NCBI GenBank assembly: GCA_022840695.1
Contig: JALHDC010000001.1
Location: forward strand, 84,456-148,455
DNA length: 64,000 nt
Reading direction: 5' to 3'
DNA from: a bacterium
Lineage (GTDB): Bacteria; Patescibacteriota; Dojkabacteria; SC72
Program-made: the position numbers and the translations under genes
Notes under the pieces: generated by a model
Databases searched by the model: none
What the model saw: the letters and a program-made list of their open reading frames with translations, nothing else
Told to the model about the DNA's origin: nothing
In this document: positions 1 to 64,000 of the stretch, piece by piece
How positions within the stretch are numbered: the stretch's first letter is position 1
Layout of the letters: each line of letters starts with the position of its first letter

Positions 1-2015
1 ATGATATCGACATAAACGACGAAATTGTTGCAAAGGTAAAGGGAGAAACTATAAATACCTCTGTTGGAAGAATAATATTTAACAATGTACTTCCTGAGGA
101 TTATCCATATATCAATGAACAGGTAAATATCAAAACAATCAACAAAATAATTGATGATATTAAAAAAGATAGATCCTTAGATGATGTAGTTGTAATATTG
201 GATGATCTCAAGTTATTAGGTTTCAAATATGCAACAGATCTAGGATTCTCATTCTCCATGAGCGATTGTAATGTAGACTTTGATTTAGAGACAGAAATAA
301 AGAAGATGGAGGAAAAAGATGAACAGTTACAGGAGAACTACCTACAAGGATTAATGACAAAGAATGAGAAAATAAATATCTCTACAAGTATGTGGGATGA
401 CTTTGCAAACGAATTAGCAGATCAAGCTTGGGAAAAGCTAGACAAAGATAATTCCATATACCAAATGGTAGAATCCGGTGGTAATGGTGGTAAGATCCAG
501 GCAAGACAAGTCCTTACAATTAAAGGTGTTGTTAGGGATTCAAGAGGAAACTGGGTACCAATGCCTATCAAAAGCAACTATAGAGATGGTCTTAGTGCAT
601 TTGAATACTTTGTTGCAGCAAACGGTGGTAGAAAAGGTATTGCAGATAGATCCCTTAAAACTTCTTCATCTGGTTACTTAACAAGAAAATTAGTAGATGT
701 AGCACATGATGTAATAATCAGAGTAGATGATTGTGGATACGATGGTGAAGGCTTCGTGATGAGAAAGAGCGATGACAGAAGAATTGATTTTGTATCTAGA
801 ATATATGGAAGAGTCCTAGCACAAGATGTTAAGAAGGGAGATACAATCATAATTAAGAAAAATGAAACAATCACAAAGGATATTGCAGACTTAATCGACA
901 AGGAAAATATTGAAGAAATATATGTTAGAAGTCCAATACTCTGCGAAGCACCATTAGGAATCTGTAAGAAATGTTATGGAACAAATCTTGAGAATGGCCA
1001 AGAAATAGAAATGGGTAAAGCAGTTGGTGTAATTGCAGCTCAATCCATTGGAGAGCCAGGAACTCAGATGACTATGCAGACATTCCATAAGGGAGGAGTT
1101 GCTAAGGTAGATATCACTCAAGGATTACCAAGAATCGAAGAGCTATTCGAAGCTAGAACACCAAAAGCTGAAGCAGAAGTGTCTTCAATAGATGGTAAAG
1201 TCCACATAGAAGTAGCTGAAGATGAATCAGCAGTAATAACAATTACTGGAGAAAAGAGAATGCTAAGACATTATGTTGTATCTAAAGCAAAGAAAGTATT
1301 AGTGGAAGATGGTCAGGATGTTAAATCAGGACAGGTTATGTATATAGACTCTGAAGAAGCAGAAAGACAAGCTCCATTTGATGGAAAGATAGACATAGAG
1401 GGTGGAATATTGACAATAAGTGGAAGATTAAAAGCAGAGGAAATAGTATCTGTCCTTCCAGGAATTACAATATTAGTGGAAGATGGATCATCCATAAAAG
1501 CAGGAACTCAGTTAACAGAAGGATCTATAGATCCTAAGAAATTAGCTGAAGTTGCAGATGTCATAACAGCACAGAAATATATACTTGACGGAGTTCAAAA
1601 GGTATTCAATGAACAAGGTGTCCCAATAGACGACCTACACATTGAAGTAATCCTTAGACAGATGATGAGATTAGGAAGAGTATTTGAATCTGGAGATTCC
1701 GACTACTTAGTAGGAGCATTGGTCAACAGATTCCTTGCAGAAGCAAAGAATCAATTACTCTTAGAAGAAGGTAAGAGCAAGGCCTTGATTATTCCTAAAT
1801 TACTTGGTATAAAGGCATCTTCTCTACATACAGAAAGCTTCTTGTCTGCTATGTCATTCCAGGAGCATGTAAGAGTATTAACAAGTACAGCAATTCTAGG
1901 AAAGACTGACTTCCTAAGAGGTATGAAAGAAAATGTCATAATCGGAAGACCAATACCCGTAGGAGAGAAAGCAGAGATAAAGGATATAAGAGAGGTACAA
2001 GAACTTAAATTTTAA
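1..2015 (+). CDS. rpoC: DNA-directed RNA polymerase subunit beta' (RpoC), C-terminal portion; 5' end lies outside window
   Basis: Reading frame is open from nt 3 (DIDINDEIVAKVKGETINTSVGRIIFNNVLPEDYPY...) with no stop before the annotated ORF 198..2015. Characteristic RpoC C-terminal motifs are present. It is followed by rpsL-rpsG as in the conserved rpoBC-str arrangement. Confidence 0.9.
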   Translation, partial: DIDINDEIVAKVKGETINTSVGRIIFNNVLPEDYPYINEQVNIKTINKIIDDIKKDRSLDDVVVILDDLKLLGFKYATDLGFSFSMSDCNVDFDLETEIKKMEEKDEQLQENYLQGLMTKNEKINISTSMWDDFANELADQAWEKLDKDNSIYQMVESGGNGGKIQARQVLTIKGVVRDSRGNWVPMPIKSNYRDGLSAFEYFVAANGGRKGIADRSLKTSSSGYLTRKLVDVAHDVIIRVDDCGYDGEGFVMRKSDDRRIDFVSRIYGRVLAQDVKKGDTIIIKKNETITKDIADLIDKENIEEIYVRSPILCEAPLGICKKCYGTNLENGQEIEMGKAVGVIAAQSIGEPGTQMTMQTFHKGGVAKVDITQGLPRIEELFEARTPKAEAEVSSIDGKVHIEVAEDESAVITITGEKRMLRHYVVSKAKKVLVEDGQDVKSGQVMYIDSEEAERQAPFDGKIDIEGGILTISGRLKAEEIVSVLPGITILVEDGSSIKAGTQLTEGSIDPKKLAEVADVITAQKYILDGVQKVFNEQGVPIDDLHIEVILRQMMRLGRVFESGDSDYLVGALVNRFLAEAKNQLLLEEGKSKALIIPKLLGIKASSLHTESFLSAMSFQEHVRVLTSTAILGKTDFLRGMKENVIIGRPIPVGEKAEIKDIREVQELKF

Positions 2016-2041
2016 GCGATTTTAGTATATAATAGCGAGCT

Positions 2042-2461
2042 ATGCCAACAATAAATCAATTAGTAAGAAAACCGAGGAAAACCAAATCTAAGAAAGCCAA
2101 ACATATACAGCTTGCAAGAGATTTCAATCCTCTTAAGAATAGATACAAGACAACACCTAATCCTTTTAAAAGAGGAGTTTGTTTGCAGGTAAAAACAATG
2201 ACACCAAAGAAGCCTAACTCAGCATTAAGAAAAGTTGCTAGAGTCAGACTATCAAATGGAATGGAAGTAACGGCATATATTCCTGGAGAAGGACATAATC
2301 TTCAAGAGCACTCTGTTGTTTTAGTAAAAGCAGGAAGAAAAAGAGACCTACCAGGTGTAAAATACATTGTAGTAAGAGGTAAATATGATACAGCTGGCGT
2401 TAAAGGTAGAAAAAAGGCTAGATCAAAATACGGAGTTAAGAGAGAAGATATTGAAAGTTAG
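2042..2461 (+). CDS. rpsL: 30S ribosomal protein S12
   Basis: [13 protein letters not shown]... is a canonical S12 N-terminus. Size is 139 aa. Sits immediately downstream of rpoC and upstream of S7. Confidence 0.95.
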
Positions 2462-2483
2462 ATTTAATTAATTACTGAATATT

Positions 2484-2954
2484 ATGCGAGGTAAAAGAGC
2501 AAAAAGAAGAGAACAGAAACCAGATAAAAGATACGGAAGTACTATTATCTCTAGGTTAATTAATAAGGTCATGCAGGGTGGAAAAAAGTCCATTGCAGAA
2601 AATATGGTATACACTGCTATAGAGAAAGGTGCAGAAGAGGTCAAAGAAAAAGATGTAAATGCTTTCATAAATAAAGCAATTGATAATGTAAGACCTGCAT
2701 TAGAAATAAAAGCAAGAAGAGTTGGAGGTGCAAACTACCAAGTACCATTACCAGTATCTCCTAGAAGACAAGAAACATTAGCAGTTAGATGGTTAGTAGG
2801 ATATGCAAGAGGCAAATCAGGAAAGTCTTTCGATGAGCTTTTGAAAAATGAATTAATAAGTGCATATAAAGGCGAGGGAGATGCAATAAAGAAAAAGATT
2901 GATACAGAGAAGATGGCAGAAGCTAACAAGGCATTTGCACACTTTAGGTGGTAA
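2484..2954 (+). CDS. rpsG: 30S ribosomal protein S7
   Basis: 156 aa with S7-like sequence (…DKRYGSTIISRLINKVMQGGKKSIAE…). Position after rpsL. Confidence 0.95.
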   Translation: MRGKRAKRREQKPDKRYGSTIISRLINKVMQGGKKSIAENMVYTAIEKGAEEVKEKDVNAFINKAIDNVRPALEIKARRVGGANYQVPLPVSPRRQETLAVRWLVGYARGKSGKSFDELLKNELISAYKGEGDAIKKKIDTEKMAEANKAFAHFRW

Positions 2955-3120
2955 TCTACGATCTACCTTTAGTTAGTACGAAAATCCATACCATTAAAGG
3001 AACTATACGAAATATTTCAAGGAATTTAATATACTATAAGTTTGGATCTAAGGAAGAACAAAAAAGTTAATCCATATAAGTCAGTGAAAACTCCTATAAC
3101 ATATTAAATAATTGTTAAAA

Positions 3121-3155
3121 GGTATATATAGTCATTGATATACCAGAGCTTTTGT
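3121..3155. terminator. Candidate bidirectional intrinsic terminator between rpsG (+) and GT2 gene (-)
   Basis: Inverted repeat GGTATAT-N10-ATATACC is flanked by an A-run upstream and CTTTTGT downstream, so it is usable on both strands. Confidence 0.45.
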
Positions 3156-3172
3156 ACGATCTTGACTTAGAC

Positions 3173-4114
3173 TTATTTCGTACTCTCTATTCTTTCCCAA
3201 CCTGTTTTAGGCATACCTTTCCTAAGAATATCTCTTTCCCAAACAATCTTTATCCAAGTTATTAACCTAACGGGGAAAAGTAGTAAAGACCACCAAAACT
3301 CTTCAATATTGTGAGGATATTTTAATACAAAAAATGCATAAGAAAGCTCAATAAAAAAGCTCCTACTTTGTTTATCTCTTTGGAAAATACCCATTCTTTT
3401 TAATTGTTTAAATCCTCCAATAGATCTAACCTTCTGTTTATAATAATCCCTTAGATTTGTTGGATATTTAACATAACTTACAGCATTAGGAGCATATGCT
3501 ATATCCAAACCTTGATTCCTTATGTAATATGAAATGTAGGCATCATCAGAAAGAACATCTTGAGGTATTTTCATATCAATGTTCCTTACAGCCATAATAT
3601 ATCCACTCATAGGAAAGAAAGTCTTAGCACTAACATAATAATCTCCTCTCTCTACCTTCTGCATTGTATGTCTTCTTCTATGATCAGCAGAATCAGAGAG
3701 TAAATGTCCCCAATAGCCTAAACATGTATCTCTTTTATCCTGGGAAATGGGCCTTCCACTAACACCTCCCACATTCGAGTGTTGGAAAGGTAATAAAAGT
3801 TCTTTTACAGAATCTTTTCCAAAATAAACATCTCCATCAGTAAATATAATTATGTCACCTTTAGCTCTTTTAATAGCCATCTTTAAAGCAAAAGGTTTTC
3901 CTCTTTGAGGATCTTTTATCTGAATATACTGCTTTCTTGATAATCCTAATTTATTTGCCTCCTTCTGCCCTTGCTTAAGAGTTAATTCATCTGGTGTAAC
4001 TTGTATAATTTCAAAAGGGGATGGAATTCCAGAATATTTTCTATCAGCTATGGAGGAAATACACCTTCTGATTGTTTTCGGTTCTTGCCTAGAGCTAATG
4101 ATTACTGAAATCAT
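3173..4114 (-). CDS. Family 2 glycosyltransferase
   Basis: GT2-type DxD region (IIIFTDGDVYFGKDSVKELLLPF…VGGVSGRP) and a hydrophobic C-terminal segment. Confidence 0.7.
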   Translation of the reverse strand: MISVIISSRQEPKTIRRCISSIADRKYSGIPSPFEIIQVTPDELTLKQGQKEANKLGLSRKQYIQIKDPQRGKPFALKMAIKRAKGDIIIFTDGDVYFGKDSVKELLLPFQHSNVGGVSGRPISQDKRDTCLGYWGHLLSDSADHRRRHTMQKVERGDYYVSAKTFFPMSGYIMAVRNIDMKIPQDVLSDDAYISYYIRNQGLDIAYAPNAVSYVKYPTNLRDYYKQKVRSIGGFKQLKRMGIFQRDKQSRSFFIELSYAFFVLKYPHNIEEFWWSLLLFPVRLITWIKIVWERDILRKGMPKTGWERIESTK

Positions 4115-4150
4115 TTTTAATTATATCTTTCTAAAAGAAAATATCAAAGC

Positions 4151-4810
4151 CTATTCTTCGGCAGTAGATTCCTCTACAGCTTCACCTTCACCTTCTGCAG
4201 CCTCTTCACCTTCCACTTCAGCACCTTCCTCAACCACAGGCTCTATAATTTCTTCTGCCTGCATCTCTGTCACGGTAACAACTGTTGCAGTAGCAAGTTC
4301 TTCATTTAATAGCTCCATTCCTTTAGGTACACCAATCTCATTCACAGAGATAGATTGTCCAGGATGCTCCAATGTGGAAATATCAACTTCAATATATGGG
4401 ACCAAATCTGAAAGTTTACACCTAACATCTATAGAGTTAAGAACCTCAACCAATACACCCAGATTATTCTTAACAGCAGGTGCAATACCTGTAATTTGAA
4501 ATGGAATTGTAAATACCATCTCTTTGCTCTCATCAATTTCAAAGAATGCAATATGTCTAATTTGATCTGTAAAAGGATTAACATCAATTTCTTTAACAAC
4601 TACTTTCATACTCTTTTCACCTAACTGAGCATCCAAAATTGTAGTAGATGTTGCCTCTCTAGCAATTTTACTTGCTTGAGAAACTGTAATTTGTATATTT
4701 GTTGAATCACCCTTTGAGTTATATACGACGGAAGGGACATTACCATTAGAAATTAGTTGCTTGTTCTTTTTTCCGTGTACTTCTCTTTTTTCAAATATGA
4801 TTTTTTCCAT
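4151..4810 (-). CDS. rplY: 50S ribosomal protein L25 / general stress protein Ctc form, with acidic C-terminal tail
   Basis: MEKIIFEKREVHGKKNKQLISNGNVPSVVYN… is a typical L25/Ctc N-terminal beta-barrel. The tail is long and Glu/Ala-rich. Start chosen at the internal Met (MEKII), 39 nt inside the ORF-track start. Confidence 0.75.
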   Translation of the reverse strand: MEKIIFEKREVHGKKNKQLISNGNVPSVVYNSKGDSTNIQITVSQASKIAREATSTTILDAQLGEKSMKVVVKEIDVNPFTDQIRHIAFFEIDESKEMVFTIPFQITGIAPAVKNNLGVLVEVLNSIDVRCKLSDLVPYIEVDISTLEHPGQSISVNEIGVPKGMELLNEELATATVVTVTEMQAEEIIEPVVEEGAEVEGEEAAEGEGEAVEESTAEE

Positions 4811-4867
4811 AACGAGTAGGAGTATATCAGAAAAATAATGAAGGAGCAACAGGGATTAAGATAGTAG

Positions 4868-4896
4868 TTGACAGTTTAAATTTCTTCCTCTATACT
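4868..4896 (+). promoter_or_regulatory. Sigma70-like promoter of hrcA-grpE-dnaK (TTGACA-N17-TATACT)
   Basis: Perfect -35 TTGACA at 4868-4873, a 17-nt spacer, and -10 TATACT at 4891-4896, directly abutting the CIRCE-like element. Confidence 0.6.
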
Positions 4897-4923
4897 TTAG
4901 CAGTTAAGCTCTACTTTTGCTAA
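4897..4923 (+). promoter_or_regulatory. CIRCE-like HrcA operator (TTAGCA-N15-TGCTAA), variant with non-complementary inner triplets
   Basis: TTAGCAGTTaagctctacTTTTGCTAA has the 27-nt CIRCE architecture (consensus TTAGCACTC-N9-GAGTGCTAA), lies between the -10 and the hrcA ATG (4925), and shows conserved outer hexamers. Confidence 0.65.
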
Positions 4924-4924
4924 A

Positions 4925-5650
4925 ATGGATTTGACAGAAAGACAAAAAGCAATATTAATGGCTGTAATTAAAGAGTTTATGCAGGAAGCTTCAGAGGTTG
5001 GATCTTTAGCTCTTTTAGAAAAATATAATTTAGGAGTAAGTTCAGCAACCATTAGAAATGAAATGGTTAGACTTATGAGATTAGGACTGTTAGAAAAAAG
5101 TCATATATCTTCAGGAAGATTACCGACAGATCAAGCTTTAAGACTGTATGTTACAAAATATCTTGATAGTAAAGGATTGAACCCTCTAGTTACTGTTGAA
5201 ATAAGGCAAGAAATATTTAGAGATAGATTCTCTAAGGACACTGTTGTCAGGTCAGTACTAAAAGTTCTTGCAAAAGAAAGCGAAGCATTAGTATTTGTAA
5301 TTCTTGATGAAGATATACGATCATACGGTATGTCCAATCTTCTTAGATATGAAGAATTTAGAGATATAGAGAAAATAGAAACCGTTATAAATATTCTTGA
5401 AGATCAAACATTCCTAAGAAATTTAGCTGAAAAATACTCTGGTTCAGGAGTATCTCTTTTGATAGGAGAAGAATCAGGTGTAGATAATTTGGCTGATTGT
5501 GCGATTGCATTCACCAAGATACCTTTTTGGGAAAAGGAAAGGTCATATGTTGGAATTATCGGTTCAAAAAGAATGGACTATGGAAAAGTTCTTCCAGCAT
5601 TAAATGAGGTGAAGAAAGCTTTAGAAAATTCTATGTCCGGATGGAGATAA
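4925..5650 (+). CDS. hrcA: Heat-inducible transcription repressor HrcA (short form, 241 aa)
   Basis: N-terminal winged-helix MDLTERQKAILMAVIKEFMQEAS…SSATIRNEM is HrcA-like. Operon position upstream of grpE-dnaK. Confidence 0.8.
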   Translation: MDLTERQKAILMAVIKEFMQEASEVGSLALLEKYNLGVSSATIRNEMVRLMRLGLLEKSHISSGRLPTDQALRLYVTKYLDSKGLNPLVTVEIRQEIFRDRFSKDTVVRSVLKVLAKESEALVFVILDEDIRSYGMSNLLRYEEFRDIEKIETVINILEDQTFLRNLAEKYSGSGVSLLIGEESGVDNLADCAIAFTKIPFWEKERSYVGIIGSKRMDYGKVLPALNEVKKALENSMSGWR

Positions 5651-5666
5651 ATTAGTAAAAAATATC

Positions 5667-6197
5667 ATGAAGCAAGAAAGCAAGAAAAAACAATTTAGTG
5701 ATACAGGTGTCAAAGAATTAGAAAAAAAGATTCAGGAATTAGCATTAACGATAGATAAATTGGAGGATGAAAAATTACAAATAGAGAATCAGTTAAAAAA
5801 AGCCTTAGCAGATTATCACAATCTCGTTAAGAATTCAGAGAAAAGAGATGAGATTAGAATATTTCAATTTAAAAAGAATCTTCTCGAAGAAATAATTCCG
5901 TCACTAGATGCAGTTATGATGGCTCAAAAAAGTTCAGAGGATTTAAATTTGAATGAAGCTGGGAAATCTTGGTTAGATGGGATAGTAGCAATATTAGATA
6001 GTATAAATAGAAGTTTTGAAGGTATGGGTTTGAAGCAGTATGTTCCTCTTAAGGGAGATATATTTGATAGTAATATGCACGAAGCGGTAGCAACAGTTGT
6101 GGAAGGTGAAAAAGGAAAAATATTTGATGTTGTACAGCCTGGTTATCAATTAAATGAAATCGTAATACGACCAGCAAGAGTCGTAGTATCAAAATAG
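5667..6197 (+). CDS. grpE: Nucleotide exchange factor GrpE
   Basis: Coiled-coil N-terminus plus GrpE C-terminal region (…IIPSLDAVMMAQK…FDSNMHEAV…). Located between hrcA and dnaK. Confidence 0.85.
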   Translation: MKQESKKKQFSDTGVKELEKKIQELALTIDKLEDEKLQIENQLKKALADYHNLVKNSEKRDEIRIFQFKKNLLEEIIPSLDAVMMAQKSSEDLNLNEAGKSWLDGIVAILDSINRSFEGMGLKQYVPLKGDIFDSNMHEAVATVVEGEKGKIFDVVQPGYQLNEIVIRPARVVVSK

Positions 6198-6222
6198 AAA
6201 TTAAATTTTAAATAATAATATT

Positions 6223-8124
6223 ATGTCAAAAATAATAGGAATAGATTTGGGGACAACTAACTCTGTAATGGCTTACATGGAGGGAGGAAAACCCAATGTG
6301 ATACCAAACTCGCAAGGTGGAAGATTAACCCCATCTGTTGTAGCTGAGGATGAAAAAGGAGAAACCTTAGTAGGTACTCCTGCTAAGAATCAAGCTATTA
6401 CAAACCCTGAAGGAACAATATACTCTGTTAAGAGATTAATAGGTAGATCTTGGGATGACCCAGAGGTTAAGAGAGATAAAGATCTCCTTCCTTTTGAAAT
6501 GAGAAAATCAGATAGTGGTGGAGTTGAAGTTAAAATGGGTGATAAGTGGTATACACCACAGGAAATATCGGCAAAGATTCTAGCAAAAATGAAAAAAGAT
6601 GCGGAGGATTTTTTGGGAGAGGAAATTAAAGAGGCGGTTATAACTGTCCCAGCATATTTTGATGATTCTCAAAGACAAGCTACTAAAGATGCAGGAAAAA
6701 TAGCTGGTTTAACAGTAAAAAGAATTGTTAATGAGCCTACAGCTGCTGCATTGGCATACGGTATAGATAAGAAGAAAGATGAAAAAGTAGCAATATTTGA
6801 CCTAGGAGGTGGTACATTCGATATATCAATATTGGAAATGGGTGAAGGTGTTTTTGAAGTCCTTTCTACAAATGGAGATACACATTTAGGTGGAGATGAT
6901 TTTGATCAGGTAATAATTGATCATATTGCAGAAGCATTTAAATCAAAAGAAAATTTTGATTTAAGAGAGGATAGAACAGCACTTCAGAGATTAAGGGAAG
7001 CTGCTGAAAAAGCTAAGATAGAACTATCAACATCAGAAGAAACAGATATCAATATTCCATATATTACAGCTACTGATAAAGGGCCAAAACATCTAAAAGA
7101 GAAATTAACAAGATCAGAGTTAGAAAAAATAACTTCTGATTTAATTGCAAAAACAGTAGCACCGTGTGAGAAAGCTCTTAAAGATGCAAAGCTATCAAAA
7201 GAGGATATAGATCAAGTCCTACTTGTAGGTGGTATGACCAGAATGCCTGCAGTTGTAAAAAAGGTTGAAGAAATATTTGGGAAAGAACCAAATAAGGGTG
7301 TAAATCCAGACGAAATAGTTGGTGTAGGAGCTGCTATACAAGCAGGAGTTCTAGGAGGAGATGTAAAGGATATTACTCTTTTGGATGTTACTCCATTATC
7401 ACTTGGATTAGAAACATTAGGAGGAGTAATGACAAAATTGATAGATAGAAACACAACTATTCCTGTAGAAAAGAAACAGATATTCTCTACAGCAGCTGAT
7501 AATCAACCAGGTGTCGAAATTCATATTCTTCAAGGAGAAAGAGAAATGGCATCAGATAATAAAACATTGGGAAGATTTATTCTTGATGGAATCCCTCCAG
7601 CACCAAGAGGAGTTCCTCAGATAGAGGTAATGTTCTCAATAGATGCAAATGGTATCTTGAATGTAAAGGCATTAGATTTGGCTACAAAGAAAGAACAGAA
7701 AATTACAATAACTGCATCTACTGGATTGAAAGAAGATGAAATAGAAAAGATGGTAGAAGAGGCTGAAAAGCATGCAGAGGAAGATAAGAAGAAAAGAGAA
7801 AGAGCTGAAAAGAGAAATAATGCCGACTCTCTATGCTTTAGTGTTGAGAATTTGATAAAAGAAAATAAAGATAAAATAGATGAAAAAGAGAGAGAAGATA
7901 TAGAAAAAATGTCTGAAGAATTAAAGAAATTAATAGAGAAAGAAGATTTTGATGAAAATGAGGTAGAGAAAAAGACAGAAGAACTCTCAGAGAAGATGCA
8001 AGAGATAGGAAAAAAGATGTATGAACAAGCTAGTAAGGAACAACAGGAGTCAAAGAAAGAAGAACCTAAAGAGGATGAAACAAAAGATAATGAAGAAGTG
8101 AAGGAAGGAGAGGTTGTAGATTAA
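6223..8124 (+). CDS. dnaK: Chaperone DnaK (Hsp70)
   Basis: [21 protein letters not shown] and other Hsp70 signatures across 633 aa. Confidence 0.97.
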
Positions 8125-8146
8125 AATACTTGTCATAAAAAGAAAA

Positions 8147-8180
8147 CCAGGGAGAGTGTTGGTCTCCCTGGTGATTTGTG
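8147..8180 (+). terminator. Intrinsic terminator after dnaK
   Basis: Perfect 9-bp stem CCAGGGAGA / TCTCCCTGG with a 7-nt loop, followed by TGATTTGTG. Confidence 0.6.
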
Positions 8181-8218
8181 GTAGCATTTATTGATTAATA
8201 TTTCGTTACTGCCAACAT

Positions 8219-10528
8219 ATGCTAGAAGATTCTAAATCAGGTATTAAGAATAAGCTCACTATTCCTCTCGTTCAGAAATATATGTTCTGGATCTTAATAT
8301 TTCTTTTGCCTCTGACAATAATGCCATTTCCTTGGGACTGGACAGAAAGGGGTATGTCATTACTTATACTTTCTTTTTCAACTGTAATTCTAGGATTAGA
8401 GATAATCAAGTTAGTCTGGGAAGGAAAAAGCAGTATCTTAAAAAGTGTTTTTGACATATCTTTTTTCCTAATTCTTCTGTCCATGTTACTTTCTACAATC
8501 TTTTCAAAAGATATTAATAGCAGTATATGGGGAATAGATGGAAGATTAGGCAATGGATTAATTGTATATATTTCCATTCTTTTAGTAACTATATCCTCAA
8601 GAATATTTTTAATAGAAAGAAAAGATATTGAGTACTCAATATTAGCATTTCTTTTTGGCTTCACTATAAATAACATACTAAGTATATTGTCCTTCTTAGG
8701 TGTAAATGTTTGGGGAATAATTCCAATATTTAAGGATCTACATCAGTCGAGCTTGCCAATTCTTAGATCTTCAAAGATTCATATATTATTAAATTTCCTA
8801 ACAGTTATTTTCAGTATTGGTTTTGTTGGAGAGTATTTTATTCAGAAAAAGAATGAAACAAGATATATTCTTGCATTAATATTTGGATCTATTGCTATAT
8901 TCAATATCTGGATATTCTCCATTAAACAAGGATTTAACCTACTACTTGTTATACTCTTTTTGTTAATTATCTTCACTTTACTTGTTTTAAAGAAGACAAA
9001 CTTTCAATTGAATGTATCTAAAAATATATTTCTTCTTTTTGTAATAGCCATACTTGCAATACTACTGCCAGCAATCCTGTTGCATATTCCTGCAGTTTTA
9101 AATCTCGTGGTTCCCAATAATATGGATTTGGTAGCACAAGTATCATTAGGATCTGATGTGTCTTGGATGATTGCAGCATCTGTATTTGTAGAATCTTTCA
9201 TTAGAGGTGTATTTGGTATGGGTGTAGATACATACTCAATCGCATACTATTTATACAAACCCTTGAATATTAACTTATTGGCATTTAATCAAGTAACTTT
9301 CTATTATGCAGGGAGTGAACTATTTACTCAATTTACAAATGGAGGTTTACTTTGGTTATTGGCTTGGTTATTCCTAGTCTTCTCTTTGATTAAGACATTT
9401 GTGAAGGATATAAAGAATATTCGTGCATACTCAGATCATTCCACTATTTGGAAACTCCTAATACTGAACCTGTCGATCCTAATAATCTATATATCCTCCT
9501 TCTTCCTAACATACTCGGTTCTAGTTCTTTTCCTTCTTCTCGCACTTGTATCTTTTAGGGAAATAATAAAGGATATTCTTAAAAAAGGAACGGGAGACAG
9601 ATTTGTTCTTAAGTTATGGGCAGTTAATCTGAATACATCCAATCAGGATGGTAAATCTACTAATAATTTAAATATTTTCCTTACCATACTATTCTCTTCG
9701 ATAACAGTTGCTATATTAGGTTTTTGGATAATGAAAGGAGTTTCAAGTATGTATGCTCTAAAAGCAGAATCATACTTCGTTGAACAGAATAGTAAATATC
9801 AGGGTGATAATTATCCATCTATAGAAGAAAGAGAAACCTTTATAGCTTCGATGACTCATTATTACAGTAAGGCGGTGGATTTTGATAAAGGAAACTCCTT
9901 GTATAACAGGAGATTAGGATTAATGTATTTGGAAAGAGTTGGGATAGCTGCCGAGAGATACTCTAAATTGGAACAGGAAGAAGATGCCAACACTGATTTA
10001 ATTAGAAATGTTGGAATATGGAAAAACAATGTAATAGATTCAACTAGAAAAAGTATAGACCTCTCACCAAATGTATATGCTAACTGGGAGGCCAGAGCTA
10101 GGATATACATGGGATTAGTTGGAATGGGTTTCTATGACTATACTCCTGAAGCTCTTTTCTCTTTGGAGAAAGCCATAGAACTTAATCCCTTGAATTTTGA
10201 ACTTCACTACAGTATGGCTCAGATATATGTTATCAAAGGAGAAAAAGATAGTGCATTAGCATCCTTGACAAAAGTCTTAGGCATAAATCCACAACATATA
10301 GCATCTATTCTTCTTGCTGGAGATTTGAATAAGGAAAAAGGTAATATGGATGTATATGAATCATATTTAAAGGCTGCAAAGAAGATACTTGAAACACAGG
10401 GGAATACAAATTTGGATGTGTATAATGAAGTCACAAAACAGCTCAATAGTATTACTAATACAGAGGAATCAACTACAGAAACTGAAGAAAGTACTCAGCA
10501 GGAGGAAACTTCTGAGTCTGAAGAATAG
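8219..10528 (+). CDS. Polytopic membrane protein (O-antigen ligase/Wzy_C-like) with C-terminal TPR repeats
   Basis: About 12 hydrophobic helices in the N-terminal 450 aa. C-terminal TPR-like repeats (…ELNPLNFELHYSMAQIYVIKGEKDSALASLTKVLGINPQH…) and an acidic tail. Confidence 0.45.
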   Translation: MLEDSKSGIKNKLTIPLVQKYMFWILIFLLPLTIMPFPWDWTERGMSLLILSFSTVILGLEIIKLVWEGKSSILKSVFDISFFLILLSMLLSTIFSKDINSSIWGIDGRLGNGLIVYISILLVTISSRIFLIERKDIEYSILAFLFGFTINNILSILSFLGVNVWGIIPIFKDLHQSSLPILRSSKIHILLNFLTVIFSIGFVGEYFIQKKNETRYILALIFGSIAIFNIWIFSIKQGFNLLLVILFLLIIFTLLVLKKTNFQLNVSKNIFLLFVIAILAILLPAILLHIPAVLNLVVPNNMDLVAQVSLGSDVSWMIAASVFVESFIRGVFGMGVDTYSIAYYLYKPLNINLLAFNQVTFYYAGSELFTQFTNGGLLWLLAWLFLVFSLIKTFVKDIKNIRAYSDHSTIWKLLILNLSILIIYISSFFLTYSVLVLFLLLALVSFREIIKDILKKGTGDRFVLKLWAVNLNTSNQDGKSTNNLNIFLTILFSSITVAILGFWIMKGVSSMYALKAESYFVEQNSKYQGDNYPSIEERETFIASMTHYYSKAVDFDKGNSLYNRRLGLMYLERVGIAAERYSKLEQEEDANTDLIRNVGIWKNNVIDSTRKSIDLSPNVYANWEARARIYMGLVGMGFYDYTPEALFSLEKAIELNPLNFELHYSMAQIYVIKGEKDSALASLTKVLGINPQHIASILLAGDLNKEKGNMDVYESYLKAAKKILETQGNTNLDVYNEVTKQLNSITNTEESTTETEESTQQEETSESEE

Positions 10529-11223
10529 TATACAGGCTTACCTCTAAACATACACATTGCATTTATACTTATGCTATCCCCATAATGAAGTCTAATTTTT
10601 TTAGCTATAGCATTTAAAGTACTTCCTGTTGTTATTACATCATCTACGATAGTAATGCTTCGATATTTAGAAATATCTATCTCTTTCCTAATGTAAAAAC
10701 TATTAGTAGAAATCTCCCTCCTTTCTTCTTTATCCTTCAATGCCTGATGTTCCGATCCTCCACTTTTTCCAACCAAAGAATCCGAAAAATCTAAGTTAAA
10801 TTCGATAGATATCCTTTTTGCAAGATCATATGTTTGATTAAAACCTCTCTCTTTTAATCTGGATGAAGATATCGGCATATTAATAACCAAAGTGTCCTTT
10901 AGCATCTTCCAATATGAACTACTTCTGATACTTTCTGTAAAAAATTTACACAAAACCTCAGACATATCGTATGCATATCCATATTTATACTTTTTCAATA
11001 GATCGGAAGTTAAACTATTATATTCCCATGCTACAAATACAGAATCCATAGAGTATCTATCTCTGCACTCTTCATGTGTCCTATATCCATTAGAAAGCCT
11101 TCTGCACACATAACATTCAGGTAATTCTCTTTTGAAAAGCTTATGACATCGCCTACATAAATATTCTCCTTTCCTTTTGCAAATAACACAGCTTTTAGGA
11201 AATACAATATCTAAAAGATTCAT
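10495..11223 (-). CDS. comF: ComF family protein (double zinc-ribbon + phosphoribosyltransferase domain)
   Basis: CVICKRKGEYLCRRCH…CYVCRR zinc ribbons and PRTase motif ITIVDDVITTGSTL. Its 3' end overlaps the convergent upstream gene by 34 nt. Confidence 0.7.
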   Translation of the reverse strand: MNLLDIVFPKSCVICKRKGEYLCRRCHKLFKRELPECYVCRRLSNGYRTHEECRDRYSMDSVFVAWEYNSLTSDLLKKYKYGYAYDMSEVLCKFFTESIRSSSYWKMLKDTLVINMPISSSRLKERGFNQTYDLAKRISIEFNLDFSDSLVGKSGGSEHQALKDKEERREISTNSFYIRKEIDISKYRSITIVDDVITTGSTLNAIAKKIRLHYGDSISINAMCMFRGKPVYYSSDSEVSSC

Positions 11224-11260
11224 AATATATTATCTCTATAGATTATTAAATTTCGATTAA

Positions 11261-11289
11261 TTGATAAAAATCTCAGTTTAAATTATGAT
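11261..11289 (+). promoter_or_regulatory. Candidate sigma70 promoter of murJ (TTGATA-N17-TATGAT)
   Basis: Hexamers seen directly in the divergent comF/murJ intergenic region, about 30 nt upstream of the murJ ATG. Confidence 0.4.
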
Positions 11290-11319
11290 ATTATTCGCAT
11301 AACTACATATAACTAAAGC

Positions 11320-13107
11320 ATGCTAAAAATTCTAAAACAAAAAAATAGTGTCTTTTTTGTAATGTTGCTCCTTCTTGTTACGAAAGTTTTAGGATTTCTC
11401 AAATTAAGAACAATAGCTCAGCTTTTTGGTGCTACTCATGAATTAGATATCTTCTGGGCAGCATTTACAATTCCAGATATGCTTTTTATGATCCTTGTAG
11501 CTGGTTCTATTAATGCCGCAGTAATACCAATATTCTCAGACATTTTACATAAAGAAGGAAGAGAAAGATTAAACAAGTTTTTCAATTACCTAACCTTAAT
11601 AATAGGGGTATTCTGTGTCTTCATCGCAGTTCTTTTCTTCATTTTTACTCCCCAGATTACTACATTGCTCATAGAATCAGATATTTCAAGAAATATGCTA
11701 GATATTGCCCAGAGGATAGATAATAGTGACTATGAAATGTTTGTCTTGCTCACCAGAATTATGTTAATTTCCCCCGTACTTCTTGGTATTAGCAGTTTAA
11801 TAACAGGATACTTACAGGTAAGGAAACAGTTCTTTGTTACTTCCCTAGCACCACTCTTCTATAACTTGGCAATGATGGCTGGATCTTGGATATTAGTAGC
11901 ATTTTTTAAGATGGGAGTAGAGGGCATTGCTATATCTGCTGTAATTGGATCTCTTTTGCATTTCTTAATACAGCTTCCTAAACTCAAAGAGTATTACGAT
12001 ACTAAGTTTAAGATTGATATTAGAACCTTCTTAGAAGGTCTAAAGAATACACAAACAAAATTGGCTCTAAAATTAGCTATTCCTAGAACCATAGGGATAT
12101 TTGGAGAACAAATAAATGTAGTAGTGAATACATTAATTAGTTTTTCTCTTGCTTCTGGAGCTCTTAGTGCTTATAAATTTGCCTTAAGTTTACATACTTT
12201 CCCTATAAATATAATAGGAAGTGCTGTTGCCCAAGTAGCTCTGCCAGATTTGGCAGAAAATTGTGATCAGGAAGCAGAATTCCGTAAAGTACTAAATAGA
12301 TCCATACAAATCTCACTCTTTCTAATACTTCCTGTTGTGGCAATATTGATAGTTCTAAGACTACCACTTGTAAGATTGGCATACGGTACAGGTGCTTTTG
12401 ACTGGAGAGCTACAATAATTACTGCTTGGTGCCTTGTATTACTAAGTTTTTCTGTTTTAGGTCAAACTGTTGTTCAAATACTCCTGAGAGCTTTCTATGC
12501 TCTTAAGGAAACATGGCTACCATTAATTGCAATAACTGTTGGAATTCTTGTTAATATTGTATTCGCAATACTGTTAACAAATTTCTTTAGTCACTACTAC
12601 GACTGGAGGCCAATTGTAGAACAGATGTTTCTACAAATAACGGAAGCAAATGGATCTGAATTCTTTAATGTTTTTTCATCTTTCTTAAGGGATACTGTAA
12701 GGTGGTCCACTCAGAGGGGAGATTCTGACCTAGCTGTCGGTGGACTATCCCTAAGTTTAAGTATTTCATATATTGTAGATATGATTCTTCTTTCCATTTT
12801 GCTAAATGGAAAGAGAAAAATCATCACTTGGAAGGAAAGTATATATCCAACTATTAAGAAACTATTAAATACAGCACTCATGTGTATAGGGATGTATTTT
12901 GTATTTAAACTCTTTGATTTCCAACTAGATACTACAAGGACGGTTTCAATAGTTATTTTAACAGTCATAACTACTCTGTATGGAACAATCTCATACTGGC
13001 TAGGATCAAAGGTTTTCAATATTAAAGAGATATCAATCATAGATGATTTTTTAATAGACTTGAAAGGTAATTTGTTTAAGAAAAAGCATGTAGATGAAAC
13101 TATTTAG
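11320..13107 (+). CDS. murJ: Lipid II flippase MurJ (MviN)
   Basis: N-terminal LGFLKLRTIAQLFGATHELDIFWAAFTIPDMLF matches the MurJ/MviN signature. Polytopic, 595 aa. Confidence 0.8.
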   Translation: MLKILKQKNSVFFVMLLLLVTKVLGFLKLRTIAQLFGATHELDIFWAAFTIPDMLFMILVAGSINAAVIPIFSDILHKEGRERLNKFFNYLTLIIGVFCVFIAVLFFIFTPQITTLLIESDISRNMLDIAQRIDNSDYEMFVLLTRIMLISPVLLGISSLITGYLQVRKQFFVTSLAPLFYNLAMMAGSWILVAFFKMGVEGIAISAVIGSLLHFLIQLPKLKEYYDTKFKIDIRTFLEGLKNTQTKLALKLAIPRTIGIFGEQINVVVNTLISFSLASGALSAYKFALSLHTFPINIIGSAVAQVALPDLAENCDQEAEFRKVLNRSIQISLFLILPVVAILIVLRLPLVRLAYGTGAFDWRATIITAWCLVLLSFSVLGQTVVQILLRAFYALKETWLPLIAITVGILVNIVFAILLTNFFSHYYDWRPIVEQMFLQITEANGSEFFNVFSSFLRDTVRWSTQRGDSDLAVGGLSLSLSISYIVDMILLSILLNGKRKIITWKESIYPTIKKLLNTALMCIGMYFVFKLFDFQLDTTRTVSIVILTVITTLYGTISYWLGSKVFNIKEISIIDDFLIDLKGNLFKKKHVDETI

Positions 13108-13684
13108 AAAGATCTTTCTCTTCTTCCTAATATCTCTCCTTCTATTCTCCATATTCCTAATTATGAAATACATAAGGTGGGAGAAAGAATTTGTATTACA
13201 AAATAGCTCCTTGATATGTTCGGATAATATTAATTATGAAGAAATTGACATAGAGAGCAAGATTGAAAAATTCATAATCTCTGATAGTAAATCCGAATTT
13301 GTGGTATTTACTCAAGAGGAAGTGTTGTATATTCTGAAGGAAAATCTGAAAACTCCAACTAATGTAACTCTTAATAATATTTGCATAGATCCTCAATTAG
13401 GTATATGGGGAATATATTTGAAATATAGTTTGGGAAATCTGAAAATACCTTGGATCTCTTTAGATTTAATTAAAGATCAAAGGGAAACAGCAGAAATATA
13501 TATGAAGAAAATAACCATAGGTAATATGAATATCCCAACATCTCTTTCAAAAAGTACAATTTCCAATATAAATAGAGGAATTAGTGATGCCATTATACTT
13601 GTAAATGAAAATCAGTTTCTAGGAAGAGAAATAAGGAATATTGAACTATTGGAAGATATAGTTGTAATAAAGGGAAATCTATAA
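13094..13684 (+). CDS. Hypothetical membrane-anchored protein
   Basis: N-terminal TM helix (IFLFFLISLLLFSIFLIM). No recognisable domain. Overlaps the murJ stop by 14 nt. Confidence 0.5.
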   Translation: MKLFRKIFLFFLISLLLFSIFLIMKYIRWEKEFVLQNSSLICSDNINYEEIDIESKIEKFIISDSKSEFVVFTQEEVLYILKENLKTPTNVTLNNICIDPQLGIWGIYLKYSLGNLKIPWISLDLIKDQRETAEIYMKKITIGNMNIPTSLSKSTISNINRGISDAIILVNENQFLGREIRNIELLEDIVVIKGNL

Positions 13685-13694
13685 GTAATAATTC

Positions 13695-13724
13695 TTGCCT
13701 AATTCCTAACCATTATGATACAAT
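13695..13724 (+). promoter_or_regulatory. Candidate promoter of groES-groEL (TTGCCT-N18-TACAAT)
   Basis: Hexamers seen directly. The -10 ends 3 nt before the CIRCE-like element. Confidence 0.4.
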
Positions 13725-13727
13725 TCT

Positions 13728-13754
13728 CTAGCAATCAATAAATTAATCTGCTAA
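13728..13754 (+). promoter_or_regulatory. CIRCE-like element upstream of groES (CTAGCA-N15-TGCTAA)
   Basis: CTAGCAATCaataaattaATCTGCTAA. Same 6-15-6 architecture as the hrcA site, 6 nt upstream of the groES ATG. Confidence 0.6.
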
Positions 13755-13760
13755 ATAGCT

Positions 13761-14060
13761 ATGTCAAAAAACATAAAAATACAACCATTAGGTAAAAGAG
13801 TTCTGATTAAACCTGATGAAGTAGAGGAAGTTACATCAGGAGGTTTGGTTCTTCCACCAAGTGCTAGCGAAGATAGAAAACCTGAAACAGGTGTGATTCT
13901 TAAACTTGGACAAGGTAAGGAGAAAGGAAAAGATATCTCTTTTGAAGTTGAAGTTGGAGACAGGGTGTATTTTAAAAAATATTCTGCTGATGAATTTGAA
14001 TTAGATAATGAAAAATATTTTCTCTTAGATACTGCCGATATACTTGCAATTATTAAATAA
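13761..14060 (+). CDS. groES: Co-chaperonin GroES
   Basis: IQPLGKRVLIKPDEVEEVTSGGLVLP matches the GroES signature. 99 aa. Confidence 0.95.
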   Translation: MSKNIKIQPLGKRVLIKPDEVEEVTSGGLVLPPSASEDRKPETGVILKLGQGKEKGKDISFEVEVGDRVYFKKYSADEFELDNEKYFLLDTADILAIIK

Positions 14061-14064
14061 TTAA

Positions 14065-15711
<1,647 letters not shown>

Positions 15712-15736
15712 TACAGCTCTGTTAGATATTTAGAAA

Positions 15737-15764
15737 GGGGAGAGATATTCTCCCCTTTTTATTT
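15737..15764. terminator. Bidirectional intrinsic terminator between groEL (+) and the XRE-S24 gene (-)
   Basis: GGGGAGA-gatat-TCTCCCC hairpin followed by TTTTTATTT and preceded by an A-run, so it is usable on both strands. Confidence 0.75.
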
Positions 15765-16310
15765 CTATGCAAGAATTATCTCCTGAGCTAAAACTTTGCC
15801 TATTACATTTTCGCTATCACCCTGTCTATACTTCGTAACAGTAATTCCATCATTTTCCTTAATCAAAACCATATCATCATTCTTAACCTCACTTTTAGGA
15901 GAAATATACAAATACCCATCTTTTTTTAAATCTTCTAAACTTGAATCTACCAATTTCATATCTATAACAAAAGATTCATCATCAATACTCAAAATCCAAT
16001 CTGGGGCAACATAATATATATATGACTTTGTATTCTTAAAATCAAAATCCTTAGGCAGGAAATCGAACAAAGGAATTCTATTGAAACTAAACGAAGCAGT
16101 ATTCTTTGTAGAATCCTTTAAAAGATCTCCTACCTCTACATTTAAAACAGAAGCAATATTTTCAATCTGTTTCAATGGTGAACTAACTCCTCGCTCATAT
16201 CTTGATACCATTTCCCAAGTCTTACCTATTCTGTCAGCTAATTCTCTCTGTGTAATGTTCTTCCTTTCTCTGTATATTCGAATATTTTCTCCTATATAAT
16301 TTTTATTCAT
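15765..16310 (-). CDS. XRE-family HTH + peptidase S24 (LexA/phage cI-like) self-cleaving repressor
   Basis: N-terminal HTH (NITQRELADRIGKTWEMVSRYERG). C-terminal S24-like region with candidate Ser (VDSSLED) and Lys (ITVTKY), spaced as in LexA/cI. Confidence 0.7.
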   Translation of the reverse strand: MNKNYIGENIRIYRERKNITQRELADRIGKTWEMVSRYERGVSSPLKQIENIASVLNVEVGDLLKDSTKNTASFSFNRIPLFDFLPKDFDFKNTKSYIYYVAPDWILSIDDESFVIDMKLVDSSLEDLKKDGYLYISPKSEVKNDDMVLIKENDGITVTKYRQGDSENVIGKVLAQEIILA

Positions 16311-16545
16311 ATATATAGATTCTATTTACATATACAAAAGTATGGAATAGAACATTATTCTATAAATAAGGAATGTAAAGTCCTGTTTGTAATAAAAATG
16401 AAAGGAAAATGATCTACTATTTAAATATATGGAAAATATTTCTAAAGAATTCTTAAAAAAGTATTCAAAAATAGCTACACTGGAAAGTATTAGTATAAAA
16501 GAAATGAGGAGACTTCTAAAAGATATAAAAAGATTAAAGAATTTA

Positions 16546-17004
16546 CTAAGAAGAAATAATGTCTAACCAATTTTCTTTTAACCACTTATCAGCCTTAATC
16601 TGATCTTCAAGCAATCCTCTCAAAGCCAACTCTTTTTTAATTATGCTACCTTGGTGTGGTTTCTGAAATCTTTTTTCCAAGGGAGAATTGAAACCATGTG
16701 CATAATGACATAATTCGTGAGCCACTGTTGCTCTTACAATGAATTCGGGAATTGATTCATTCTTAAAATACCCGGTTACCGTTATTACTGTAATACTTTT
16801 GTCATCTTGTGACCTATATTCATCGTCTTTCTTTCTTAGCAATCCTTTTATTTTAGTATTTCTATTTGCCAATTTTATACTTCCAAGTTGTCTTTTTGAA
16901 TATTTCCCATACTTTATTAAAACAAAATTTTTTCTAGGAATATCACAAAAATGATTCTCCCAAAGGTCATACAGTATATTTTCTAAAAATTCATTATTTC
17001 TCAT
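16546..17004 (-). CDS. HExxH zinc-metallopeptidase-like protein (ImmA/IrrE- or SprT/YgjP-like)
   Basis: Motif ATVAHELCHYAHG (HExxH) in a 152-aa protein, directly upstream on the same strand as the XRE-S24 repressor. Confidence 0.5.
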   Translation of the reverse strand: MRNNEFLENILYDLWENHFCDIPRKNFVLIKYGKYSKRQLGSIKLANRNTKIKGLLRKKDDEYRSQDDKSITVITVTGYFKNESIPEFIVRATVAHELCHYAHGFNSPLEKRFQKPHQGSIIKKELALRGLLEDQIKADKWLKENWLDIISS

Positions 17005-17007
17005 TCT

Positions 17008-18855
17008 ATGTATTTCTATTGCATGCTATTATATAAAATGGTCTTGGCAAAATTAAAACAGAAGATATCAACCCTAACAAAACTTCTTAAATTTATCTAT
17101 CTGAATTATACAGCTCCTGCGATACTAAGGGATATACTTTTTGTTTGTTCAACGGCTGCGGAAATATATGGAATTACAATATTGGGAAGATTCATAGATG
17201 AAACTACTCAAATATTATTGAATTGGAAGGATTTCGATCTAGAAAGATATTTTAGAACAGAGTCTTTTTTCTATCTCTCAATAATATTAATTCTTTGGTT
17301 AATTACAAAAATCTGTACTCAGCTTAGAGAGTTCCTCTACCATGTAATCTATGAGAACTCTTGGGAAGATGCCAGATACCTACTATTATCAAAAGTATCC
17401 TCTTCGAACTTGGAGGATGTTGAGAAAGAAGAGTATCAGGATATGCTAACATTCATACCAGCATTTTCTTTGGCAAGAATAATGGCAACATATGAGAACT
17501 TTACCTCAGTATTAAGCAATATTATTAGATCTATAACAGCTGGAATTATACTTTTTGGAACGATGGGATGGAGTGCAATAGTTCTTGTCCTACTCGTCCT
17601 TCCTGAAACAATAGCTACTCATAATCGAAGAAAAGATATTAGAAAATATCAGGATCAAGAGACTGGGAAATTAAAATTCTTAAACTATATTGATAACTTA
17701 GGTTTAACAATATCAAGCTTTACTGAACTAAGGGTAAATAATGTATATTCATATCTCAAAAGAAGGTATGTTGAGGAGTACGATGAGTATCTTGCTGGCT
17801 ATTTAAAAACACAATTTAATTTCTCCCAAGACAGTATTCTTTTTTCAATAATTGGTCAGGTGCTTAAATTCACCTATGTTATATATGCACTCTTTAGATC
17901 CATATCAAAAAGACTCTCATTTGGTCAATTTAAAGCAATATACGACTATATTGATGTTGTATATTCTTCAACCTTTAATATACTAAATTCTCTTTCCTTG
18001 ATGTCTAATAACCTGGCATATTTAGATGAGTTCTTTAGCTTAATAGAGTATGAGGGATTTGGAGACTATTCTCATGGTGATATAAATCTTCCCAAAGGTA
18101 CACCTAAGATAGAAATGAAAAATCTATATTTTGAATATCCAGATGATCCAACAACTAAGGTTTTGGAAAATATCAATATTGAAATTAAACCTGGAGAAAA
18201 AATTGCATTCTTTGGTGGGGATGGCTCAGGAAAGAGTACGATGGTTAAGATATTAACAGGACTATATCGTGTAAACAAGGGAGAATATTTAATTGATGGT
18301 TGTAATATAAAAGATTTAGATAGAGGTGTATTAAAAAAGAAATTTGCAGTAACTTTTCAGGATTTCATAAACTACAATTTTAGTCTTAAAGAAAATGTTG
18401 TCATATCTGGACAAAGAAAAAGTGTGGATATGAAACTGTATGATAAAGTGGTGAAGATATCAAAGGTTAAAGATTTTCAAAAGAGTGATAAGGTAGATGA
18501 TGCTTCAATACTAGGAAAGATATTTCCATCTGGAAGAGATCTCTCTCCTGGATATTGGCAAAGATTAGCAATTGCAAGAATGTTGTATAGAAATAAGAAT
18601 ATATTTTTAATGGATGAACCTTTTACATATATTGATGATATGTCTGCAAGAAACATTCTTTCAGATATATTTGATTTCCTAGGTAAGAACAAATCATTAA
18701 TATATATTACTAGGAGTTTAAATAATTTAGATGTCTTTGACAGAATATACTATTTTGAAAAAGGAAAGATTATTGAAATGGGATCTTGGAAAGAATTAAT
18801 GAAAAGCAAGGGGAAATTGTATGAAGATGCTAAATCAGTAACACACCCCTCTTAA
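17008..18855 (+). CDS. ABC transporter, fused permease/ATP-binding protein (exporter type)
   Basis: N-terminal TM domain. Walker A GGDGSGKST, signature-like LSPGYWQRLAIAR, Walker B FLMDEP. Confidence 0.75.
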   Translation: MYFYCMLLYKMVLAKLKQKISTLTKLLKFIYLNYTAPAILRDILFVCSTAAEIYGITILGRFIDETTQILLNWKDFDLERYFRTESFFYLSIILILWLITKICTQLREFLYHVIYENSWEDARYLLLSKVSSSNLEDVEKEEYQDMLTFIPAFSLARIMATYENFTSVLSNIIRSITAGIILFGTMGWSAIVLVLLVLPETIATHNRRKDIRKYQDQETGKLKFLNYIDNLGLTISSFTELRVNNVYSYLKRRYVEEYDEYLAGYLKTQFNFSQDSILFSIIGQVLKFTYVIYALFRSISKRLSFGQFKAIYDYIDVVYSSTFNILNSLSLMSNNLAYLDEFFSLIEYEGFGDYSHGDINLPKGTPKIEMKNLYFEYPDDPTTKVLENINIEIKPGEKIAFFGGDGSGKSTMVKILTGLYRVNKGEYLIDGCNIKDLDRGVLKKKFAVTFQDFINYNFSLKENVVISGQRKSVDMKLYDKVVKISKVKDFQKSDKVDDASILGKIFPSGRDLSPGYWQRLAIARMLYRNKNIFLMDEPFTYIDDMSARNILSDIFDFLGKNKSLIYITRSLNNLDVFDRIYYFEKGKIIEMGSWKELMKSKGKLYEDAKSVTHPS

Positions 18856-18886
18856 AAAATTCAAATATCCTGTAAAATACATAGTT

Positions 18887-19738
18887 ATGGAACTATTAGA
18901 TGGAAAAATTTCTTCTCAAAAGATATTGGATGAAATATCTTCAGAGGTAGAGGATATTAGAAAAAATGGAAAACGAATTCCTAGATTGGATATGATACTG
19001 GTTGGGAATGATTTTGGTAGCATAAAATATGTTGGGATAAAGGAGAAGGTTGCTAATGAGGTCGGTATGATAGGAAAAGTCCATCATTTAGATTTTGAAA
19101 CTAATACAGCGGAACTGATTAATCTTGTAGATACTTTAAATAAGTATGATGATGTAGATGGATTCATGATTCAACTTCCTCTGCCAGAACATATAAATAC
19201 TAATTTAGTACTAGAGAGTATTGATCCTAGGAAGGATGTTGATGGTCTTACAGCTATTAATTTGGGGAAACTATTTCAAAAGGATAGATCAGCAATTCCT
19301 CCAGCGACACCATTAGGTATTATGAGATTGCTCGGGGAATATAATATAAAGATATTTGGTAAACATGTTGTTATTTTAGGTTCTAGTAATATAGTAGGGA
19401 TACCATTAGCAGCAATGATGTTAGAAAAGAATGCCACTGTAACTGTATGTAATTCTCATACTGTTGATATCCAGGGGGTATCAAAAACAGCAGATATTCT
19501 TGTTTGTGCAACAGGAAAACCACTATTAGTTAATTCCTCATTCATTAAGAAGGATGTTGTCATTGTGGATGTAGGATCTAATAAGCATCCAGAAACAGGA
19601 AAACTAGTTGGTGATGTAGATTGGGAGGATGTTAAAGGTATCCCTTCATATATAACACCGGTTCCAGGGGGAGTTGGTCCTATGACAATATCAAGTTTGA
19701 TGTTGAATCTAATGAACTGTTATAAAAAAAGTATATAG
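18887..19738 (+). CDS. folD: Bifunctional methylenetetrahydrofolate dehydrogenase/cyclohydrolase FolD
   Basis: LDGKISSQKI…, GKHVVILGSSNIVGIPLAAMML and PVPGGVGPMT are FolD-typical. Confidence 0.9.
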   Translation: MELLDGKISSQKILDEISSEVEDIRKNGKRIPRLDMILVGNDFGSIKYVGIKEKVANEVGMIGKVHHLDFETNTAELINLVDTLNKYDDVDGFMIQLPLPEHINTNLVLESIDPRKDVDGLTAINLGKLFQKDRSAIPPATPLGIMRLLGEYNIKIFGKHVVILGSSNIVGIPLAAMMLEKNATVTVCNSHTVDIQGVSKTADILVCATGKPLLVNSSFIKKDVVIVDVGSNKHPETGKLVGDVDWEDVKGIPSYITPVPGGVGPMTISSLMLNLMNCYKKSI

Positions 19739-19791
19739 AGGGATATTGGCTATGGTAGTAAAATGCTATATAATGTTCAATACATTCTGAT

Positions 19792-19841
19792 GAGAGGACT
19801 ACCAAAAGCTGTATATGCTGCGGAAATGCCTCTCTTTTTAT
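19792..19841 (+). terminator. Weak candidate terminator after folD
   Basis: GAGAGG…CCTCTC stem (31-nt loop) followed by TTTTTATT. The long loop lowers confidence. Confidence 0.3.
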
Positions 19842-19999
19842 TCTCGTTCAATATCATTTCGATGTAAATTTATATCAACTATTTTATTTGCATATTTTTT
19901 TAATAATCTAGAGTAGTTGTTGATGTCTGGTACTATAAAGATATATGCATAATTTTTCTTAGGCATATATAAATTCTAACAATGAAGAATTAATTATAT

Positions 20000-21274
20000 A
20001 TGAAATATTTATTTACCTCCCCATATCCTGTAAAATACAAAGGAATGTTAAAAGATAAAGGTATTCAAAAATTCATACAACAAGAAGCAAAAAGACAAGT
20101 AGAAGGTATTGAATTAATAGCTTCTGAGAACTATGTATCCGAAGATGTCCTCGAATGCATGGGCTCTATACTAACTAATAAATACTCTGAAGGATATGCA
20201 GGTAAAAGATACTACAAGGGGAATGAATATATTGATAATATTGAACAAGAGGCAATAAATAGGGCAAAATCTCTTTTTAAAGCAGAACATGTTAATGTTC
20301 AACCATATTCAGGATCTCCAGCTAACTTAGCTGTACATTTTGCACTCCTAGAACCAGGAGATAGAACTCTTGGTATGTCCTTAGATTCTGGAGGACATCT
20401 AACACACGGTTTTAAAGTATCAATATCTGGTAAATATTATGATTCTAGAAGTTATGGAGTTAATGAAGATGGATACATTGACTATGATGAAGTTCTCAAG
20501 ATTACTAAAGAGCACAAGCCTAAACTCATATGGGCAGGTTTTTCTGCATATTCTCGAATAATTGACTGGAATGAATTTAGAAAAATTGCAGATGAAGTTG
20601 GTGCATACCTGGTTGTAGATATCGCACATGTAGCAGGATTAGTAGCTTCCGGAGTATATCCATCTCCAGTAGGTATTGCTGATGTAGTTACCACTACAAC
20701 ACATAAAACCCTCAGAGGCCCTAGAGGAGCCATGATTATGTGTAAAGAAGAGTTAGGTGAAAAGATAGACAAAGCAGTATTTCCTGGCCTTCAGGGAGGC
20801 CCACACAACCACATAACAGCAGGTATAGCAGTTGCATTACAAGAGGCTAGTACCGAAGAATTTAAATCATATTCAAAGCAGGTAGTACAAAATGCAAAAA
20901 CTCTCTCGGAAGAACTTTCACAAAGAGGTTACAAGATAGTTTCTGGTGGTACAGACAACCACCTATTTCTTGTTGATGTAGTTTCTTCAGTAAATATTGC
21001 AGGCGAAGAAGCTTCAACTATATTGGAAAAAGCAAATATTACACTAAACAAAAATGCAATACCTAATGACCAAAGAAAACCTTGGGATCCATCTGGAGTG
21101 AGAATAGGGACACCAGCAATAACTACAAGAGGAATGAAAGAAAAGGAAATGATTAAAATAGCTGAATATATAGATACTGTATTGAGGAACAAAGATGATT
21201 TAAATCTAATAGGGAAGGTAAGAGAAGATATTAAAAAGTTCACATCTAAGTTCCCAATCCCAGGAATAAATTAA
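20000..21274 (+). CDS. glyA: Serine hydroxymethyltransferase GlyA
   Basis: IELIASENYVS and the PLP-Lys region TTTTHKTLRGPRG. Alternative start at Met16 (20045) is possible. Confidence 0.95.
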   Translation: MKYLFTSPYPVKYKGMLKDKGIQKFIQQEAKRQVEGIELIASENYVSEDVLECMGSILTNKYSEGYAGKRYYKGNEYIDNIEQEAINRAKSLFKAEHVNVQPYSGSPANLAVHFALLEPGDRTLGMSLDSGGHLTHGFKVSISGKYYDSRSYGVNEDGYIDYDEVLKITKEHKPKLIWAGFSAYSRIIDWNEFRKIADEVGAYLVVDIAHVAGLVASGVYPSPVGIADVVTTTTHKTLRGPRGAMIMCKEELGEKIDKAVFPGLQGGPHNHITAGIAVALQEASTEEFKSYSKQVVQNAKTLSEELSQRGYKIVSGGTDNHLFLVDVVSSVNIAGEEASTILEKANITLNKNAIPNDQRKPWDPSGVRIGTPAITTRGMKEKEMIKIAEYIDTVLRNKDDLNLIGKVREDIKKFTSKFPIPGIN

Positions 21275-21285
21275 CATACTCTGTT

Positions 21286-22881
21286 ATGAAGCTAAGCTTT
21301 AAGAAAGATTTACACATAGCTACAATTAGATCAGAGGAGATTTGGAATAAATTCAAAGTACATACACTATTACAAAACTGTGAATCTAAACAGCCATCGA
21401 TAAATGCATACCTTGGAGCCAGATACAGTAGATCATCAGATTCCATCGTAGATATTGCTTCTGAAATACTCAAAACTAATACAGATGCTGCTGAAAGATT
21501 AGAAAAAATATTCTCTGGATATGGTCATAAATCTGTTGGAGATATGGCAGACCTATTCCTCTGCTTAGAAGATATTCCTATGTTCACTGCTATGAAAATC
21601 TTCTACATCAACTCCGTAATTTCTGGACAGGAAAGATCTACAAGATATCAAAATTTCCAAAATCCAGAATTTGTAAAAATACCAAATGAAGTATGTACAG
21701 ATAGGGAGATAACTAAGGGATATGAAAGAATAATATTAAAACAGATGCAAGATTACAGGGAACTTCTTAAACCAACAAAAGATGCATTAGAGAAACATTT
21801 TAGAATTAATGATGAAAGTACACAGGAAGTATCAGCTCTAAAGGCTAGAGCATTTGATGTAGCAAGATATTTGCTTCCCTTTGGTCTAAATACAAGTTCT
21901 GCATATCTAATGTCTGCAAGGAATTGGTCTGATATGATCAGCTATCTTTGTTCTAGTGATTCTGTAGTTGAGAATTCTCTCTCTACACTTCTTTTGAATC
22001 TTTTAGGAGAATCTAACCTAGAAGCAAGAGGATATATTAGGGAAGCAGATGGCCTAATTAGACATACAGATGCAAATGGTTGTAGAAAGAGTTCTACAAA
22101 AAACATATTGGAATATATGAAAAAGAGTATATCTACAGAACAGTCTAGAGATATTCCCGAATGTGAGGAAGAAGCAATTAAAGTATCATACTCTCCAGAC
22201 TGTATGGAAGCTCTCATTTCTCACTATGAAGCATTGATTAATCCTTTAGGTTCTAAAGAAGAATTTGAGTTTTCTGAAACAGATCAAGAAGAGATAGGGG
22301 AGATAATATTTGAAAATCATGATCATCATAATACATTAGGTAATATCGGGCAATCAGGAGCTGTAAAGATAGAAGGTTTTGCAACTCTAGGTACATTGAA
22401 GGATATGAACAGGCACAGAAGCTTAGAAAGATTTATGCCAATATTTCATGACGAAATTGATATGGATCAGGAATTAGATAGAAGAAATGATCAATGTTTC
22501 TATCTCTGTAACTATTTAAACATTCCATCTCTTTCAAGATTAAGAAAGAGCTATGAAGAAAAACTCACAGATACATATGAGAGAATTAGAGAATGGAGAA
22601 AGATGGCAAAAGAGGTTCTCTCTAAAGAAGTTTGTGATGAGTATACAAAATATCTTCTTCCACATGCTCATGCTACAAGATATATCTTTTACGGATCATT
22701 TGATGATCTGCAATATATTTCAAATTTAAGAACTAGAAACGGAGGACATATAGCATATCGGAAATTGACATATGAATGGTTAAGAAATCTCTCCTACCTT
22801 GATCCAATATGGAGACCATTATTGAGAAAAATCATAGAGCCTCGTATTGATGACAAGCATCAATTTGTAGATAGAAGTTAA
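21286..22881 (+). CDS. Putative flavin-dependent thymidylate synthase ThyX-like protein, tandem-domain form (531 aa)
   Basis: N-half GYGHKSVGDMADLF…SGQERSTRYQ resembles ThyX GHESxxEH…SxxExSxRY but lacks RHR. C-half carries NRHRSLERF. Sits within the folD-glyA-…-dcd context. Confidence 0.45.
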   Translation: MKLSFKKDLHIATIRSEEIWNKFKVHTLLQNCESKQPSINAYLGARYSRSSDSIVDIASEILKTNTDAAERLEKIFSGYGHKSVGDMADLFLCLEDIPMFTAMKIFYINSVISGQERSTRYQNFQNPEFVKIPNEVCTDREITKGYERIILKQMQDYRELLKPTKDALEKHFRINDESTQEVSALKARAFDVARYLLPFGLNTSSAYLMSARNWSDMISYLCSSDSVVENSLSTLLLNLLGESNLEARGYIREADGLIRHTDANGCRKSSTKNILEYMKKSISTEQSRDIPECEEEAIKVSYSPDCMEALISHYEALINPLGSKEEFEFSETDQEEIGEIIFENHDHHNTLGNIGQSGAVKIEGFATLGTLKDMNRHRSLERFMPIFHDEIDMDQELDRRNDQCFYLCNYLNIPSLSRLRKSYEEKLTDTYERIREWRKMAKEVLSKEVCDEYTKYLLPHAHATRYIFYGSFDDLQYISNLRTRNGGHIAYRKLTYEWLRNLSYLDPIWRPLLRKIIEPRIDDKHQFVDRS

Positions 22882-22898
22882 ATTAATTACTAAATATA

Positions 22899-23462
22899 AT
22901 GATACTTTCAGATAAAACAATTAAAGAAAAAATCAAAGAGGGTTGTATAGTGATAAAGCCTTTTTCTGAGGAATTTCTACAGCCTGCATCCTACGATTTA
23001 CATTTAGATAAATACTTTTTAGTTTTTAATAAAGAAAATATTCCAATGATAGATGTAAAAAAGAAGGAAGAGAATTTAATGAGAGAAGTAGTTGTAGATG
23101 AGAAGAAAGGATTCATAATTCACCCTGGAGAGTTTGTATTGGCTAATGTTAAAGAGATAACGGGAGTAGATGCTAAGCATGTAGGAAGATTAGAGGGAAA
23201 AAGTTCTCTTGGAAGAATAGGTTTGATAGTTCATGCTACAGCAGGATTCTTGGATCCTGGAAATAAGCTAAGGATGACTCTTGAGTTGGCTAATGTTTCT
23301 CCGCTTCCAATAAGGATATATCCGGGGATGAAGATAGCACAAATGGCTTTTGAATGTTTAGATACAGAATGTGAAAGACCTTATGGAAGTAAGGAATTGA
23401 AGAGCAAGTATTCAGGAGACCTCAAAGTAAAAGGTAGCCAGATGTGGAAGAACTTTAAATAA
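22899..23462 (+). CDS. dcd: dCTP deaminase
   Basis: MILSDKTIKE… N-terminus and GKSSLGRIGLIVHATAGFLDPG motif. Confidence 0.9.
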   Translation: MILSDKTIKEKIKEGCIVIKPFSEEFLQPASYDLHLDKYFLVFNKENIPMIDVKKKEENLMREVVVDEKKGFIIHPGEFVLANVKEITGVDAKHVGRLEGKSSLGRIGLIVHATAGFLDPGNKLRMTLELANVSPLPIRIYPGMKIAQMAFECLDTECERPYGSKELKSKYSGDLKVKGSQMWKNFK

Positions 23463-23469
23463 TTCCGTA

Positions 23470-24636
23470 TTACATTGTAGGTGGTACAGGAGGCAAATCC
23501 TCATCTGTTGTTGTGTCTTGTACAGGTTGCTGTACAGGAGGAGTCTCTACGACAGGAGGTTGTGTAGCCATATTCTGTATTTCACTGTTTATTGTATTTT
23601 GTAAATCTGCAGCAGATGGTGTAGGTTGAGTTTCTGGCATTACTGTTTCAGGAGACGAAGAAGGCATTGGTTCTGCTAATGTTGGAGCACTTTGTGGTAC
23701 TTCCTGTTGTATTGATGGTGTCTCTTGTTGCATCAACTCCTGAAGATCTTTCTCCTCATTACCTGAACTCATTGGAGGTGTTGTTGGCATGACAGGAGGA
23801 GTAGGGATAGTTTCTACAGGTGTGGACTCCACTACTGGTGGTACAGAAGCAGGTTGTGCTTGCTCTACAGCTGGCGTTTCTGGGATCACACTCTCCTCAG
23901 TTTTATTCACCATATCTTTCAATGTAGGTTCCTGTTGGGGAGTACTGACTGGTGTTTCCTCTTGAACAGGTTCACTCATAGGTGTTTCAACTGTCTCATC
24001 AACAGAGGACTCTTTTTTCTTACTTAATAAAATTCCAATTATACTAATCAGTAATACAACGGATCCTGCTATCAAAATGTATGGTAAATACTCTGTTAGA
24101 TTATCTATACTAAAACCAGTACTCTGAGTTGTAGTTGTAACACTTTCCTGTGTACTTATAAGAGTAGGATCTTCTACTGTAGTAGTATCCTCTTCCTCTG
24201 TTACTGTCTCTTCAACTTCTCCTATATTTACAACTTCACCTAATTCCAATTCCCCTATATCCAAATCAGTATCATCCAAAACGGTAAAGGTATATGTACT
24301 TTCATCCGAAGTAAATAATATGTTTGCTAATACTCCACTTAATTCAGTAGCAGTATCCAATTCACAAGTTATAGTTACAGTATCTGTACTGTCAACATAG
24401 TCCAAAGAAGAACAAGTTATTGTTCCTGAATTAACCTCTGATATTGTTACTCCTTCTGAAAACTGTATAGGTAATACAATTTTCTCCAAAGTATCAGTCC
24501 CTGTATTTACAGTTATAGAAACAGACTGAATATCGGTAGTAGAGTTATCCTTTAAAGTTACATCTACAGCAGCAAATGCTTTTAAAGGGAAAAGGATTAA
24601 AGCAAAAACAAACAGAAAAGAATATATTTTTTTCAT
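23470..24636 (-). CDS. Surface protein: signal peptide, ectodomain, single TM, long Pro/Thr/Glu/Gln-rich cytoplasmic tail
   Basis: MKKIYSFLFVFALILFPLKAFAA signal. TM YILIAGSVVLLISIIGILL preceded by QSTG. The C-terminal ~190 aa are low complexity. Confidence 0.6.
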   Translation of the reverse strand: MKKIYSFLFVFALILFPLKAFAAVDVTLKDNSTTDIQSVSITVNTGTDTLEKIVLPIQFSEGVTISEVNSGTITCSSLDYVDSTDTVTITCELDTATELSGVLANILFTSDESTYTFTVLDDTDLDIGELELGEVVNIGEVEETVTEEEDTTTVEDPTLISTQESVTTTTQSTGFSIDNLTEYLPYILIAGSVVLLISIIGILLSKKKESSVDETVETPMSEPVQEETPVSTPQQEPTLKDMVNKTEESVIPETPAVEQAQPASVPPVVESTPVETIPTPPVMPTTPPMSSGNEEKDLQELMQQETPSIQQEVPQSAPTLAEPMPSSSPETVMPETQPTPSAADLQNTINSEIQNMATQPPVVETPPVQQPVQDTTTDEDLPPVPPTM

Positions 24637-24710
24637 CTTATGGACAGTTTATATTATCTTGATAAAGGTTATCATGCAAAATATATAATATCAATAGTAA
24701 GAAAAAGTAT

Positions 24711-24739
24711 TTGACTTAATTGTTTTGTAAATATACACT
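24711..24739 (+). promoter_or_regulatory. Candidate promoter (TTGACT-N17-TACACT) of the Lon-like gene
   Basis: Hexamers seen directly, about 25 nt upstream of the ATG at 24764. Confidence 0.35.
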
Positions 24740-24763
24740 TAGATATATTAAAATCTGCCTTTT

Positions 24764-25972
24764 ATGGATTATTCAAGTAATTACAATATGAATAGTAATA
24801 CTCCTGTATCTTCTTCGATGGATGAGAATATGGGAGAAGTTTTGGAACTTGAGAATAAACTAAACTCCTCTAAGGTTCCAGAAACTCTAAAAGAGGAAGC
24901 CATGAGAAGTGTGTTAAGGCTTAAGAGAATGTTTAGAATGGGCGGATATAGTGCTGAGTTTGAAACTGTGAGTAAGTATGTTGATTGGGTAACAAGAATT
25001 CCTTGGGGAATTAATTCTAAAGATAGTTTTGATCTCCAGAATGCGAAGCAATTAATGGATCAAACACACTACGGTATGGAGACAATTAAGGATCTAATCC
25101 TTGACTACTTAGCTACAATGCAACTTCAAACTAGGGGAGGAATTGAGAGTAGGGCACCTATTCCATCTCAAATTTACGGAACTAATCCCCCTATTCAGAA
25201 GATTGCTAATAATGAAATGGCTGTATTGAAAGGTTCTTCTGCGAATGCTCCTGTATTTCTTTTTATTGGTCTTCAAGGTGTTGGTAAAACCTCTATAGCT
25301 AAATCAATAGCAACATCTATGGGTAGAAAGTTTGCTAGAGTTTCTCTAGGAGCAATAGGTGATGTCCGAACACTTAGGGGTACTCCAAGGTATTCAATAG
25401 ATGCAGAACCAGGACAGATAGTTAAGTCTCTTGTAAGGTGTGGAACTATGAATCCTGTAATACTTTTAGATGAGATTGAAAAATCAAGTGGAAATGCTGG
25501 ATTATTAAATGATGTAATGGCTGCACTACTTGAGATATTAGATCCTGAGCAGAATTCTAGCTTCATAGATCACTATATTGATTATCCAATAGATCTTTCT
25601 GGAGTATTTTTCATTTGTACGGCTAATAATCTTGGTGGTCTTTCTGCTGCATTACTTGATCGTGTTGAGGTAATTAGATTTACAAGTTATTCCGATGAAG
25701 AGAAAGAGGTGATAGGTAAACAGTATATACTTCCAAAAGTATTAAATAATCTTAATCTCTCATCAGATCATATTAAGATAGAGGAAGAAGTATGGCCTTT
25801 AATAATTCGTCCAGTTGGATTTGATGCAGGTATCAGACAATTGGAAAGAAATATAACAACGATGGTTAGGAGTGCTGCTAGGATGATCATAGAGGAAAAA
25901 CAGTTACCAATAATCATAAATAAGGAAAATCTCAGCCAGTATGTTTTGGCAGATCAGGGACCTTTAAGTTAA
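24764..25972 (+). CDS. Lon-like AAA+ ATPase lacking N-terminal LAN domain and C-terminal S16 protease domain
   Basis: Lon coiled-coil/linker (LKEEAMRSVLRLKRMF…SKYVDWVTRIPWG). Lon-type AAA+ core (LFIGLQGVGKTSIAKSIATSMGRKFARVSLG…ILLDEIEKS…LEILDPEQNSSFIDHY). Protein ends about 60 aa after sensor 2. Confidence 0.75.
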   Translation: MDYSSNYNMNSNTPVSSSMDENMGEVLELENKLNSSKVPETLKEEAMRSVLRLKRMFRMGGYSAEFETVSKYVDWVTRIPWGINSKDSFDLQNAKQLMDQTHYGMETIKDLILDYLATMQLQTRGGIESRAPIPSQIYGTNPPIQKIANNEMAVLKGSSANAPVFLFIGLQGVGKTSIAKSIATSMGRKFARVSLGAIGDVRTLRGTPRYSIDAEPGQIVKSLVRCGTMNPVILLDEIEKSSGNAGLLNDVMAALLEILDPEQNSSFIDHYIDYPIDLSGVFFICTANNLGGLSAALLDRVEVIRFTSYSDEEKEVIGKQYILPKVLNNLNLSSDHIKIEEEVWPLIIRPVGFDAGIRQLERNITTMVRSAARMIIEEKQLPIIINKENLSQYVLADQGPLS

Positions 25973-26226
25973 TATCCTTTGAATGGGTTTGCTAATTTTA
26001 AAGCTGATACAGCTCTGTGTATTTGTGGATTTTTTATACCTTTTGCTATGTCTGCTTTATATGTACTTTTCTCTTCTGCCTTACTCAATTGATCCAGATC
26101 AGAGAGTAATTTATCTTGTGCTATCTTCTTAGTATCTACTGCCTGTGTAACCAAGTAGTTAGACAGATTTATTTGATTTTGACTACTGTCCTGTTCTTCC
26201 ATATTCATCCTCCGGATAACTTTCAA
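25969..26226 (-). CDS. Small hypothetical protein, last gene of the VirB4 operon (true start may be an internal Met)
   Basis: 85-aa helical ORF overlapping the VirB4 3' end by 44 nt. No recognisable domain. Confidence 0.3.
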   Translation of the reverse strand: MKVIRRMNMEEQDSSQNQINLSNYLVTQAVDTKKIAQDKLLSDLDQLSKAEEKSTYKADIAKGIKNPQIHRAVSALKLANPFKGY

Positions 26227-28639
26227 CTAAACCTTGGGGAGTTAAATGTTTTCTTCCCCTTTGTATATCCTCCCTTGACTTTACAGTTTGTCCTGAAATT
26301 GTACTTTCTTTTAATTCATCTAAGAATGTTTTTTGACTTTTATATTTCTCAGGATTTAATTCCATCTCTTGCTGTCTTAATCTCTCTTCTATTTCTTTCT
26401 GATACTGTTTTCTTTCTTCTTCCAACATTCCTTTATTTCCCTCTGTCCTACGAATAGCTTCTTGTATAATTTGTTCTTCTCTTTTGAGATTTCCTCCTCC
26501 CTTTAGTGGCTTCTGTTCTGCTGGAGGATCAAATATTTCTGATAGCTCTTCAATGGTTCTAGTCTCTGTTTGTCCCTCTCTCTTCTTAAGTTTTTCTAAA
26601 TCCCTTGGGTCTGAAGTGATCAATTCGTGTTCAGATACACTAGAAAGAACTTGTATACCAACATGGTTTGATCCAGCGAAGAATAGTCCTTGTCCTTTGT
26701 CACAGTTAAGGAGGAAATTCTTTTCCCCATCAGAAAGATTGAATACCTCCTGAAGTTTCTCTACAGCGGTAGGGCTTTGCATCATTAACATCTGCATAGA
26801 TGAGTTTGAAATAATGGCTTTTCCCATATCTGTATTTAAGAAATCGGCTACATCCTGGGTTATTGTTGAAAGTCCTAAATAATATTTTCTCGCTCTCTTA
26901 GCTATTGAATACATGAATCTAGCAGAATCTTCCGATTGCATCATGTACCAGGCTTCATCTACCACTAACAATCTTCTTTTTCTCTCCTTCCTTATCTTTG
27001 TCCAAATGAAATCAAGCATTAAGTACATAGCTAAAGGTTTTAGCTCTTCCTGTAGGTCTCTAATACTAAATACAGTGAATGGATTATTAATCTCAAAGTT
27101 ACTAGCTTCATTGAAAACTCCTGCACCACTTCCAATTATGTATTTTTCTAATCTCTTGGCTAAACCATGTGCTTCTGGTTCTGCCATACCTTTCAACACT
27201 TTGTACAGATCTTCTAGCATAGGGGGTGTTTTAGTTTGTGTATTTGGATCAAAGGTGATACCTTTTTCTCTGTATGTAAGTATTAAAGCTCTATCTAATA
27301 TGGAACCTTCAATATTATCTATTTCTCCAAATAGTACTCGGAAGAATCCTTGAAGAGAAAGCATTTTCATCCTTAATTCATCATCTCCTTCCTCTGTAAC
27401 TCCTGAAAGCTCAAAAGGATTCATTTTGTTTCCTTTATCCTGAGAGAATGAAATATATGCACCATTTACAGCTCTACAAAGATCTTCATATTCTCTTTCT
27501 GGATCAATTATTATTATTTCTGTGCCAAGCATCAAACTTCTAACAGCTTCTAGTTTTACAAAATAGCTCTTACCAGCACCAGATTTAGCAAATACTACTG
27601 TATTTGCATTTTCTAATTCGAATCTATCAAAGATAACTAAACTTTTGTTATGGAGGTTTAATCCATACATTATTCCATGGTCCATTGTTAACTCAGAAGT
27701 AACGAAAGGAAAGGTGGTTGCCAACGATGTAGTATCCATGTTTCTAGTTATATACAGGTTATCGAGACCTAGAGGTTGGGTACTGATGAATCCTTGTTCT
27801 TGTTGTAGTGTAGCTGGTTTCGCAGTCACATTAATAGCTGCAAGTGTAGATGTTACATTTCTTCCAATCTTTTCTAATAGCTCTTTATCTTTCGCATACA
27901 AGGTTATGTACATAGCAAAATGGAAAAACTTTTCGGTACCCTCTGCAATAGAATCTTGTAACTGTTGAGCATCTGATAGGGCAACCTTTAGTGAAGGATC
28001 TACTACCTTCCTATCTTCCATTTGAGCATACAAAGAAGCTTCCATTTCTCCTATCTTCTTTTTCAATTTCTCAAGTATAGTTTTAGAATCAACGGGATAG
28101 TAGAAGGTACTTATCCTCAAAGAGTGTTCGAAGTTGATAATAGGAGATAACCAATTTGGTCCTACAAACCTAGGATATCCGCTTACAAAAAGAGTTTTGA
28201 AATAATACTCTCCCATCTCTAAATGATTAAAATCCACCTCCAAATCTATTGGGGCTACTATATCCTGTATGGACATGTCCGTAGGGGATACTTTTACCTT
28301 CTCCAATACTTCTGCAGATATTGATTCTCCAACATTGTTATCTACTCCTGAATCAGTACTTTTCTCTTTCTCTCCTTTTCCAAACACTCCTGCAACATTA
28401 TCTAAGAATGTAAATAGAAAATTCTTCTTTTTCTTCTTCTCTACATCTTCTTTTGGTATTGGATCATTATATCTATTAAAATTCATTTTTTCAGAATTAT
28501 CTGTTGGTTCAACTTTAATTTCCTCCTTGAATTCATTATATTTTTCTCCAGGAGTCTTAAGTTTCTCTGCCTGTTCCTGTAACATCTGTGCTGTTTTATT
28601 CTCAAACGATCTATTGTAGTTATCATTAATATTTTCCAT
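26183..28639 (-). CDS. VirB4/TrbE/CagE-family type IV secretion ATPase (core + C-terminal part), with charged N- and C-terminal extensions
   Basis: IDLEVDFNHLEMGEYYFKTLFVSGYPRFV, Walker A AKSGAGKSYF, IIIDPEREY, Walker B LLVVDEAWYMM, STITQDVADF. Confidence 0.85.
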   Translation of the reverse strand: MENINDNYNRSFENKTAQMLQEQAEKLKTPGEKYNEFKEEIKVEPTDNSEKMNFNRYNDPIPKEDVEKKKKKNFLFTFLDNVAGVFGKGEKEKSTDSGVDNNVGESISAEVLEKVKVSPTDMSIQDIVAPIDLEVDFNHLEMGEYYFKTLFVSGYPRFVGPNWLSPIINFEHSLRISTFYYPVDSKTILEKLKKKIGEMEASLYAQMEDRKVVDPSLKVALSDAQQLQDSIAEGTEKFFHFAMYITLYAKDKELLEKIGRNVTSTLAAINVTAKPATLQQEQGFISTQPLGLDNLYITRNMDTTSLATTFPFVTSELTMDHGIMYGLNLHNKSLVIFDRFELENANTVVFAKSGAGKSYFVKLEAVRSLMLGTEIIIIDPEREYEDLCRAVNGAYISFSQDKGNKMNPFELSGVTEEGDDELRMKMLSLQGFFRVLFGEIDNIEGSILDRALILTYREKGITFDPNTQTKTPPMLEDLYKVLKGMAEPEAHGLAKRLEKYIIGSGAGVFNEASNFEINNPFTVFSIRDLQEELKPLAMYLMLDFIWTKIRKERKRRLLVVDEAWYMMQSEDSARFMYSIAKRARKYYLGLSTITQDVADFLNTDMGKAIISNSSMQMLMMQSPTAVEKLQEVFNLSDGEKNFLLNCDKGQGLFFAGSNHVGIQVLSSVSEHELITSDPRDLEKLKKREGQTETRTIEELSEIFDPPAEQKPLKGGGNLKREEQIIQEAIRRTEGNKGMLEEERKQYQKEIEERLRQQEMELNPEKYKSQKTFLDELKESTISGQTVKSREDIQRGRKHLTPQGLVESYPEDEYGRTGQ

Positions 28640-29274
28640 TACTCTTCCTCAGGGTTATATATAGTGTAGAATTCAGACAATAATTCCTTTGTAGTTAATT
28701 GGTGTCCAAAAAGACCCATTCTTCCTAACTGCTTAAGAAGATGATCTCTCTTTGGAAAAAGAAATATCTTAGCTTTCTCTATTAATTGATCTGTTTGCAT
28801 CTGTTTGTATTTCTCCTGTTCCTCCTTATTCTTTTTACTATCAAAGATACTACCTCCAGGTAATGGTACACCAGGGCTATACGGTATTACAAGAAAGAAA
28901 CTTTTATCTAATACATCATTTTCCACAATTAATTTTTGTACAAATTCGGTATATATATCTAACTGCTTCTTTAGTCCCTCACTCATCTGCTTATTCTTTT
29001 GTCCTTTTAGGTAGTCTATGTAGTTAGTGATATCGATTCTTCTAGTTCTGATTAATATCTGAATTCTAAAGTTCAAGGAATTTAGCAATCCTGCAAAAGC
29101 ATATATCTTATTATCTTGTTCATACTCAGCCAAGAGATCAAAGTTTATGGAAGATGTTTGAATAATCATTGCTACACTACCATTCTTAGTTATTAAGAGA
29201 TCATCTTTTATATCCCTTACCCCCAAATGTTCTTGTGTTGATGCTGTAGCTCTCGCTCTTGCGTTCTTTTCCAC
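28639..29274 (-). CDS. VirB4 N-terminal-domain-like protein, translationally coupled to downstream VirB4 ORF
   Basis: LLITKNGSVAMIIQTSSINFDLLAEYEQDNKIYAFAGLLNSLNFRIQILIRTRR follows the VirB4/TrbE N-terminal pattern. Its stop overlaps the next ATG (TAATG). Confidence 0.5.
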   Translation of the reverse strand: MEKNARARATASTQEHLGVRDIKDDLLITKNGSVAMIIQTSSINFDLLAEYEQDNKIYAFAGLLNSLNFRIQILIRTRRIDITNYIDYLKGQKNKQMSEGLKKQLDIYTEFVQKLIVENDVLDKSFFLVIPYSPGVPLPGGSIFDSKKNKEEQEKYKQMQTDQLIEKAKIFLFPKRDHLLKQLGRMGLFGHQLTTKELLSEFYTIYNPEEE

Positions 29275-29275
29275 A

Positions 29276-30106
29276 TTAAATATTATTAATTTTAATAGGT
29301 GACTTATTCTCTCTGTTACTTAACTCTAGTTGTACCTTTGGGAATTTATACACAGGATGTTGAAATTCTAACATATATGTTCCAATATCCCACATTTTGT
29401 TTGTAAGGAAGTACCCATTGGTACCAGTTCGATTAGCATACAGAACCTTTTGCTGAGAATCTTTTAAATATACAATTACATTAGGTATTGGTTTAAAATC
29501 CTTTGTACATAACCAAGCATTAATGTTTCCTGGGAGCCTATCTAAACTTTTAATATTGAATTGGTAGTTAGCAATATTACTATCTGTAATTACTAAAAGG
29601 TTTGGATCAATAGGGGGGGTAGTTAGGTTTTCTTCTACATTTAATTCTTCATCAAGCATATCTATGTCATCTTCTACCTCTGCATCCTCTTTTTTTATAT
29701 CTAATCCAACTCCTATGATCTTTTTATTTTTATCTTTAACATCCTTTGGTATTATCTGTCCATCTTCAGAAGGTTTAACTTCAGGCTTACTCCTTTCTTC
29801 TCTCATATCTTTATTCATCCATACTCTTTGTGTTGGATTACTAATAGCGGAGATGTAATTTTTTATGAATACATCTGCATCTTGATCATTAACTGGTACT
29901 AATCCTAAAAATATTCCTGCCCCCGAGGAAATGATGAATACAGGTATTCCTAAAATACCTGGAATTATATTACTCGCAGTTAAATATATCATTACTCCTC
30001 CAAAGCCTATACCGATGGCTAAATAGGCGAATTCTTTTAGAGTGAATTTAGTAAAGAGTTTAAACTCAACATCTAATATATTTTGTGGAATAGCATGTTG
30101 TCTCAT
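29276..30106 (-). CDS. Membrane protein with N-terminal two-helix hairpin (VirB3-like by topology/position) and C-terminal beta-rich ectodomain
   Basis: TM1 FAYLAIGIGFGGVMIYL and TM2 ILGIPVFIISSGAGIFLGLV. C-terminal carboxypeptidase-regulatory-like motif RTGTNGYFLT…GTYMLEF. Lies 1 nt upstream of the VirB4-N ORF. Confidence 0.4.
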   Translation of the reverse strand: MRQHAIPQNILDVEFKLFTKFTLKEFAYLAIGIGFGGVMIYLTASNIIPGILGIPVFIISSGAGIFLGLVPVNDQDADVFIKNYISAISNPTQRVWMNKDMREERSKPEVKPSEDGQIIPKDVKDKNKKIIGVGLDIKKEDAEVEDDIDMLDEELNVEENLTTPPIDPNLLVITDSNIANYQFNIKSLDRLPGNINAWLCTKDFKPIPNVIVYLKDSQQKVLYANRTGTNGYFLTNKMWDIGTYMLEFQHPVYKFPKVQLELSNRENKSPIKINNI

Positions 30107-30197
30107 ATATAGGCAGATTTTACTATTTTTCTTAGATAAAGTTTACCAGAATATTAAAGAAAGTTTTAGATGTATGATTATTGAGTTATAATTCACT

Positions 30198-30995
30198 ATG
30201 AAATACAGGCATGAAATATTCAAAAAACTACTAAAATTTCGTTCAAACATGAATCTATCTCTTTCTGAAAACGACATAAAATACATATGGGGAAAGAAAT
30301 TTCTAAAAGAAATTACTAAAGATTCAAAACTTCATATAAATAATAAATATGAAAATAATGAAGTAAATAGGAAAATCCAAATCTGTAAAAAACATATTAA
30401 TAAATTAAGAATATTTAATTGGGTCCAATTCATTGGAATATCAGGATCCGTAGCTGCAGGTTTTGCTAAAGAGGAAGATGACATTGATGTATTTGTAGTA
30501 GTGAGAGATGGAACCATATGGCTATACAGGGGATTAGTAGTTCTAAGAAATATATTCCATAACAGAATAAGAGCAAAAAGACATAAAAATGTAAAAGATA
30601 AACTATGTCTAAACTTCATATCAGAAGAAAGAGGTCTCAACTTTGAAAATGACATATTCAATTTCCACGAACTAATGTTCTTAATACCTGTATATAATGA
30701 AAAATATCTTAATTTCATATATTCACAAAATCCTTGGTTAGAAGAAGAGTATTATGTAAAAAAAGAAAACCTCCAATCCAAAATACTTCCAAAAAAAGAA
30801 ATAAACATAATTGTAAGAATATTTAACTATCTTGCCTTCGTATCTCAGATTATTTTTATGTCTATAGCAAGACACAGACCTGACATTAAAAATCTATCTG
30901 AAGACAACAAGAAGGGTAGGATACAATTCTTCGAAAAAGATTACAAAAAAGATATTCTCAAAAACTATTCAAAAGAATTTAAATCAATTAATTGA
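30198..30995 (+). CDS. Nucleotidyltransferase-fold protein (Pol-beta superfamily; KNTase/MNT-like)
   Basis: GISGSVAAGFAKEEDDIDVFVVV matches the G[S/G]…D.D nucleotidyltransferase signature, with a helical C-terminal domain. Divergent from the T4SS-like operon. Confidence 0.6.
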   Translation: MKYRHEIFKKLLKFRSNMNLSLSENDIKYIWGKKFLKEITKDSKLHINNKYENNEVNRKIQICKKHINKLRIFNWVQFIGISGSVAAGFAKEEDDIDVFVVVRDGTIWLYRGLVVLRNIFHNRIRAKRHKNVKDKLCLNFISEERGLNFENDIFNFHELMFLIPVYNEKYLNFIYSQNPWLEEEYYVKKENLQSKILPKKEINIIVRIFNYLAFVSQIIFMSIARHRPDIKNLSEDNKKGRIQFFEKDYKKDILKNYSKEFKSIN

Positions 30996-32008
30996 GCATT
31001 CTTTAGAACATTCTTTGGTAATTCTTTATAATTCACTATTGTTATAAATGTCTGTTGCTTCTTTAAAGACTCATCATTAAAGATTAATTCTGTATTCTTC
31101 TGATCTAACTCCGAAGAAATATCATCAAGAAGCAAAATAGGGTAGAAACCTAACTTCTTGGCTATGATTTCCTGCTTTTTAAATATTAATTGCCCAATTG
31201 CCAATCTCTTCTCTCCTCTAGAACCAAACTTCTTTATATCCATACCATTAATTAACTCCCAATCATCCCTATGTGGTCCTACATTTGTATAACCTGTTGC
31301 AATATCTCTCTTCTTTGAGGACTCCAAAGCATCCTCAAGTGCAATATCTTTATTAGATTTTACATAATTAACTTTTAAATGATCAAAACAAAGATCTTTA
31401 CATATATTTATTCTTCGCTCCTGAATATCCTTCGAAACAGACAAAAATTCATTTGTCCAGAAATTAAGTTGTGGATCATTTCTTGCAATAATTCCTCTCT
31501 CATAAAAATCTTTAGACAATTTTTTAAGATATGCATTTCTCTGCCTCAGAACTTTTCTAAATACCTTTAGTTTATTCGAAAACTCATAATCTATAATGAC
31601 TATAGCCTCATCTATAAACTGTCTACGATTACTAGGGGATATCATTAAAATTTCAATTTGTTCAGGATTGAATATAGTAGAAGCGGTTTTTTCAAAGAAT
31701 TTTCTAGGAGTAGTTTTATGATTATTTATCTGAAATACCCTTTTAGAGGCATTTTTGAAATATGAATATGTATCTTGATCTATTGTCATCTCTATTCTGG
31801 AAAACTTCTCCTCTCCATCTTGATTGTTTGAAATGTATTCATCTGAAGATGCCCATGGAGAAAACCCATTGGTTATTAAATATATCGCCTCTAATATACT
31901 ACTTTTTCCTTTTCCATTATCACCATGTAAAACAATAATATCTTTTTCGATATCTATCTCTATGTTCTTAAATCTTCTGAAATTTGTTAACTTTATCTTC
32001 TCTATCAT
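30965..32008 (-). CDS. recF: DNA replication and repair protein RecF
   Basis: IEKIKLTNFRRFKNIEIDI…LHGDNGKGKSSILEAIYLITNG (Walker A) and LLLDDISSELD (Walker B). Overlaps the lepA stop. Confidence 0.8.
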   Translation of the reverse strand: MIEKIKLTNFRRFKNIEIDIEKDIIVLHGDNGKGKSSILEAIYLITNGFSPWASSDEYISNNQDGEEKFSRIEMTIDQDTYSYFKNASKRVFQINNHKTTPRKFFEKTASTIFNPEQIEILMISPSNRRQFIDEAIVIIDYEFSNKLKVFRKVLRQRNAYLKKLSKDFYERGIIARNDPQLNFWTNEFLSVSKDIQERRINICKDLCFDHLKVNYVKSNKDIALEDALESSKKRDIATGYTNVGPHRDDWELINGMDIKKFGSRGEKRLAIGQLIFKKQEIIAKKLGFYPILLLDDISSELDQKNTELIFNDESLKKQQTFITIVNYKELPKNVLKNAQLIDLNSFE

Positions 32009-32009
32009 A

Positions 32010-33833
32010 CTAAGTCTTTAATATTGCTAAAAATGCTTCCTGTGGTAATGAAACCTGACCAACTTGTTTTAATCTCTTCTTTCCTTTTTTCTGTTTCTCT
32101 AGTAGCTTCTTTTTCCTTGAATAGTCACCTCCATACAGTTTTGCAGTTACATCTTTTCTAAAGGCTTTAACATCCTCTCTTGCAATGATTTTTGCTCCTA
32201 TGGAAGCTTGAATAGGTATCGGAAATTGTTGTCTTGGAATAGCTTTCTTCATCTCTTCTAATAATTTAACAGCCTTGCTTCTTGCCAATTCCCTTACCTC
32301 TAAAAAGTTAAGGGCACCAACCTCTTCGTGATTAACTAATACTGAAACTTTAACTACATCAGAAGGAAAAAAATCAATAAATTCATATTCCAGAGATGCA
32401 TATCCACTAGTAATATTTTTCATCTGATCAAAGAAGTTTGAGATTAATGAAGCTAACGGCATGTCATACTCCAGTATAATATATTGCTCTTTCATCTTAA
32501 TATTTTTTTCAGTACCTAAATATTTTGTATTCACATACTGACCTCTTTTTGTTTGACATAATTTCATTAAATCCCCAATATATTTATCTGGAGTGAGAAT
32601 CTCTGTTCTGACCCAAGGTTCTCGTATTTCTGAAATTTCTGTAGGATCGGGTAATTCATTAGGAGTTTGAACCTCTATCTCTTCTCCAGTTACTTTCTTA
32701 ACTCTGTATTCTACAGTTGGGGCTGTGATTATTAGACTTACATCGTATTCCCTCTCTAATCTTTCTTGGACAATTTCCATATGTAGCAATCCTAAAAACC
32801 CACATCTAAATCCAGATCCTAGCAAACTAGACCTCTGCTCTGTGAAGGTGAGGGAGGAATCATTAAGAGAAAGTTTCTTAAGTGCAACTCTTAGATCTTC
32901 GTAATATTCAGGATCTGTAGGGAAGAATGTTGCGAACATATTTGGTTTAGGAACTTTGTATCCATCAAGTGGTAGGGTATCTATTTTATTCGATACAGTA
33001 TCTCCTACTGTAAAATAACTAATATCTTTTAATCCTGTCGCTATGTATCCAACTTCCCCACATTTCAAAATATTTGTTTCTTTTAGATTTGGAGTAAATA
33101 TTCCAATTTCTGTTGGTCTAAAACTTTCTCCTCTTTGTATCATATAGAGGTTTGTTGGTTTGCCAGGGATGTGCTCTACTTGTCCATCAAAAACCCTAAC
33201 TGCAATTACGACACCCCTGTGCTCATCGTAGAAGGAATCAAATACTAGTGCTTTTAATGGCTTATTCTCTTCTCCTTCTGGAGCAGGGGATCTTGAAACA
33301 ATTGCATCTAAAAGCTGGTCTACATTTTCTCCTGTTTTTCCAGATACTTTTATAATTTCATCTTTAGAAAAACCGAGTAGACCTTCTATTTCTTTTTCTC
33401 TTTCCTCTATATTCACATATGGAATATCTATCTTATTTAATACCGGTATTATTTTAAGTCCCAAATCTAGTGCCTTTTTTGTGTTGGAAATTGTTTGAGC
33501 TTGTATTCCTTGACTTGCATCTACCAGAAGTATTGCAGACTCACAGGCAGCTAGTGATCTGGATACTTCGTAGGAAAAGTCTACATGTCCTGGAGTATCA
33601 ATTAGATTTAATTGGTATCCTTTCCAAATCATTCGGCAAGCCTGAAGCTTTATGGTTATACCTTTTTCTTGTTCAAGGTCTAGTCTATCTAGTACTCTCT
33701 CTTTTCGTTTCTCTCTAGATAGATCCGTATGGACTGCTTCTAGCATTCTGTCAGCTAGAGTAGATTTACCATGATCGATATGTGCGATTATGGAAAAATT
33801 TCTTATTTTGTTAATAGAATGGTCTTCTTGCAT
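32010..33833 (-). CDS. lepA: Elongation factor 4 (LepA)
   Basis: IRNFSIIAHIDHGKSTLADR, DTPGHVDF, NKID; 607 aa LepA architecture. Confidence 0.97.
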   Translation of the reverse strand: MQEDHSINKIRNFSIIAHIDHGKSTLADRMLEAVHTDLSREKRKERVLDRLDLEQEKGITIKLQACRMIWKGYQLNLIDTPGHVDFSYEVSRSLAACESAILLVDASQGIQAQTISNTKKALDLGLKIIPVLNKIDIPYVNIEEREKEIEGLLGFSKDEIIKVSGKTGENVDQLLDAIVSRSPAPEGEENKPLKALVFDSFYDEHRGVVIAVRVFDGQVEHIPGKPTNLYMIQRGESFRPTEIGIFTPNLKETNILKCGEVGYIATGLKDISYFTVGDTVSNKIDTLPLDGYKVPKPNMFATFFPTDPEYYEDLRVALKKLSLNDSSLTFTEQRSSLLGSGFRCGFLGLLHMEIVQERLEREYDVSLIITAPTVEYRVKKVTGEEIEVQTPNELPDPTEISEIREPWVRTEILTPDKYIGDLMKLCQTKRGQYVNTKYLGTEKNIKMKEQYIILEYDMPLASLISNFFDQMKNITSGYASLEYEFIDFFPSDVVKVSVLVNHEEVGALNFLEVRELARSKAVKLLEEMKKAIPRQQFPIPIQASIGAKIIAREDVKAFRKDVTAKLYGGDYSRKKKLLEKQKKGKKRLKQVGQVSLPQEAFLAILKT

Positions 33834-33948
33834 AAGGTGATTATATCCTAAGCAGACTTTAAGGAGTAGGGATATGCCTATAGAATATTAAGAATAAGTG
33901 AAAAACTATATATAGTGGTTGTCACATAGGGATTATTGACTACCTTTA

Positions 33949-33981
33949 ACGTAAGGGTAACGTAAGGGTAATGCAAGGGTT
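33949..33981. repeat. Tandem direct repeat, 11-bp unit ACGTAAGGGTA x2 plus a degenerate third copy
   Basis: acgtaagggta acgtaagggta atgcaagggtt, read directly. Lies in the intergenic region upstream of lepA on the minus strand. Confidence 0.6.
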
Positions 33982-34543
33982 AGATATCTTGTATTTTAAT
34001 ATCCATATCGTATTCCTCCGAGAATTGTACTCCCGAGAGATTCTCAATTGCTAGGAATACGGTTAATTTCTCGAAAGGTTGTATAGTAATTTCTTGTGTA
34101 TATGTATTTCCCTTACTATCCTGGAGTCTATATGATTTTTCATTAACTAGAAGAAATATGTTCGATTTTGTATTACTTAATGTCTGTCCTAAAAATGTTA
34201 ATTTGATTTCTGCATCATTTTTATTTTCTAATTCTATTATTGGTTTAGAGTAGTTATCTGAGGCTCTTTTGTTTAAGATTGCGGAGTATGTGTAATGTTC
34301 TTCATCTATCTTAGAAAGGTTTTCACTTGTAAAGACTTCGTGCTTACCTCCTACCAACGTAACTTTTACTCCATCTTGAGTGGTAACTCCCAATACATCT
34401 AGTTTCTTTAGCTGTTTTGTTAGTGGAGTCAGATTCATTACAGTTATGATTGGGATAATGAATAGGAGTGCCAATACACCTAAAGCAAAAGGTTCTAATA
34501 TTTGTGTAAATACTGTTTTTAAATTTTCTCTATTATTGGGCAT
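33980..34543 (-). CDS. Hypothetical membrane-anchored (secreted-domain) protein
   Basis: N-terminal TM FALGVLALLFIIPIITVM. No recognisable domain. Confidence 0.5.
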   Translation of the reverse strand: MPNNRENLKTVFTQILEPFALGVLALLFIIPIITVMNLTPLTKQLKKLDVLGVTTQDGVKVTLVGGKHEVFTSENLSKIDEEHYTYSAILNKRASDNYSKPIIELENKNDAEIKLTFLGQTLSNTKSNIFLLVNEKSYRLQDSKGNTYTQEITIQPFEKLTVFLAIENLSGVQFSEEYDMDIKIQDI

Positions 34544-34548
34544 AGCTA

Positions 34549-35097
34549 TTAATAATATCTGTTTTCCTTTGGATATATCTTATCAGTTTCTAATTCGAAT
34601 GTCTTCACTGTTCCCCATAGGCAGAAGAGTGATACAACTCCTGCAACTATGCCTGTCCATTGGTATGATATGTTTTGTAATGATTGGATAATTATTACTG
34701 CAGAGGAGATTATTAGGAAGGTACACCAGATAAATATTTGAAGAAATGTTGTGTCTTGTTTCGTTATCCATTTAAGTATATTTAGTTTTGTCATTTTCAC
34801 TACAGTTCTAGGATTTTGTAAGGAGGATTGATATATGGATGTCTTAATTATGAAATATATGGTTGGTAATGCTAGGATTATGAGCATTACAATATTTGAT
34901 ATGGAGTTAATGAATAGGGTAACATCGGGATTTGTAAAGAGTATTTGTATTGAAAACAATCCTTGTATATTGTTTTCAACAAAAAATTCCAAGTCATATA
35001 TAATACTTGGAATCATAATACCTAAGAACTTTCCAGCAATCATTAATATTGCTGGTGTTAACGATATTTTAAGAGCTCTTTTTAGCAGTTTTGACAT
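34549..35097 (-). CDS. Hypothetical polytopic membrane protein
   Basis: About 5 hydrophobic helices. The ORF-track start overlaps rpsT by 29 nt, so the true start may be internal. Confidence 0.45.
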   Translation of the reverse strand: MSKLLKRALKISLTPAILMIAGKFLGIMIPSIIYDLEFFVENNIQGLFSIQILFTNPDVTLFINSISNIVMLIILALPTIYFIIKTSIYQSSLQNPRTVVKMTKLNILKWITKQDTTFLQIFIWCTFLIISSAVIIIQSLQNISYQWTGIVAGVVSLFCLWGTVKTFELETDKIYPKENRYY

Positions 35098-35365
35098 TAT
35101 CTTGGGACAGAGTTTTTAATTTTTTTGTAAGGTGAGACTTTGTTCTAGCAGCCTTACCTTTGTTTATAACATTTTTTCTAGCAGCTTTGTCAAGAACTTT
35201 GTAAACATTTTTAATGTTTTTCTCTGCATCAGGTTTCTTTCCTTCTGTTACTAGAGAATTCTGTTTCTTAACAGCCTTTTTTATTCTATTTCTGAGTCTG
35301 TCGTTATAAACTTTTCTTCTTTTGTTCTGTCTTAGATCTTTTATAGATGTTTTTAAATTTGGCAT
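35069..35365 (-). CDS. rpsT: 30S ribosomal protein S20
   Basis: MPNLKTSIKDLRQNKRRKVYNDRLRNRIKKAVKK… is basic and helical with the S20 pattern. Confidence 0.9.
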   Translation of the reverse strand: MPNLKTSIKDLRQNKRRKVYNDRLRNRIKKAVKKQNSLVTEGKKPDAEKNIKNVYKVLDKAARKNVINKGKAARTKSHLTKKLKTLSQDNVKTAKKSS

Positions 35366-35457
35366 AAGAAGTTGTTAAATAAATGATTTCTAAGTCAAGG
35401 TATTATATATATTATACATTTATTTGTAAACATTATCTTTTGTGTTAAACTTGTATC

Positions 35458-35883
35458 ATGAGAGATGGTCAAAGATTAAAGATTTTTTTGAGTTTTATCT
35501 TTGTAATCTTAGTTTCAGTTTCAGCAGTAGTATATATATATTCAAGGGGCAAGAGAAATGCTGAAAAAGATTACAGTGAAGATGTTATGGGAGAAGAGGT
35601 TGTTTCTGGTGTTCCATATATAGTTACTCTTCCGCCTTTAGCTGCTTATGAAGGAGATGTTTATGAATACAGTATTCGTGTAGTTGATTCGGATACTAAG
35701 CAAGAGGACTTAACATTGGAATATTTGGAAGGACCTTCTTGGTTAGAGCTAAAGGATACGGTGTTGAGTGGTACAGTTCCATTGGGTAGTAGTGGAACCT
35801 ACAAGATTATTCTTAGGGTTTCAGATGGTTATAATACATCTTCTCAAGAGAATTATATTTTAATAGAGGAAAGAGATGATTAA
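35458..35883 (+). CDS. Small TM-anchored protein with cadherin-like/Ig-like (He_PIG-type) domain
   Basis: N-terminal TM, then PYIVTLPPLAAYEGDVYEYSIRVVDSD…GTYKIILRVSDGYN, which is typical of putative Ig (dystroglycan-type cadherin-like) domains. Confidence 0.5.
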   Translation: MRDGQRLKIFLSFIFVILVSVSAVVYIYSRGKRNAEKDYSEDVMGEEVVSGVPYIVTLPPLAAYEGDVYEYSIRVVDSDTKQEDLTLEYLEGPSWLELKDTVLSGTVPLGSSGTYKIILRVSDGYNTSSQENYILIEERDD

Positions 35884-36286
35884 GGGTAATGTTTTTTATA
35901 TTTTAGGAGTAGTAGGGATAGTTGTAGTTTCGATAACATCGATTCTTTTGTTGACTAAGAATGCTGTTGGTTTCGATGTTGTGGGAATATCTTCTAGAGA
36001 TTGTGTTCCTTATAATGTTTTTATACAAAAGGGAGAAAAAAATTATTCTGCAGAGGTATCTTGGTCGACAAAAGCAGAGTGTGTTGGATTTGTTCAGTAT
36101 GGAAGGGATAGGTATAACCTTGATATGGTAGCTGTTGATTTGATGAATAAGAGTAAGTCAAAAGTACACAAAGTTACTTTGGATCAATTGATGAGTACTG
36201 AAATTTATTATTTCTTAATTAACTCTCAAGATCAGCCTTACGGTAATGAGGGTGTTCCTTTGGAGTTTGTATTAGAGAATCTTTAG
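35876..36286 (+). CDS. Small TM-anchored protein with Fn3-like (purple-acid-phosphatase N-terminal-like) domain
   Basis: YSAEVSWSTKAECVGFVQYG…HKVTLDQLMSTEIYYF. Same motif family as the large surface proteins at 56710 and 61317. Overlaps the upstream gene by 8 nt. Confidence 0.5.
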   Translation: MIKGNVFYILGVVGIVVVSITSILLLTKNAVGFDVVGISSRDCVPYNVFIQKGEKNYSAEVSWSTKAECVGFVQYGRDRYNLDMVAVDLMNKSKSKVHKVTLDQLMSTEIYYFLINSQDQPYGNEGVPLEFVLENL

Positions 36287-36291
36287 CTTTC

Positions 36292-38052
36292 CTATTTCTT
36301 CCTTATCTTCTTTAGTATTTTTGCTTCGAAGTATTTCTTTGGATTGAATATTTTCCATGAAGCTATCTCAACTTCTTTGTATAGACCAGATTCTACAAGT
36401 TTTTGAATGGCAATCTGTCCAAGTGGTCTTGAATATATATACCATCCAACTATTAAAGTAATTAATCCTGCGACAATCTTGCCTAATACTGAATCAAATA
36501 ATCCCGTACTTGGTGTAGTAGGAGTAGTTGGAGTTTCTGTATCTGGAAGGTCAGGGTCACTACAATCTTGAGCAACTTGTATAACATATTCAGCTCTAAG
36601 AGATGTTGGATCTGCAGGTATTTCTTTTGGTGTAATGATTACTTCATTTTGGTTTGATCCTGATAGGGCATTGGCTCCTGCTTGTGATTGGAAAATGATG
36701 GTTAGTGATTGTCCTGCACTTATATCCCAGCCACCTTCTTTTTGCCATACTATCTCTTTGGTATCTCCTACATCGGTAACTGTTACATATTCTGAATCTG
36801 TTACAGAAACACCGTTTATCTTGGATGAGTTTGTAACATATGTAAATCCAAGTGGTAATTTATCTTTTATAGATGTAATGCTTTGTTGTTGAGAACTACC
36901 GTTAGTAGCTGTTAATGTAAACTGAGCAACATTGTCAGGAGCTACTCTTTCTATACATGTGACATTGGATGTTTTACTTACTTTAAAATCAGATTCCTCT
37001 GTAGTTTGATTTTCCTCTTCTGATTCAGAATCTATTTTAGGTAAATTAAATGATCCTTCTACAGAACCAATTACTCCGGTACTGCCTCTAACTTCAGCTG
37101 TTATATCAATTGAACCTTCCAATCCGTCTAATTGTGAGAAACTTTTCTCCGTTCCAAAATTATCAGGATTGTATAAATCTTGTTCTAGTATGGTTATCTC
37201 TCCCTTAGATGAATCTACTGTAAATCCATCACTCATGAGAAGATCCGTAAGATTTTCACTAAAAGAGAACCTTATCGTTAATTCTTCATCATCCGATACA
37301 TTTCCAATACCTATTCGTATTCTTGATACCTTGTATACATCTGTATCTTTTCTTGTTAACACCTGTATTTCACTAAGTGTAGATGTCCCACCTTGCTCTA
37401 TTTCAATAAGTCTTCTACACAAAGGAGAATTGATCTGTTCTCCATTACTGTCTATACCAGTAGCTACAATGCTAATAGTAGAGCCAGTTAATTCAGTTAT
37501 CTCTTTTTTAATAGTTAATTTGTCTGGAGATATTACATCAGGATCAGCATCTTGGTTGTTAATTACAAATTTATGATTGGTATATTCTTTCTCAAATTTT
37601 GCTTCCACAGTTAATTTGTCTGAAGAAGAAACTTTCCCTGTTACAATCTTTCCATTACCATCTTTTATTGTCATCTCTGCACATCTTTTATCCTGTACAG
37701 TTTGTAATTGACATATCTGAAATAGGTCTTGTTTAGTACTACTATTCAAAAGATTAACAGATAGATCACTGGTTGAGCATGATGCTCTACAAACCTGATC
37801 GCTTGATACTGTTGCAGTCTTAAAGAGGAATCCTCTTCTTGGATCTCCACATTCAGATATTACAGCGGGATCAATATAGTAACAGGCACAAGTAACTTGA
37901 GAAGTGGCATCTTCCTTACCAGTATCTCCTATGGCATAAAAATATATTGCTGTTGCGAGTAATCCTAAACCTAAGAGTCCTACAAATATGAGTAAGATTA
38001 TAGTTGTTCTTTTCGGTTTTCTAGTAGTAGTAACTCTTCGAACCTCTTCCAT
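36292..38052 (-). CDS. Surface protein (586 aa) with N-terminal TM anchor and C-terminal TPSTG + TM + tail
   Basis: N-terminal TM TIILLIFVGLLGLGLLATAIYFY. C-terminal …TETPTTPTTPSTGLFDSVLGKIVAGLITLIVGWYIY. Confidence 0.6.
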   Translation of the reverse strand: MEEVRRVTTTRKPKRTTIILLIFVGLLGLGLLATAIYFYAIGDTGKEDATSQVTCACYYIDPAVISECGDPRRGFLFKTATVSSDQVCRASCSTSDLSVNLLNSSTKQDLFQICQLQTVQDKRCAEMTIKDGNGKIVTGKVSSSDKLTVEAKFEKEYTNHKFVINNQDADPDVISPDKLTIKKEITELTGSTISIVATGIDSNGEQINSPLCRRLIEIEQGGTSTLSEIQVLTRKDTDVYKVSRIRIGIGNVSDDEELTIRFSFSENLTDLLMSDGFTVDSSKGEITILEQDLYNPDNFGTEKSFSQLDGLEGSIDITAEVRGSTGVIGSVEGSFNLPKIDSESEEENQTTEESDFKVSKTSNVTCIERVAPDNVAQFTLTATNGSSQQQSITSIKDKLPLGFTYVTNSSKINGVSVTDSEYVTVTDVGDTKEIVWQKEGGWDISAGQSLTIIFQSQAGANALSGSNQNEVIITPKEIPADPTSLRAEYVIQVAQDCSDPDLPDTETPTTPTTPSTGLFDSVLGKIVAGLITLIVGWYIYSRPLGQIAIQKLVESGLYKEVEIASWKIFNPKKYFEAKILKKIRKK

Positions 38053-38123
38053 AGAGGGCAGTCAAAAATTATTATATTACTAAAGTTTAATTAAATAGCG
38101 ATGTAGTGTCAATATGGAAAATT

Positions 38124-39065
38124 TTAAAGATAGGGGCATATCAATGTCAGCCCTAATTTTGCATCAACCTTACCTGTCTTTATTTGATAGTCCAGATTGG
38201 ATAATTTGGTGTAGAGTTTTATTAATTTTTCATTAGTATATTTCTGTGAAGACTTTACTAAAGCAGGAGTTGTAAATGGAGGAATTTTTAATATGGAAGA
38301 TATTTCTCTGTAATCTTTTCTTTTTCCTGAAAGAAATTTTGTTAAAGTTATCAATCTTAAATTTCTAACAAGCATAGATAGTATGTAATTTTCATCTACA
38401 GATTGTTTTGTTAATTTTTCTAATATTTCCATGCTAGTAACTCGATCTTCTTGATTTATGCTTTCTATTAAATCCCAAATATCTCTTTCTAATGTATCTG
38501 ATGTTAATTCTTCTAAATCTTCCCTTCTAATAACCATACTTGTACTATTTAACTTGAATTTCTTTATTTCATTCGCACATCTTTCTGGATCGTAATTAGT
38601 TCGTTCAGCCAATTCTTTTATAATTATTGGATCTATTTTAAGAGAATTTTTTTCTAATTCATCCCTTAACCATGAAAAAAAAGTTCTTTTGTTTAGTGCA
38701 TCTACTTCTTCTAAAGATTTATTCTCTTTGAAAAATTTATAATATTTTGTATTGGATTTTATCTTCTGATCTTCCCAAAATATTAATATATCATCACTAT
38801 TTTGATTCTTAAGAACGGAAAGTACTTCATCAATTAAAATAGATTTATCTTTGTTTCTATATATTCTTTTTAAAAAAAGTATTCTCTTTGTTGAGAAAAG
38901 GGAGGGAGAGGATATAGCATCCAAAACATCCTTTGTACTTTTATGATCGGCATCAAGTAGGATGAATGTGCTAGCAGGATGCTTCTTGTATAGCTCATCT
39001 ATATATTTATGTACTATCTCTAAGGAGAGATATGGTGATGTGCCGTGATATAGTTTGTATTCCAC
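38124..39065 (-). CDS. holA: DNA polymerase III subunit delta (HolA)-like
   Basis: 313 aa. The pattern …KRILFLKRIY… and …IIKELAERTNYDPERCANEIKKFKL resembles the HolA clamp-loader delta fold. Confidence 0.55.
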   Translation of the reverse strand: MEYKLYHGTSPYLSLEIVHKYIDELYKKHPASTFILLDADHKSTKDVLDAISSPSLFSTKRILFLKRIYRNKDKSILIDEVLSVLKNQNSDDILIFWEDQKIKSNTKYYKFFKENKSLEEVDALNKRTFFSWLRDELEKNSLKIDPIIIKELAERTNYDPERCANEIKKFKLNSTSMVIRREDLEELTSDTLERDIWDLIESINQEDRVTSMEILEKLTKQSVDENYILSMLVRNLRLITLTKFLSGKRKDYREISSILKIPPFTTPALVKSSQKYTNEKLIKLYTKLSNLDYQIKTGKVDAKLGLTLICPYL

Positions 39066-39066
39066 T

Positions 39067-40524
39067 TTATTCCTCAGTTAATTCAATAGGTTGCCCTAAT
39101 AGGATTGTAACATCTTCTCCATTGAGATTTGAAGTAATGTATTCTGGTTTTTCTTTTGAATCTGCATCTAGAATTTTATTTAATTCTTTTATTGTTCCAG
39201 TATGATCCTCATCTTTAGAGTATATAACTGTACCTTGTTTATTTTGATATAGTGTACCTGCAAAAGTGATATTTAGGTAGGGGAATTTTTCAGTTATTTC
39301 TGTGGCAATCTCTTTAGCTTCATTAAATCCTAACCCTGTGTTGTATACCATTATTTTCGCATTTTCTGAATATAACTGTGGATACTGTTTTGCAAGTTGT
39401 ACAAACTCTATGATGTCTTCATAGTTGCCTAAACCTAATTTAGGTCCAATAGCATATGCACCACTTTCTAGACTCTTTGTTTCAACTAAGGAGTATCCTC
39501 CGACAGAAGGATCTAAGACAAAAGAGTATACATTCCCTTCATTTTTATCAAAATCTTTAAGTAGTTCGAAGGCTGCTTCTATGTCTTTAATTGTAAATTC
39601 TGAAACCTTGATATTCCCAGCTATGGAAGAAATTATGCTCATTACCGTTTTCGGGTTTGAAAGTGAATCATTGGATGTTAATTTCTCCTTAAGGGCTACA
39701 ATAACTTTTTGTTGTCTTCTTGCTCTTGCAAAATCAGTTCCTTCGTTATTCTGTGCTGAATGTCTAGATCTGGAATATATTAAAGCTGTAGCTCCATCCA
39801 TAGTTTGGGGACCAGCTTTAAAGGATACTGTTTTGTAACCATTTCCAGAAGGATACATATAGTCTGTGAAGTTATTTTCAACATTTATATCTACACCTCC
39901 TACAGCATCTACAATTTCTGCGAATGCTTTAAAATCAACCATTGCATAATACTGTATCTCTTGATCTGTTAATCTCTCAACACTTCTTTTTAAAGCTTGG
40001 ATACCTGTACCTTCTTTCTTGACTTCAGAACTAGCATATATACTATTTATTCTCACATACCACTTTACATCTTTATCTATTTCTACATGGAAATCTCTTG
40101 GTACGGATATCATTGTTACATCATGAGTCTCGTAATCGTAGGAAGCTAATATTATCGTGTCAGTATTGAGTAGGCCTCCACTTTCTCTGGTATCTATCCC
40201 TACTAACAGAATATTGGTATATCTTCCAGAGGAATCTTTTTTTAATTCTGTTTTTTGAGAAGAGATTAAGGAATTTGTATCTAATCTAAATCCCAATTCT
40301 TTTGAAAAGATATATCCTTTATATACTAGGAATCCGATTCCAAGCAAAACAATGAAAGTTATTGAAAGAAGGATTGTAGTAATTCTTCTATTTCTTTTTT
40401 TTCTTTGATCATTAGTGAGTGGTACTTTAACAGGTTTCTGTTTTTTCTTAACAGGGTTTTCATTAAGAGGAATCTGTATCCCCTTGTTTAAATTACTATC
40501 TTTTAAATCAATATCTATTGTCAT
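39067..40524 (-). CDS. LytR-CpsA-Psr (LCP) family cell-wall polymer transferase
   Basis: N-terminal TM. LCP core YTNILLVGIDTRESGG…NTDTIILASYD…MISVPRDFHVEI. Confidence 0.85.
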   Translation of the reverse strand: MTIDIDLKDSNLNKGIQIPLNENPVKKKQKPVKVPLTNDQRKKRNRRITTILLSITFIVLLGIGFLVYKGYIFSKELGFRLDTNSLISSQKTELKKDSSGRYTNILLVGIDTRESGGLLNTDTIILASYDYETHDVTMISVPRDFHVEIDKDVKWYVRINSIYASSEVKKEGTGIQALKRSVERLTDQEIQYYAMVDFKAFAEIVDAVGGVDINVENNFTDYMYPSGNGYKTVSFKAGPQTMDGATALIYSRSRHSAQNNEGTDFARARRQQKVIVALKEKLTSNDSLSNPKTVMSIISSIAGNIKVSEFTIKDIEAAFELLKDFDKNEGNVYSFVLDPSVGGYSLVETKSLESGAYAIGPKLGLGNYEDIIEFVQLAKQYPQLYSENAKIMVYNTGLGFNEAKEIATEITEKFPYLNITFAGTLYQNKQGTVIYSKDEDHTGTIKELNKILDADSKEKPEYITSNLNGEDVTILLGQPIELTEE

Positions 40525-40545
40525 ACCCAGAGTAAATAGATTAGA

Positions 40546-41556
40546 TTATCTAAGGTATTTATTTACATTACTATTATGTTCATCCAAAGTTCTTCCATAA
40601 TGTGGATTCCCATCAGTATCATGAATGTAATAGTAGTATGCGGACTCTACGGGTTCCCATACAGCTTTTATGGATTGAAGTCCTGGATTACATATTGGGG
40701 TAGGAGGTAATCCTATCTTTTTATATGTGTTGTAGGGATTATCATCATCTTTATCTTGAGCTGTTATAGTATGTTTCCAATCTTTTACAGGATATAGTAG
40801 GGTAGCATCGGTTTGTAAAAGCCATCCTTCGTTGAATCTTTTTATTATAATTCCTGCAATTGTTGGCCTATCATTTCCATTATATCCCTCTCTTTCTACT
40901 ATACTGGCTAAGATTATATCTTGATATGAATATTCATCTCCTACCTTTGTTTTAAAATTCTCCACTAAAATTTCTATTACTCCTCTACTATCTATTTCTC
41001 TAGGGAATGCATATCTATCTGGAAAAAGAAAACCCTCAAGATCTGAGACATTTACAGCAAGCCCTAGGCTTTCTATGAATGTCGTATCCGTTGTTAAAGA
41101 AAGAAATTCAGATATACTGAAATTTGATGGAGTATATTTACCAAGTTCATTACCCACTATCTGTGCAATTTCATCCTTCCTCAATCCTTCCGGTATTAAA
41201 ATCCAAACATCTTGGCTCCTTCCTGATTGTAATGCATCTATGAGTTCTTTTAGTGAGAGATTCTTCGGTAATTCATATACTCCTGCCTGTAACCTAGTTC
41301 CTAAATCATTTATTCTTAAATAGAATTTGGCATAGTATACAAATCTCTCTTTCAAAAGATCACTCTCTACAAGTGAATCAAGAATATTTTGTACTGTTTC
41401 TCCCTCTTTAATTTCTATTATGCTTTTTTCCTCAGAATCTGAATTAGGATTGGAAAGTGCTCTGTCATAGTCTAGTTTAATCACACCTAGAAAAACGAAG
41501 AGTATGAGAACTAACATAATTGGGACTTTAGAGAACAAATTATTACCTTTATTCAT
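40546..41556 (-). CDS. mltG: Endolytic murein transglycosylase MltG (YceG family)
   Basis: N-terminal TM. YceG motifs (IEIKEGETVQNILDSL…RLQAGVYELPKNLSLKELIDALQSG). Confidence 0.85.
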   Translation of the reverse strand: MNKGNNLFSKVPIMLVLILFVFLGVIKLDYDRALSNPNSDSEEKSIIEIKEGETVQNILDSLVESDLLKERFVYYAKFYLRINDLGTRLQAGVYELPKNLSLKELIDALQSGRSQDVWILIPEGLRKDEIAQIVGNELGKYTPSNFSISEFLSLTTDTTFIESLGLAVNVSDLEGFLFPDRYAFPREIDSRGVIEILVENFKTKVGDEYSYQDIILASIVEREGYNGNDRPTIAGIIIKRFNEGWLLQTDATLLYPVKDWKHTITAQDKDDDNPYNTYKKIGLPPTPICNPGLQSIKAVWEPVESAYYYYIHDTDGNPHYGRTLDEHNSNVNKYLR

Positions 41557-41989
41557 TTTTTTGATTTTCTGAATTTAGAAATTCCTGTAAAAATACAGTA
41601 GCAGCTACTCTGTCAATTTTGTTTTTGTAGCTTTTAAAATTCTGTCCAGAAGATGTTAACATATTTTTTGCCTCACTTGTAGAAAAGCTTTCATCGTATG
41701 TGAGGATTGGTATGCTTAAGGTATTTTTTAATAGATCAAGAAACTTGTTAATTTTTTTCTCTGTTCTTCTTTGATTTTGTTCAAATACCTGAGGCATTCC
41801 AACAATTATTCTTTTAACTCTGTACTCCTGACATATATTTTCTATATTATTGATAATTGTTTGTATATCAGTATTTTTAGATATTGAAAGGGTGTCTAGG
41901 GGTGAAGCTATAATGCCTTTGCTATCAGAAATTGCTAGTCCAAAGTTTTTTTCTCCATAATCAATTGCTAATGTAGGATTGTTTTCCAT
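41549..41989 (-). CDS. ruvX: Putative pre-16S rRNA nuclease / Holliday-junction resolvase-like YqgF (RuvX)
   Basis: LAIDYGEKNFGLAISD…RIIVGMPQ…DESFSTSEA; 146 aa. Confidence 0.85.
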   Translation of the reverse strand: MENNPTLAIDYGEKNFGLAISDSKGIIASPLDTLSISKNTDIQTIINNIENICQEYRVKRIIVGMPQVFEQNQRRTEKKINKFLDLLKNTLSIPILTYDESFSTSEAKNMLTSSGQNFKSYKNKIDRVAATVFLQEFLNSENQKNE

Positions 41990-41993
41990 ATGT

Positions 41994-43820
41994 TTATTCT
42001 AATACAGCCTTTATTCTTTTTATACCAGCTCCAACATTTTCCTGTTTAACAATCTTAAATGTCCCCAATTCTTTTGTATTGCTAACATGTGGACCATTAC
42101 AAATTTCTACTGAAAATGGAGAATCTTTTGATCCTACATAGTAGACTTTAAGAAGATCTCCATATCTGTCATCAAAGGATGCTGTAGAGGAGTATTTTTG
42201 TATTGTAGCTAATGCATCTTCTTTACTCATTTCTTCAAAGGAAATATCTAAGCTGTTTTGTATTACCTCATTTACCATGTCTTCCACTTTTTTTAATTGC
42301 TCTTCTGTTAATTTCTCTTTATTAGGAAAATCCAATCTCAATCTCTCAGGAGTGATGTTACTCCCCATCTGGTGAATATGTTCTCCGACAATCTTTCTTA
42401 ATGAAGCTAGGAGTAGGTGTGTAGCTGTATGATATTTAGTAGACATTTCTGAAGTATCAGCTAAGCCACCTTTAAAAAATCCCTTCGATGCACTTCTTGA
42501 TTTTTCTTGGTGTTTTTTTTCTGCTTCTTCATATTTTTCTATATTAATGATTTTTAGTCCTTTCTCTTGTAATATTTCTTCTGTTACCTCTATTGGTAAG
42601 CCGTATGTTTCGTAGAGTTGAAATGCCTTTATACCATCTACTTCCTGATGGCTATTTAAGAGTCTATCTAGTTCCCTTAAAGCATTTTCTACTGTCTTGT
42701 TAAATTTTAATTCTTCATCTTCGATTACTTTAATAATGGTTTCTCTCTTTTCTTCTAAGTTTGGGTATATGTAAAGGAATTGGTCAATACATATAGATGC
42801 AATATCTTTTGTAAATGCATTTGCTATTCCTAATTTTCGCCCATGCCTTACAGCTCTTCTTATTAACCTTCTAAGAATATATCCCTGTTGATTTCTTCCA
42901 GGGGTTACTCCATCCATGACGATTAAAACAGATGCCTTTATGTGATCAACTATTATTCTTTGTGACTTTATTATTTCCTCTTTAGAAATCTCTCTAACTT
43001 TTTCTAAAATTGGTTTATAAATGTCTATTTCATATACATTGTCTACATTTTGGATTAAAGATGAAAGTCTTTCTAATCCACCACCAAAATCGACATTATG
43101 TCTTCCAAGTGGTTTTAATGTGTCTCCTTCTTTAAGGTATTCCATGAATACATTGTTTCCAATTTCTACATATTTCCCACAACTGCAAGAAAGGTTACAA
43201 TCTTCACTACATTTTGGTTTGTCAGTATCATAGAATATTTCTGAATCTGGACCACATGGCCCTCCTGATTCTAGTCCCCACCAATTTTCCTTCTTACCAA
43301 ATTTTTGAATTCTTTCTCCTACTTTTGCATCAATTCCATACTTAGCAAACAATTCTTTCCAAACAGATATAGATACTGTATCTTCTGGAATATTGTCTTC
43401 TCCTCCAAATACAGATGCATATATTTTATTTATATCCAAACCTAATTCTTTTACAAAAAATTCGACTGTAAAGTTGATAGCCTCTTTTTTGAAATAATCA
43501 TTTAGAGACCAATTTCCTAACATTTCAAATGAAGTACAGTGATATTCATCTCCGACTTCATCTATATCTCCTGTTCTAATACATCTTTGAGAATTAACAA
43601 GCTTATTTCCTTTTGGATGTTTCTCTCCCGAAAGGAAAGGTACTAAAGGAAACATTCCGGCATTTACGAAAAGTACGGAGGGATCATTTTCCGGTACTAG
43701 AGGAGCACCTGGTATCTCTGCATGGTTATTTTCTTTGAAGAATGAGATATATTTTTCTCTTATCTCTTTGTATGTTAAGCTTTTATTCATAGGGTTGATT
43801 ATACCAACTTCCTTATTCAT
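41994..43820 (-). CDS. alaS: Alanine--tRNA ligase, short form (catalytic + editing domains, no C-Ala domain)
   Basis: FVNAGMFPLVPF, CIRTGDIDEVGD…TSFEMLGNWS, editing-domain motifs HTATHLL and CNGPHV. 608 aa. Confidence 0.9.
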   Translation of the reverse strand: MNKEVGIINPMNKSLTYKEIREKYISFFKENNHAEIPGAPLVPENDPSVLFVNAGMFPLVPFLSGEKHPKGNKLVNSQRCIRTGDIDEVGDEYHCTSFEMLGNWSLNDYFKKEAINFTVEFFVKELGLDINKIYASVFGGEDNIPEDTVSISVWKELFAKYGIDAKVGERIQKFGKKENWWGLESGGPCGPDSEIFYDTDKPKCSEDCNLSCSCGKYVEIGNNVFMEYLKEGDTLKPLGRHNVDFGGGLERLSSLIQNVDNVYEIDIYKPILEKVREISKEEIIKSQRIIVDHIKASVLIVMDGVTPGRNQQGYILRRLIRRAVRHGRKLGIANAFTKDIASICIDQFLYIYPNLEEKRETIIKVIEDEELKFNKTVENALRELDRLLNSHQEVDGIKAFQLYETYGLPIEVTEEILQEKGLKIINIEKYEEAEKKHQEKSRSASKGFFKGGLADTSEMSTKYHTATHLLLASLRKIVGEHIHQMGSNITPERLRLDFPNKEKLTEEQLKKVEDMVNEVIQNSLDISFEEMSKEDALATIQKYSSTASFDDRYGDLLKVYYVGSKDSPFSVEICNGPHVSNTKELGTFKIVKQENVGAGIKRIKAVLE

Positions 43821-45888
43821 TAACTACTGGCTTTTCTGTATCCTCTTGGGTTTGCTGCTGTATTTGTTGAAATATCTTTTCCAAATCTTCAGCTTCTGGA
43901 ATCTCTGGCTCAGGAATAATATTTTCAGGAACAGGGGGTTGTATATCTACATTCTCAACTTGTTCATTCTCAACTTGTGGTTGTACAACTTCTTCTTTCA
44001 TTGGCTCATTTGTTGTCAAAGTCTCAGTTTCAGCTAGAGGTCTCAATGTTGTCTCTTCCTCTTCCTTTAATTCTTTCAAATCATTTTCTTTCTGCTCTTC
44101 TGTTAGAACTGGTTTGGCTACAGAGTAGTTGTCCCAAACATCTTCATCTTCTTTTTCTGGTTTGTTCTCAACCTTTTCTCTAATCTTTGGCTCTATCTGA
44201 GAAGTCTCGATATATGGTGTTCGATCAGATGGGGTAGATGGAGGTAGTTTACTATTTTGGCTTCCATAGAATTCATCATCTTTTCCATTGTCTTTCCATA
44301 TAGTGAATATTATGAATGGAGCAACTAAGGCAAGGATAACTGTTAACAGTCCAATTCCTACTATAAGAACAATGTTTTTTGCAATCTTATAACCAAAGAT
44401 ATCATAAGTTTCTGCATCCTTTTCAGAATATTCTCCCTTAATTGTAAAATTCCATGATTTAGTTACATCCAAGCCACTACTATCTTTAAACGAAACTTCA
44501 GCTTTATGAACACCTTCTTCCAAATCTTCCTCTGGTTGGTATATTAGGTTGTATTCACTTTCACTAATTTTATTAATCTTAATATCATTGGAGATGTCTT
44601 TGTCATCAAGTTTAAACAGAATCGTTTTATCATCAATGGTTGAACCTTTTCCTGCTATAATCGATGCTTTTATTGTAACTCTCTTATTAGCTATTTCCTC
44701 TGTACTTGTTGGTCCCATATTCACAACCTGTGGCTGTTCCAATATCACAACATCATCAGTACCAGGTTTCTCATCAGAAGTTTTACTAATCACAATCTCT
44801 GGAGATACACCTATACCAATACCAGGAGGTTGCTGATTATCTATAGCTTTGGCTATCAATTTGTATGTACCAGAATCTAAATTAGAGGTTTCTACTGTAT
44901 ATGAATTTGTTTGATAGTCTAAATCTTTACTTATTGTTTTCCATACCTCTTCGTTTGCTGGGTTATTAGTTATGTAAAGTTCATATCTAATTATGTGATT
45001 AAGGTCAGTTGCTTCCCAAGAAGATCGAAAAGTATCGCCTTTGTTCACTCTTAAGCTATCAGAAGGTTGTATGATCTTCACCTCTGGATTATCATTTTCT
45101 TCTGGACTTACACTGATGACCCAAGATTGAGATCTCAAGTTTGTACTATACCCATCATGAATGAAAACATTGGCAAGGTAGCTAGCAGCTTTTTCAGATG
45201 TACCTCTAAATTTAATTGTTAGTTTACCATTTGATCCATCATCTATAATTACTGGTTTTAACCAATCAGCTCTGGGTGTAAATGAATAGCTGTAGTTTAT
45301 CCTATCTCCATCATCATCAACTGCGGTTAGGGTATATTCGTATTCCTGAGAAGTTTTAATATTCTGTGATGGTTGAGATTGTGCAGGTTTAGAAGTGAAC
45401 TCAGGAGAGCTATTATTTGCGACTGCTCTTAATCCTCGGATATCGTATGGACTACTAATTTCACATCCTATACTTCCTCCTTGATCTTTTTTAATTAATC
45501 CCAACATATCTACAACTCCCGAAACTTCTGGTGTAAATGGGAAACTAGTAGCAATCTCTATTGGGGAATTCTCAAAACTTTCTTGATATATTACCTCTCC
45601 TGAAGAATTATATATTTCTAGGGAAGATATTATTGAATCACTTAATATAGCATCGACTTGTACAGTTACAGTTTTTCCAACTTCTAAAGAGTATGGATTT
45701 ACATTTGGAAGAGATATTATACAAGGATGATCTATACCTAATTCTAATTCTTCAAAAGCTCTGTTTCTTGTATCCAAACTCTCCTGTGCTAAACCGTATA
45801 ATACCAATGGTATGGAAAGAAGAAGAAAGAAAGTTAAATATATTACTGATCTTTGGGCATATTGTTTTGGGGCAATTCTTCTGGGCAT
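43813..45888 (-). CDS. Large surface protein (691 aa): N-terminal signal/anchor, Ig-like ectodomains, single TM, acidic disordered cytoplasmic tail
   Basis: N-terminal hydrophobic segment VIYLTFFLLLSIPLVLYGL. Internal TM NIVLIVGIGLLTVILALVAPFIIFTIW. C-terminal ~170 aa are Glu/Pro/Gln-rich. Confidence 0.6.
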   Translation of the reverse strand: MPRRIAPKQYAQRSVIYLTFFLLLSIPLVLYGLAQESLDTRNRAFEELELGIDHPCIISLPNVNPYSLEVGKTVTVQVDAILSDSIISSLEIYNSSGEVIYQESFENSPIEIATSFPFTPEVSGVVDMLGLIKKDQGGSIGCEISSPYDIRGLRAVANNSSPEFTSKPAQSQPSQNIKTSQEYEYTLTAVDDDGDRINYSYSFTPRADWLKPVIIDDGSNGKLTIKFRGTSEKAASYLANVFIHDGYSTNLRSQSWVISVSPEENDNPEVKIIQPSDSLRVNKGDTFRSSWEATDLNHIIRYELYITNNPANEEVWKTISKDLDYQTNSYTVETSNLDSGTYKLIAKAIDNQQPPGIGIGVSPEIVISKTSDEKPGTDDVVILEQPQVVNMGPTSTEEIANKRVTIKASIIAGKGSTIDDKTILFKLDDKDISNDIKINKISESEYNLIYQPEEDLEEGVHKAEVSFKDSSGLDVTKSWNFTIKGEYSEKDAETYDIFGYKIAKNIVLIVGIGLLTVILALVAPFIIFTIWKDNGKDDEFYGSQNSKLPPSTPSDRTPYIETSQIEPKIREKVENKPEKEDEDVWDNYSVAKPVLTEEQKENDLKELKEEEETTLRPLAETETLTTNEPMKEEVVQPQVENEQVENVDIQPPVPENIIPEPEIPEAEDLEKIFQQIQQQTQEDTEKPVVNE

Positions 45889-45902
45889 TAATTTTTATTT
45901 AA

Positions 45903-47261
45903 TTATTTATTTGTTACTCCTATTTTAGCATTAATTGCTTCCTCTGCCTTTTTTAATGCAGCACTAACATCCATATCATTCTCTATTATATCTGTAATTG
46001 CTTCATCTATTGCGGCATTTACAGACATTTCATCTCCCTTCTGCCAGGATTTCATATATGGGGCCATTTCTGCAATAGCTGAAACATATGTTTTTCCTAA
46101 CAATTCTCCATTCAATTCTACCAAAGAATACGGCTCTCCAAATGCTCTAATCTGAGATGCATTGGAGTATAGGGACATCTGTTGTTCCTTTTCTGCTAAA
46201 AATTTAACAAAGGTCCATGCTGCATCAGTATTTACAGCATTCTTGCTAACAGCATCTCCCCAATATGTTGCATAATATATTTTCTCTTCATTTGCCTTTA
46301 ATTGAGGTAGAGGTGAGGTATCAAATTCTATTGTAGGAGCTGCCTCTATAATGTCGAAAGTTCTCCAACTTGGACCAATCATCATTGCCAATTTGCCAGA
46401 GAAAAACATTTCCAAATCAGTTTTTAATGTTGGTGACCATACAGCAGTATCTCCTCTTGCGAAATTGGTATAGGTATTGAAAACAGCTTGAGCCTTTGGA
46501 GTATTCAAGGATACTTTAGTTCTAGTTTCATCTATCACATTTACACCTTCCTGTAAAAGGAAGAAGGAAAGAATTTCAGCTGAATGTCGAATATTTCTAG
46601 ATGTCCCTATGGCTAATCCTGATTGAGTAATTCTTCCACTAGCATCTTTCTTTGTTAATTTTTGTGCTAATTCAAAAAAGGAATCCCAATCCTCTGGTGG
46701 TTTCTGAGCTCCCACTTCTGCTAGAAGAGCTTTATTGTAGTAGACCATTAGGCCATCAATTTCCCACGGTATTGCATAAATATTCCCATCCTTTGCTGTA
46801 AAATCATCAACTACTGTATTGTAGAAGTTTTCAGCATACTCAGCAGTAGTCATAATTGATGCAGGTAGAGGACTTAGATAGCTGTAATATTTAGGTACCC
46901 AGCTATTATGTATTCTGAATATATCTGGAGCAGGATCATTGGAGCTAGAAGCTTGTTGTAATCTAGTATATAAACGAGACTCATAATTTGTGAATGTAGA
47001 TTGAGAATACTGTATCTTAATATTTGGGTATTTATCTTCAAACTCATCTATGATTGGTTGCATAACAGAAGTAGGTTCCCACAATCCCCAATATGCAAGT
47101 TCTACTGTCGTACCACTAGGTATGATGCTATTCCCACTACCATTATCACCATTAGAAGAATTTCTATTCTTGTTAATTATTAATAACACAGCAGTTATTA
47201 TCATTAACACAAACAAAACAATTCCTATGATTATTAAAGTTTTTTTCTGTTTCTCTTCCAT
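45903..47261 (-). CDS. ABC transporter substrate-binding protein (family 1, sugar-type), TM-anchored, orphan
   Basis: N-terminal TM. SBP_bac_1-like sequence (ELAYWGLWEP…IDEFEDKYPNIKIQY…). No adjacent permease or ATPase. Confidence 0.75.
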   Translation of the reverse strand: MEEKQKKTLIIIGIVLFVLMIITAVLLIINKNRNSSNGDNGSGNSIIPSGTTVELAYWGLWEPTSVMQPIIDEFEDKYPNIKIQYSQSTFTNYESRLYTRLQQASSSNDPAPDIFRIHNSWVPKYYSYLSPLPASIMTTAEYAENFYNTVVDDFTAKDGNIYAIPWEIDGLMVYYNKALLAEVGAQKPPEDWDSFFELAQKLTKKDASGRITQSGLAIGTSRNIRHSAEILSFFLLQEGVNVIDETRTKVSLNTPKAQAVFNTYTNFARGDTAVWSPTLKTDLEMFFSGKLAMMIGPSWRTFDIIEAAPTIEFDTSPLPQLKANEEKIYYATYWGDAVSKNAVNTDAAWTFVKFLAEKEQQMSLYSNASQIRAFGEPYSLVELNGELLGKTYVSAIAEMAPYMKSWQKGDEMSVNAAIDEAITDIIENDMDVSAALKKAEEAINAKIGVTNK

Positions 47262-47278
47262 TTCTAGATCTTGTTAAG

Positions 47279-48076
47279 TTATATTCTTCTTTCAGCTACA
47301 ACTATTAATCTCTTCGTCCCAATGCCTAACGGCCAACATGTCATCAAAGTGACAGTTTCTTTATTATTTACAGGTTGTAAAATTGTAAAATCTTCAGGAT
47401 CCACAATCTTTTTATTCCTTACGATATATTCTAGTACTTTCTCCTCCCTGTTTACAACTATTTTCTGACCAATATCAATATCATTCAGTCTAGAAAAAAT
47501 TGTTTCTGGAAGATCCTTGTGTCTACTAAAGAAAGATTCAACAGCACTATGACCATATATGAAGGAATTTCCTCCATCTCCTGGAAGGGGAGTACCTTTA
47601 AAATGAGCCACTCCATTTTTTAAATATTGGTTGTATATTGATTCACTGGAACTCTCGACATTGGAACTAATTTTTATGTCTTGTATCCCAACACTCTCAA
47701 TTGATATGTACATATCCTTCTTATACTCCTTGTCTATATTTACTGATGTCTGAGTTCTAGTCTCAGGATTGTAGGAATATTGGCCCGTTATATCGAGATT
47801 GCCTAATTGCTCAGAAAGATTGGCAAAATAGCTTTTTCCTGGATCATAATATGCAAATTCTTCTTCGACATATTTTTTGTATGATTCTGGGACTGGATCT
47901 ACCTTAATATCTTCTCTCTTCTGTTCTACAACTCCTTCAACATATGATTTTGTAAGCGGTATTACCTGACTTGCAACAATAATTAATCCTGAAAAAGCTA
48001 AAACAGCGGAAATCCATAATCTAACTTTTTTAATTTTATTATTACTATGTGTTTGTACATTCCAAGTATTCTCCAT
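47279..48076 (-). CDS. Sortase family transpeptidase
   Basis: N-terminal TM. Catalytic His region FIYGHSAV, TLxTC motif VTLMTCWPLG and downstream Arg (…VVAERR). Confidence 0.85.
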   Translation of the reverse strand: MENTWNVQTHSNNKIKKVRLWISAVLAFSGLIIVASQVIPLTKSYVEGVVEQKREDIKVDPVPESYKKYVEEEFAYYDPGKSYFANLSEQLGNLDITGQYSYNPETRTQTSVNIDKEYKKDMYISIESVGIQDIKISSNVESSSESIYNQYLKNGVAHFKGTPLPGDGGNSFIYGHSAVESFFSRHKDLPETIFSRLNDIDIGQKIVVNREEKVLEYIVRNKKIVDPEDFTILQPVNNKETVTLMTCWPLGIGTKRLIVVAERRI

Positions 48077-48117
48077 AGTATAGATATTATCAGATTTAAT
48101 CTTTTAGTTGAAATAGG

Positions 48118-48144
48118 GTAGCAAATATATTTCTACTTTGCTAA
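48118..48144 (+). promoter_or_regulatory. CIRCE-like element upstream of dnaJ (GTAGCA-N15-TGCTAA)
   Basis: GTAGCAAATatatttctaCTTTGCTAA. Same 6-15-6 architecture as the hrcA and groES sites, 12 nt upstream of the dnaJ ATG. Confidence 0.55.
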
Positions 48145-48156
48145 AATCATTCTGTT

Positions 48157-49257
48157 ATGGAAAAAAGAGACTACTATGAAGTATTGGGTGTAAAAAAAGA
48201 TGCTAGCAAGGATGAGCTTAAGAAAGCCTACAGAAAGCTTGTTAAAAAATATCATCCAGATGTGAATAAGGAAGCTGATTCTGAAGAGAAATTCAAAGAG
48301 GTTCAAGAGGCATACGAAACTCTCTCAGATGATGGAAAAAGAAAGGCATATGATCAGTATGGACATGCTGGTACCGCTGGTTTTAATCCTGGAGCAGGTA
48401 ATGGCTATGAGTATCAGGGAACACCTTTTGATATGGGAGATATATTTAGTACATTTTTTGGAGGGAATACTGAATTTGGTAATGGATTTGGTTTTGATTT
48501 TGGTGGAAGAGCAGGTTCCCCAAGGGAAGATATTGGTTCGGATATTAGGTATAGAGTTCGAGTGAGCTTTGATGAAGCTATGAGAGGGGGGGAGTATAAG
48601 ATTAAGATTAAAAGAGATGAACGATGTGAAAGATGTGATGGAAGTGGAAGTGAAGATGGAAAGAAAAAAGAATGTCCAGTTTGTAAGGGTACGGGAAGAG
48701 AAAGACAAGTTAGAAACACAATTCTCGGTCAAATGGCTGTAATGTCAACTTGTAGTAATTGCCAAGGAACTGGCACAATTATTGATAATCCTTGTAAGCA
48801 GTGTAAAGGTACAGGAGTTAAAAGTCTTGAAGAATCTTTAACAATTAAGATCCCTGCAGGGGCATATGATGGTATGGTTCTGAGATTCAGAGGAGGAGGT
48901 AATGTGGGAAGAAATGGAGGCTCCGTTGGAGATTTGTATATTGAGATAGAGGTTGAGGCATCTTCAAAGTTTGAGAGAAGAGGTAATGACATATATTCTC
49001 AGGAGAGTATTCCTGTATATACAGCTGTTTTAGGGGATACGATATCTGTTAGAACAATATTAGAAGATGTGAAATTAAAAATACCAAAAGGCACCCAATC
49101 AGGAACAATCTTCAAATTAAAAGGAAAAGGTTGTCCAATATTTAATGAAAAAGGAGAGAGGGGGGATCAGTATGTAAGAATAAATGTTGAGATTCCTGGG
49201 AGATTAACTAGGAAAGAAAAGGAACTTTGGGAGAAATTGCTAAATTTGGGCAAATAA
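48157..49257 (+). CDS. dnaJ: Chaperone DnaJ
   Basis: J-domain DYYEVLGV…YHPD and four CxxCxGxG zinc-finger repeats. Confidence 0.95.
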
Positions 49258-49525
49258 AGAACTACCTTTAAGATATGCGAAAATCTTATTCTCTAGGGAA
49301 CTATATAGTGTTTCATCAATCAATTTAATGTTCTATAGGATAAAATCCTACATTTCTCTCATAATAACAAGGATTTATTAGACTTATAGAATATTAAATT
49401 TTTGTTTAAAAATGGCAATAGTTCTTTTTGTTTAAGGATTTAAGAGAATCTCAAAGGTAGTCTTTCTTCTTTCTCTTCTCTTATATTTATGTTATACTTC
49501 TACTTGAAAGTTATACAAAGAGGAG

Positions 49526-49555
49526 GGTGAGGATAAATATTCTCACCTTTTTTTT
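49526..49555 (+). terminator. Intrinsic terminator-like hairpin in nusA leader region
   Basis: GGTGAG-N10-CTCACC followed by T8, ending 35 nt upstream of the nusA ATG. Confidence 0.55.
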
Positions 49556-49589
49556 AGGTGTACATTTTTAAATTGATCGTAAAACTAAA

Positions 49590-50753
49590 ATGGCAATGAT
49601 ATCAGAATTTATTGCCGCTATTAATCAAATAGCAGCAGAAAGAGGAATAGAAAAAGAAGAGATATTTCAAGCTCTTGAATCAGCTATTCTTGTGGCTTAC
49701 AAAAAGGAGAAATACTCTCCAACAGACAAAGAAGAGGATGAGGATCTGGGAAGTAACCTTACAATTGAGATGGACAGAGAATCAGGAAATTACAAATTGA
49801 TTGCTACAAAAGAAGTAGTGAAGAAGGTTAAAGATAATGATACTGAAATATCAGTTTCAGAGGCTGAACTTATATCTCCAAATGTAGAGGTTGGCGATTC
49901 CATACAAATAGAAATGCCAACAGAAGATTTCGGTAGAATAGCAGCTCAGACTGCAAAGCAGGTAATTTTGCAGAAGATAAGGGAATCAGAAAAGGAAGCA
50001 GTAATAAGCGAATATAGTGATAAAGTTGGAGAGGTATTTACAGCTTTGATGCAAAGAATGCAGAAGGGTGAGGTTATTTTTGAAATAGGGAAAGCTACAG
50101 CATATATGCCTCCTGAAGAGCAAATTCCAAATGAATTCTATAGATTAGGGGATAGGTACAAAGTGTTGCTTAAGGATATTGTTGATTCTCAGATGTTGGT
50201 ATCTCGAGCAGATCCTGCATTTTTAATAGAGTTGTTTAAGTTGGAAGTTCCGGAGATAGAATCAGGTGTTTTAGAAATCAAGGCTATAGCTAGAGAAGCA
50301 GGTTCTAGAAGTAAGATGGCTGTAAATTCTACTCAGGAAGGTGTAGATCCAATCGGTTCATGTGTTGGACAAAGAGGTATTCGTATTGCAAATGTTATGA
50401 ACGAGCTAGGAGAAGAAAAGATTGATATAATAGAGTGGGATGAAGAACCTGAGCAATTTGTAGCAAATGCATTGAGTCCTGCAAAGATAGATTCAGTTAA
50501 AATTGAGGATGATACTGCTACAGTTACAGTTGCAGATGATCAACTCTCACTAGCTATTGGTAGAGATGGTCAAAATGTAAGGTTAGCTTGGAAGTTAACT
50601 GGGTTCAAAATAGATATTGTTGGTTCTGGTGGAAGTATAGTGAAAGAGGAAGATTTAGAAGAAATGAAAAAGGATGTCGAGGAGAAGGAGGAAGAAAAAG
50701 AGAAAGTTGAAGTTAAAGAAGAATCTGAGAACACAGATGAAAAGTCAGAATAA
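49590..50753 (+). CDS. nusA: Transcription termination/antitermination factor NusA
   Basis: N-terminal domain, S1 and two KH regions (…GSCVGQRGIRIANV…AIGRDGQNVRLAWKLTG…). Acidic tail. Confidence 0.95.
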   Translation: MAMISEFIAAINQIAAERGIEKEEIFQALESAILVAYKKEKYSPTDKEEDEDLGSNLTIEMDRESGNYKLIATKEVVKKVKDNDTEISVSEAELISPNVEVGDSIQIEMPTEDFGRIAAQTAKQVILQKIRESEKEAVISEYSDKVGEVFTALMQRMQKGEVIFEIGKATAYMPPEEQIPNEFYRLGDRYKVLLKDIVDSQMLVSRADPAFLIELFKLEVPEIESGVLEIKAIAREAGSRSKMAVNSTQEGVDPIGSCVGQRGIRIANVMNELGEEKIDIIEWDEEPEQFVANALSPAKIDSVKIEDDTATVTVADDQLSLAIGRDGQNVRLAWKLTGFKIDIVGSGGSIVKEEDLEEMKKDVEEKEEEKEKVEVKEESENTDEKSE

Positions 50754-50774
50754 ATTATTGTTAATAAAAATAGA

Positions 50775-52334
50775 ATGTCTAAGATTGATAAAGTCACAAA
50801 AGGGAATGTTGCAAGCACAAAAGACTGTGCTAGACCCCCTATTGTCACTATCTTAGGACATGTAGATCACGGTAAAACAACAATATTAGATAAGATTCGC
50901 GAGAGTAATGTTCAAGGTTGTGAGGCAGGTGGAATTACTCAGAAGGTTTCAGTTTTTACAGTGCAAATTCCGAATGGTAAGCAGATAACATTCGTAGATA
51001 CTCCAGGTCATGAAGCATTTGATTTGATGAGATCTAGGGGTGGTAGTATTGCAGATATAGTTCTTCTTGTAGTAGCAGCAGATGATGGGGTTAAACCTCA
51101 GACTAAGGAATCTATAGAGATAATAAATAATTCAGATGCCAAACCCATTGTTGTCATAAATAAAGTTGATCTTCCAGATATTTCTGTTGAGAAAGTAAAA
51201 AGAGATGTTGTAAATAACGGACTTCAGTTAGAAGGTTTTGGAGGTAGTATTCCAGTGATAGAGGTTTCTGGAAAAACAGGTAAAGGAATTCCTGAATTAT
51301 TAGATATGATCCTTTTGGTTGCTGAGGTTGAAGGAGTACGAAGTGATGATGATATGCCAAAGGGAATTTTAGGAAAAGCATTTGTTTTAGAATCAGTGAA
51401 AGATAAATTCAAAGGCAATATGTCTTCTATTGCTCTGATACAGGGAGTAATATGCCAAGGAAATTGGTTGGGGTATAGAGTAGATGATAAATTTGTAATA
51501 GAGAAGGTTAAGGGAATGATAACAGAAGAAGGTGAGAATCTTTGTATGTTAGATTGTGGATGTGGTGGAAAAATAATTGGTATTTCAAACTTATTGGAAC
51601 TAGGGACTGAGGTATATGTTTTAGAGAATAGAGATCAAGAATTATTGAAATCTTTGTATAAATCTAATAAGGAAAGTGTACTAGAAGAGGATGTTACTCT
51701 TGAAGAGTTCTTCACATTGAATAGTGAAAATTCAGGAGAATGTTTAAATGTTGTTGTTAAGAGTTCTTCTGAAGGGTCTCTTGAAGCTATAAGGAACTCA
51801 TTGGGAAAGATTGAGGAAGACGGATATCGAGTAAATATCGTTGATTCTGGAGTTGGAAATATTGGTTTAAGAGATGCGGAATTAGCTGAGCTTTCCAAGG
51901 CAATACTTCTAGGCTTTGAAGTTGGTATAGAACCTGGTGTTGTAGATTATGCTAAGAAAAAGAGAATATTAGTTAAAACATATGAGATAATATACAAACT
52001 TCTTGAAGAGGTGCAGGAAGCAGTGTCTTTAATGTCTTTGCCTACAAGTAATGAGGAAGAGATAGGTAATGCTACTGTAAGAACACTATTCACATTGTCA
52101 GATGGAACTTTAATACTTGGTTCAAGAGTGGAAAAGGGGTATCTTAAAAAGGATTGTAAGGTTGATATTGTTAGAAATGATGAGATAATTGCGGAAAGTA
52201 AGATTAAGTCATTAAGAATAAACAAAGACTCTGTTAATGAGGTTAAAGCTGGTTTTGATTGTGGAATTCAACTTAATGATTCGTTAGAAATTAAGGAAGG
52301 AGATCAAATATACTGCTATAAGGTTGTTAAATAG
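50775..52334 (+). CDS. infB: Translation initiation factor IF-2, short form (519 aa)
   Basis: G-domain HVDHGKTTILDKIR, DTPGHEAF, NKVD. Follows nusA. Confidence 0.9.
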   Translation: MSKIDKVTKGNVASTKDCARPPIVTILGHVDHGKTTILDKIRESNVQGCEAGGITQKVSVFTVQIPNGKQITFVDTPGHEAFDLMRSRGGSIADIVLLVVAADDGVKPQTKESIEIINNSDAKPIVVINKVDLPDISVEKVKRDVVNNGLQLEGFGGSIPVIEVSGKTGKGIPELLDMILLVAEVEGVRSDDDMPKGILGKAFVLESVKDKFKGNMSSIALIQGVICQGNWLGYRVDDKFVIEKVKGMITEEGENLCMLDCGCGGKIIGISNLLELGTEVYVLENRDQELLKSLYKSNKESVLEEDVTLEEFFTLNSENSGECLNVVVKSSSEGSLEAIRNSLGKIEEDGYRVNIVDSGVGNIGLRDAELAELSKAILLGFEVGIEPGVVDYAKKKRILVKTYEIIYKLLEEVQEAVSLMSLPTSNEEEIGNATVRTLFTLSDGTLILGSRVEKGYLKKDCKVDIVRNDEIIAESKIKSLRINKDSVNEVKAGFDCGIQLNDSLEIKEGDQIYCYKVVK

Positions 52335-52343
52335 GTATTATGC

Positions 52344-52372
52344 TTGACAGATGTCCTATAAAATTATACAAT
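52344..52372 (+). promoter_or_regulatory. Sigma70-like promoter of rpsO (TTGACA-N17-TACAAT)
   Basis: Perfect -35 and a good -10 with 17-nt spacing, seen directly downstream of infB. Confidence 0.6.
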
Positions 52373-52440
52373 ATCCGTTGTTTCCACTTTGTTGGATTCT
52401 CTCTTGATTATGTAATTATATAATGCTAACCTATACTAAT

Positions 52441-52704
52441 ATGTCATTAACCAAGGAAGCAAAGTCTGAGATTGTAGATAAGTTCGCCCTCCACGAGGGT
52501 GATACAGGTTCTCCAGAAGTACAAATTGCACTACTTACTCAACAGATTCTAGATTTGAGTGAACATCTTAAAGATCATAAAAAAGATAATCACTCAAGAA
52601 AAGGTCTTTTGAATATGGTTGGGAAAAGAAGAAGATTAATACAATATTTAAAGAGTAGCGAACCAGAAAGGTATGATACCCTTTCAAAAAAGTTGAAGAT
52701 ATAA
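52441..52704 (+). CDS. rpsO: 30S ribosomal protein S15
   Basis: [36 protein letters not shown]… is an S15 N-terminus. Start set at the internal Met (the ORF-track start 52423 adds 6 aa). Confidence 0.9.
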
Positions 52705-52749
52705 CAATCTTCAATCCCTCTTTCTTTGTTAAAACTTTCCAATTAAAAT

Positions 52750-52778
52750 AGATAGATTAAAATATCTGTCTGATTTTT
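52750..52778 (+). terminator. Candidate rpsO terminator/attenuator hairpin before pnp
   Basis: AGATAGAT-N6-ATCTGTCT (one mismatch) followed by GATTTTT. AT-rich stem. Confidence 0.4.
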
Positions 52779-52803
52779 AATATAAATTAATAAATATATA
52801 TAA

Positions 52804-54885
52804 ATGTTGTTTAAAGAAATAAAACACGAGTTTGAGATAGAGGGTAGAAAATGTTCCTTTGAAACAGGAAAACTTGCTCTTAGGTCAGAATCATCTATTT
52901 TGGCCAGAATGGGAGATACTGTAATAACAGTTAATGTTAATAGTAAGCCATCATCTGGTGAATTTGATTATTTTCCTCTTTCAGTGGAATATATTGAAAA
53001 GTTCTATGCATCTGGAAAGATAAGTGGATCCAGATTTGTAAAAAGAGAAAGATTCCCTACTGATGATGCAGTACTTAAGGCAAGGATGATAGATAGAGCT
53101 ATAAGACCAAGGTTCCCACATGATTACAAAAATGAAGTAAGTATAATAGTTACAGTTATGTCATACGATGAGGAGAATGATCCTCTTCTTTTGGCTATTA
53201 ACACAGTATCTGTAGCTCTAATGAATTCTAAGTCTCCTTTTGAAGGTCCAATTGCAGGAGTTAGAGTTGGAATGGATGGAGAGAATTTTACTAATATGAT
53301 GAAATCAATGGATTTAACATCTTCCGAGGATAGAATGAACTATGTAGTAGCAGGAGATGGGGAAACTTTTACTATGATAGATGCAGGGGCATATGAGATA
53401 GAGGAAGAAAAAATTCTTGATGGTATGAAGAAGTCTTTGGAATATATGAAGTTTTGGTTAGATGCTCAAAGTGAGTTCTTAGGTAAACTAGAAGCAAAGG
53501 ATAAGGTGTATGAAAAGATCTCTACAGATGAAGAAATCATTGAGAAAGTAAAAGAATTCTTGGGAGAAGAAAGAATTCTTAAAAATCTTCAAGCTTCTGA
53601 TTCTGAAATACATGGCTTAGCTCAGGAGGAATTGTATAAAAAGTTTGAGGGTAAATATTCTAAATCTAGTCTTAATGATGCTTACGATCTACTTCTTAAG
53701 AAAGCTTTAAGAAAGTTGGTACTAGAAGAGGATGTAAGATCTGATGGTAGAAAAATGGATGAAATTAGAGAAATGGCAACTGAAATAGATCTATTACCTA
53801 GGGTACATGGATCTGCACTATTCACAAGAGGTGTTACACAGACATTAACCATAGCTACATTGGGAAGTCTGAAAGATGTTAGATTGGTTGATGATATGGA
53901 GGGAGAAAGAGAGCAAAGATATATGCATTTCTACAATGATCTTCCATTTGCATATGGTGATGCAGATAGGGTTAAATTAATGCCAAGTAGAAGAGCAATA
54001 GGTCACGGTATGTTAGCAGAGAAGGGTCTATGGCCCGTTATTCCTTCAGAGGAAGAATTCCCATACACAATATTAGTAATGAGTGAGATACAAGGTGAAA
54101 ATGGTTCTAGCTCTATGGCCTCTGCATGTGGTTCTACAATGTCTTTGATGGCGGCAGGAGTCCCTCTTAAGAAAGCAGTTGGTGGTATAGCATGTGGTTT
54201 AGTTACTGGTGAGAATGGAGAATTTAAAGTATTAACTGATATGCAAGGTGTAGAGGATTTCTATGGTGATATGGATTTCAAAATCTTAGGCACCAAAGAT
54301 GGTGTTACAGCTGTTCAGATGGATACTAAAACTAAAGGTTTAGCTATGGATATCGTTGAACAAACATTTAAACAATCTAAAGAAGCTAGATTAAAGATTT
54401 TAGAAAAGATGGCAGAAGCTATAGCTGAACCTAGAACCACTATGTCTAAATATGCTCCTAGAGTTGTACAGGTAAAGGTTCCTAAGGACAAGATAGGGGA
54501 AATAATCGGTCCAGGAGGTAAAAATATCCGAGAAATATCTGAAAGGACAGAAGCTGAGATAGAGATAGAGGAAGATGGTACAGTAAATATATATAGCTCC
54601 TCAGAAGAGTCTATAGAAATGGCAAAGAAATTAATCTCTGGATATGATTTTAAGGCTGAAGTAGGGGAAATATATGAAGGTAAAGTCGCTTCTATTATGA
54701 CCTATGGAGCTTTCGTAGATTTAGCACCAGGAGTTGCTGGACTACTTCATGTATCCGAGATAGCAGATGAATTTGTAAAGGATGTAAGAAAATATGTTAA
54801 TGAAGGAGATATCATAAAGGTAAAGGTAGTAGGGATAGATGGACAGGGAAAGATAAAATTGAGTATTAAGGGGTTAGAGAAATAG
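52804..54885 (+). CDS. pnp: Polynucleotide phosphorylase
   Basis: Two RNase PH domains plus KH (…IGPGGKNIREI…) and S1 (…GKVASIMTYGAFVDL…) domains. 693 aa. Confidence 0.97.
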   Translation: MLFKEIKHEFEIEGRKCSFETGKLALRSESSILARMGDTVITVNVNSKPSSGEFDYFPLSVEYIEKFYASGKISGSRFVKRERFPTDDAVLKARMIDRAIRPRFPHDYKNEVSIIVTVMSYDEENDPLLLAINTVSVALMNSKSPFEGPIAGVRVGMDGENFTNMMKSMDLTSSEDRMNYVVAGDGETFTMIDAGAYEIEEEKILDGMKKSLEYMKFWLDAQSEFLGKLEAKDKVYEKISTDEEIIEKVKEFLGEERILKNLQASDSEIHGLAQEELYKKFEGKYSKSSLNDAYDLLLKKALRKLVLEEDVRSDGRKMDEIREMATEIDLLPRVHGSALFTRGVTQTLTIATLGSLKDVRLVDDMEGEREQRYMHFYNDLPFAYGDADRVKLMPSRRAIGHGMLAEKGLWPVIPSEEEFPYTILVMSEIQGENGSSSMASACGSTMSLMAAGVPLKKAVGGIACGLVTGENGEFKVLTDMQGVEDFYGDMDFKILGTKDGVTAVQMDTKTKGLAMDIVEQTFKQSKEARLKILEKMAEAIAEPRTTMSKYAPRVVQVKVPKDKIGEIIGPGGKNIREISERTEAEIEIEEDGTVNIYSSSEESIEMAKKLISGYDFKAEVGEIYEGKVASIMTYGAFVDLAPGVAGLLHVSEIADEFVKDVRKYVNEGDIIKVKVVGIDGQGKIKLSIKGLEK

Positions 54886-54889
54886 TTCT

Positions 54890-55888
54890 CTACTCCTTGA
54901 ATATCTTGGCAATATAAAAGCCCATCATTTTGCTTGATGGTATTATTCTAATACTCTTTTTAACAGATGGATCATATGTATTACCACTCCACTTTGTAAT
55001 ACCATCTACCATATTCTCATCTCTCTTAATATCTATCTCCTCTAATCTCGCATTGGGATATTTTTCTAAAAGATATGTAATAACTCCTTCATTTTCCTCA
55101 GGTTCTAATGTACATGTAGAATAGATCATATATTTACCATGCTTAAGAGTTAGAAATGCACTCTCAAGTAATTCTTTCTGTAAGAATGTATACCTCTTTA
55201 TCCTATCTATACCCCAAAATCTAAGTGGTTTTGGACCTCTTAAATATATTAAACCCTCTCCACTACATGGTGCATCAAGTAGTACTTTGTCAAAAGTAGT
55301 TGGATATTTCTTTCCAAAATCCTTTGCATCACTTAATGTCACTTTACAATTCTTAACTCCAAACTGTTCTAAAACATTCTTTAATGCAGATACCCTAGAT
55401 ATTTCCGAATCATTAGCAACAATCTCTCCCTTGTTATTCATAAGAGCAGCTAAATGAGTTGTCTTACTCCCTGGTGCAGCACACATATCCAAGATTCTTT
55501 CATCCTCTTTAGGATCTAGCAGAAGGGAAGGAAGCATACTTGAAAGATTCTGTATGTAAAATTTCCCATCCTCATACTCATAGGTTTGCGATATTTCACT
55601 CTTATCTTTATTTAATACAAAATATGCATTCTCTACTAAATCTATCTTTCTTAAATCATAATCCTTTCTCTCTAGAGTATTCTTAATCTTAGACACATTA
55701 CCTTTTAATGGATTTAACCTAATTGTACTTATAGCTCTTTGTGAAAACAGTGGTACTATTCTAGGTTTAGGAAACATTAAAATACTTGCCATTCTAGATA
55801 CAAATATATTTTCTTTTGTAAAAAACTTTTGTGGCTTATTAAAATTCTTCTTCCTAGATTGTTTGTAATTTGATCTTGTTTTTTTCAC
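54890..55888 (-). CDS. rRNA cytosine-C5 methyltransferase, NOL1/NOP2/Sun (RsmB/RsmF-like) family
   Basis: SAM motif LDMCAAPGSKT and catalytic region LLDAPCSGEG…STCT. Confidence 0.8.
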   Translation of the reverse strand: MKKTRSNYKQSRKKNFNKPQKFFTKENIFVSRMASILMFPKPRIVPLFSQRAISTIRLNPLKGNVSKIKNTLERKDYDLRKIDLVENAYFVLNKDKSEISQTYEYEDGKFYIQNLSSMLPSLLLDPKEDERILDMCAAPGSKTTHLAALMNNKGEIVANDSEISRVSALKNVLEQFGVKNCKVTLSDAKDFGKKYPTTFDKVLLDAPCSGEGLIYLRGPKPLRFWGIDRIKRYTFLQKELLESAFLTLKHGKYMIYSTCTLEPEENEGVITYLLEKYPNARLEEIDIKRDENMVDGITKWSGNTYDPSVKKSIRIIPSSKMMGFYIAKIFKE

Positions 55889-56625
55889 TATATCTCTCCT
55901 TTTAAATATTTAACTATACTCCCAATTACTAATCCTGTGGTTTCTGTCCTTAAGATGTTACCTTTTAATTTAACAAATTGAAAACCTAATTCTTTAAATA
56001 CAGATATATCTGAAGAACTCCATCCTTTTTCAGGGCCAATAGCTATGTATATTGGTTTAGATATCTCTGTGTTTTTTAAAATATCGTTTAAATATTTAGA
56101 TTCCACAGATTCAGTAGCTAGACATATCTTTATACATTCATCTGGGAATATATATTCCTCCAACTCATCTATTCTAATTGGCCTTTCTATGATTGTAGGG
56201 AATATGTTTCTAGATTGTTCTACAGCATCTCTTACTAACTTGTTCCAATGGCCTGTATCTTTAATAGCCTTGGATTTTGTTTTAAGTGAGTATTTAGATT
56301 GTATTGGTATTATTTTCTCTATACCAATCTCTACACTCTTCTCCAAAAAATAGTCAAATTTACTCTCATTACTCAATGCCTGTATTATGGCTATACTAGG
56401 TACATACTCAGATTCTCTTTCCCCTTTTTCCTCAATGATTTGTATCTCTACACTTCCTTTGGCTATATCTGATATTTGACCATAGAAGATCTTTTCATAT
56501 GTCTCTATTTCTACAACATCCTCTATATCCAATATCCCTTCCTTAATTACCAATTCACTATCTGAATCTGAAAGATATGTAATATCATCTACTTTTAATT
56601 TGTGTCTAACAAAGAATTTTTGCAT
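55888..56625 (-). CDS. rsmE: 16S rRNA (uracil1498-N3)-methyltransferase RsmE
   Basis: SPOUT C-terminal motif IAIGPEKGWSSSDI…LKGNILRTETTGLV. 245 aa. Confidence 0.85.
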   Translation of the reverse strand: MQKFFVRHKLKVDDITYLSDSDSELVIKEGILDIEDVVEIETYEKIFYGQISDIAKGSVEIQIIEEKGERESEYVPSIAIIQALSNESKFDYFLEKSVEIGIEKIIPIQSKYSLKTKSKAIKDTGHWNKLVRDAVEQSRNIFPTIIERPIRIDELEEYIFPDECIKICLATESVESKYLNDILKNTEISKPIYIAIGPEKGWSSSDISVFKELGFQFVKLKGNILRTETTGLVIGSIVKYLKGEI

Positions 56626-56709
56626 TAGTGATTATATCATTATATTTGACATATTAAGAAAAAAACGATTATATATACATAGGGAGTATTAAATTTTAAA
56701 CTGTCTGTC

Positions 56710-59700
56710 ATGAGTATAAAAACTATTAAATTATTTAGAACCATATCTAAAATATTTCTAATATTGATAGGGGTTGGTTTAGTTGGATACCTAGGTTATT
56801 TAGGCTATATTTCCTACAAGTTTCCTCCATACAAAGTTACAGTTTCAAATATAACAGATAGTTCATTTACCGTATCTTGGGTTACAGATGTCCCGACAAG
56901 GGGTTATGTGTATTACAAAGAGAAGGATAGTTTTTTGCCGGGGCTATTGGGTTGGATAAATAGTGGTGTAGCATATGATGATAGGGATTGGGCATATAAT
57001 CAGAGTGTTTGTGTAAATGAGTTTAATGCTAATTCAGAGGTAGATGATACTTTTACGGTAGTTAATTCGGATAATTTTGATTGTGAGGATATAAAAGTTA
57101 AAAATATTGAAAGTTTCTATACTCACCATGTTACATTAAAGAATTTAGATGCTGAGAAAGAGTATTACTTCAGAGTAGGGAATGGGTTTTGGGGGTGGAA
57201 GACAGAGGAGTATAGTTCTAGTACATTTTCCTTATTAACCGATATTCTTGAACCTGCTCCTGTGTTTGGCAGAGTTGTTATTACAGACGACTTGACTTCT
57301 TATGATTCTATAATATATGGAAAGTTTTTGAATTATGGTAATGAAAAAGAATCTGTTTTGTATTCTTCTGTTACAAATGATGATGGAGGATGGTATCTCG
57401 ATGCTTCTGGTGCTAGAGATGAAGAAGGTGAGTTAGTAGATCTGGAAAGGGGAGAGGATATGTTTCGTGTTGTTGCCCAAATTCTTAATTTGCCTTTAAG
57501 TAGTTCATATGAATGGATATTTGAATCTTTGGATGGTGCATATCCAGATATCATCCTTGAAGAAGATTTTGATATAGTTATAGAAGAGGGAGTAAAGGGT
57601 GTTGCTGATTCGAATATTCCTGATGAAGGTGGGGAAGTATTAAGCATCTGGGATTTTGTTCTCCCTGCTCCTATACAAACTATAGTGAATACGGTTAAAA
57701 GTACAGTGACAGGTATCAAAGCGGTAGCAAATACAGTATCTAGTATTGTAAACAAATCTCCTGCCGCCTCAACAGCAGCTACCACTCCAACTTATCAGAG
57801 CTTAACTCCAACAGTAAAAAGTAGTACTGTTGGTCTTGGTACTGTCCAGGCTACAGTAACCCACAAATCTACTCCTTTAGGAACGGCACCTACTTCACCT
57901 TCATTCACGACTCCACAAATTTCTTTATCTTCAATTCCATCACTTTCCAACAACAATCTGACATCGAGTACACAAAATCAAACTACAAATAAGACATTAA
58001 CAGCAGAAGATATTAACAAGCTTTCTGACCAAGAAGTAAGAGCTGAAATATGTCCTTCATGTCCATCTTATGTCACGGCTAAACAAATAAGGGAAATAGC
58101 TACCAGTAATGATACAGCCTTTATAGCTGGAATGACTAAAGTTATTGGGGCTGGAAATGTTGGAAGAATTGTAGCTGGAACTAGTGAGAATGGAGTTCTT
58201 GGTATTCCAGAATTACAAAAGATGGGGCTTCCAACAAATAATGCAACCGCTATAGTTGGTAATTTAAATGCTCTATCTCGATGTAATGGTCCTCAGGGAA
58301 GTGAAAATGCATGTATGAAGGCTGAGAAAGTTCAGGAGATGCTAGATAACCAGGATTGGGATTCATTAGCTACATTGGGTATACAAATAGATAAGAATAA
58401 AACCTATAACGATGGATCCCTTTGGACAAATCCTAGAAATATAAAAGTTGAAACAAAATTTACTCCTCCTGATGTCGTTGTCCCTACTGGAATAGTAACT
58501 CATGCACAGGTTAGAGCAAAACAAGATAAAGTTGAGGATAAGACAAAAGGTTTGATATTCAGTAATGCCGAATGGGTTGGCCCACTAAGATTTTCTTCAG
58601 AATTTGGAGCTCCAGATACCTTAAAATTAGAGATTACTAATTCGAAAGATCAACAGGAAGTTCCCGATCTTGTTTATAATAGTGCAACTGGAAAATATGA
58701 AATGGGTAGTATTAAGGGGATTGGGCAATACATGGCTGCTTCCTTCTTTGAAACTCCTAGAGGAATTTTAGAATATATGAATGAGGGAAAGTTGAAGATC
58801 CCAGGATTTAGATTTGGTCCGTTGTCATTACTTAATCCTAGAATAGAAGAAACCGAAGAAGGATCTTCATTTTCCCTTAATATTAAAGCTCCTGTGGGTT
58901 TGATAGAGGTTGGTAATGAAGGAATGTTAGGAATTATTGTTGATACGATATTAAAAAATACTACTCCACAGGAAAACCCACATTTGGAAAATGTAGAAGT
59001 AAAGGGTGCTACAGATCAAGAAGCTTTAGAGATGATGACACAATTATGTTTTAAAGTAAGTGAAACAGGTTGTTCTACCGGTATTAATATTATTCCAATA
59101 AAAATAGATTCCACAGATTCCAATTCTTTGGAATCTTTATTAGGAAGATTTAGATTTAAAGCATATGCTGAAGTCACAGAGAATGACGATTTCCTGTATT
59201 ACGCATCAGAGGATGGAATATTTGATCTCTCGGTTAATGGGATAAAAGTTTCTGAAGATATGAATATTGCAAGTAACGATCTAATTATGCTGTATGTTGA
59301 AGGTAATGGACAGGAAGGGTTTCAAGCACCTAAGGATTGGTTGGATCCTAAAGATGGGGAGGATAGGATAGTATCTACTTCTTCTGTTGCTATAGAGACT
59401 GAGAAGAAATCTTCTGACATGACTATTGAGTTGAAAGAGGGAATTAACATAATAGGAGTTGATGCAATGCCTATAAGTACAGGAAATGAGATTTTGACAG
59501 CTAGAAAATTGGTAGGATTGTATCCTGATGATATACAATTTGTAGCGGAATATTCTGCTGGTAGATGGAGTAATATCGTAAGAGCTGATATAGATAGCTC
59601 TAATGGAATGGATTTCCCGATTATTCCAGGAAAGGGATATCTAATTTCTTCAAACTATGATATCGATATAAAAATTCCAGTAAAAAAATTAGTAAATTCT

Positions 59701-60027
59701 GTTCCTTTGTATTTGTCAGCGGGTTGGAACCTAGTCGGAATACACGGCTATACCAAGGCCTTTACTGCAAGATCTTTAATTGATTCCATAAATGGGGTTG
59801 AAGGTTTAACTGCAGATAATGTCTCATGGTGGCCCACTTCCAAGGGAAAGTATGAAGGCTTACAAGTTACTGCTGGGACATCATATGGTTTAGATTTTCC
59901 AATAAGTCCTAAGAATGGATATTTTGTTAGAATAAATAAATTTGAGCCTTCTTCTTCAGATTGTAATTCCATAATATGGCAAGAAGGAGCTGATGCTCAT
60001 GGAAAGTGTGGAACCAATAATTTATAA
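56710..60027 (+). CDS. Very large TM-anchored surface protein (1105 aa) with N-terminal Fn3-like domain
   Basis: N-terminal TM IFLILIGVGLVGYLGYLGYI. Fn3-like VSNITDSSFTVSWVTDVPTRGYVYY…YTHHVTLKNLDAEKEYYFRVG. Several Cys-rich segments. Confidence 0.6.
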   Translation: MSIKTIKLFRTISKIFLILIGVGLVGYLGYLGYISYKFPPYKVTVSNITDSSFTVSWVTDVPTRGYVYYKEKDSFLPGLLGWINSGVAYDDRDWAYNQSVCVNEFNANSEVDDTFTVVNSDNFDCEDIKVKNIESFYTHHVTLKNLDAEKEYYFRVGNGFWGWKTEEYSSSTFSLLTDILEPAPVFGRVVITDDLTSYDSIIYGKFLNYGNEKESVLYSSVTNDDGGWYLDASGARDEEGELVDLERGEDMFRVVAQILNLPLSSSYEWIFESLDGAYPDIILEEDFDIVIEEGVKGVADSNIPDEGGEVLSIWDFVLPAPIQTIVNTVKSTVTGIKAVANTVSSIVNKSPAASTAATTPTYQSLTPTVKSSTVGLGTVQATVTHKSTPLGTAPTSPSFTTPQISLSSIPSLSNNNLTSSTQNQTTNKTLTAEDINKLSDQEVRAEICPSCPSYVTAKQIREIATSNDTAFIAGMTKVIGAGNVGRIVAGTSENGVLGIPELQKMGLPTNNATAIVGNLNALSRCNGPQGSENACMKAEKVQEMLDNQDWDSLATLGIQIDKNKTYNDGSLWTNPRNIKVETKFTPPDVVVPTGIVTHAQVRAKQDKVEDKTKGLIFSNAEWVGPLRFSSEFGAPDTLKLEITNSKDQQEVPDLVYNSATGKYEMGSIKGIGQYMAASFFETPRGILEYMNEGKLKIPGFRFGPLSLLNPRIEETEEGSSFSLNIKAPVGLIEVGNEGMLGIIVDTILKNTTPQENPHLENVEVKGATDQEALEMMTQLCFKVSETGCSTGINIIPIKIDSTDSNSLESLLGRFRFKAYAEVTENDDFLYYASEDGIFDLSVNGIKVSEDMNIASNDLIMLYVEGNGQEGFQAPKDWLDPKDGEDRIVSTSSVAIETEKKSSDMTIELKEGINIIGVDAMPISTGNEILTARKLVGLYPDDIQFVAEYSAGRWSNIVRADIDSSNGMDFPIIPGKGYLISSNYDIDIKIPVKKLVNSVPLYLSAGWNLVGIHGYTKAFTARSLIDSINGVEGLTADNVSWWPTSKGKYEGLQVTAGTSYGLDFPISPKNGYFVRINKFEPSSSDCNSIIWQEGADAHGKCGTNNL

Positions 60028-60039
60028 AACCTAAATACT

Positions 60040-60354
60040 ATGTCAGAAATACCACCAATATATTGGATGATTATAATAAGCTTTGTAACCTTTATGATAT
60101 GTCTAGTACTGTATTATTTTGCTATGCTAATTAAAGAATCTAAAGATGCTGTAGCTGATTCTAGGAAATTAATACAAAATACAGAAGAAATACTTAAACA
60201 AACTACATTGATTGTAAATGATGTACAAGAAAGTATCTCTACTCTAAAAGGTACAGTATTTCAGATAAATGAGGCTATACTTCTTCCAATTAGAAAAATA
60301 GGTAATACCATATCAATTGTAGGAGACTTCTTCACTGGTCTTAAGAAAAGTTAA
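60040..60354 (+). CDS. Small TM protein (hypothetical)
   Basis: N-terminal TM IYWMIIISFVTFMICLVLYYFAML, 104 aa, 13 nt after the large surface protein gene. Confidence 0.4.
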   Translation: MSEIPPIYWMIIISFVTFMICLVLYYFAMLIKESKDAVADSRKLIQNTEEILKQTTLIVNDVQESISTLKGTVFQINEAILLPIRKIGNTISIVGDFFTGLKKS

Positions 60355-60356
60355 TA

Positions 60357-61238
60357 TTAGGATCCTAAATATTTTCTATCATTAAAGCTTAAAGTAGCTA
60401 GCTGCTTCTTCGCAATTCCATTTAGTTTAAGCAATCTCTTCTTTTGAGAAATATTTTCCTCAATCATATTAGCATTCAAATTCTCTAAATTAATCATAAC
60501 TACGAGTTGTAATATCGAAGCATAATCCCCTATATTTCCACCTAACTTTGGATTCTTCTTTCTCCATTCTTTAGCTGTCATACCAAATAGTGCAACATTT
60601 AATACATCGGCTTCATTTGCATATACAAATTTCTTTTGTTTATCCGTTAGTGTAGGTACTATATTTTCTTTAATTGCATCAGTATGAATTCTATAATTAG
60701 TACTTGCTAATACTCTTCTTACAGACCATTCAATATGGTTTTGATATGCTTCACTAATCCTTAGTCTCTCAAACTCTTTTATTAAATACAGTTTAAATTC
60801 GGGACTCAACCAACTAGCAAACTCAAAAGCTATGTCTGGATGTGCAAATGTACCTATGCTATATTTCCCAGCACTCGTTCTTATCCCAATTGAATTAGTA
60901 CGTTTCTCCCATTGGCTTACGGACATATAGAATCTGCTTGTGCTGTACTCATTTTTAATTTGGTGTAATTCCCCCAAATTAAATTTGGGATTATTTAATT
61001 GTTCCCACAGTCCTATATACTCAATTGTTTTAATTCTTCTTATCCAATCTTTTATTACAAATGAGGGATCTGTTGGATTTTGATATTTAGCCAAATCAGT
61101 TAAAGATATATAGTCAATATCATTGACTCTTAAAATCCTTATCTCCTTCTCTTTTACATTAATTACTGTTGATATATCTTTCTTCATACACCCATTATAT
61201 TGGAAAGAGTAAAACACATCTATATCAAGCATCACCAA
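60357..61238 (-). CDS. KilA-N domain-containing protein (phage/mobile-element associated DNA-binding family)
   Basis: ILRVNDIDYISLTDLAKY…GTFAHPDIAFEFASWLSPEFKLYLIKEFERL…ANEADVLNVALFGMTAKEWRKKNP is typical of the KilA-N family. Confidence 0.75.
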   Translation of the reverse strand: MVMLDIDVFYSFQYNGCMKKDISTVINVKEKEIRILRVNDIDYISLTDLAKYQNPTDPSFVIKDWIRRIKTIEYIGLWEQLNNPKFNLGELHQIKNEYSTSRFYMSVSQWEKRTNSIGIRTSAGKYSIGTFAHPDIAFEFASWLSPEFKLYLIKEFERLRISEAYQNHIEWSVRRVLASTNYRIHTDAIKENIVPTLTDKQKKFVYANEADVLNVALFGMTAKEWRKKNPKLGGNIGDYASILQLVVMINLENLNANMIEENISQKKRLLKLNGIAKKQLATLSFNDRKYLGS

Positions 61239-61316
61239 TTTAATGTAATTTTAATATTCCATTAGTTATCTACACACAATTGTCTTCTTACAATTTTACA
61301 GGTATCATAATGATTA

Positions 61317-63155
61317 ATGAAAATAGCTACTGTACCCAGTAAAAAAAGGAAAGAACTAACCATAATCGCAATACTATTAATTGGAATCCCATTGGTTGTA
61401 TTTGCTACATACCAAGTATACAACCTCATAACAAGAGCATCTGTTGAATCCAAACCTAATAATGTAATACTAAGTAATCTAACAACATCCGCTGTTACTG
61501 TAACTTGGGTTACAGATGTCCCTGCTACCGGATCAGTCATACCAGTAGTTAATAGCAGTGAAAAAAGTCCAGTTATAGACAGTAGAGGTAGTGGAAAAAG
61601 ATATACACACTATGTAGAACTATCTGATCTTGAACAAGATACAGAGTATCAATTCATAATAATATCTGACAGTAAAAAATATACAAGTGAAGGATCTAAA
61701 AATTTCACATTCAAAACTGCTCGTATATCAGCAGATACTCCAACCCCTAACCCTATACATGGGTCTGTAAATGGAGCGAGTGGGAATGATGTCATGCTCT
61801 ATGCCCTTCTAAAAGACAAATCTACATATCCTGTATCTACAGAAATACCAACAGGAGGTAACTGGATAATGGATCTTTCTGCTCTTAGAAAAATATCAGA
61901 TAAATCAATGGTTGTAGTTTCGGATAGTACGAATATTGTAATAATTGCAGTATCAGGATCAAACAAAGGTGCAGTAATAGAGGGATCATATTCTGAACTC
62001 TTTGATAGTAACGGGAAACTTAAGGATGTATATCCTTTAAACATTGGAGAAAATAGTACTCTATATTCATACTTTCCTCCTGCAGCTATGTTAGAGGCAT
62101 ATTCAAGTGGTAATGAAACTCCTGTTACACCAGTAACTCCATCCACTCCAGAAGTAGAAGAAGAGGAAGAAGAAGAAGAGATATTCGATAGAAGATTTAG
62201 AATAATACATCAGCTCAACTGGATAGATATGGTAACTGCTAACGGTAGTGTTGGTACAGGTAATTTTGGAGAATCTACTGTAGATATAGTAAATCTAACA
62301 GATACAGGATTCACAGTATTATGGATATCTGAACAGAAAGAACAGGGCTATGTTCGTTATGGCACATCTCTTAATTCATTAACAAATGATGCTAGTGATG
62401 AAAGAGATGGACTAACAAACAGAGGCTCATACTATGTACATACTGTGTCTCTAAGTAGATTGCAGCCTGAAACTGAGTATTTCTTTGAAATTAAATCAGG
62501 AGATGATACATACGATAATGATGGAAGCAAATACTCGATCACTACATTTGCTACACTAGGATCGCCTCCTCCTTTTGAATCTGTAACTGGTGTAGTTACT
62601 GGAGTTCCCGATCACAAAGAAGCAATAGCCACCGTCTTTATTAAAGATGGAGATGACTCTGGAAGTAAGGGAGAAAGTTTGAAAATGTCCACCTTAATAG
62701 ATGAAAATGGAAAATGGATTCTTTCAATTGGTGGGAGTAGAACAGAAGATGGATCTTCATACTTTGAATATACATCTGGAGACTCACTATATGTAGATAT
62801 TCTAACAACTGTGTCTTCTGATACACATACAGAAAGTATGCAAGGTATATCTGAAAAAGATATAGAAATATCATTAGGAGCAACATCCTCTTCTGTAAGT
62901 TATACTAGAGTTGAGTTACTAGGTAACTACGGAATACTAGGATATAGCTCAGGACAGAATCCTGATTTAGCTCCTAGTTCTAATAATTCTTCATATGAGG
63001 TTACCTCAGGAACAGAGACTCCTAAGACAGGTGTGTTAGATGATGTTGTATACTTAATACTTCTTTCTTTAGGGCTATTAACCACAGGTATTATCATATA
63101 CAGAAGTAATATGACAAAGCCTAAAAGAAAGGGTAAAATGATAGGGAATCTATGA
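61317..63155 (+). CDS. TM-anchored surface protein (612 aa) with two Fn3-like domains and a C-terminal sorting-signal-like TPKTG + TM + basic tail
   Basis: VTVTWVTDVPATGS…RYTHYVELSDLEQDTEYQF and FTVLWISEQKEQGYVRYG…YYVHTVSLSRLQPETEYFF. C-terminus ETPKTGVLDDVVYLILLSLGLLTTGIIIYRSNMTKPKRKGK. Confidence 0.6.
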   Translation: MKIATVPSKKRKELTIIAILLIGIPLVVFATYQVYNLITRASVESKPNNVILSNLTTSAVTVTWVTDVPATGSVIPVVNSSEKSPVIDSRGSGKRYTHYVELSDLEQDTEYQFIIISDSKKYTSEGSKNFTFKTARISADTPTPNPIHGSVNGASGNDVMLYALLKDKSTYPVSTEIPTGGNWIMDLSALRKISDKSMVVVSDSTNIVIIAVSGSNKGAVIEGSYSELFDSNGKLKDVYPLNIGENSTLYSYFPPAAMLEAYSSGNETPVTPVTPSTPEVEEEEEEEEIFDRRFRIIHQLNWIDMVTANGSVGTGNFGESTVDIVNLTDTGFTVLWISEQKEQGYVRYGTSLNSLTNDASDERDGLTNRGSYYVHTVSLSRLQPETEYFFEIKSGDDTYDNDGSKYSITTFATLGSPPPFESVTGVVTGVPDHKEAIATVFIKDGDDSGSKGESLKMSTLIDENGKWILSIGGSRTEDGSSYFEYTSGDSLYVDILTTVSSDTHTESMQGISEKDIEISLGATSSSVSYTRVELLGNYGILGYSSGQNPDLAPSSNNSSYEVTSGTETPKTGVLDDVVYLILLSLGLLTTGIIIYRSNMTKPKRKGKMIGNL

Positions 63156-63190
63156 GTAATTACAAACAAAAAAACAAGGGAATAAGGTTT

Positions 63191-64000
63191 ATGTTTTTTT
63201 TGATACTTTTTGGGTTTGTAATTGTTTATTTTTCTAAAAACTTTGATAAGGACAAAAACATTTTTGCCTCAAGAAATACCTTAGTAGAGAAACAGGCAGA
63301 AGAATGTAGTACATGTGGAAATAATAATGAGGAACAAATAGTTCAAGAAGAGGATAATTATCAAATTTACTATCTAGATGTTTCTGAGACTGTAGATGTT
63401 TCTGACTACTACAAAGGAGGACAAGTATTAGGATTGACATCCATTAGCTGTGATAACCTTTCTCCTACTAATACCTTGGAATCTGTAAAAAGATTGTGTA
63501 CTCAATCTTCTGATCAGATAGATCATGGAAATTATTCTGATATTATTGGCTCTTCGGGAAGTGGAGTTAGAGTTGGGAAAGATACTTCCTTTGAACTTAC
63601 ATTGGTTACATATCCTTTAGCATTTTGGTTAGGACAGTATGTTCTTGAAAATAGTAATAGGGAAATCAAGGAAACTTCTCCAGAATATTCTTCTAATGGA
63701 CAACAAATAGATTTAAACTATCAAGCTAAAACCCTATCTCCACAGGAATCGGCCCAGTTGGAAGCAGAAGTAACAGGTACAATTAGAAAGGAATTTGAAG
63801 TAAAGGCAATATTAGATGTTCCAGGATCTGATAGGGTTAACGAACAAGATGAGGGAGAATACATTGTTGCAAATGCAGATCATGATCCAAAATGTATGTG
63901 TCCAGATGAGGTTAGTACTTCAGATTATAATGTGGGTATGTCAAATTATATTGCTTCGAATAAGGATAATGGTGGCTATTATAGACAACAAATCCCAGGT
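63191..64000 (+). CDS. Hypothetical TM-anchored/secreted protein, 3' end outside window (not in supplied ORF track)
   Basis: Open frame from the ATG at 63191 to the window end (270 codons, no stop). N-terminal hydrophobic MFFLILFGFVIVYF. Confidence 0.5.
   Translation, partial: MFFLILFGFVIVYFSKNFDKDKNIFASRNTLVEKQAEECSTCGNNNEEQIVQEEDNYQIYYLDVSETVDVSDYYKGGQVLGLTSISCDNLSPTNTLESVKRLCTQSSDQIDHGNYSDIIGSSGSGVRVGKDTSFELTLVTYPLAFWLGQYVLENSNREIKETSPEYSSNGQQIDLNYQAKTLSPQESAQLEAEVTGTIRKEFEVKAILDVPGSDRVNEQDEGEYIVANADHDPKCMCPDEVSTSDYNVGMSNYIASNKDNGGYYRQQIPG

Follow-up and report, generated by a model that had tools for sequence, protein, structure and literature searches.

A reduced CIRCE element as the probable HrcA operator of hrcA, groES and dnaJ in Dojkabacteria

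HrcA and CIRCE are among the most conserved repressor–operator pairs of bacteria, and the 9-N9-9 CIRCE consensus is routinely used as a fixed pattern for the prediction of heat-shock regulons. The hrcA locus described here raises the question of how much of this pattern an HrcA operator has to keep. Directly upstream of the gene lies a 27-mer that retains the outer bases of the canonical consensus, TTAGCACTC-N9-GAGTGCTAA as quoted in PMC7464140, and lacks its inner CTC/GAG triplets. The relevant features are listed below; coordinates refer to the window, i.e. the whole 64-kb stretch of DNA that was analysed.

4868–4896, + strand: hrcA promoter, with the −35 TTGACA at 4868–4873, a 17-nt spacer and the −10 TATACT at 4891–4896
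4897–4923, + strand: putative reduced CIRCE operator of hrcA-grpE-dnaK, a 27-mer read from the sequence, TTAGCAGTTAAGCTCTACTTTTGCTAA
4925–5650, + strand: hrcA, 241 aa, winged-helix DNA-binding domain and HrcA C-terminal domain
5667–6197, + strand: grpE (PF01025, GrpE)
6223–8124, + strand: dnaK, from the ORF list and the DnaK translation

The 27-mer divides into TTAGCA GTT AAGCTCTAC TTT TGCTAA (spacer letters aagctctac) and is followed by one A and then the ATG at 4925. An earlier note on this DNA had placed a perfect σ70 promoter, TTGACA-N17-TATACT, immediately before it; the letters of both are confirmed at 4868–4923, but the promoter is near-perfect rather than perfect, scoring 11/12 in a consensus scan, as its −10 is TATACT and not TATAAT. 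The note was right that the outer hexamers and the 27-nt length match CIRCE (none of the 12 outer positions is mismatched) and that the inner triplets, GTT and TTT, have no complementarity. The transcription start predicted from the promoter consensus falls at about 4902–4905, inside the left arm, and the operator fills the entire predicted leader of about 22 nt, in which there is no Shine–Dalgarno sequence. We infer that hrcA, grpE and dnaK are co-transcribed because the gaps between them are 16 and 25 nt; HSP70 is called at the orthologous dnaK position in L161–L166.

Similar elements are present upstream of two further chaperone genes or operons in the window.

13695–13724, + strand: groES promoter, with the −35 TTGCCT, an 18-nt spacer and the extended −10 TGaTACAAT
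13728–13754, + strand: putative reduced CIRCE operator of groES-groEL, CTAGCA ATC aataaatta ATC TGCTAA
13761–14060, + strand: groES (PF00166, Cpn10)
14083–15711, + strand: groEL, from the GroEL translation, with Cpn60 called in orthologous loci
48118–48144, + strand: putative dnaJ operator, GTAGCA AAT atatttcta CTT TGCTAA
48139–48147, + strand: dnaJ extended −10, TGCTAAAAT (TGcTAAAAT), formed by the operator right arm plus AAT
48157–49257, + strand: dnaJ, 366 aa, with DnaJ, DnaJ_CXXCXGXG and DnaJ_C domains, a separate transcription unit

At groES, the arrangement TTGnnn-N17/18-TGaTACAAT stops 3 nt short of the operator left arm, the operator ends 6 nt before the ATG (13761), and TGATACAAT is kept in seven of nine Dojkabacteria groES loci. 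At dnaJ, where 12 nt separate the operator from the ATG (48157), the right arm is itself part of the extended −10, which lies 9 nt before the ATG in the window and 6–9 nt before it across relatives. TGCTA(A/G)AAT is present in 20 of 21 orthologous dnaJ sites, the exception being L093 with TGTTAAAAT, and seven relatives have TTGGCA as their left arm, which agrees with the −35 consensus in 5/6 bases at a spacing of 18 nt. Since the dnaJ intergenic region holds no other promoter-like site and the right arm can be read as an extended −10, the dnaJ operator would be the promoter as well. That its right arm lies over the sole recognisable −10 was absent from the earlier note. A leaderless or near-leaderless dnaJ mRNA is probable.

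The dnaJ gene is divergently paired with a sortase-family gene (PF04203; window 47279–48156), as in most of the dnaJ loci examined. The sortase gene has a −10-like GATAAT 9 nt before its ATG and a putative −35, the complement of TTGAAA, at 48108–48113; as 4 bp separate the end of this box from the dnaJ operator, the sortase promoter, too, might be influenced by bound HrcA. Among the ten largest remaining ORFs of the window, sought for further stress genes, there are no chaperones or proteases. Elsewhere in the window, an 818-aa protein (26183–28639, − strand) carries a TraG/VirB4-type P-loop ATPase domain (PF19044, E=8e-28) and is possibly part of a type IV secretion or competence-like machinery, which has been reported for Patescibacteria.

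Could such short matches arise by chance? With zero mismatches, TAGCA-N15-TGCTA occurs three times in the window as against 0.08 ± 0.27 in shuffled sequence, and none of 100 dinucleotide shuffles reaches three matches; the three starts, at 4898 (hrcA), 13729 (groES) and 48119 (dnaJ), all lie just upstream of chaperone genes. Only the exact core discriminates. Looser patterns are uninformative by themselves: TTAGCA-N15-TGCTAA with up to two mismatches gives nine matches against 4.7 expected in the window, and TAGCA-N15-TGCTA with up to one mismatch gives three against 2.0. The 6-15-6 architecture that the earlier note had described for groES and dnaJ is not exact there, one of the 12 outer positions being mismatched at each; the exact core shared by all three sites is 5-15-5 (six on the right) because the left hexamers are CTAGCA at groES and GTAGCA at dnaJ.

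Sister genomes were drawn from three sources: a one-genome-per-species scan, which gave six Dojkabacteria-like hrcA loci plus dozens of other lineages; four HrcA-homologue look-ups, which gave four more usable loci with conserved synteny (rpoBC-rpsL-rpsG / GT2 / L25 / hrcA-grpE-dnaK ... murJ ... groES-groEL); and a metagenome scan with DnaJ, which gave about 20 dnaJ loci of 57–84% identity. The element is present at a fixed position in all 11 hrcA, nine groES and 21 dnaJ upstream regions (41 sites). Its right arm ends 1 nt from the start codon at hrcA (11/11 genomes), 5–7 nt from the ATG at groES, or 21–24 nt in the two most divergent genomes, and 9–12 nt from it at dnaJ. Each of the 11 Dojkabacteria hrcA loci also keeps the hrcA promoter, TTGAC(A/T/G)-N17-TATAC(T), immediately before the operator. 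About 30 related genomes contributed 365 kb of Dojkabacteria DNA, in which T[AG]GCA-N15-TGCTA has 40 distinct matches, every one at an hrcA, groES or dnaJ operator and none elsewhere. The earlier note had asked that the pattern exceed random frequency and be present in sister genomes, and on both counts its proposal held, the element being at orthologous positions in every genome examined.

At most two of the 12 outer positions are mismatched in any of the 41 sites; among 112-nt windows taken at random from this DNA, just 1.4% reach that level, even with windows that overlap true sites counted in. The outer-arm invariance is partly built in because the sites were picked as the best outer-arm matches; the control with random windows shows that such matches are rare by chance. 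What is informative is how the inner positions behave, that the geometry is fixed and that off-target matches are lacking.

The frequency matrix of the 41 sites has T2, G4, C5, A6, T22, G23, T25 and A26 invariant and C24 in 40. Position 3 is A in 26 sites and G in 15, the left arm tolerating TTGGCA in the latter, and position 27 is A in 34 and G in 7. Inside these cores, position 7 is a purine in 33/41 (C in canonical CIRCE), position 20 is T in 37/41 (canonically A) and position 21 is a pyrimidine in 39/41 (canonically G), while complementarity at arm positions 7, 8 and 9 is 0.29, 0.39 and 0.20. The resulting Dojkabacteria consensus, yT(A/G)GCAr-N12-TyTGCTA(a/g), is, as read from the aligned sites, a reduced and slightly asymmetric CIRCE, and more than two bare hexamers. 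The earlier statement that only the outer half-sites are read was too strong, given that T20, Y21 and R7 are still informative. Only the hrcA sites have the spacer motif T9-A10-A11-n-C13-T14.

Set beside the canonical CIRCE/HrcA system of the Bacillus subtilis type, the Dojkabacteria system shares the 27-bp 9-N9-9 frame with a 15-bp separation of the core pentamers, the outer TTAGCA/TGCTAA arms, the place over the promoter or start of hrcA-grpE-dnaK and groES-groEL, the autoregulated hrcA heading its operon and the recognition helix VSSATIRNEM. The operator starts 0–4 bp past the −10 at hrcA and groES. In contrast to the canonical system, CTC/GAG and the 9-bp complementary arms are gone lineage-wide (the window sites have GTT/TTT, ATC/ATC and AAT/CTT), and the preferences found instead are weak for R7 and stronger for T20/Y21. 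The left arm may be TTGGCA, dnaJ has an operator of its own whose right arm is part of the promoter, and HrcA both lacks about 105 central residues and is changed next to the recognition helix. In the same scan, perfect inner triplets were present upstream of hrcA in about 40 other lineages.

Judged from what they read, where they lie, how far they exceed chance, how strictly they are conserved and how closely they are confined to the regulon, the 27-bp elements at 4897–4923, 13728–13754 and 48118–48144 are very probably the operators of the HrcA encoded at 4925–5650, in the form of a Dojkabacteria-specific CIRCE derivative. The central claim of the earlier note, a heat-shock operator without CTC/GAG at hrcA, groES and dnaJ, is thereby supported.

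What kind of HrcA would read such an operator? The protein has 241 aa (ORF 4925–5650), as had been noted, and belongs to a group of more than 100 homologues of 241–242 aa and 69–100% identity which, where named, come from Candidatus Dojkabacteria (= candidate division WS6, CPR). It matches PF01628 with 76.8 bits against a cut-off of 22.2 (E=3e-21), over profile positions 90–214 of 215 only, and the winged-helix family PF03444 marginally (20.1 bits against 21). TIGR00331 is matched in two stretches (E=1e-53), the 183 bits falling under the equivalog cut-off of 197.2 because of a deletion. Residues 3–81 align to 15–93 of PDB 1stz (E=4e-17) and residues 133–198 to 233–293; an N-terminal winged-helix domain with a conserved recognition helix and the HrcA C-terminal domain are thus both found, and the full-length architecture of about 340 aa, with a central inserted domain and a score over the cut-off, is not. 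Aligned with 17 full-length HrcAs, the protein lacks a central block of about 105 aa bordered by the conserved '...T.Y.S.V' and '...Y.G.SNLL..PEF' segments, which we take to be the inserted dimerising domain that forms the main dimer interface in the Thermotoga maritima structure (1stz). This domain loss is read from sequence alignments; an AlphaFold2 model from a 16-sequence alignment had a mean pLDDT of 43, with residues 58–241 below 50. Against NF003033, the NCBIfam short-HrcA model of 264 positions, the N-terminal 80 residues match with 64.5 bits (cut-off 248), i.e. only the DNA-binding domain of the Dojkabacteria HrcA resembles that family.

The residues involved in operator reading were compared between 103 Dojkabacteria HrcAs and 37 HrcAs encoded behind perfect CIRCEs. 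Both sets have the same recognition helix, VSSATIRNEM, and the same wing core, SGR.P, which fits the conserved pentamers of the predicted operator. Dojkabacteria-specific changes at otherwise near-invariant positions are P24E, K/R28L, Y18F, I19M, E51M, T61I and Y72L, all except T61I being counted as lying next to the recognition helix. Position 24 is Pro in all 37 of the other HrcAs. P24 and residue 28 belong to the beginning of the helix just before the recognition helix; they are candidates, and plausible ones, for the residues that have lost contact with the inner triplets. No single protein determinant of the relaxed operator correlates cleanly with it: L007 keeps P24 yet has degenerate triplets, and some lineages with a canonical CIRCE have E as residue 28. 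In the 1stz alignment, L is also found in T. maritima HrcA at the position of Y72. The case of L007 suggests that the loss of the triplets may reach beyond Dojkabacteria or be convergent.

Other lineages allow HrcA length and operator form to be compared more widely. Across 64 hrcA loci, tabulated by HrcA length and best upstream CIRCE, HrcAs of 334–371 aa have a perfect TTAGCACTC-N9-GAGTGCTAA almost without exception, and the Dojkabacteria hrcA sites have 3–6 inner mismatches. The same block of about 105 aa is absent from every short HrcA sampled (220–247 aa, mostly CPR-labelled; L007–L014, L018, L021, L025, L031, L032, L035 and L061), so that dimerisation in these proteins would have to differ from that of T. 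maritima HrcA. Six short-HrcA loci (220–240 aa) nevertheless have the perfect TTAGCACTC-N9-GAGTGCTAA, namely L018 (Veblenbacteria), L021 (Falkowbacteria), L061 (Parcubacteria), L035 (Patescibacteria) and L031 and L032, which carry no phylum label. These other CPR lineages resemble Dojkabacteria in HrcA architecture, gene context and an operator at the hrcA promoter; they differ in keeping perfect CTC/GAG and in often putting the −35 or −10 inside the CIRCE spacer, where Dojkabacteria have the whole hrcA promoter upstream.

A number of further observations concern these loci. Most short-HrcA loci still keep a canonical 27-bp CIRCE, and short HrcAs also occur under non-CPR labels (L009, Eggerthellaceae, 65% GC; L025, 'Gammaproteobacteria'). 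TTGACA (or TTGCAC/TTGCCA) lies in the 9-nt CIRCE spacer, with the −10 downstream, in L021, L035, L031, L012 and L008, and a TATAAT or TATACT −10 lies within the spacer in L032 and L061. Variant hrcA operators are CTGGCAGAA-N9-GACTGCCAA in L010 (Gracilibacteria; 9960–10000; arms TGGCAG/CTGCCA), TTAGCAGAC-N9-GACTGCTAA in L025, CTAGCATCT-N9-CTCTGCTAA in L007 and TTGGCACTC-N9-TACTGCTAA in L008. Faecalitalea (L019), with a full-length HrcA of 347 aa, has CTAGCACTT-N9-CACTGCTAA plus TTAGCAGAC-N9-GAATGCTAG.

Considering how the inner triplets came to be lost, the earlier note had hinted that the operator is reduced because HrcA is short, the truncated repressor reading outer half-sites only, and Dojkabacteria do combine an HrcA of 241–242 aa, missing its central block, with operators without CTC/GAG. 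The suggestion fails on the six loci in which the same deletion accompanies a perfect CIRCE, which uncouple operator reduction from short HrcA; moreover, the full-length Faecalitalea HrcA has degenerate triplets, and positions 7, 20 and 21 are still informative in Dojkabacteria, so that we regard this explanation as very unlikely. Nor is the element easily seen as a decaying, non-functional CIRCE relic left by AT-biased drift in a reduced genome, tempting as the GC content of 30–35% and the loss of precisely the inner G/C-containing triplets may make that view. Ten core positions are invariant or nearly so in 41 sites from organisms whose HrcA and DnaJ are merely 57–86% identical, flanks and spacers are scrambled around this conserved core, and hrcA is intact and conserved. 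Low-GC Firmicutes (28–31% GC; L015, L072, L034, L036 and L053) retain perfect CTC/GAG, from which it follows that AT drift is not the cause of triplet loss, and a relic is in our judgement highly improbable.

Two further explanations would give the element another function altogether. It might be a promoter and not an operator: the left arm would supply the −35, and the right arm together with AAT the extended −10, possibly for recognition by an alternative heat-shock sigma factor. In the consensus scan, TTAGCA-N18-TAAAAT, which has a TG upstream, scores 9/12 at hrcA, and at dnaJ the near-universal TGCTA(A/G)AAT is the only promoter found. At hrcA, however, the would-be −10 overlaps the start codon (the 1-nt gap of all 11 genomes), which makes it unusable as the hrcA promoter, since a transcript from it could not encode HrcA. 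The distances from arm to ATG (1 nt at hrcA, 5–7 or 21–24 at groES, 9–12 at dnaJ) are incompatible with a single promoter geometry, and strong conserved σ70-type promoters lie directly upstream at hrcA and groES. A promoter in place of an operator is thus distinctly improbable, and the dual operator/promoter role at dnaJ belongs to the best explanation, that of an HrcA operator. Alternatively, the inverted repeat could act as RNA, through a 5′ UTR hairpin controlling mRNA stability or translation: most of the element would be transcribed at hrcA and groES, and CIRCE reportedly has a role in mRNA stability in B. subtilis. We give this almost no credence, as the hairpins are no stabler than shuffled sequence (z = −0.44, +0.07 and −0.84), the stem would be incomplete because the predicted start sits inside the left arm, and the dnaJ element lies upstream of its predicted start. 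An Rfam scan of the window had zero matches and so revealed neither a known RNA element nor the 3′ end of a 16S rRNA.

As to how the operator would work, we infer from the accepted HrcA/CIRCE mechanism that HrcA binds and represses, and by what signal induction occurs: a dimer of HrcA on the inverted repeat would block RNA polymerase. In the case of hrcA and groES, the operator would lie just past a strong σ70-type −10 and cover the start site and the whole short, Shine–Dalgarno-less leader; the predicted starts, at about 13731 for groES and at the position already given for hrcA, are in the left arm, and a bound HrcA dimer would therefore occlude the start and the initially transcribed region. 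At dnaJ, where the start is predicted at about 48153–48157, the right arm would overlap the extended −10, and in the TTGGCA relatives the left arm would be −35-like. In other bacteria, footprints of HrcA have this same placement, covering core promoter and start (PMC7464140, PMC6032397). The circuit would be autoregulated because hrcA heads its own operon. Repression would presumably be relieved on heat or unfolded-protein stress, by GroE titration or by intrinsic thermolability of HrcA, in line with the GroE and thermosensor control described for HrcA (PMC9696931; also PMC7464140, PMC6032397).

A more specific and rather tentative idea is that HrcA and CIRCE of the Dojkabacteria may have co-evolved to a minimal operator whose two 5-bp cores, T(A/G)GCA and TGCTA, are separated by 15 bp; P24E, the loss of the basic residue 28 and Y72L would have abolished the contacts through which the inner CTC/GAG is read. 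If so, the inner positions and the spacer would have been freed for the start site, for an AT-rich non-SD translation motif and for the dnaJ −10, and in some relatives the dnaJ left arm would also be −35-like, within a near-leaderless promoter. Together with the CPR-wide loss of the central block, this would mean that HrcA can read a 27-bp repeat via a different dimer architecture, and that it needs far less sequence information than assumed.

The crowding of operator, promoter and start codon can be viewed alongside other gene starts in the window. GGAG, GAGG or AGGA is present at −18 to −4 in five of 50 crude gene starts, and a −10-like hexamer ends 4–10 nt before the ATG in 17 of 48 starts as against 5.4% of random positions; examples in this tally are the starts at 4114(−), 11223(−), 30198, 33833(−), 56625(−), 61317, 41989(−) and 48157. 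This suggests widespread leaderless mRNAs in this Dojkabacteria genome; in the literature searched, no paper was found that links Patescibacteria with both Shine–Dalgarno use and leaderless transcripts, and the only match for Dojkabacteria together with leaderless transcripts concerns something unrelated. In front of the divergent gene for ribosomal protein L25/Ctc (4151 to about 4810, − strand) a TATACT is conserved some 10 nt from the likely ATG (MEKIIF...), and in the upstream region (4811–4860, minus strand) the sequence 'ccataacgagtaggagtatatcag' is nearly identical in L001, L002 and L005. Its transcript is a candidate leaderless mRNA, and the listed TTG start at 4849 is probably too far upstream.

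Operon-internal genes have an AT-rich, TAAATTAA-like motif upstream, seen at dnaK (6223), groEL (14083), 21286, 22899, 2484, 45888(−), 50775, 52804 and 56710; relative to the ATG, TAAAT is most frequent at −21 and AAATT at −20. The motif is a candidate non-SD translation-initiation signal. In the groES operator the spacer is filled by ATAAATTAAT (13737–13747), which is conserved in relatives; in L005 and L006 the spacer differs and an AT-rich TAATTAA stretch lies between operator and ATG instead. The hrcA-specific T9-A10-A11 is likewise at −20 from the ATG.

The element is a lineage-specific variant of a well-known switch and no new kind of system. Degenerate CIRCE-like operators are already known for epsilonproteobacterial HrcAs: those of Helicobacter pylori and Campylobacter jejuni bind inverted repeats similar, not identical, to CIRCE, and in the groES and hrcA operons their footprints extend over core promoter and start (PMC7464140, PMC6032397). 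By published description, this short-HrcA system resembles that of Dojkabacteria; it differs in being co-regulated by HspR/HAIR. In the literature searched, no paper was found linking HrcA or CIRCE with CPR, Patescibacteria or Dojkabacteria.

Consensus-based regulon prediction would miss the Dojkabacteria sites. As a natural experiment, the lineage could also help to tell which positions of CIRCE are needed by HrcA and which residues may read the inner triplets, and it illustrates operator remodelling where the leader is squeezed to about 22 nt and Shine–Dalgarno sequences are hardly used. If the elements are indeed the HrcA operators, a whole class of uncultured CPR bacteria would run its heat-shock regulon on the outer pentamers of CIRCE.

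Follow-up and report, generated by a model that had tools for sequence, protein, structure and literature searches.

A double-length ThyX-like protein with predicted flavin-dependent thymidylate synthase activity, its active-site residues divided between two fused domains

ThyX is a long-studied antibacterial target, and its active site is built from three of four identical subunits. In the flavin-dependent thymidylate synthase (FDTS) of M. tuberculosis (Mtb), subunit A supplies RHR95-97 and R199, subunit B supplies the GHxS serine S71 and R190, the latter contacting FAD, and subunit C supplies the S/R/Y loop with Q103, S105, R107 and Y108 (PMC6514825). Here, I argue that a 531-aa protein encoded in a window of 64 kb (the whole stretch of DNA that was analysed) is, with a probability of about 0.7, a double-length flavin-dependent thymidylate synthase made of two fused ThyX domains of ancient divergence and predicted to be active. 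There is nothing unusual in the job of the enzyme, dTMP formation within a folate/deoxyuridine operon; what is interesting, and moderately so, is its architecture.

The program-made list of open reading frames gives the 531-aa frame as running from ATG to stop on the + strand (Table 1); as the initial annotation had it, the frame lies between glyA and dcd and has about twice the size of ThyX. A fusion artefact or a frameshifted gene pair can be ruled out, for more than 100 orthologues share the 531-aa length.

Table 1. Positions in the window of the tandem-ThyX gene, its neighbours and its conserved features (Tm, T. maritima ThyX)
Feature	Position	Strand	Basis or counterpart
folD, methylene-THF dehydrogenase/cyclohydrolase	18887..19738	+	PF00763, PF02882; NCBIfam FolD models
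glyA, serine hydroxymethyltransferase (CH2-THF supply)	20000..21274	+	PF00464 548 bits; NF000586 607 bits
Tandem-ThyX ORF, complete, 531 aa + stop	21286..22881	+	ORF list, Pfam Thy1, AF2, Foldseek
N-terminal ThyX domain, ~residues 1-240, predicted subunit B and C roles	21286..22005	+	Pfam, hhalign
GHKS, G80-S83	21523..21534	+	Tm G52-H53-E54-T55, Mtb H69/S71 (hhalign)
Degenerate N-half RHR site, Y107-I108-N109-S110	21604..21615	+	opposite Tm R78-H79-R80 (hhalign)
S113-G-Q-E116-R-S118-T-R120-Y121	21622..21648	+	Tm S83..E86..S88..R90-Y91 (hhalign)
R194 (Tm R147) to R212 (Tm R165 / Mtb R190)	21865..21921	+	hhalign mapping
Inter-domain segment, ~residues 241-330	22006..22275	+	AF2, conservation
E253-A-D-G-L257-I-R-H-T261, family-specific motif	22042-22068	+	no canonical ThyX counterpart
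C-terminal ThyX domain, ~residues 331-531, predicted subunit A role	22276..22878	+	Pfam, hhalign
R376-H377-R378, sole RHR motif of the chain	22411..22419	+	hhalign mapping
L481-R482...G486-G487-H488...Y491-R492	22726..22761	+	R482 = Tm R174 / Mtb R199 (hhalign)
Conserved extreme C-terminus F527-x-D-R530-S531	22864..22878	+	conservation
dcd, dCTP deaminase family (dUTP/dUMP supply route)	22899..23462	+	TIGR02274 173 bits (cut-off 92.8); PF22769

A search with the Thy1 model of Pfam (PF02511), from which two partial matches had been expected, yields 82.4 bits for the whole protein (E=4.8e-23, cut-off 24.8), the match falling into two stretches, one in each half; scanned singly, the N-half scores 61 bits (residues 40-225) and the C-half 26.4 bits. 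Judged by its sequence, the similarity of the protein to ThyX is far beyond chance. On the same grounds it stands far apart from characterised ThyX, because its 51.5 bits against the TIGR02170 ThyX equivalog of NCBIfam lie under the curated cut-off of 87.9, which places it outside that model, and because the Thermotogae ThyX HMM does not pick it up. A phmmer search of the PDB returned no match, and a profile of 14 sequences gave a weak, marginal match to the ThyX of PBCV-1 (2cfa), which counts towards the C-terminal domain. With T. maritima ThyX as hhalign reference (its sequence being 100% identical to database entry P0272), residues 66-225 of the N-half align to TmThyX 38-178 with a probability of 80%, and residues 357-507 of the C-half to TmThyX 59-199 with a probability of 92%. 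The two halves are linked to each other by profile-profile comparison only, BLASTP of one against the other finding nothing significant. Structure prediction, the second check proposed, produced a confident AF2 model (pLDDT 91.3, pTM 0.90), in which the secondary-structure order is equal in both halves (beta-alpha-beta-long alpha-alpha-beta-alpha-alpha), and which matches solved ThyX structures, the best 50 Foldseek matches in the PDB all being FDTS of T. maritima or M. tuberculosis (probability 1.00; TM per domain, target-normalised, 0.57-0.70). Both halves are ThyX domains, given the Pfam matches, the hhalign alignments and the shared secondary-structure order.

The motifs on which the initial annotation relied are present as quoted, namely GHKS at residues 80-83, SGQERSTRYQ at 113-122 and NRHRSLERF at 375-383, and the N-half RHR is indeed replaced, FYIN (106-109) standing where canonical ThyX has (F)RHR. 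Conservation was counted over 160 homologues from ~20 clades, with identities of 23-53%. In the N-half, H81 and S83 are each found in 158/160 homologues, and the GHKS motif is predicted to serve the flavin and folate side in the subunit-B role; the stretch from S113 to Y121, the predicted dUMP-binding and catalytic loop in the subunit-C role (both roles after PMC6514825), has S118 in all 160, R120 in 159, E116 in 132, and Y121 as Y in 135 and as F in 24. R194 is kept in 156 homologues and R212 in 145, while the columns of Y107-I108-N109-S110 vary across tandem-ThyX homologues. In the C-half, the RHR motif (R376 in 159/160, H377 in 147, R378 in 152) is preceded by K372-D373, which hhalign places at Tm R74-Q75 (D373 in 158/160), and neither the alignments nor hhalign find any SxRY motif downstream of it. 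R482, the predicted counterpart of the uracil-binding arginine, is conserved in 159 of the 160 homologues, together with G486 (153), G487 (151), H488 (127), Y491 (153) and R492 (149).

The N-half keeps GHxS, SxxExSxRY (E86/S88/R90/Y91) and the R147 and R165 equivalents and has lost RHR and R174, whereas the C-half keeps the RHR and R174 equivalents and has lost the remaining catalytic residues. The set defined by Tm H53/T55, R78-H79-R80, E86, S88, R90, Y91, R147, R165 and R174 is complete, once per chain. The contiguous RHRX7S(xRY) signature, the canonical criterion, is absent from either single domain and becomes complete only with both halves combined. The positions lost reciprocally by each half are unconserved in any clade among the 160 homologues, and the split is present in every clade examined, as well as in gp020 of the phage Ma-LMM01. 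The idea of a fused ThyX with halves of complementary motifs is thereby supported, the split being near-invariant in the 160 homologues and in keeping with the published subunit origins.

The enzyme would carry out the flavin-dependent reaction dUMP + CH2-THF + NAD(P)H -> dTMP + THF. The C-half would take the share of subunit A, its RHR and R174-type Arg gripping the phosphate/ribityl groups of FAD and the uracil; the N-half would take that of subunit B on the flavin side, with the GHxS His/Ser and the R165-type Arg, and that of subunit C on the dUMP side, with the E-x-S-x-R-Y loop and the R147-type Arg. The active form would be a homodimer, because the B and C roles at the same site cannot come from a single chain; it would mimic the ThyX tetramer, the C-halves occupying two positions and the N-halves the other two. 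Two complete sites per dimer would be formed, each from one C-half and both N-halves, and two further sites would be degenerate. The analysis shows the homology of the domains, the residue mapping, the conserved split, the fold and the gene context; dimerisation, the 2+2 arrangement of sites, the FAD stoichiometry and catalytic activity itself are what I infer.

Tandem ThyX is more than two ThyX subunits simply joined, since the EADGLIRHT linker and the C-terminal R530 are conserved features that canonical ThyX does not share. In the linker, L257 is found in 157/160 homologues and E253 in 130/160, residues 241-265 being modelled as coil by AF2; at the C-terminus, F527 is found in 142/160 and R530 in 157/160. 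A tentative and rather doubtful extension of the dimer model is that tandem ThyX is obligately asymmetric, is the sole dTMP-forming enzyme in most CPR bacteria, in some DPANN and Chloroflexota and in several cyanophages, and has reused its degenerate sites, the EADGLIRHT linker and the C-terminal Arg, for a task that canonical ThyX does not have, for instance as a dedicated NAD(P)H or folate site or in nucleotide allostery. If true, tandem ThyX, with its half-of-the-sites behaviour and reused sites, would be a distinct mechanistic class of FDTS, so far undescribed.

The same strongly conserved non-canonical residues (the L257 motif, R530, Y477, Y491-R492 and R188/D191) could be read in favour of a thymidylate synthase other than a dimer with two live and two dead sites, namely one with four working pseudo-sites, compensated by residues such as those of the linker motif or the C-terminal Arg, or a monomer or higher oligomer of another geometry. 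This is rather unlikely, for the reciprocal positions are unconserved in any clade, as expected if selection on two dead sites had been relaxed, and the canonical B and C roles belong to two different subunits, while only the N-half carries both.

The claim of a folD-glyA-(thyX)-dcd cluster also holds: Pfam and NCBIfam confirm the neighbours, and the arrangement is conserved in related loci. Gaps of 11 bases (glyA-thyX) and 17 bases (thyX-dcd) separate the genes. Among 80 related loci, folD is syntenic in 59, glyA in 62, and dcd adjoins tandem thyX in 59; the order folD-glyA-thyX-dcd is conserved in Dojkabacteria, and the reversed order dcd-thyX occurs in Pacebacteria and other Patescibacteria. 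Among distant members, Woesebacteria show DCD...thyX-Nuc_deoxyrib_tr-Tmk-TK-SHMT-FolD, a Nanoarchaeota contig has dCMP deaminase...thyX-(Nuc_deoxyrib_tr+Tmk), and in a Daviesbacteria protein Tmk is fused to tandem ThyX. The gene is probably co-transcribed with glyA and dcd and lies beside folD, so that the one-carbon donor and the deoxyuridine nucleotide would both come from the cluster. Within the 64-kb window there is no thyA, no second or canonical thyX and no dut. Rfam and tRNA scans of the window were empty; the 260-bp folD-glyA spacer thus holds no riboswitch, as far as the Rfam scan goes. That the window derives from a phage or a mobile element can be ruled out, its flanks consisting of housekeeping genes. 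On the whole, gene context supports dTMP synthesis as the predicted function.

This context also bears on the idea that the protein is a ThyX-fold enzyme with another substrate or product, one that (hydroxy)methylates some pyrimidine nucleotide, for instance dCMP or UMP, in the manner of ThyX-like enzymes from pathways for nucleoside antibiotics or for base modification in phages. Its high divergence (a TIGR02170 score under the cut-off, no phmmer match in the PDB, family-specific motifs) and its homologues in large phages, where modified bases are common, would fit such a role. Yet all residues that recognise dUMP or take part in methylene transfer are kept (the E86, S88, R90, Y91, R147 and R174 equivalents), dUMP supply recurs in the neighbourhood along with thymidylate kinase (once as a Tmk fusion), thymidine kinase, SHMT and FolD, the chromosomal region around the gene is one of housekeeping functions, and the 64-kb window contains no second thymidylate synthase; a change of substrate is, accordingly, improbable. 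That the protein is a dead or regulatory ThyX relic is most improbable: neither half has the complete ThyX signature and RHRX7S is not contiguous, but strong purifying selection in more than 500 sequence clusters has preserved the full catalytic set in trans, the gene stays in its operon context, and the Tmk fusion is sensible only with an active enzyme.

The tandem ThyX subfamily is taken here as comprising proteins of ~480-640 aa that align over their full length and show the N-half/C-half motif split, the 531-aa protein among them. Matches amount to 1323 sequence clusters (50% identity) at E<=1e-3 and 548 at E<=1e-10, and the best 150 clusters listed are nearly all full length. The family ranges over CPR bacteria, Chloroflexota, one DPANN archaeon and cyanophages. 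A scan of genome contigs with very specific peptide patterns gave matches from Patescibacteria only. More than 100 annotated cellular homologues are 60-98% identical to the window protein. Members are usually labelled ThyX or hypothetical in databases, and distant proteins of Woesebacteria, Daviesbacteria, Ktedonobacteraceae and Nanoarchaeota are recorded as 'hypothetical protein' with faint Thy1 matches. The searchable full-text literature yielded no account of a ThyX that is tandem, fused or two-domain. The architecture is a widespread variant, apparently undescribed in that literature; the predicted function is an ordinary one. When the initial annotation spoke of a notable variant, it was right as to the fused, split architecture; the novelty has to be tempered, as this large family mostly carries a ThyX annotation already.

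Duplication and fusion, after which each half lost active-site residues that the other kept, make a clean case of subfunctionalisation inside one enzyme. Tandem ThyX is a natural asymmetric ThyX, in which the three contributing subunit roles are genetically separable, and which could aid the dissection of mechanism and half-site behaviour. Besides, because many distant CPR and DPANN members carry 'hypothetical' labels and only faint Thy1 matches, metabolic reconstructions of these small genomes may miss a capacity for thymidylate synthesis.

As to known systems, ThyA yields the same net product, dTMP, with an unrelated fold and chemistry, and no ThyA-like sequence occurs in the 64-kb window. 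The ThyX of Chlamydia trachomatis, reportedly described as active by Griffin and colleagues (2005, J Biol Chem), is said to have ~529 aa, that is ~2x the usual length. It has been assayed as an active enzyme (PMC3498832). If that length is right, the protein may be another tandem ThyX; it is mentioned as a lead only, and no Chlamydia protein figures in any of the match lists.

Cellular proteins of the same family are found in Dojkabacteria (WKZ29822.1), Dehalococcoidia (MCL0042927.1) and Candidatus Microgenomates ('FAD-dependent thymidylate synthase'); the Dojkabacteria homologues also have the same operon, and none of these cellular proteins differs in kind from the window protein. The full two-domain architecture is shared by gp020 of the Microcystis phage Ma-LMM01, a 'thymidylate synthase' of 491 aa (YP_851034.1) with relatives in MaMV phages, the Microcoleus phage My-WqHQDG and the Tunturiibacter phage Tunturi_5, the phage homologues being 29-31% identical over 88-95% of the query (tblastn). 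In BFVD, Foldseek matches gp020 with TM 0.85/0.92 and an rmsd of 2.5 A, and its motifs are split likewise, with YGHGS...GQERSTRYQ in the N-half and NRHRS...LRSRVGGHINYR in the C-half. It differs in being viral, shorter and ~30% identical, and is annotated by similarity only, no functional study of it having been found.

Canonical homotetrameric ThyX/FDTS (T. maritima TM0449, PDB 1O26; M. tuberculosis Rv2754c, PDB 3GWC; EC 2.1.1.148) has its fold in common with each half, its catalytic, FAD- and dUMP-binding residues are matched by both halves taken together, and its metabolic context with SHMT and FolD is shared. It lacks the linker and C-terminal motifs conserved in tandem ThyX, and is assembled from identical subunits of ~220-250 aa, whereas here one 531-aa chain contains two diverged domains; to the four active sites of its tetramer would correspond, as predicted from sequence, two per (pseudo)tetramer.

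The open reading frame that the initial annotation had set between folD/glyA and dcd, and had read as a pseudo-dimeric fused ThyX, is borne out by its coordinates and family matches. The Thy1 profile (PF02511, Pfam) matches the whole protein in two stretches (82.4 bits, E=4.8e-23), one partial match falling in each half as had been anticipated: the N-half alone reaches 61 bits (residues 40-225 against profile positions 12-169) and the C-half alone 26.4 bits (profile about 96-190), marginally over the gathering score of 24.8. With the ThyX equivalog model TIGR02170 the score is 51.5 bits, below the cut-off of 87.9. A phmmer search of the PDB returned zero matches and a Thermotogae ThyX HMM did not detect the protein; therefore, the family is very divergent from characterised ThyX enzymes.

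The tandem architecture is also apparent from structure prediction. In a confident AlphaFold2 model computed with 70 homologues (pLDDT 91.3, pTM 0.90), both halves display an identical order of elements, namely beta, alpha, beta, long alpha, alpha, beta, alpha, alpha. The top 50 Foldseek matches in the PDB are all T. maritima or M. tuberculosis FDTS (ThyX); each spans a single domain, and the target-normalised TM lies between 0.57 and 0.70. Profile-profile comparison with hhalign aligns N-half residues 66-225 to T. maritima ThyX 38-178 (80% probability) and C-half residues 357-507 to 59-199 (92%), the reference sequence being 100% identical to its database entry; the two halves match each other over 48 columns (86%).

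The motifs picked out originally are found at residues 80-83 (GHKS), 106-109 (FYIN), 113-122 (SGQERSTRYQ) and 375-383 (NRHRSLERF), and the proposal that the halves carry complementary motifs is upheld by the hhalign residue mapping. The N-half keeps the equivalents of T. maritima (Tm) H53/T55 (H81/S83), E86, S88, R90 and Y91 (E116, S118, R120, Y121), R147 (R194) and R165 (R212); the C-half has no alignable GHxS and no S/R/Y loop, and carries K455 and D473 at the two arginine positions. Conversely, the C-half keeps Tm R74-Q75 (as K372-D373), R78-H79-R80 (R376-H377-R378) and R174 (R482), the N-half having Y107, I108 and S110 in place of the RHR motif and L221 in place of R174. Among 160 full-length homologues from about 20 clades (23-53% identity to the query), the kept residues are near-invariant, both in the N-half (H81 and S83, 158 each; S118, 160; R120, 159; R194, 156; R212, 145) and in the C-half (D373, 158; R376, 159; H377, 147; R378, 152; R482, 159), and each clade shows variation at the reciprocal positions that were lost. 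This alignment marks the split as a family-defining trait, not an oddity of one sequence. Two further motifs are absent from canonical ThyX: EADGLIRHT, in a coil segment of the linker (L257 in 157/160 homologues), and the C-terminal F..R-S (R530 in 157/160). Both could reach into active or degenerate sites.

According to section 3.1 of PMC6514825, three subunits build each active site in the M. tuberculosis (Mtb) and H. pylori FDTS structures: subunit A contributes RHR (Mtb 95-97) and R199, subunit B S71 (the Ser of GHxS) and R190, and subunit C Q103, S105, R107 and Y108. In T. maritima numbering, R199 is R174, R190 is R165, and Q103/S105/R107/Y108 are E86/S88/R90/Y91. In the tandem protein, A-role residues are in the C-half only, and B-role and C-role residues in the N-half only. 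As the canonical enzyme draws the B and C residues from separate subunits, a single chain would be unable to complete a site, which argues for a homodimer. In such a homodimer, the two C-halves would take two of the four places of the ThyX tetramer and the two N-halves the rest; this pseudo-tetramer would have two complete sites, each made of one C-half and both N-halves, and the remaining two would be degenerate. The two-domain architecture yields clear testable predictions.

Coordinates of the tandem ThyX gene, its motifs and neighbouring features in the window
Feature	Position	Strand	Remarks
FolD	18887-19738	+	upstream of tandem ThyX
folD-glyA spacer	19739-19999		260 bp, AT-rich
SHMT/GlyA	20000-21274	+	upstream of tandem ThyX
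Tandem ThyX	21286-22881	+	ATG to stop, 531 aa
Linker motif EADGLIRHT	22042-22068		residues 253-261
C-terminal F..R-S	22864-22878		residues 527-531
dCTP-deaminase-family protein (dcd)	22899-23462		downstream of tandem ThyX
388-aa protein	23470-24636	-	signal peptide-like N-terminus, single central hydrophobic segment
Lon-like AAA+ protein	24764-25972	+	402 aa; AAA and Lon_lid domains
Type IV secretion/conjugation-like genes	26183-30106	-	VirB4/TraG-like P-loop ATPase (818 aa), PrgI-family protein

Since gaps of only 11 bases (glyA-thyX) and 17 bases (thyX-dcd) separate them, glyA, tandem thyX and dcd almost certainly form one transcript. The folD-glyA spacer, a possible site of an internal promoter driving glyA-thyX-dcd, has no counterpart in most related loci, where the two genes abut or overlap; an Rfam scan of it gave no match, hence it contains neither a THF nor a ZTP riboswitch. 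The closest family members are from Candidatus Dojkabacteria (WS6), in which the order SprT-like, ABC transporter, folD, glyA, thyX, dcd, Lon-like AAA+ is kept in most of 80 loci (folD 59, glyA 62, dcd 59, many loci being incomplete), in keeping with the dTMP-synthesis cluster first suggested. Pacebacteria and other Patescibacteria have the order dcd-thyX. A Woesebacteria genome (loci L081/L082, 3878-11646) combines DCD...thyX with a nucleoside deoxyribosyltransferase-like gene, thymidylate kinase (Tmk), thymidine kinase (TK), SHMT and FolD; on a Nanoarchaeota contig (locus L083, 4853-8842) thyX lies between dCMP deaminase and a deoxyribosyltransferase-Tmk fusion; and a Daviesbacteria genome encodes a 758-aa fusion protein (P0409) with thymidylate kinase N-terminal to the tandem ThyX. 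A nucleoside 2-deoxyribosyltransferase-like gene is a recurrent neighbour of thyX and tmk. Suppliers of dUMP, a supplier of CH2-THF and a consumer of dTMP hence accompany tandem thyX in bacteria and archaea, which strongly supports the predicted thymidylate synthase activity. The predicted role is an ordinary one, thymidylate synthesis within a folate/deoxyuridine operon. No thyA, canonical thyX or dut was found within the 64-kb window.

The window as a whole is ordinary chromosome of the Candidatus Dojkabacteria (WS6) type (GC 28-36%), with rpoC (3' part), L25, hrcA-grpE-dnaK, murJ, groEL, recF-like, lepA and type IV secretion-like genes, the latter being common in CPR genomes; it contains no tRNA genes and no Rfam families at gathering threshold. 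The Lon-like AAA+ gene, in whose product no protease domain was detected, lies downstream of the cluster in 50/80 related loci. The 388-aa protein, with a long low-complexity C-terminal half rich in Pro/Thr/Glu/Val/Gln, is partly conserved (27/80 loci).

An exhaustive HMMER search over 1.84 billion cluster representatives recovered 1323 clusters at E<=1e-3, 548 of them also passing E<=1e-10, the window protein being one among thousands of database homologues; the best 150 matches listed are nearly all of 480-640 aa and align over their full length. Named sources comprise Dojkabacteria, Microgenomates, Pacebacteria, Woesebacteria, Daviesbacteria, Ktedonobacteraceae, Dehalococcoidia and a Nanoarchaeota archaeon. 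Database entries for close homologues carry the name 'FAD-dependent thymidylate synthase' or 'thymidylate synthase ThyX'; distant homologues are in many cases called 'hypothetical protein', with faint recorded Thy1 matches only. No solved tandem ThyX structure was found in the PDB by phmmer, profile search or Foldseek, and a full-text literature search found no description of a tandem or fused ThyX; as far as could be found, the architecture is undescribed. The two-domain build with reciprocal active-site loss is a real, strongly conserved variant of a known enzyme, and the initial reading is supported overall.

As to known systems, the biochemically characterised ThyX of Chlamydia trachomatis, presumably of about 529 aa, may belong to the tandem class. 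Among phages, a 309-kb Tunturiibacter phage encodes a further homologue (two aligned pieces, 70% query coverage), and phage homologues are annotated as 'thymidylate synthase' in some cases and 'hypothetical protein' in others. A tandem ThyX with the identical motif split is found in cultured cyanophages, namely Microcoleus phage My-WqHQDG and members of the Ma-LMM01/MaMV group; that of Microcystis phage Ma-LMM01, gp020 (locus L086, 3887-5362; 491 aa, annotated thymidylate synthase), superposes on the model with a TM of 0.85/0.92.

Follow-up and report, generated by a model that had tools for sequence, protein, structure and literature searches.

A conserved PrgI-TrsD-VirB4 module on the Candidatus Dojkabacteria chromosome and its probable role as the ATPase core of a Patescibacteria-type type IV secretion system

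Type IV secretion systems of Patescibacteria

Patescibacteria are ultra-small, host-dependent bacteria, and their type IV secretion system (T4SS) belongs to the small number of machines that are demonstrably essential to host-dependent growth. T4SSs have already been described across Patescibacteria, and the locus presented here brings no new kind of system. The VirB4 ATPases of the group form a clade that is nested in the MPF-FATA class (Quinonero-Coronel et al. 2025, PMC12102498). In the same survey, trsD and prgI adjoin virB4, relaxases are rare, and the loci are chromosomal; the preprint version lists Dojkabacteria among the T4SS-bearing groups. Among the classical subclasses, only the pGO1-type systems have the N-terminal region of VirB4 as a separate protein (PMC12102498). 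A separate TrsD, ancestral in pGO1-type systems, occurs in 2,221 Patescibacteria assemblies (PMC12102498). Genes for VirB6 and VirB2-like pilins are frequently, not universally, found near virB4 in Patescibacteria, and the loci often have further components elsewhere, with several classes showing a dispersed arrangement (PMC12102498). In the Saccharibacterium Southlakia epibionticum, the T4SS cluster SEML1_0006-0019 is devoid of coupling protein and relaxase and is essential for epibiotic growth according to Tn-seq (Wang et al. 2023, PMC10633639). The role of the T4SS in this Saccharibacterium has been called “completely unknown” (PMC11665869).

A stretch of 64 kb from a chromosome of Candidatus Dojkabacteria (WS6), referred to as the window, carries four adjoining genes that very probably encode the cytoplasmic-membrane ATPase core of such a Patescibacteria-type T4SS.

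Gene set of the Dojkabacteria module

An earlier sequence-only reading had described four tightly coupled ORFs on the minus strand, all of which are present where it placed them, with junctions that are confirmed in the DNA. The first gene (29276..30106, minus strand) encodes a PrgI/VirB3-like membrane protein of 276 aa. Both marks of the PrgI family are found in it: a score above the gathering cutoff for Pfam PF12666 (E = 1.7e-7, 32.1 bits against a cutoff of 27, aa 6-95) and a membrane hairpin that is formed by two hydrophobic transmembrane (TM) segments (aa 26-44 and 51-69). The N-tail and the segment that follows the hairpin (aa 71-96) are conserved, and a disordered linker, first basic and then acidic, extends over about aa 100-165. 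In the AF2 model, the helices 8-44 and 50-69 reach a pLDDT of about 89, and residues 127-164 remain below 50. A PDB sequence search with the protein matched nothing. With its linker and its β-sandwich it does not belong to the small single-domain type, which is represented by a comparator plasmid PrgI of 136 aa, and full-length homologs of 263-289 aa are found throughout Dojkabacteria, with a length of 263-293 aa being kept in the lineage.

The C-terminal domain of the PrgI-like protein (aa 166-276; 29279..29611, minus strand), assigned through AF2 and Foldseek, is modeled with a pLDDT of about 90 as a β-sandwich of the transthyretin/carboxypeptidase-regulatory/CnaB-like type. Foldseek matches it in the PDB to the transthyretin-like domain of carboxypeptidase D (3mn8, 9e-5) and to CnaB2 (8bdw, 9.5e-5), with UafA, SdrD, and transthyretins ranked below. 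Weak Pfam matches to EMC7_beta-sandw, CarboxypepD_reg, and SdrD_B point in the same direction. The β-sandwich is the best-conserved part of the C-terminal half of the protein. Because a two-helix hairpin precedes it, the domain most likely resides on the cytoplasmic side of the membrane, as does the N-terminus. The two-helix hairpin and the β-rich part noticed in the sequence-only reading are retained, but its term “ectodomain” clashes with the hairpin topology. No earlier description of a transthyretin/CnaB-like domain on PrgI was found.

The TAA stop of prgI is separated by one base from the GTG start of the second gene (28639..29274, minus strand), which encodes a TrsD-like protein of 211 aa. 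This protein is probably a free-standing homolog of the VirB4 N-terminal domain. It is matched by the NCBIfam TrsD/TraD model (E = 1.6e-8, but at 34.6 bits below the cutoff of 200), aligns to positions 103-233 of VirB4_plasma and 19-163 of TIGR00929, and carries a precomputed Pfam assignment to PF26593 (TraC-like). The R388 T4SS provides all eight of the best PDB fold matches of its AF2 model (pLDDT 72.8), each a TrwK/VirB4 chain, with E = 3.8e-3, a probability of 0.97, and a low TM-score of about 0.35-0.40. Aligned by hhalign with the N-domain of a single plasmid VirB4, the TrsD alignment gave no signal; the N-domain assignment therefore rests on the positions in the NCBIfam models and on the fold search. 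Nothing in the PDB was matched by a sequence search with TrsD.

The stop of trsD and the start of the third gene (26183..28639, minus strand) share one base (TAATG), and GAGGAAGAG precedes this junction. The gene encodes a VirB4 ATPase of 818 aa that is of the CD1110 (monoderm MPF-FATA) type. A VirB4 HMM match, on which the sequence-only reading depended, is provided by the NCBIfam model conju_CD1110 (NF045971) at 5e-118 and 395.4 bits, above the curated cutoff of 325, with aa 117-662 placed on model positions 180-734. Further matches are to P-loop_TraG, AAA_10, and CagE_TrbE_VirB in Pfam and to the VirB4 C-domain 4ag5 in the PDB (1.4e-50); sequence similarity to TrwK is marginal (E = 3e-4). 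The protein is composed of a variable charged N-tail (aa 1-120), a conserved core (aa 121-680), which is 81-96% identical among 17 homologs, and a charged C-tail (aa 681-818). Walker A (AKSGAGKS, 351-358) and Walker B (LLVVDE, 557-562) are intact, and their alignment columns are invariant. The nearest relatives outside of Patescibacteria are VirB4s from monoderm plasmids, with 30-38% identity over the ATPase core, whose loci also carry a relaxase, VirD4, and a hydrolase. When aligned by hhalign to the VirB4 of a Brevibacillus plasmid, aa 114-660 fall on positions 218-773 of 804. The canonical N-domain is thus not contiguous with the ATPase and is probably supplied by the separate upstream gene; in alignments to VirB4 models, TrsD and the 818-aa protein complement each other in the regions that they cover.

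The fourth gene (25969..26226, minus strand) is conserved at the protein level and encodes a small hydrophilic protein of 85 aa when read from the first start. Counted from this start, it overlaps the 3′ end of virB4 by 44 nt. Translation probably begins at ATG 26199, giving 76 aa and an overlap of 17 nt, since a Shine-Dalgarno-like GGAGG lies 6 nt upstream. The ORF also shares 4 nt with the convergent Lon-like gene. Its product carries the motif YLVT[QEK]xxD and ends with the invariant [LI]x[LIM]xNPF[KRE]G plus one residue. In 79 of 80 loci, an ORF of 63-111 aa that carries this C-terminal motif extends across the virB4 stop. The protein matches no Pfam, NCBIfam, or PADLOC family, and among 1.84 billion proteins it is represented by only 18 clusters, whose representatives all measure 49-94 aa. 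The gene is restricted to the Dojkabacteria lineage, and no earlier description of a fourth gene with an NPF[KR]G ending was found.

The GC content of the module (0.339) is close to that of the window (0.334), and GC3 is similar to that of the neighboring genes. A scan of 25700-30400 for promoter and terminator consensus sequences returned counts at chance level; therefore, no statement on an operon is made.

Conservation, surroundings, and missing partners

Relatives were collected from species-representative genomes (311), and 80 loci were fetched for comparison. All close homologs, including every one above 60% identity, belong to Dojkabacteria/WS6. The order PrgI-TrsD-VirB4-small ORF hardly varies across the 80 species-level genomes, and the housekeeping neighbors of the module are conserved as well. 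PrgI is matched in 77 of 85 loci, TrsD lies directly upstream of virB4 in 82 of 85, and the three genes are contiguous and in order in 74 of the 75 loci in which all three are matched. The median identity to the window amounts to 73% for TrsD (n = 78 loci) and 73% for VirB4, compared to 76% for LepA, 75% for GlyA, and 62% for RecF. The core evolves as slowly as LepA and GlyA, which argues for an indispensable role. On the viral contigs of IMG/VR, no relative of VirB4 was found. The whole class keeps the PrgI-TrsD-VirB4 core and its private fourth gene as a compact unit.

The module is flanked by dcd and a Lon-like ATPase gene on one side and by lepA-recF on the other, so that the described placement among housekeeping genes holds true. 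In addition, dcd and the Lon-like gene are separated by a gene for a 388-aa surface protein, and prgI and recF by a nucleotidyltransferase gene. In one related locus (L082), the four genes have moved together to another chromosomal site beside hrcA-grpE-dnaK, where lepA, recF, the nucleotidyltransferase gene, and the Lon-like gene do not accompany them. The Lon-like AAA gene and the nucleotidyltransferase gene were excluded as module members, since neither adjoins the module in L082. Insertions are found between recF and the nucleotidyltransferase gene in L025 and 3′ of the small ORF in L077. They hold EamA, an inositol-monophosphatase-like gene, a hydrolase, and an ABC transporter, and no T4SS genes.

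These observations bear on the suggestion that the locus is what is left of a decaying integrated conjugative element, in which VirB4 was broken in two and the other genes were lost. The division of the VirB4 similarity between two ORFs would fit a remnant, as would the lack of relaxase, VirD4, VirB6, VirB8, and hydrolase in 64 kb. The two “VirB4 pieces” of the sequence-only reading, however, are the conserved TrsD + VirB4 arrangement of pGO1-type systems and most Patescibacteria and not a broken gene, TrsD being ancestral as a separate gene in the former and present in 2,221 assemblies of the latter (PMC12102498). The arrangement recurs, with identical 1-nt junctions, in 74 of 75 species-level loci, the core is conserved like LepA and GlyA, the Walker motifs are intact, and the composition resembles that of the neighbors. 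Likewise, the marks of a mobile element are not seen: the window holds no tRNA and no integrase or insertion sequence (IS) family, there is no transposase, compositional shift, or patchy distribution, and the locus is syntenic in 80 species-level loci. A conjugation remnant is therefore highly improbable. The locus is a strongly conserved chromosomal core module, passed on vertically and kept by strong purifying selection.

That VirB4 is a HerA/FtsK-type ATPase serving anti-phage defense, in place of a secretion ATPase, is very unlikely. PADLOC reports a generic match of the P-loop domain to mad8 (1.2e-20) and weak matches for the adjoining Lon-like and nucleotidyltransferase genes, and on these grounds the defense reading was rejected. 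The CD1110 match of VirB4 is better by about 100 orders of magnitude and lies above the curated cutoff, the partners PrgI and TrsD are specific to T4SSs, and both PADLOC-matched neighbors are unlinked in L082. Universal, syntenic, and slowly evolving core genes are also unlike defense islands.

The searches for further components used Pfam and NCBIfam HMMs. Among the window ORFs of at least 90 aa, no VirB6, VirB8/TcpC, VirD4, relaxase, integrase, or transposase was detected, in agreement with the sequence-only reading, which had seen neither T4SS partner genes nor integrase or IS in 64 kb. Families of TrbL/VirB6, TrbC/VirB2, and T4SS pilins are likewise absent from the 64-kb window, although divergent versions could escape the HMMs; in other Patescibacteria, generic HMMs miss divergent VirB6 and VirB2 (PMC12102498). 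Of the wall hydrolases, said to be lacking altogether, only a T4SS-dedicated one is missing: the housekeeping YceG/MltG (40546-41556), 10 kb from the module, is the sole wall-lytic protein. No VirB6-like, pilin, VirB8-like, or dedicated hydrolase gene was seen in the 10-kb flanks of the few related loci inspected. The polytopic proteins of the window are limited to MurJ, an ABC transporter, a 12-TM TPR protein, and a 182-aa 4-TM protein. The latter two (8219-10528 and 34549-35097, respectively), a 187-aa single-TM protein (33980-34543), and a 196-aa protein (13094-13684) were considered as hidden components and rejected, as none matches a T4SS family; the 182-aa and 187-aa proteins also do not accompany the relocated module in L082. 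dnaA and dnaN are not part of the window. A sortase and many surface proteins are encoded in it, and a ComFC-like gene lies 15 kb from the module.

Archaeal Ced/Ted and Helicobacter ComB are relaxase-independent uptake machines. A similar uptake of DNA or RNA by the module, or conjugation with a relaxase and coupling protein encoded elsewhere, is unlikely. VirB4 weakly matches the archaeal DNA-import ATPase CedB (2.2e-16, 59.6 bits), but this score is far under the cutoff of 700 and much weaker than that of CD1110. The proximity of recF and of the ComFC-like gene would suit nucleic-acid transfer, yet recF is no longer adjacent in L082. The window is also devoid of relaxase, coupling protein, and DNA-binding component. 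In favor of the reading, VirD4-like genes lie far from virB4 in most genomes (PMC12102498). The T4SS has been proposed as a candidate route of nucleotide acquisition (PMC11665869), and a 2026 preprint on a cultivated Patescibacterium describes host RNA uptake and tubular structures, which may be T4SS pili. In S. epibionticum, however, competence is dispensable and the T4CP homolog non-essential, while the T4SS is essential (PMC12102498, PMC12857230).

The missing partners also raise the thought of a truly minimal machine, that is, the smallest natural T4SS-derived machine, in which a VirB3-(β-sandwich)/TrsD/VirB4 motor and an NPF[KR]G-tailed protein would operate with no VirB6 channel or pilus genome-wide in Dojkabacteria. 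It may be coupled to sortase-anchored surface proteins or to type IV pili, or act as a membrane-bound assembly ATPase. This is considered distinctly unlikely; if true, a VirB4 motor would have been re-wired to another envelope conduit or task, with the additional domain of PrgI, together with the small protein, standing in for the missing parts. In its favor, no other T4SS family occurs within 26-34 kb on either side, which exceeds the 20-CDS neighborhood used in PMC12102498, and the four genes relocate as one unit in L082. The extra PrgI domain, the lineage-specific fourth gene, and the sortase and surface proteins of the window can be read in the same way. Against it, the absence is local (64 kb) and derives from generic HMMs, and T4SS genes can be dispersed, as in Rickettsia and in several Patescibacteria classes (PMC12102498). 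The surface-protein neighbors, moreover, are lost in L082.

Proposed mechanism and comparison with known systems

For the ATPase core of a Patescibacteria-type T4SS, we infer the following mode of assembly. The PrgI/VirB3-like protein would insert into the membrane as a two-helix hairpin, and its N-tail and post-hairpin segment would keep the ATPase at the membrane. In solved T4SS structures, VirB3 anchors VirB4 at the membrane in a comparable manner. TrsD would provide in trans the VirB4 N-terminal domain that is missing from the 818-aa ATPase, and the tight spacing of the genes, with a gap of 1 nt and an overlap of 1 nt, suggests that synthesis is coupled and stoichiometric. The ATPase is expected to oligomerize and to use ATP for assembling and driving an envelope-spanning conduit. 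The fourth protein may be a soluble partner specific to the lineage; its NPF[KR]G peptide would probably dock on the machine, and the protein could act as an adaptor, regulator, or substrate. By analogy with Saccharibacteria, the module may serve the host-dependent (epibiotic) lifestyle instead of conjugation, by exporting effectors or taking up macromolecules from the host. The four proteins make up a small defined set for structure and interaction work on a split-VirB4 membrane assembly.

The R388 pair TrwM/VirB3-TrwK/VirB4 (PDB 7O41, 8RTB) offers a template for a VirB3 hairpin and an N-domain that anchor the ATPase. R388 differs in being a diderm system with VirB6, VirB8, VirB10, and an outer-membrane complex, and in harboring the N-domain covalently within VirB4. 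The conjugative MPF-FATA systems (pCF10, pGO1, CTn2, ICESaNEM316) possess a relaxase and a coupling protein, neither of which is found among the window ORFs of at least 90 aa; their VirB6-like channel, VirB8/TcpC-like protein, and VirB1-like hydrolase are also absent from the Dojkabacteria window. The CD1110-family loci (CTn2 type), which occur on plasmids and ICEs of Firmicutes and Actinobacteria, supply the best-scoring VirB4 family for the Dojkabacteria protein. On the Brevibacillus borstelensis plasmid NZ_CP144923.1, prgI is placed immediately upstream of virB4 as well. In contrast, this VirB4 is a single protein of 804 aa that includes the N-domain, PrgI has only 136 aa, and the locus additionally encodes a relaxase, a VirD4 of the CD1115 family, and an NlpC/P60 hydrolase.

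The TrsC-TrsD-TrsE module of pGO1/pSK41 (MPF-FATA) resembles the Dojkabacteria genes in that TrsD adjoins the VirB4 ATPase and a VirB3-like protein. It differs as part of plasmid-borne conjugation with a relaxase, a coupling protein, the hydrolase TrsG, and further Trs proteins, and the Dojkabacteria TrsD scores 34.6 bits against the TrsD/TraD family, far below the cutoff of 200.

The closest likeness is to the T4SSs of the Patescibacteria clade, with which the locus shares an MPF-FATA-type VirB4 and separate TrsD and PrgI/VirB3 proteins encoded directly upstream. Also shared are the chromosomal position among housekeeping genes, the lack of a relaxase and coupling protein nearby, and the lineage-wide occurrence. 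With about 14 genes against four in the Dojkabacteria locus, the Saccharibacterial cluster is larger and also encodes VirB6, an array of VirB2-like pilins, and peptidoglycan hydrolases. In turn, the PrgI of Dojkabacteria bears a C-terminal β-sandwich, and the fourth gene with its NPF[KR]G ending occurs in this lineage only.

Architecture of the four-gene module

PrgI (gene 1, 29276-30106, 276 aa), a TrsD-like protein (gene 2, called TrsD below, 28639-29274, 211 aa), the VirB4 ATPase (gene 3, 26183-28639, 818 aa), and a small ORF (gene 4, 25969-26226, 85 aa from its first possible start) are all encoded on the minus strand. Their junctions, read from the DNA, agree with the tight coupling described in the sequence-only reading. 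Genes 1 and 2 are joined by TAA, one base, and GTG, and genes 2 and 3 overlap by 1 nt in TAATG, which is preceded by GAGGAAGAG. Counted from its first possible start, gene 4 shares 44 nt with the 3′ terminus of gene 3. The ATG at 26199, with GGAGG six bases upstream and a 17-nt overlap, is the likelier start and would give 76 aa. The module has a GC content of 0.339 (0.334 for the window), its GC and GC3 resemble those of the housekeeping neighbors, and no tRNA gene is found in the 64-kb window.

Gene 3 matches the HMM of the VirB4-like CD1110 family with 395 bits, above the curated cutoff of 325. The alignment begins only at model position 180, and with the 804-aa VirB4 of a Brevibacillus plasmid it starts from residue 218. 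Gene 2 matches N-terminal positions of two VirB4 models (103-233 of 894 and 19-163 of 792) and the TrsD/TraD model with E = 1.6e-8, well below the model cutoff. Judged by the positions covered, the two genes correspond to complementary parts of one canonical VirB4. The eight best PDB matches of the gene 2 AlphaFold model (pLDDT 72.8) are TrwK/VirB4 chains of the R388 type IV secretion system (T4SS), with a match probability of 0.97 and TM-scores of only 0.35-0.40. Both Walker motifs of gene 3, AKSGAGKS (A) and LLVVDE (B), are intact, and among solved structures its ATPase domain matches 4ag5, a VirB4 C-domain, at 1.4e-50. Among 17 homologs, the core (aa 121-680) is 81-96% identical and the charged N- and C-terminal tails are variable.

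PrgI is the monoderm equivalent of VirB3. Residues 6-95 of gene 1 are assigned to this family with 32.1 bits (Pfam gathering score 27). The proposed succession of VirB3-like protein, VirB4-N, and VirB4-C is supported. In the AlphaFold model, helices 8-44 and 50-69 form a confidently predicted hairpin, followed by a short helix, a disordered linker that is first basic and then acidic, and a confident β-sandwich (aa 170-276, pLDDT about 90). The C terminus gives weak Pfam β-sandwich matches, and Foldseek groups the sandwich with transthyretin-like, carboxypeptidase-regulatory, and CnaB domains. Transthyretin/CnaB-like folds are common on Gram-positive surfaces. The most economical topology is nevertheless N-in/C-in with the sandwich in the cytoplasm, because the protein has exactly two membrane helices, Lys/Arg are abundant in the N-terminal tail and behind the hairpin but nearly missing from the loop between the helices, and VirB3 proteins bind cytoplasmic VirB4. 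This inferred topology contradicts the ectodomain that had been proposed. All Dojkabacteria homologs have 263-293 aa and keep the sandwich, whereas a plasmid PrgI has 136 aa.

Gene 4 belongs to no family in Pfam, NCBIfam, or PADLOC. Of the 80 loci compared (the best 80 of 311 relatives), 79 have a short reading frame of 63-111 aa that runs across the virB4 stop. At its C terminus [LI]x[LIM]xNPF[KRE]G-x is invariant, and YLVT[QEK]xxD is common to most copies. Only 18 cluster representatives, all small, are present among 1.84 billion proteins, and the protein is therefore private to the Dojkabacteria lineage.

Conservation and borders of the module

Close homologs of the three larger proteins all belong to Candidatus Dojkabacteria, a Patescibacteria/CPR class also called candidate division WS6. 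Scanning a single genome for each species gave 311 relatives; identities and gene order were taken from a tblastn table over the loci of the best 80. Synteny comparison, as proposed earlier, finds PrgI, TrsD, and VirB4 contiguous and co-oriented in 74 of the 75 loci holding all three, the sole exception being a truncated alignment. The module is vertically inherited and strongly constrained. The T4SS-type assignment of the sequence-only reading stands, but the conjugation remnant that it offered as one alternative does not: the median identity to the window is 73% for both TrsD and VirB4 compared to 76% for LepA and 75% for GlyA, and the Walker motifs are preserved. The medians for Dcd, S20, and RecF are 70%, 65%, and 62%.

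Many metagenome-assembled records among loci L006-L085 are titled “uncultured Candidatus Saccharibacteria bacterium” and share this syntenic locus with records labeled Dojkabacteria/WS6, as do one Microgenomates-titled and one Nomurabacteria-titled record (VirB4 identity 62-86%). These submitter labels are probably wrong.

In nearly all genomes the wider order is rpsT, two membrane proteins, lepA, recF, nucleotidyltransferase, module, Lon-like AAA gene, surface protein, dcd, thyX, and glyA, so that gene order by itself does not show where the unit ends. In L082, a yak-rumen genome locus, the four genes lie together beside hrcA-grpE-dnaK and large surface proteins, and neither lepA, recF, the nucleotidyltransferase, nor the Lon-like gene adjoins them. 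The functional unit is thus PrgI-TrsD-VirB4-small ORF. The insertions in other genomes consist of unrelated genes. In the deepest-branching relatives (loci L072 and L077-L081, about 12700-14600), an inserted 614-aa ABC transporter with fused permease and ATPase separates the small ORF from the Lon-like gene; the window has a paralog at 17008-18855.

The Lon-like protein (24764-25972, plus strand) is confined to the AAA+ module with its lid (253-569 of the 795 positions in TIGR00763) and lacks both the N-domain and the protease domain. Its gene is convergent with the small ORF (4-nt overlap); at 79 of 85 loci it adjoins the module, but not at L082. The nucleotidyltransferase-fold gene (30198-30995, plus; weak NTP_transf_2 and PADLOC PDC-S09 matches) is divergent from PrgI, overlaps the 3′ end of recF (30965-32008, minus) by 31 nt at its own 3′ end, and is kept at 60 of the 85 loci; one sub-lineage and L082 lack it. 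The neighboring surface protein (23470-24636, minus) evolves fast (30-52% identity) and is often undetectable. Like 43813-45888 (minus), it has an N-terminal signal/anchor, an ectodomain, a mid-protein TM helix, and a long C-terminal tail rich in Pro/Glu/Thr/Gln. Between rpsT and lepA lie membrane proteins of 182 aa (34549-35097, minus; four TM helices) and 187 aa (33980-34543, minus; one TM helix and a β-rich domain). Neither has a family match; both are syntenic in most Dojkabacteria and not with the module in L082. The ThyX-like protein (21286-22881, plus) is unusually long (531 aa, kept in related genomes). It matches Thy1 twice, in separate places, as a tandem or duplicated flavin-dependent thymidylate synthase might.

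Gene content of the window

For all non-nested ORFs of at least 90 aa, a Pfam scan was run or the identity was taken from related loci. Housekeeping genes include rpoC, rpsL, rpsG, hrcA-grpE-dnaK, murJ, groES/EL, folD, glyA, thyX, dcd, recF, lepA, rpsT, holA, alaS, nusA, infB, and pnp, alongside methyltransferases, a sortase, a LytR-family protein, YceG, and many Ig/fn3-type surface proteins. None of these ORFs matches a VirB6/TrbL, VirB8/TcpC, VirD4/TcpA, relaxase, integrase, or transposase family. A hydrophobicity scan yields only four polytopic proteins: MurJ, an ABC transporter, a 12-TM TPR protein, and the 182-aa 4-TM protein. As no partner family is detected here, the description as an orphan is correct locally, at the sensitivity of the profile libraries used. 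Most likely, this is part of a standard T4SS whose other components, such as a channel, pilins, a hydrolase, or a coupling protein, would be dispersed elsewhere in the genome; a truly minimal, re-wired VirB4 machine in Dojkabacteria is improbable.

The TPR protein (8219-10528, plus; 769 aa) has about 12 TM helices and C-terminal TPR repeats, and its membrane part gives no Pfam match even at E = 5. Besides the sortase gene (47279-48076, minus), large fn3/Ig-type surface proteins (61317-63155, plus; 36292-38052, minus) end in TPKTG or TPSTG followed by a hydrophobic helix and basic residues. These C termini resemble sorting signals and suggest that surface proteins of this CPR organism are anchored by sortase. 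Phage-type genes of the DNA-binding/antirepressor-like kind also occur within regions that are otherwise housekeeping: one for a KilA-N domain protein in the window (60357-61238, minus) and one for a Bro-N protein in related locus L004 (21872-22412).

Comparison with known T4SS

The module is very probably the PrgI/TrsD/VirB4 core already known from the Patescibacteria T4SS. Quinonero-Coronel et al. (2025) surveyed 3,035 Patescibacteria genomes and found VirB4 in 2,417; these VirB4s form a clade inside the monoderm class MPF-FATA (PMC12102498). The most abundant partner of VirB4 is TrsD, usually adjoining virB4, and PrgI/VirB3 mostly adjoins virB4 as well (PMC12102498). The split VirB4 of the module is not a broken gene. 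The systems are chromosomal with rare relaxases, and VirB6 and VirB2-like pilins are frequent in a class-dependent manner (PMC12102498). Dojkabacteria are named as a T4SS-bearing group in the preprint version. In Southlakia epibionticum, a homologous cluster without recognizable coupling protein or relaxase is essential for epibiotic growth by Tn-seq (Wang et al. 2023, PMC10633639). Reviews describe its role as unknown and suggest effector delivery or uptake of host material (PMC11665869, PMC12857230). In a preprint of 2026, structures that may be T4SS pili are connected with the acquisition of host RNA.

Outside the phylum, VirB4s from plasmids of Firmicutes and Actinobacteria come closest (30-38% identity). 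There, VirB4 is unsplit and accompanied by a full conjugation set with relaxase, VirD4, PrgI, and hydrolase, in contrast to the separate TrsD and VirB4 of the Dojkabacteria module. Three features seem particular to this class, and we did not find them described: the reduction of the cluster to four genes, the transthyretin/CnaB-like domain on PrgI, and the fourth gene with its invariant NPF[KR]G tail.

Follow-up and report, generated by a model that had tools for sequence, protein, structure and literature searches.

Results

Domain architecture of a short Lon homologue

The gene under study lies in a 64-kb stretch of Dojkabacteria DNA, which was analysed as a whole and is referred to below as the window, and it occupies exactly the reading frame given in the preliminary description (Table 1). 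In the Pfam scan its product matched the families AAA (aa 166-307, E value 1.5e-18; PF00004 at 68 bits, cut-off 21) and Lon_lid (aa 331-379), and no match to Lon_C/S16 or to LON_substr_bdg (PF02190) was found in the 402-aa protein. The NCBIfam model TIGR00763 'lon' was aligned with an E value of 1.7e-96 over positions 253-569 of its 795 only, and the scores obtained with this model (324 bits against 608) and with NF008053 (244 against 891) both fall below the curated cut-offs. The best matches among solved structures were all LonA proteins (B. subtilis 3m6a, E value 3e-73), over the two stretches aa 22-121 and aa 159-394, with an identity to LonA of ~37 % over ~365 aa; likewise, when the AF2 model of the protein (pLDDT 71) was compared with the PDB, the top matches were all LonA, with a TM score of ~0.71. 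Together, the Pfam, NCBIfam and structure matches confirm the earlier description of a Lon homologue cut down to the helical segment that precedes the AAA+ module and that module itself, hereafter the short form or short Lon.

Other AAA+ clades were matched much more weakly (ClpA 1e-11, ClpB 1e-5, RuvB 0.01). An assignment to ClpA, ClpX or RuvB was rejected, Lon being the better match by more than 80 orders of magnitude, and the closer fit to RuvB or ClpX that had been set beforehand as grounds for giving up the Lon assignment was not seen. A component of the Dodola defence system was also considered and set aside, since the match to DolB is weak and generic (46 bits, E value 8e-13, against 324 bits for Lon); DolA models had no match in the five neighbouring genes scanned.

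Table 1. Features of the short Lon gene and its upstream region (positions in the window)
Feature	Residues	Position	Strand	Remarks
Candidate sigma-70-like promoters		24711..24754	+	TTGACT-17-TACACT and TTGTAA-18-TAAAAT, within the 127 bp of intergenic DNA between divergent genes
Complete gene for a protease-less, LAN-less, LonA-derived AAA+ ATPase	402 aa + stop	24764..25972	+
N-terminal tail	1-21	24764..24826	+	N/S-rich, weakly conserved, predicted disordered
N-terminal helical bundle	22-121	24827..25126	+	counterpart of the LonA NTD three-helix bundle, ahead of the AAA+ module
Linker insertion	122-158	25127..25237	+	clade-specific, hypervariable, disordered
AAA+ alpha/beta domain	159-310	25238..25693	+	Pfam and structure alignments
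Pore loop 1	205-217	25376..25414	+	RGTPRYSIDAEPG; ungapped alignment between conserved RG and PG anchors
Lon-type lid (alpha) domain	311-394	25694..25945	+	sensor-2 R358 in FDAGIRQLER
C-terminal tail	397-402	25952..25969	+	DQGPLS-COOH, near-invariant

The N-terminal tail, which has a pLDDT below 50 at aa 1-17 of the predicted model, belongs to a region in which the N-termini differ across the family. It is followed by the helical bundle, which aligns with residues 6-102 of the B. subtilis Lon construct 3m6a (HMMER); the helices predicted in the model are H16-35, H40-58, H65-78, H91-101 and H106-123. This N-terminal piece had first been taken for a coiled-coil linker and is instead the three-helix bundle capping the AAA+ ring, with which the HI(CC) region ends on its C-terminal side. 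The linker insertion appears as a gap in every Lon alignment, has a pLDDT below 50 at aa 127-161, and is 3-138 aa long in the short forms, whereas 43 of 48 full-length Lons have 2-3 aa at this place. One relative (P0130, 498 aa) was considered as a variant with an N-domain and AAA module, and this was discarded, its extra length being a 138-aa low-complexity linker insertion.

The AAA+ domain carries a Walker A motif GLQGVGKTS (aa 169-177), a Walker B motif VILLDEIEK (D236, E237), a pre-sensor-1 hairpin, the sensor-1 residue N288 and the arginine finger R300; the two Walker motifs fit the patterns GxxGxGK[ST] and hhhhDE, and all the motifs first quoted by eye (GVGKTS, ILLDEIEKS, LEILDPEQN and FICTANN) were recovered. 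The protein had been thought to stop about 60 aa past the sensor region; in fact it runs for 113 aa after FICTANN, and therefore the entire lid domain is present, which aligns with the isolated Lon alpha-domains 1qzm and 1x37. Within the C-terminal tail D397, Q398, G399 and L401 are invariant, the proteins of a sister subgroup end in [DE]xG[VI][YF][ST], and those of a deep-branching group end in ...FLPQW or ...YLPNYY and are missing the tail motif.

Surroundings of the gene

The preliminary description had found neither a LAN nor an S16 domain in or beside the gene, and the Pfam result above is borne out by tblastn. The N (residues 1-250) and P (residues 585-784) domains of E. coli Lon gave nothing in any frame of the window, and the P domains of E. 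coli Lon, of the full-length Parcubacteria Lon L084 and of L048 and L050 gave nothing in the window and 41 related loci. No S16 or LAN domain was detected in the ~700 kb around 41 short genes together with the window, and no ClpP, HslV or FtsH was detected within 10 kb of these 41 genes or in the window. The DNA 3' of the gene is taken up by a conserved gene of 85 aa in convergent orientation and by a VirB4-like gene. A protease or LAN domain hidden by a frameshift or a sequence error was accordingly rejected, tblastn being negative in all frames and conserved genes standing in the flanks; a protease domain continuing in frame downstream, named beforehand as the finding that would overturn the description, is not there, and more than 160 relatives share the end point and its conserved C-terminal tail.

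An own promoter, as claimed at first, is plausible solely because the upstream gene is divergent. The sigma-70-like sites themselves are not commoner in the 127-bp region than in shuffled sequence (9 against 11.7 +/- 3.5 expected, not significant).

Distribution, selection and residue conservation

The closest 120 database relatives all measure 365-425 aa, and their end points are shared by more than 160 independent assemblies. The short form is present in 41 GTDB species representatives of Dojkabacteria, WWE3, Shapirobacteria and Woykebacteria, whose ORFs of 349-472 aa hold the A module only, and the non-CPR matches are N+A+P proteins of 682-884 aa in 37 of 37 cases. In a neighbour-joining (NJ) analysis the short forms make up one clade nested inside full-length LonA (100/100 bootstraps). 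The short form is under strong purifying selection, with a dN/dS of 0.054 at a dS of 0.50, compared with 0.03-0.08 for the neighbours SHMT, ThyX, Dcd and VirB4; this value and the conservation of the clade exclude a degenerating gene, one of the possibilities raised at the outset.

Motifs were counted in 52 short forms and 48 full-length Lons. The seven catalytic ATPase residues (K175, T176, D236, E237, N288, R300 and R358) are kept in 52 of 52 short forms. An aromatic residue at the canonical site of pore loop 1 is found in 48/48 full-length Lons and in only 10/52 short forms, 30 of the 52 having no aromatic anywhere in the loop tip. The loop of the query, RGTPRYSID, has its tyrosine shifted by -1 relative to the canonical RGHRRTY[ILV]GxxPG, and this residue, out of register as it is, is kept in 109 of the 120 members of the close family. 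The entropy of the pore-loop-1 column is 0 in the full-length Lons and 1.4-3.1 bits in the short clade; the divergence of the whole AAA+ module is alike in both sets (1.28 vs 1.13 bits). Moreover, 10 positions are invariant in the full-length proteins and variable in the short ones, and 6 of these fall within pore loops 1 and 2 or next to them. In MtaLonA the pore-loop residues Tyr397 and Trp431 touch the substrate and are needed for degradation (PMC8503904). Judging from these alignments, the constraint on gripping a polypeptide is specifically released in the short clade, and the conserved aromatic-hydrophobic paddle of processive AAA+ unfoldases is not found as a feature of the short family. 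The unfoldase or chaperone role suggested earlier needs to be qualified for this reason, the substrate-threading pore loop not being conserved.

Discussion

We propose that the short Lon is a stand-alone, ATP-hydrolysing ring ATPase derived from LonA, in which the LAN and S16 domains were lost once and which has been retained since as a protease-free remodeller, a reading to which we give a probability of about one half. The loss would have taken place in the ancestor of a CPR branch comprising Dojkabacteria, WWE3 and Microgenomates-type lineages. Since the protease and recognition domains are lost, the gripping loop is no longer conserved and the motor is intact, the protein is probably an ATP-driven remodeller and not a protease. 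The arginine finger acts in trans and is kept throughout the clade, which makes sense in no other state than an oligomer; together with the Lon-like fold it points to a Lon-like hexamer, and we infer a hexameric ring with ATPase activity, on the assumption that such a ring forms without the ring of P domains. ATP-driven conformational cycling may then remodel, hold or disassemble client macromolecules, which would be released and not degraded. Processive threading by a tyrosine paddle would have been weakened or given up in most of the clade; the loop tyrosine stands in 109/120 close relatives, and therefore some threading may persist in the subgroup of the query. The short Lon would work alone, outside the neighbouring T4SS-like operon. 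A point against this reading is its near-invariant C-terminal tail, at the face where the protease ring formerly stood, which could dock a separate partner.

With LonA (endopeptidase La, MEROPS S16; B. subtilis 3m6a; E. coli 6u5z; M. taiwanensis 4ypl/7fd4) the short form shares the NTD three-helix bundle, the HCLR-type AAA+ alpha/beta domain with its pre-sensor-1 hairpin, the Lon-specific lid and all ATPase catalytic residues. In contrast, it has none of the LAN domain, the long coiled coil and the S16 Ser-Lys protease domain of LonA, does not keep HRRTY in pore loop 1, and has G[LIV][QV]G in place of the GPPG ahead of Walker A; a variable disordered insertion between the helical bundle and the AAA+ domain and the conserved C-terminal tail are additions of its own. 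In existing classifications all Lons hold both ATPase and protease domains (PMC9569914). LonC of M. taiwanensis is a Lon-like protease whose AAA-like domain is degenerate and ATPase-dead (PMC9569914), and it may be seen as the mirror image of the short form: LonC kept the protease and lost the ATPase, the short form did the reverse, and both gave up one half. ClpB/Hsp104 and ClpX-type proteins, like the short form, are AAA+ proteins of the HCLR clade able to act without a covalently attached peptidase, and the helical region of LonA is related to that of ClpB (PMC6722904). Nevertheless, they strictly keep the aromatic pore-loop paddles that the short clade does not, and the short form has a single AAA+ ring with neither an M-domain nor a zinc-binding or N-terminal adaptor domain. 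A further type, exemplified by P0123 (1113 aa, Candidatus Dependentiae), shares the Lon-type AAA+ and the NCBI name 'AAA family ATPase' but has 2-3 tandem modules (from 4-6 matched stretches) and occurs in other lineages, outside the short clade. In the collection of papers searched, none links Dojkabacteria, Patescibacteria or CPR with Lon, and none deals with a protease-less Lon.

The C-terminal tail also lies at the centre of a different explanation, in which the short protein supplies the unfoldase to a two-component protease and the tail docks on a peptidase ring encoded elsewhere in the genome, be it a stand-alone S16, ClpP, HslV or other. The extreme C-terminus is indeed strongly conserved, as DQGPLS in the group of the query and, in the sister group, as [DE]xG[VI][YF][ST], which resembles docking motifs of the Hb-Y-X or IGF type; the tail lies on the face that once carried the P domain, the ATPase machinery is intact, and the subgroup of the query retains the loop tyrosine. 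However, the deep-branching group has no tail motif, most of the clade has lost the pore-loop aromatic on which translocation into a chamber depends, and S16, ClpP, HslV and FtsH are absent within 10 kb of the 41 short genes and from the window, so that the partner protease proposed early on is unsupported across 700 kb of flanking sequence. When 5.8 billion proteins were searched with the P domain from the nearest full-length CPR Lon, the matches were contig-end fragments from many phyla, with no CPR-named protein and no genuine stand-alone S16 among them, and the search is uninformative for CPR. The two short S16 proteins that lie on long contigs turned out to be pieces of lon genes broken by frameshifts in non-CPR long-read assemblies. 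On this evidence we consider a split protease unlikely.

Gene context might hint at another kind of client. In deep branches the gene stands within rpsO-pnp-X-rnj, and at 10-11 such loci from several CPR classes it is found between the genes for PNPase and RNase J, on the same strand and separated from them by 17-27 bp and 18-120 bp; in another subgroup yidC-jag(KhpB)-rplY(L25) stands ahead of it. The short Lon might ancestrally have belonged to this operon and act together with PNPase and RNase J, or on RNP clients, as the ATP-driven remodeller in a CPR degradosome-like assembly. The AAA+ modules of Lon are known to bind nucleic acids, and the relaxed protein-threading loops fit a client other than a polypeptide. 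Against this, the full-length Parcubacteria Lon L084 also stands directly after infB-rbfA-DHH, and therefore the neighbourhood of RNA genes may predate the truncation; RNA and translation genes make up a large share of CPR genomes, so that such adjacency is partly expected. In the genome of the query, pnp (52804-54885) lies 27 kb off and is followed by a convergent rsmB, and the short proteins are acidic to neutral (mean pI ~6) with no excess of basic residues, so that charge lends no support to nucleic-acid binding. An ATPase role in RNA decay or at the ribosome is improbable in our view, and its most explicit version, in which the Lon of a major CPR branch turned into a non-proteolytic, non-threading, ATP-driven remodeller, ancestrally encoded in rpsO-pnp-X-rnj and providing the ATPase subunit to an assembly for RNA decay or RNP quality control, is no more probable. 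If true, it would make the short Lon a Lon-derived AAA+ machine of a new functional class, one that works on RNA or RNP clients and does not feed proteins to a protease.

The adjacency to a T4SS-like module (VirB4/TraC-like/PrgI-like), already pointed out in the preliminary description, is real, as the operon abuts the gene in the window and in 16-18 of the 41 species representatives, with a conserved 4-nt stop-codon overlap with the last gene of the operon in the window and at L001, L003, L006 and L007. An accessory ATPase that, for example, unfolds or primes substrates for secretion or uptake could be imagined. Nevertheless, gene and operon are convergent and therefore not co-transcribed, and the adjacency is restricted to the subgroup of the query, the other subgroups lying in rplY or pnp/rnj contexts; at L004 (71 % identity) a PilM/FtsA-like gene stands downstream in place of the module. 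The upstream synteny folD-glyA-thyX-dcd is conserved equally well, and general genome collinearity is therefore indicated. The marks of T4SS membership, a co-directional operon and co-occurrence with VirB4-type genes across the relatives, were not found. Obligate coupling is refuted at the locus level by the short genes at loci without the module, and we regard any role in this system as very improbable. A pseudogene remnant of a full-length lon, or an artefact of its assembly or annotation, as might be suspected from the JGI annotation 'ATP-dependent Lon protease' and from the fragmented lon genes that noisy long-read assemblies do contain, is already refuted by the dN/dS, the identical end points in the independent assemblies, the other conserved genes that occupy the flanks, the invariant catalytic residues, and tblastn, which gave S16 or LAN remnants in no frame of the window and related loci.

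The existence of this Lon clade without a protease also bears on its labels in the databases, which could be corrected, 'ATP-dependent Lon protease' being wrong and 'AAA family ATPase' uninformative. The protein is small and soluble and is easily testable, with Y210 as a clear mutational control. Lon is regarded as the archetypal single-chain AAA+ protease, and here an ancient and strongly selected clade of ultra-small CPR bacteria retains the motor only. This amounts to a natural experiment on the abilities of a Lon AAA+ ring without proteolysis or canonical threading, and it raises the question of how, and whether, minimal CPR cells perform protein quality control of the Lon type.

Domain organization and fold

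The Lon-AAA reading frame of 402 residues, whose coordinates in the preliminary description were exact, encodes an AAA domain (residues 166-307) and the Lon-specific lid (residues 331-379), and a Pfam search detected neither Lon_C, the S16 peptidase, nor the LAN domain, in agreement with what had been proposed. The NCBIfam model of endopeptidase La, TIGR00763, matches the protein with an E-value of 1.7e-96 only along model positions 253-569 of 795, and the score of 324 bits falls under the family cut-off of 608. ClpA, ClpB and RuvB, considered as a better clade, reached 1e-11 or worse, which rejects the closer kinship to another AAA+ group that had been named as a possible refutation. Among sequences of solved structures the best matches were LonA in 32 of 32 cases, aligning in two blocks (residues 22-121 and 159-394) separated by a 37-residue insertion. 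In truncated Lon constructs, e.g. 3m6a, the ATPase ring is capped by an N-terminal three-helix bundle; the first block corresponds to this bundle and not to the long coiled coil, which corrects the coiled-coil linker initially suggested. Likewise, the protein ends 113 residues, and not about 60, past the sensor-1 motif FICTANN, so that it includes the entire lid domain. The model predicted with AlphaFold2 (46 aligned sequences; pLDDT 71, pTM 0.65) has LonA only as top structural matches (TM about 0.71), with low confidence in the N-terminal 17 residues, the insertion (residues 127-161), both pore-loop regions and the C-terminal four residues. Lacking the protease and LAN domains as well as the canonical pore loop, and scoring under the family cut-off, the protein falls outside LonA by the definition of this family, yet it is clearly derived from it. 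Lon classifications describe ATPase and protease domains combined in all Lons (PMC9569914). Our literature search found no paper on a protease-less Lon, nor on Lon in CPR/Patescibacteria.

Phyletic distribution and origin

Scanning one genome for each GTDB species gave 80 loci, and the reading frame around each match was extracted and compared with the N, A and P domains of E. coli Lon, which separated them cleanly. At 41 loci the frame spans 349-472 aa and holds the A module only; these belong to CPR-type MAGs labelled Dojkabacteria, WWE3, Shapirobacteria, Woykebacteria or "Patescibacteria group", several labels being obviously unreliable. The remaining complete matches (37/37) come from other phyla and are Lons of the canonical N+A+P architecture, 682-884 aa long, and an additional full-length Lon (L084) comes from a Parcubacteria genome. 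Further short representatives were found in an exhaustive 50 %-cluster search. In a neighbor-joining tree of 328 shared columns the 52 short forms, including the protein under study, made up a single clade (100/100 bootstraps) lying inside LonA, with the Parcubacteria Lon as their sister in 49/100. The simplest history, a single loss of both flanking domains in the ancestor of this CPR branch, is considered likely and not proven, since neighbor joining is a modest approach when applied to one marker.

Many third-party MAG records (L040, L041, L043, L045-L047, L008, L009, L015 and others) bear the title "uncultured Gammaproteobacteria", "Pseudomonadales" or "Saccharibacteria", yet their short Lon genes and neighborhoods are almost identical to those of genomes labelled Shapirobacteria or Dojkabacteria; these titles look unreliable. 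Separately, the database proteins P0123 (1113 aa, Candidatus Dependentiae; named only "AAA family ATPase" at NCBI), P0125, P0127 (1675 aa) and others show four to six stretches matching the Lon-AAA protein, and therefore two to three tandem Lon-type AAA+ modules per chain, which is another unusual Lon-derived architecture.

ATPase residues and pore loops

Walker A K175/T176, Walker B D236/E237, sensor-1 N288, the arginine finger R300 and sensor-2 R358 are kept in 52/52 short forms and 48/48 full-length Lons. In contrast, the canonical pore-loop-1 position is aromatic in all 48 full-length proteins and in 10/52 short forms; another 11/52, the subgroup studied here, carry the aromatic only one residue earlier (RGTPRYSID), and 30/52 have a seven-residue tip devoid of aromatics, both states being absent (0/48) from full-length Lons. 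The alignment is unambiguous, as the flanking RG and PG anchors are equally spaced. Column entropy along the motif RGHRRTY[ILV]G is zero in the full-length set and 1.4-3.1 bits in the short clade, and this variability does not reflect general divergence, because the AAA+ region as a whole averages 1.28 bits in short and 1.13 in full-length forms. Positions that never vary in full-length Lons yet are highly variable in the short clade number only 10; five of these fall in or next to pore loop 1, and another falls in pore loop 2. In MtaLonA, Tyr397 of pore loop 1 and Trp431 of pore loop 2 contact the substrate and are needed for degradation (PMC8503904). The shifted tyrosine is fairly well kept in the close family (109/120). 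The short clade is further marked by G[LIV][QV]G instead of GPPG ahead of Walker A, by [AS]EPGQ after the pore loop, and by a disordered, hypervariable linker between bundle and AAA+ module (3-138 aa, versus 2-3 aa in 43/48 full-length Lons). We infer, with a probability of about 0.5, that this module would form a Lon-like ring that spends ATP on remodelling, holding or disassembling clients, sparing them degradation, with canonical Tyr-paddle threading reduced.

Search for a partner peptidase

We may alternatively hypothesize a two-component protease in which the conserved C-terminal tail serves as docking element. Such tails are kept within subgroups of the short forms (DQGPLS; [DE]xG[VI][YF][ST]; FLPQW). 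The flanks of the short genes, about 700 kb in total, showed no coding potential for S16 or LAN and no ClpP, HslV or FtsH homologue; a distant partner peptidase, or a second full-length lon, is possible beyond these flanks. Within the window, E. coli Lon residues 1-250 and 585-784 gave no tblastn match, as expected from the earlier statement that neither domain lies beside the gene, and no peptidase gene was found among the large ORFs, which include DnaK, DnaJ, GroEL and the nusA-infB...pnp cluster. A database search with the S16 domain of the Parcubacteria Lon retrieved nothing but fragments from other phyla. Two short S16 proteins encoded on long contigs, examined as stand-alone peptidases, proved to be frameshift-fragmented lon genes: in these long-read assemblies (contigs L088, 655 kb, and L089, 1.18 Mb) full-length lon and its neighbors are split into 2-5 consecutive ORFs. 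Spurious "stand-alone S16" or "AAA-only" database proteins of this kind could pass for split Lons. On this balance a two-component protease is unlikely.

Genomic context

Clustering of the neighborhoods of the 41 short-form loci and the window gave three contexts: Group A, which includes the gene studied here (folD-glyA-thyX-dcd, a surface protein or aminotransferase, Lon, then a convergent T4SS-like operon); Group B (yidC-jag(KhpB)-rplY(L25/Ctc)-Lon); and the deep-branching Group C of WWE3, Shapirobacteria-type and one Dojkabacteria genomes (rpsO-pnp-Lon-(udg)-rnj, on a single strand). Group C forms a tight co-directional array (L034, L036, L038, L040-L043, L046, L047, L053), with gaps of 17-27 bp downstream of pnp and 18-120 bp ahead of rnj, and the short Lon is sandwiched by the genes of PNPase and RNase J, which are the main RNA exonucleases. 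This is the most suggestive of the three contexts for an ATPase tied to RNA decay or ribonucleoproteins, though it is weakened by the full-length Parcubacteria Lon, also placed directly after infB-rbfA-DHH, and by the position of pnp 27 kb from the Lon-AAA gene. In this genome pnp closes the nusA-infB-...-pnp cluster and is followed by convergent rsmB, so that, unlike in Group C, the two genes are uncoupled; such a role appears somewhat less probable still than a two-component protease.

Features of the window around and beyond the Lon-AAA gene
Feature	Position	Strand	Remarks
ThyX (Thy1)	21286-22881	+	531 aa
388-aa protein, probably cell-surface	23470-24636	-	signal peptide, TM segment, long P/T/Q/E-rich tail
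Lon-AAA	24764-25972	+	402 aa
Conserved 75-85-aa ORF	25969-26226	-	last gene of T4SS-like operon; equivalents in loci L001/L003/L006/L007
T4SS-like module, compact	26183-30106	-	kept in this Dojkabacteria subgroup
nusA-infB-...-pnp cluster	49590-54885	+	
Likely surface protein	56710-60027	+	1105 aa; purple-acid-phosphatase-N/fn3-type domains
KilA-N domain gene	60357-61238	-	
Likely surface protein	61317-63155	+	612 aa; purple-acid-phosphatase-N/fn3-type domains

The T4SS-like neighbor pointed out earlier does adjoin the gene, but the three contexts show this adjacency to be lineage-specific and convergent, and in one 71 %-identical relative the downstream neighbor is already different; a T4SS accessory is accordingly quite improbable. 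The operon encodes a PrgI-family membrane protein (276 aa, C-terminal beta-sandwich), a TraC-like protein (211 aa), a VirB4/TraG P-loop ATPase (818 aa, also matching PADLOC mad8) and the 85-aa ORF, found in 13 loci with dN/dS of 0.035-0.063 and no match in Pfam or PADLOC. This ORF overlaps the start of the VirB4-like gene by 44 nt, and its stop codon shares 4 nt (TTAA) with that of Lon-AAA, an overlap retained in orthologues down to 68 % identity. Upstream lies the divergent gene of the fast-evolving 388-aa protein, with no Pfam match and dN/dS of 0.18-0.25, several times faster than its neighbors. Sigma-70-like hexamers exist upstream of Lon-AAA, as described for a promoter of its own, but are not commoner than in shuffled sequence.

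Elsewhere in the window, ThyX, of the same length in loci L001, L003 and L007, is about twice as long as usual and may be duplicated or fused, and the KilA-N gene, flanked by the two likely surface proteins, may point to an insertion of mobile or phage origin.

Conservation and selection

Among 5.8 billion proteins, the best 120 matches all range from 365 to 425 aa in length and from 66 to 100 % in identity, and where named they are "AAA family ATPase" of Candidatus Dojkabacteria or, at JGI, "ATP-dependent Lon protease". In comparison with an orthologue of 95 % identity (dS 0.50, not saturated), dN/dS is 0.054, in the range of SHMT (0.084), ThyX (0.072), Dcd (0.032) and VirB4 (0.044) for the same genome pair. 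This housekeeping-like value and the uniform length of the relatives argue against the degenerating gene once suggested, and a pseudogene or artefact can be dismissed with near certainty. As judged from sequence, a LonA-derived AAA+ module with intact, selected ATPase residues, relaxed pore loops and neither protease nor LAN domain has been kept across this CPR branch. The observation of a protease-less Lon is solid and clade-wide, and its function is readily testable.
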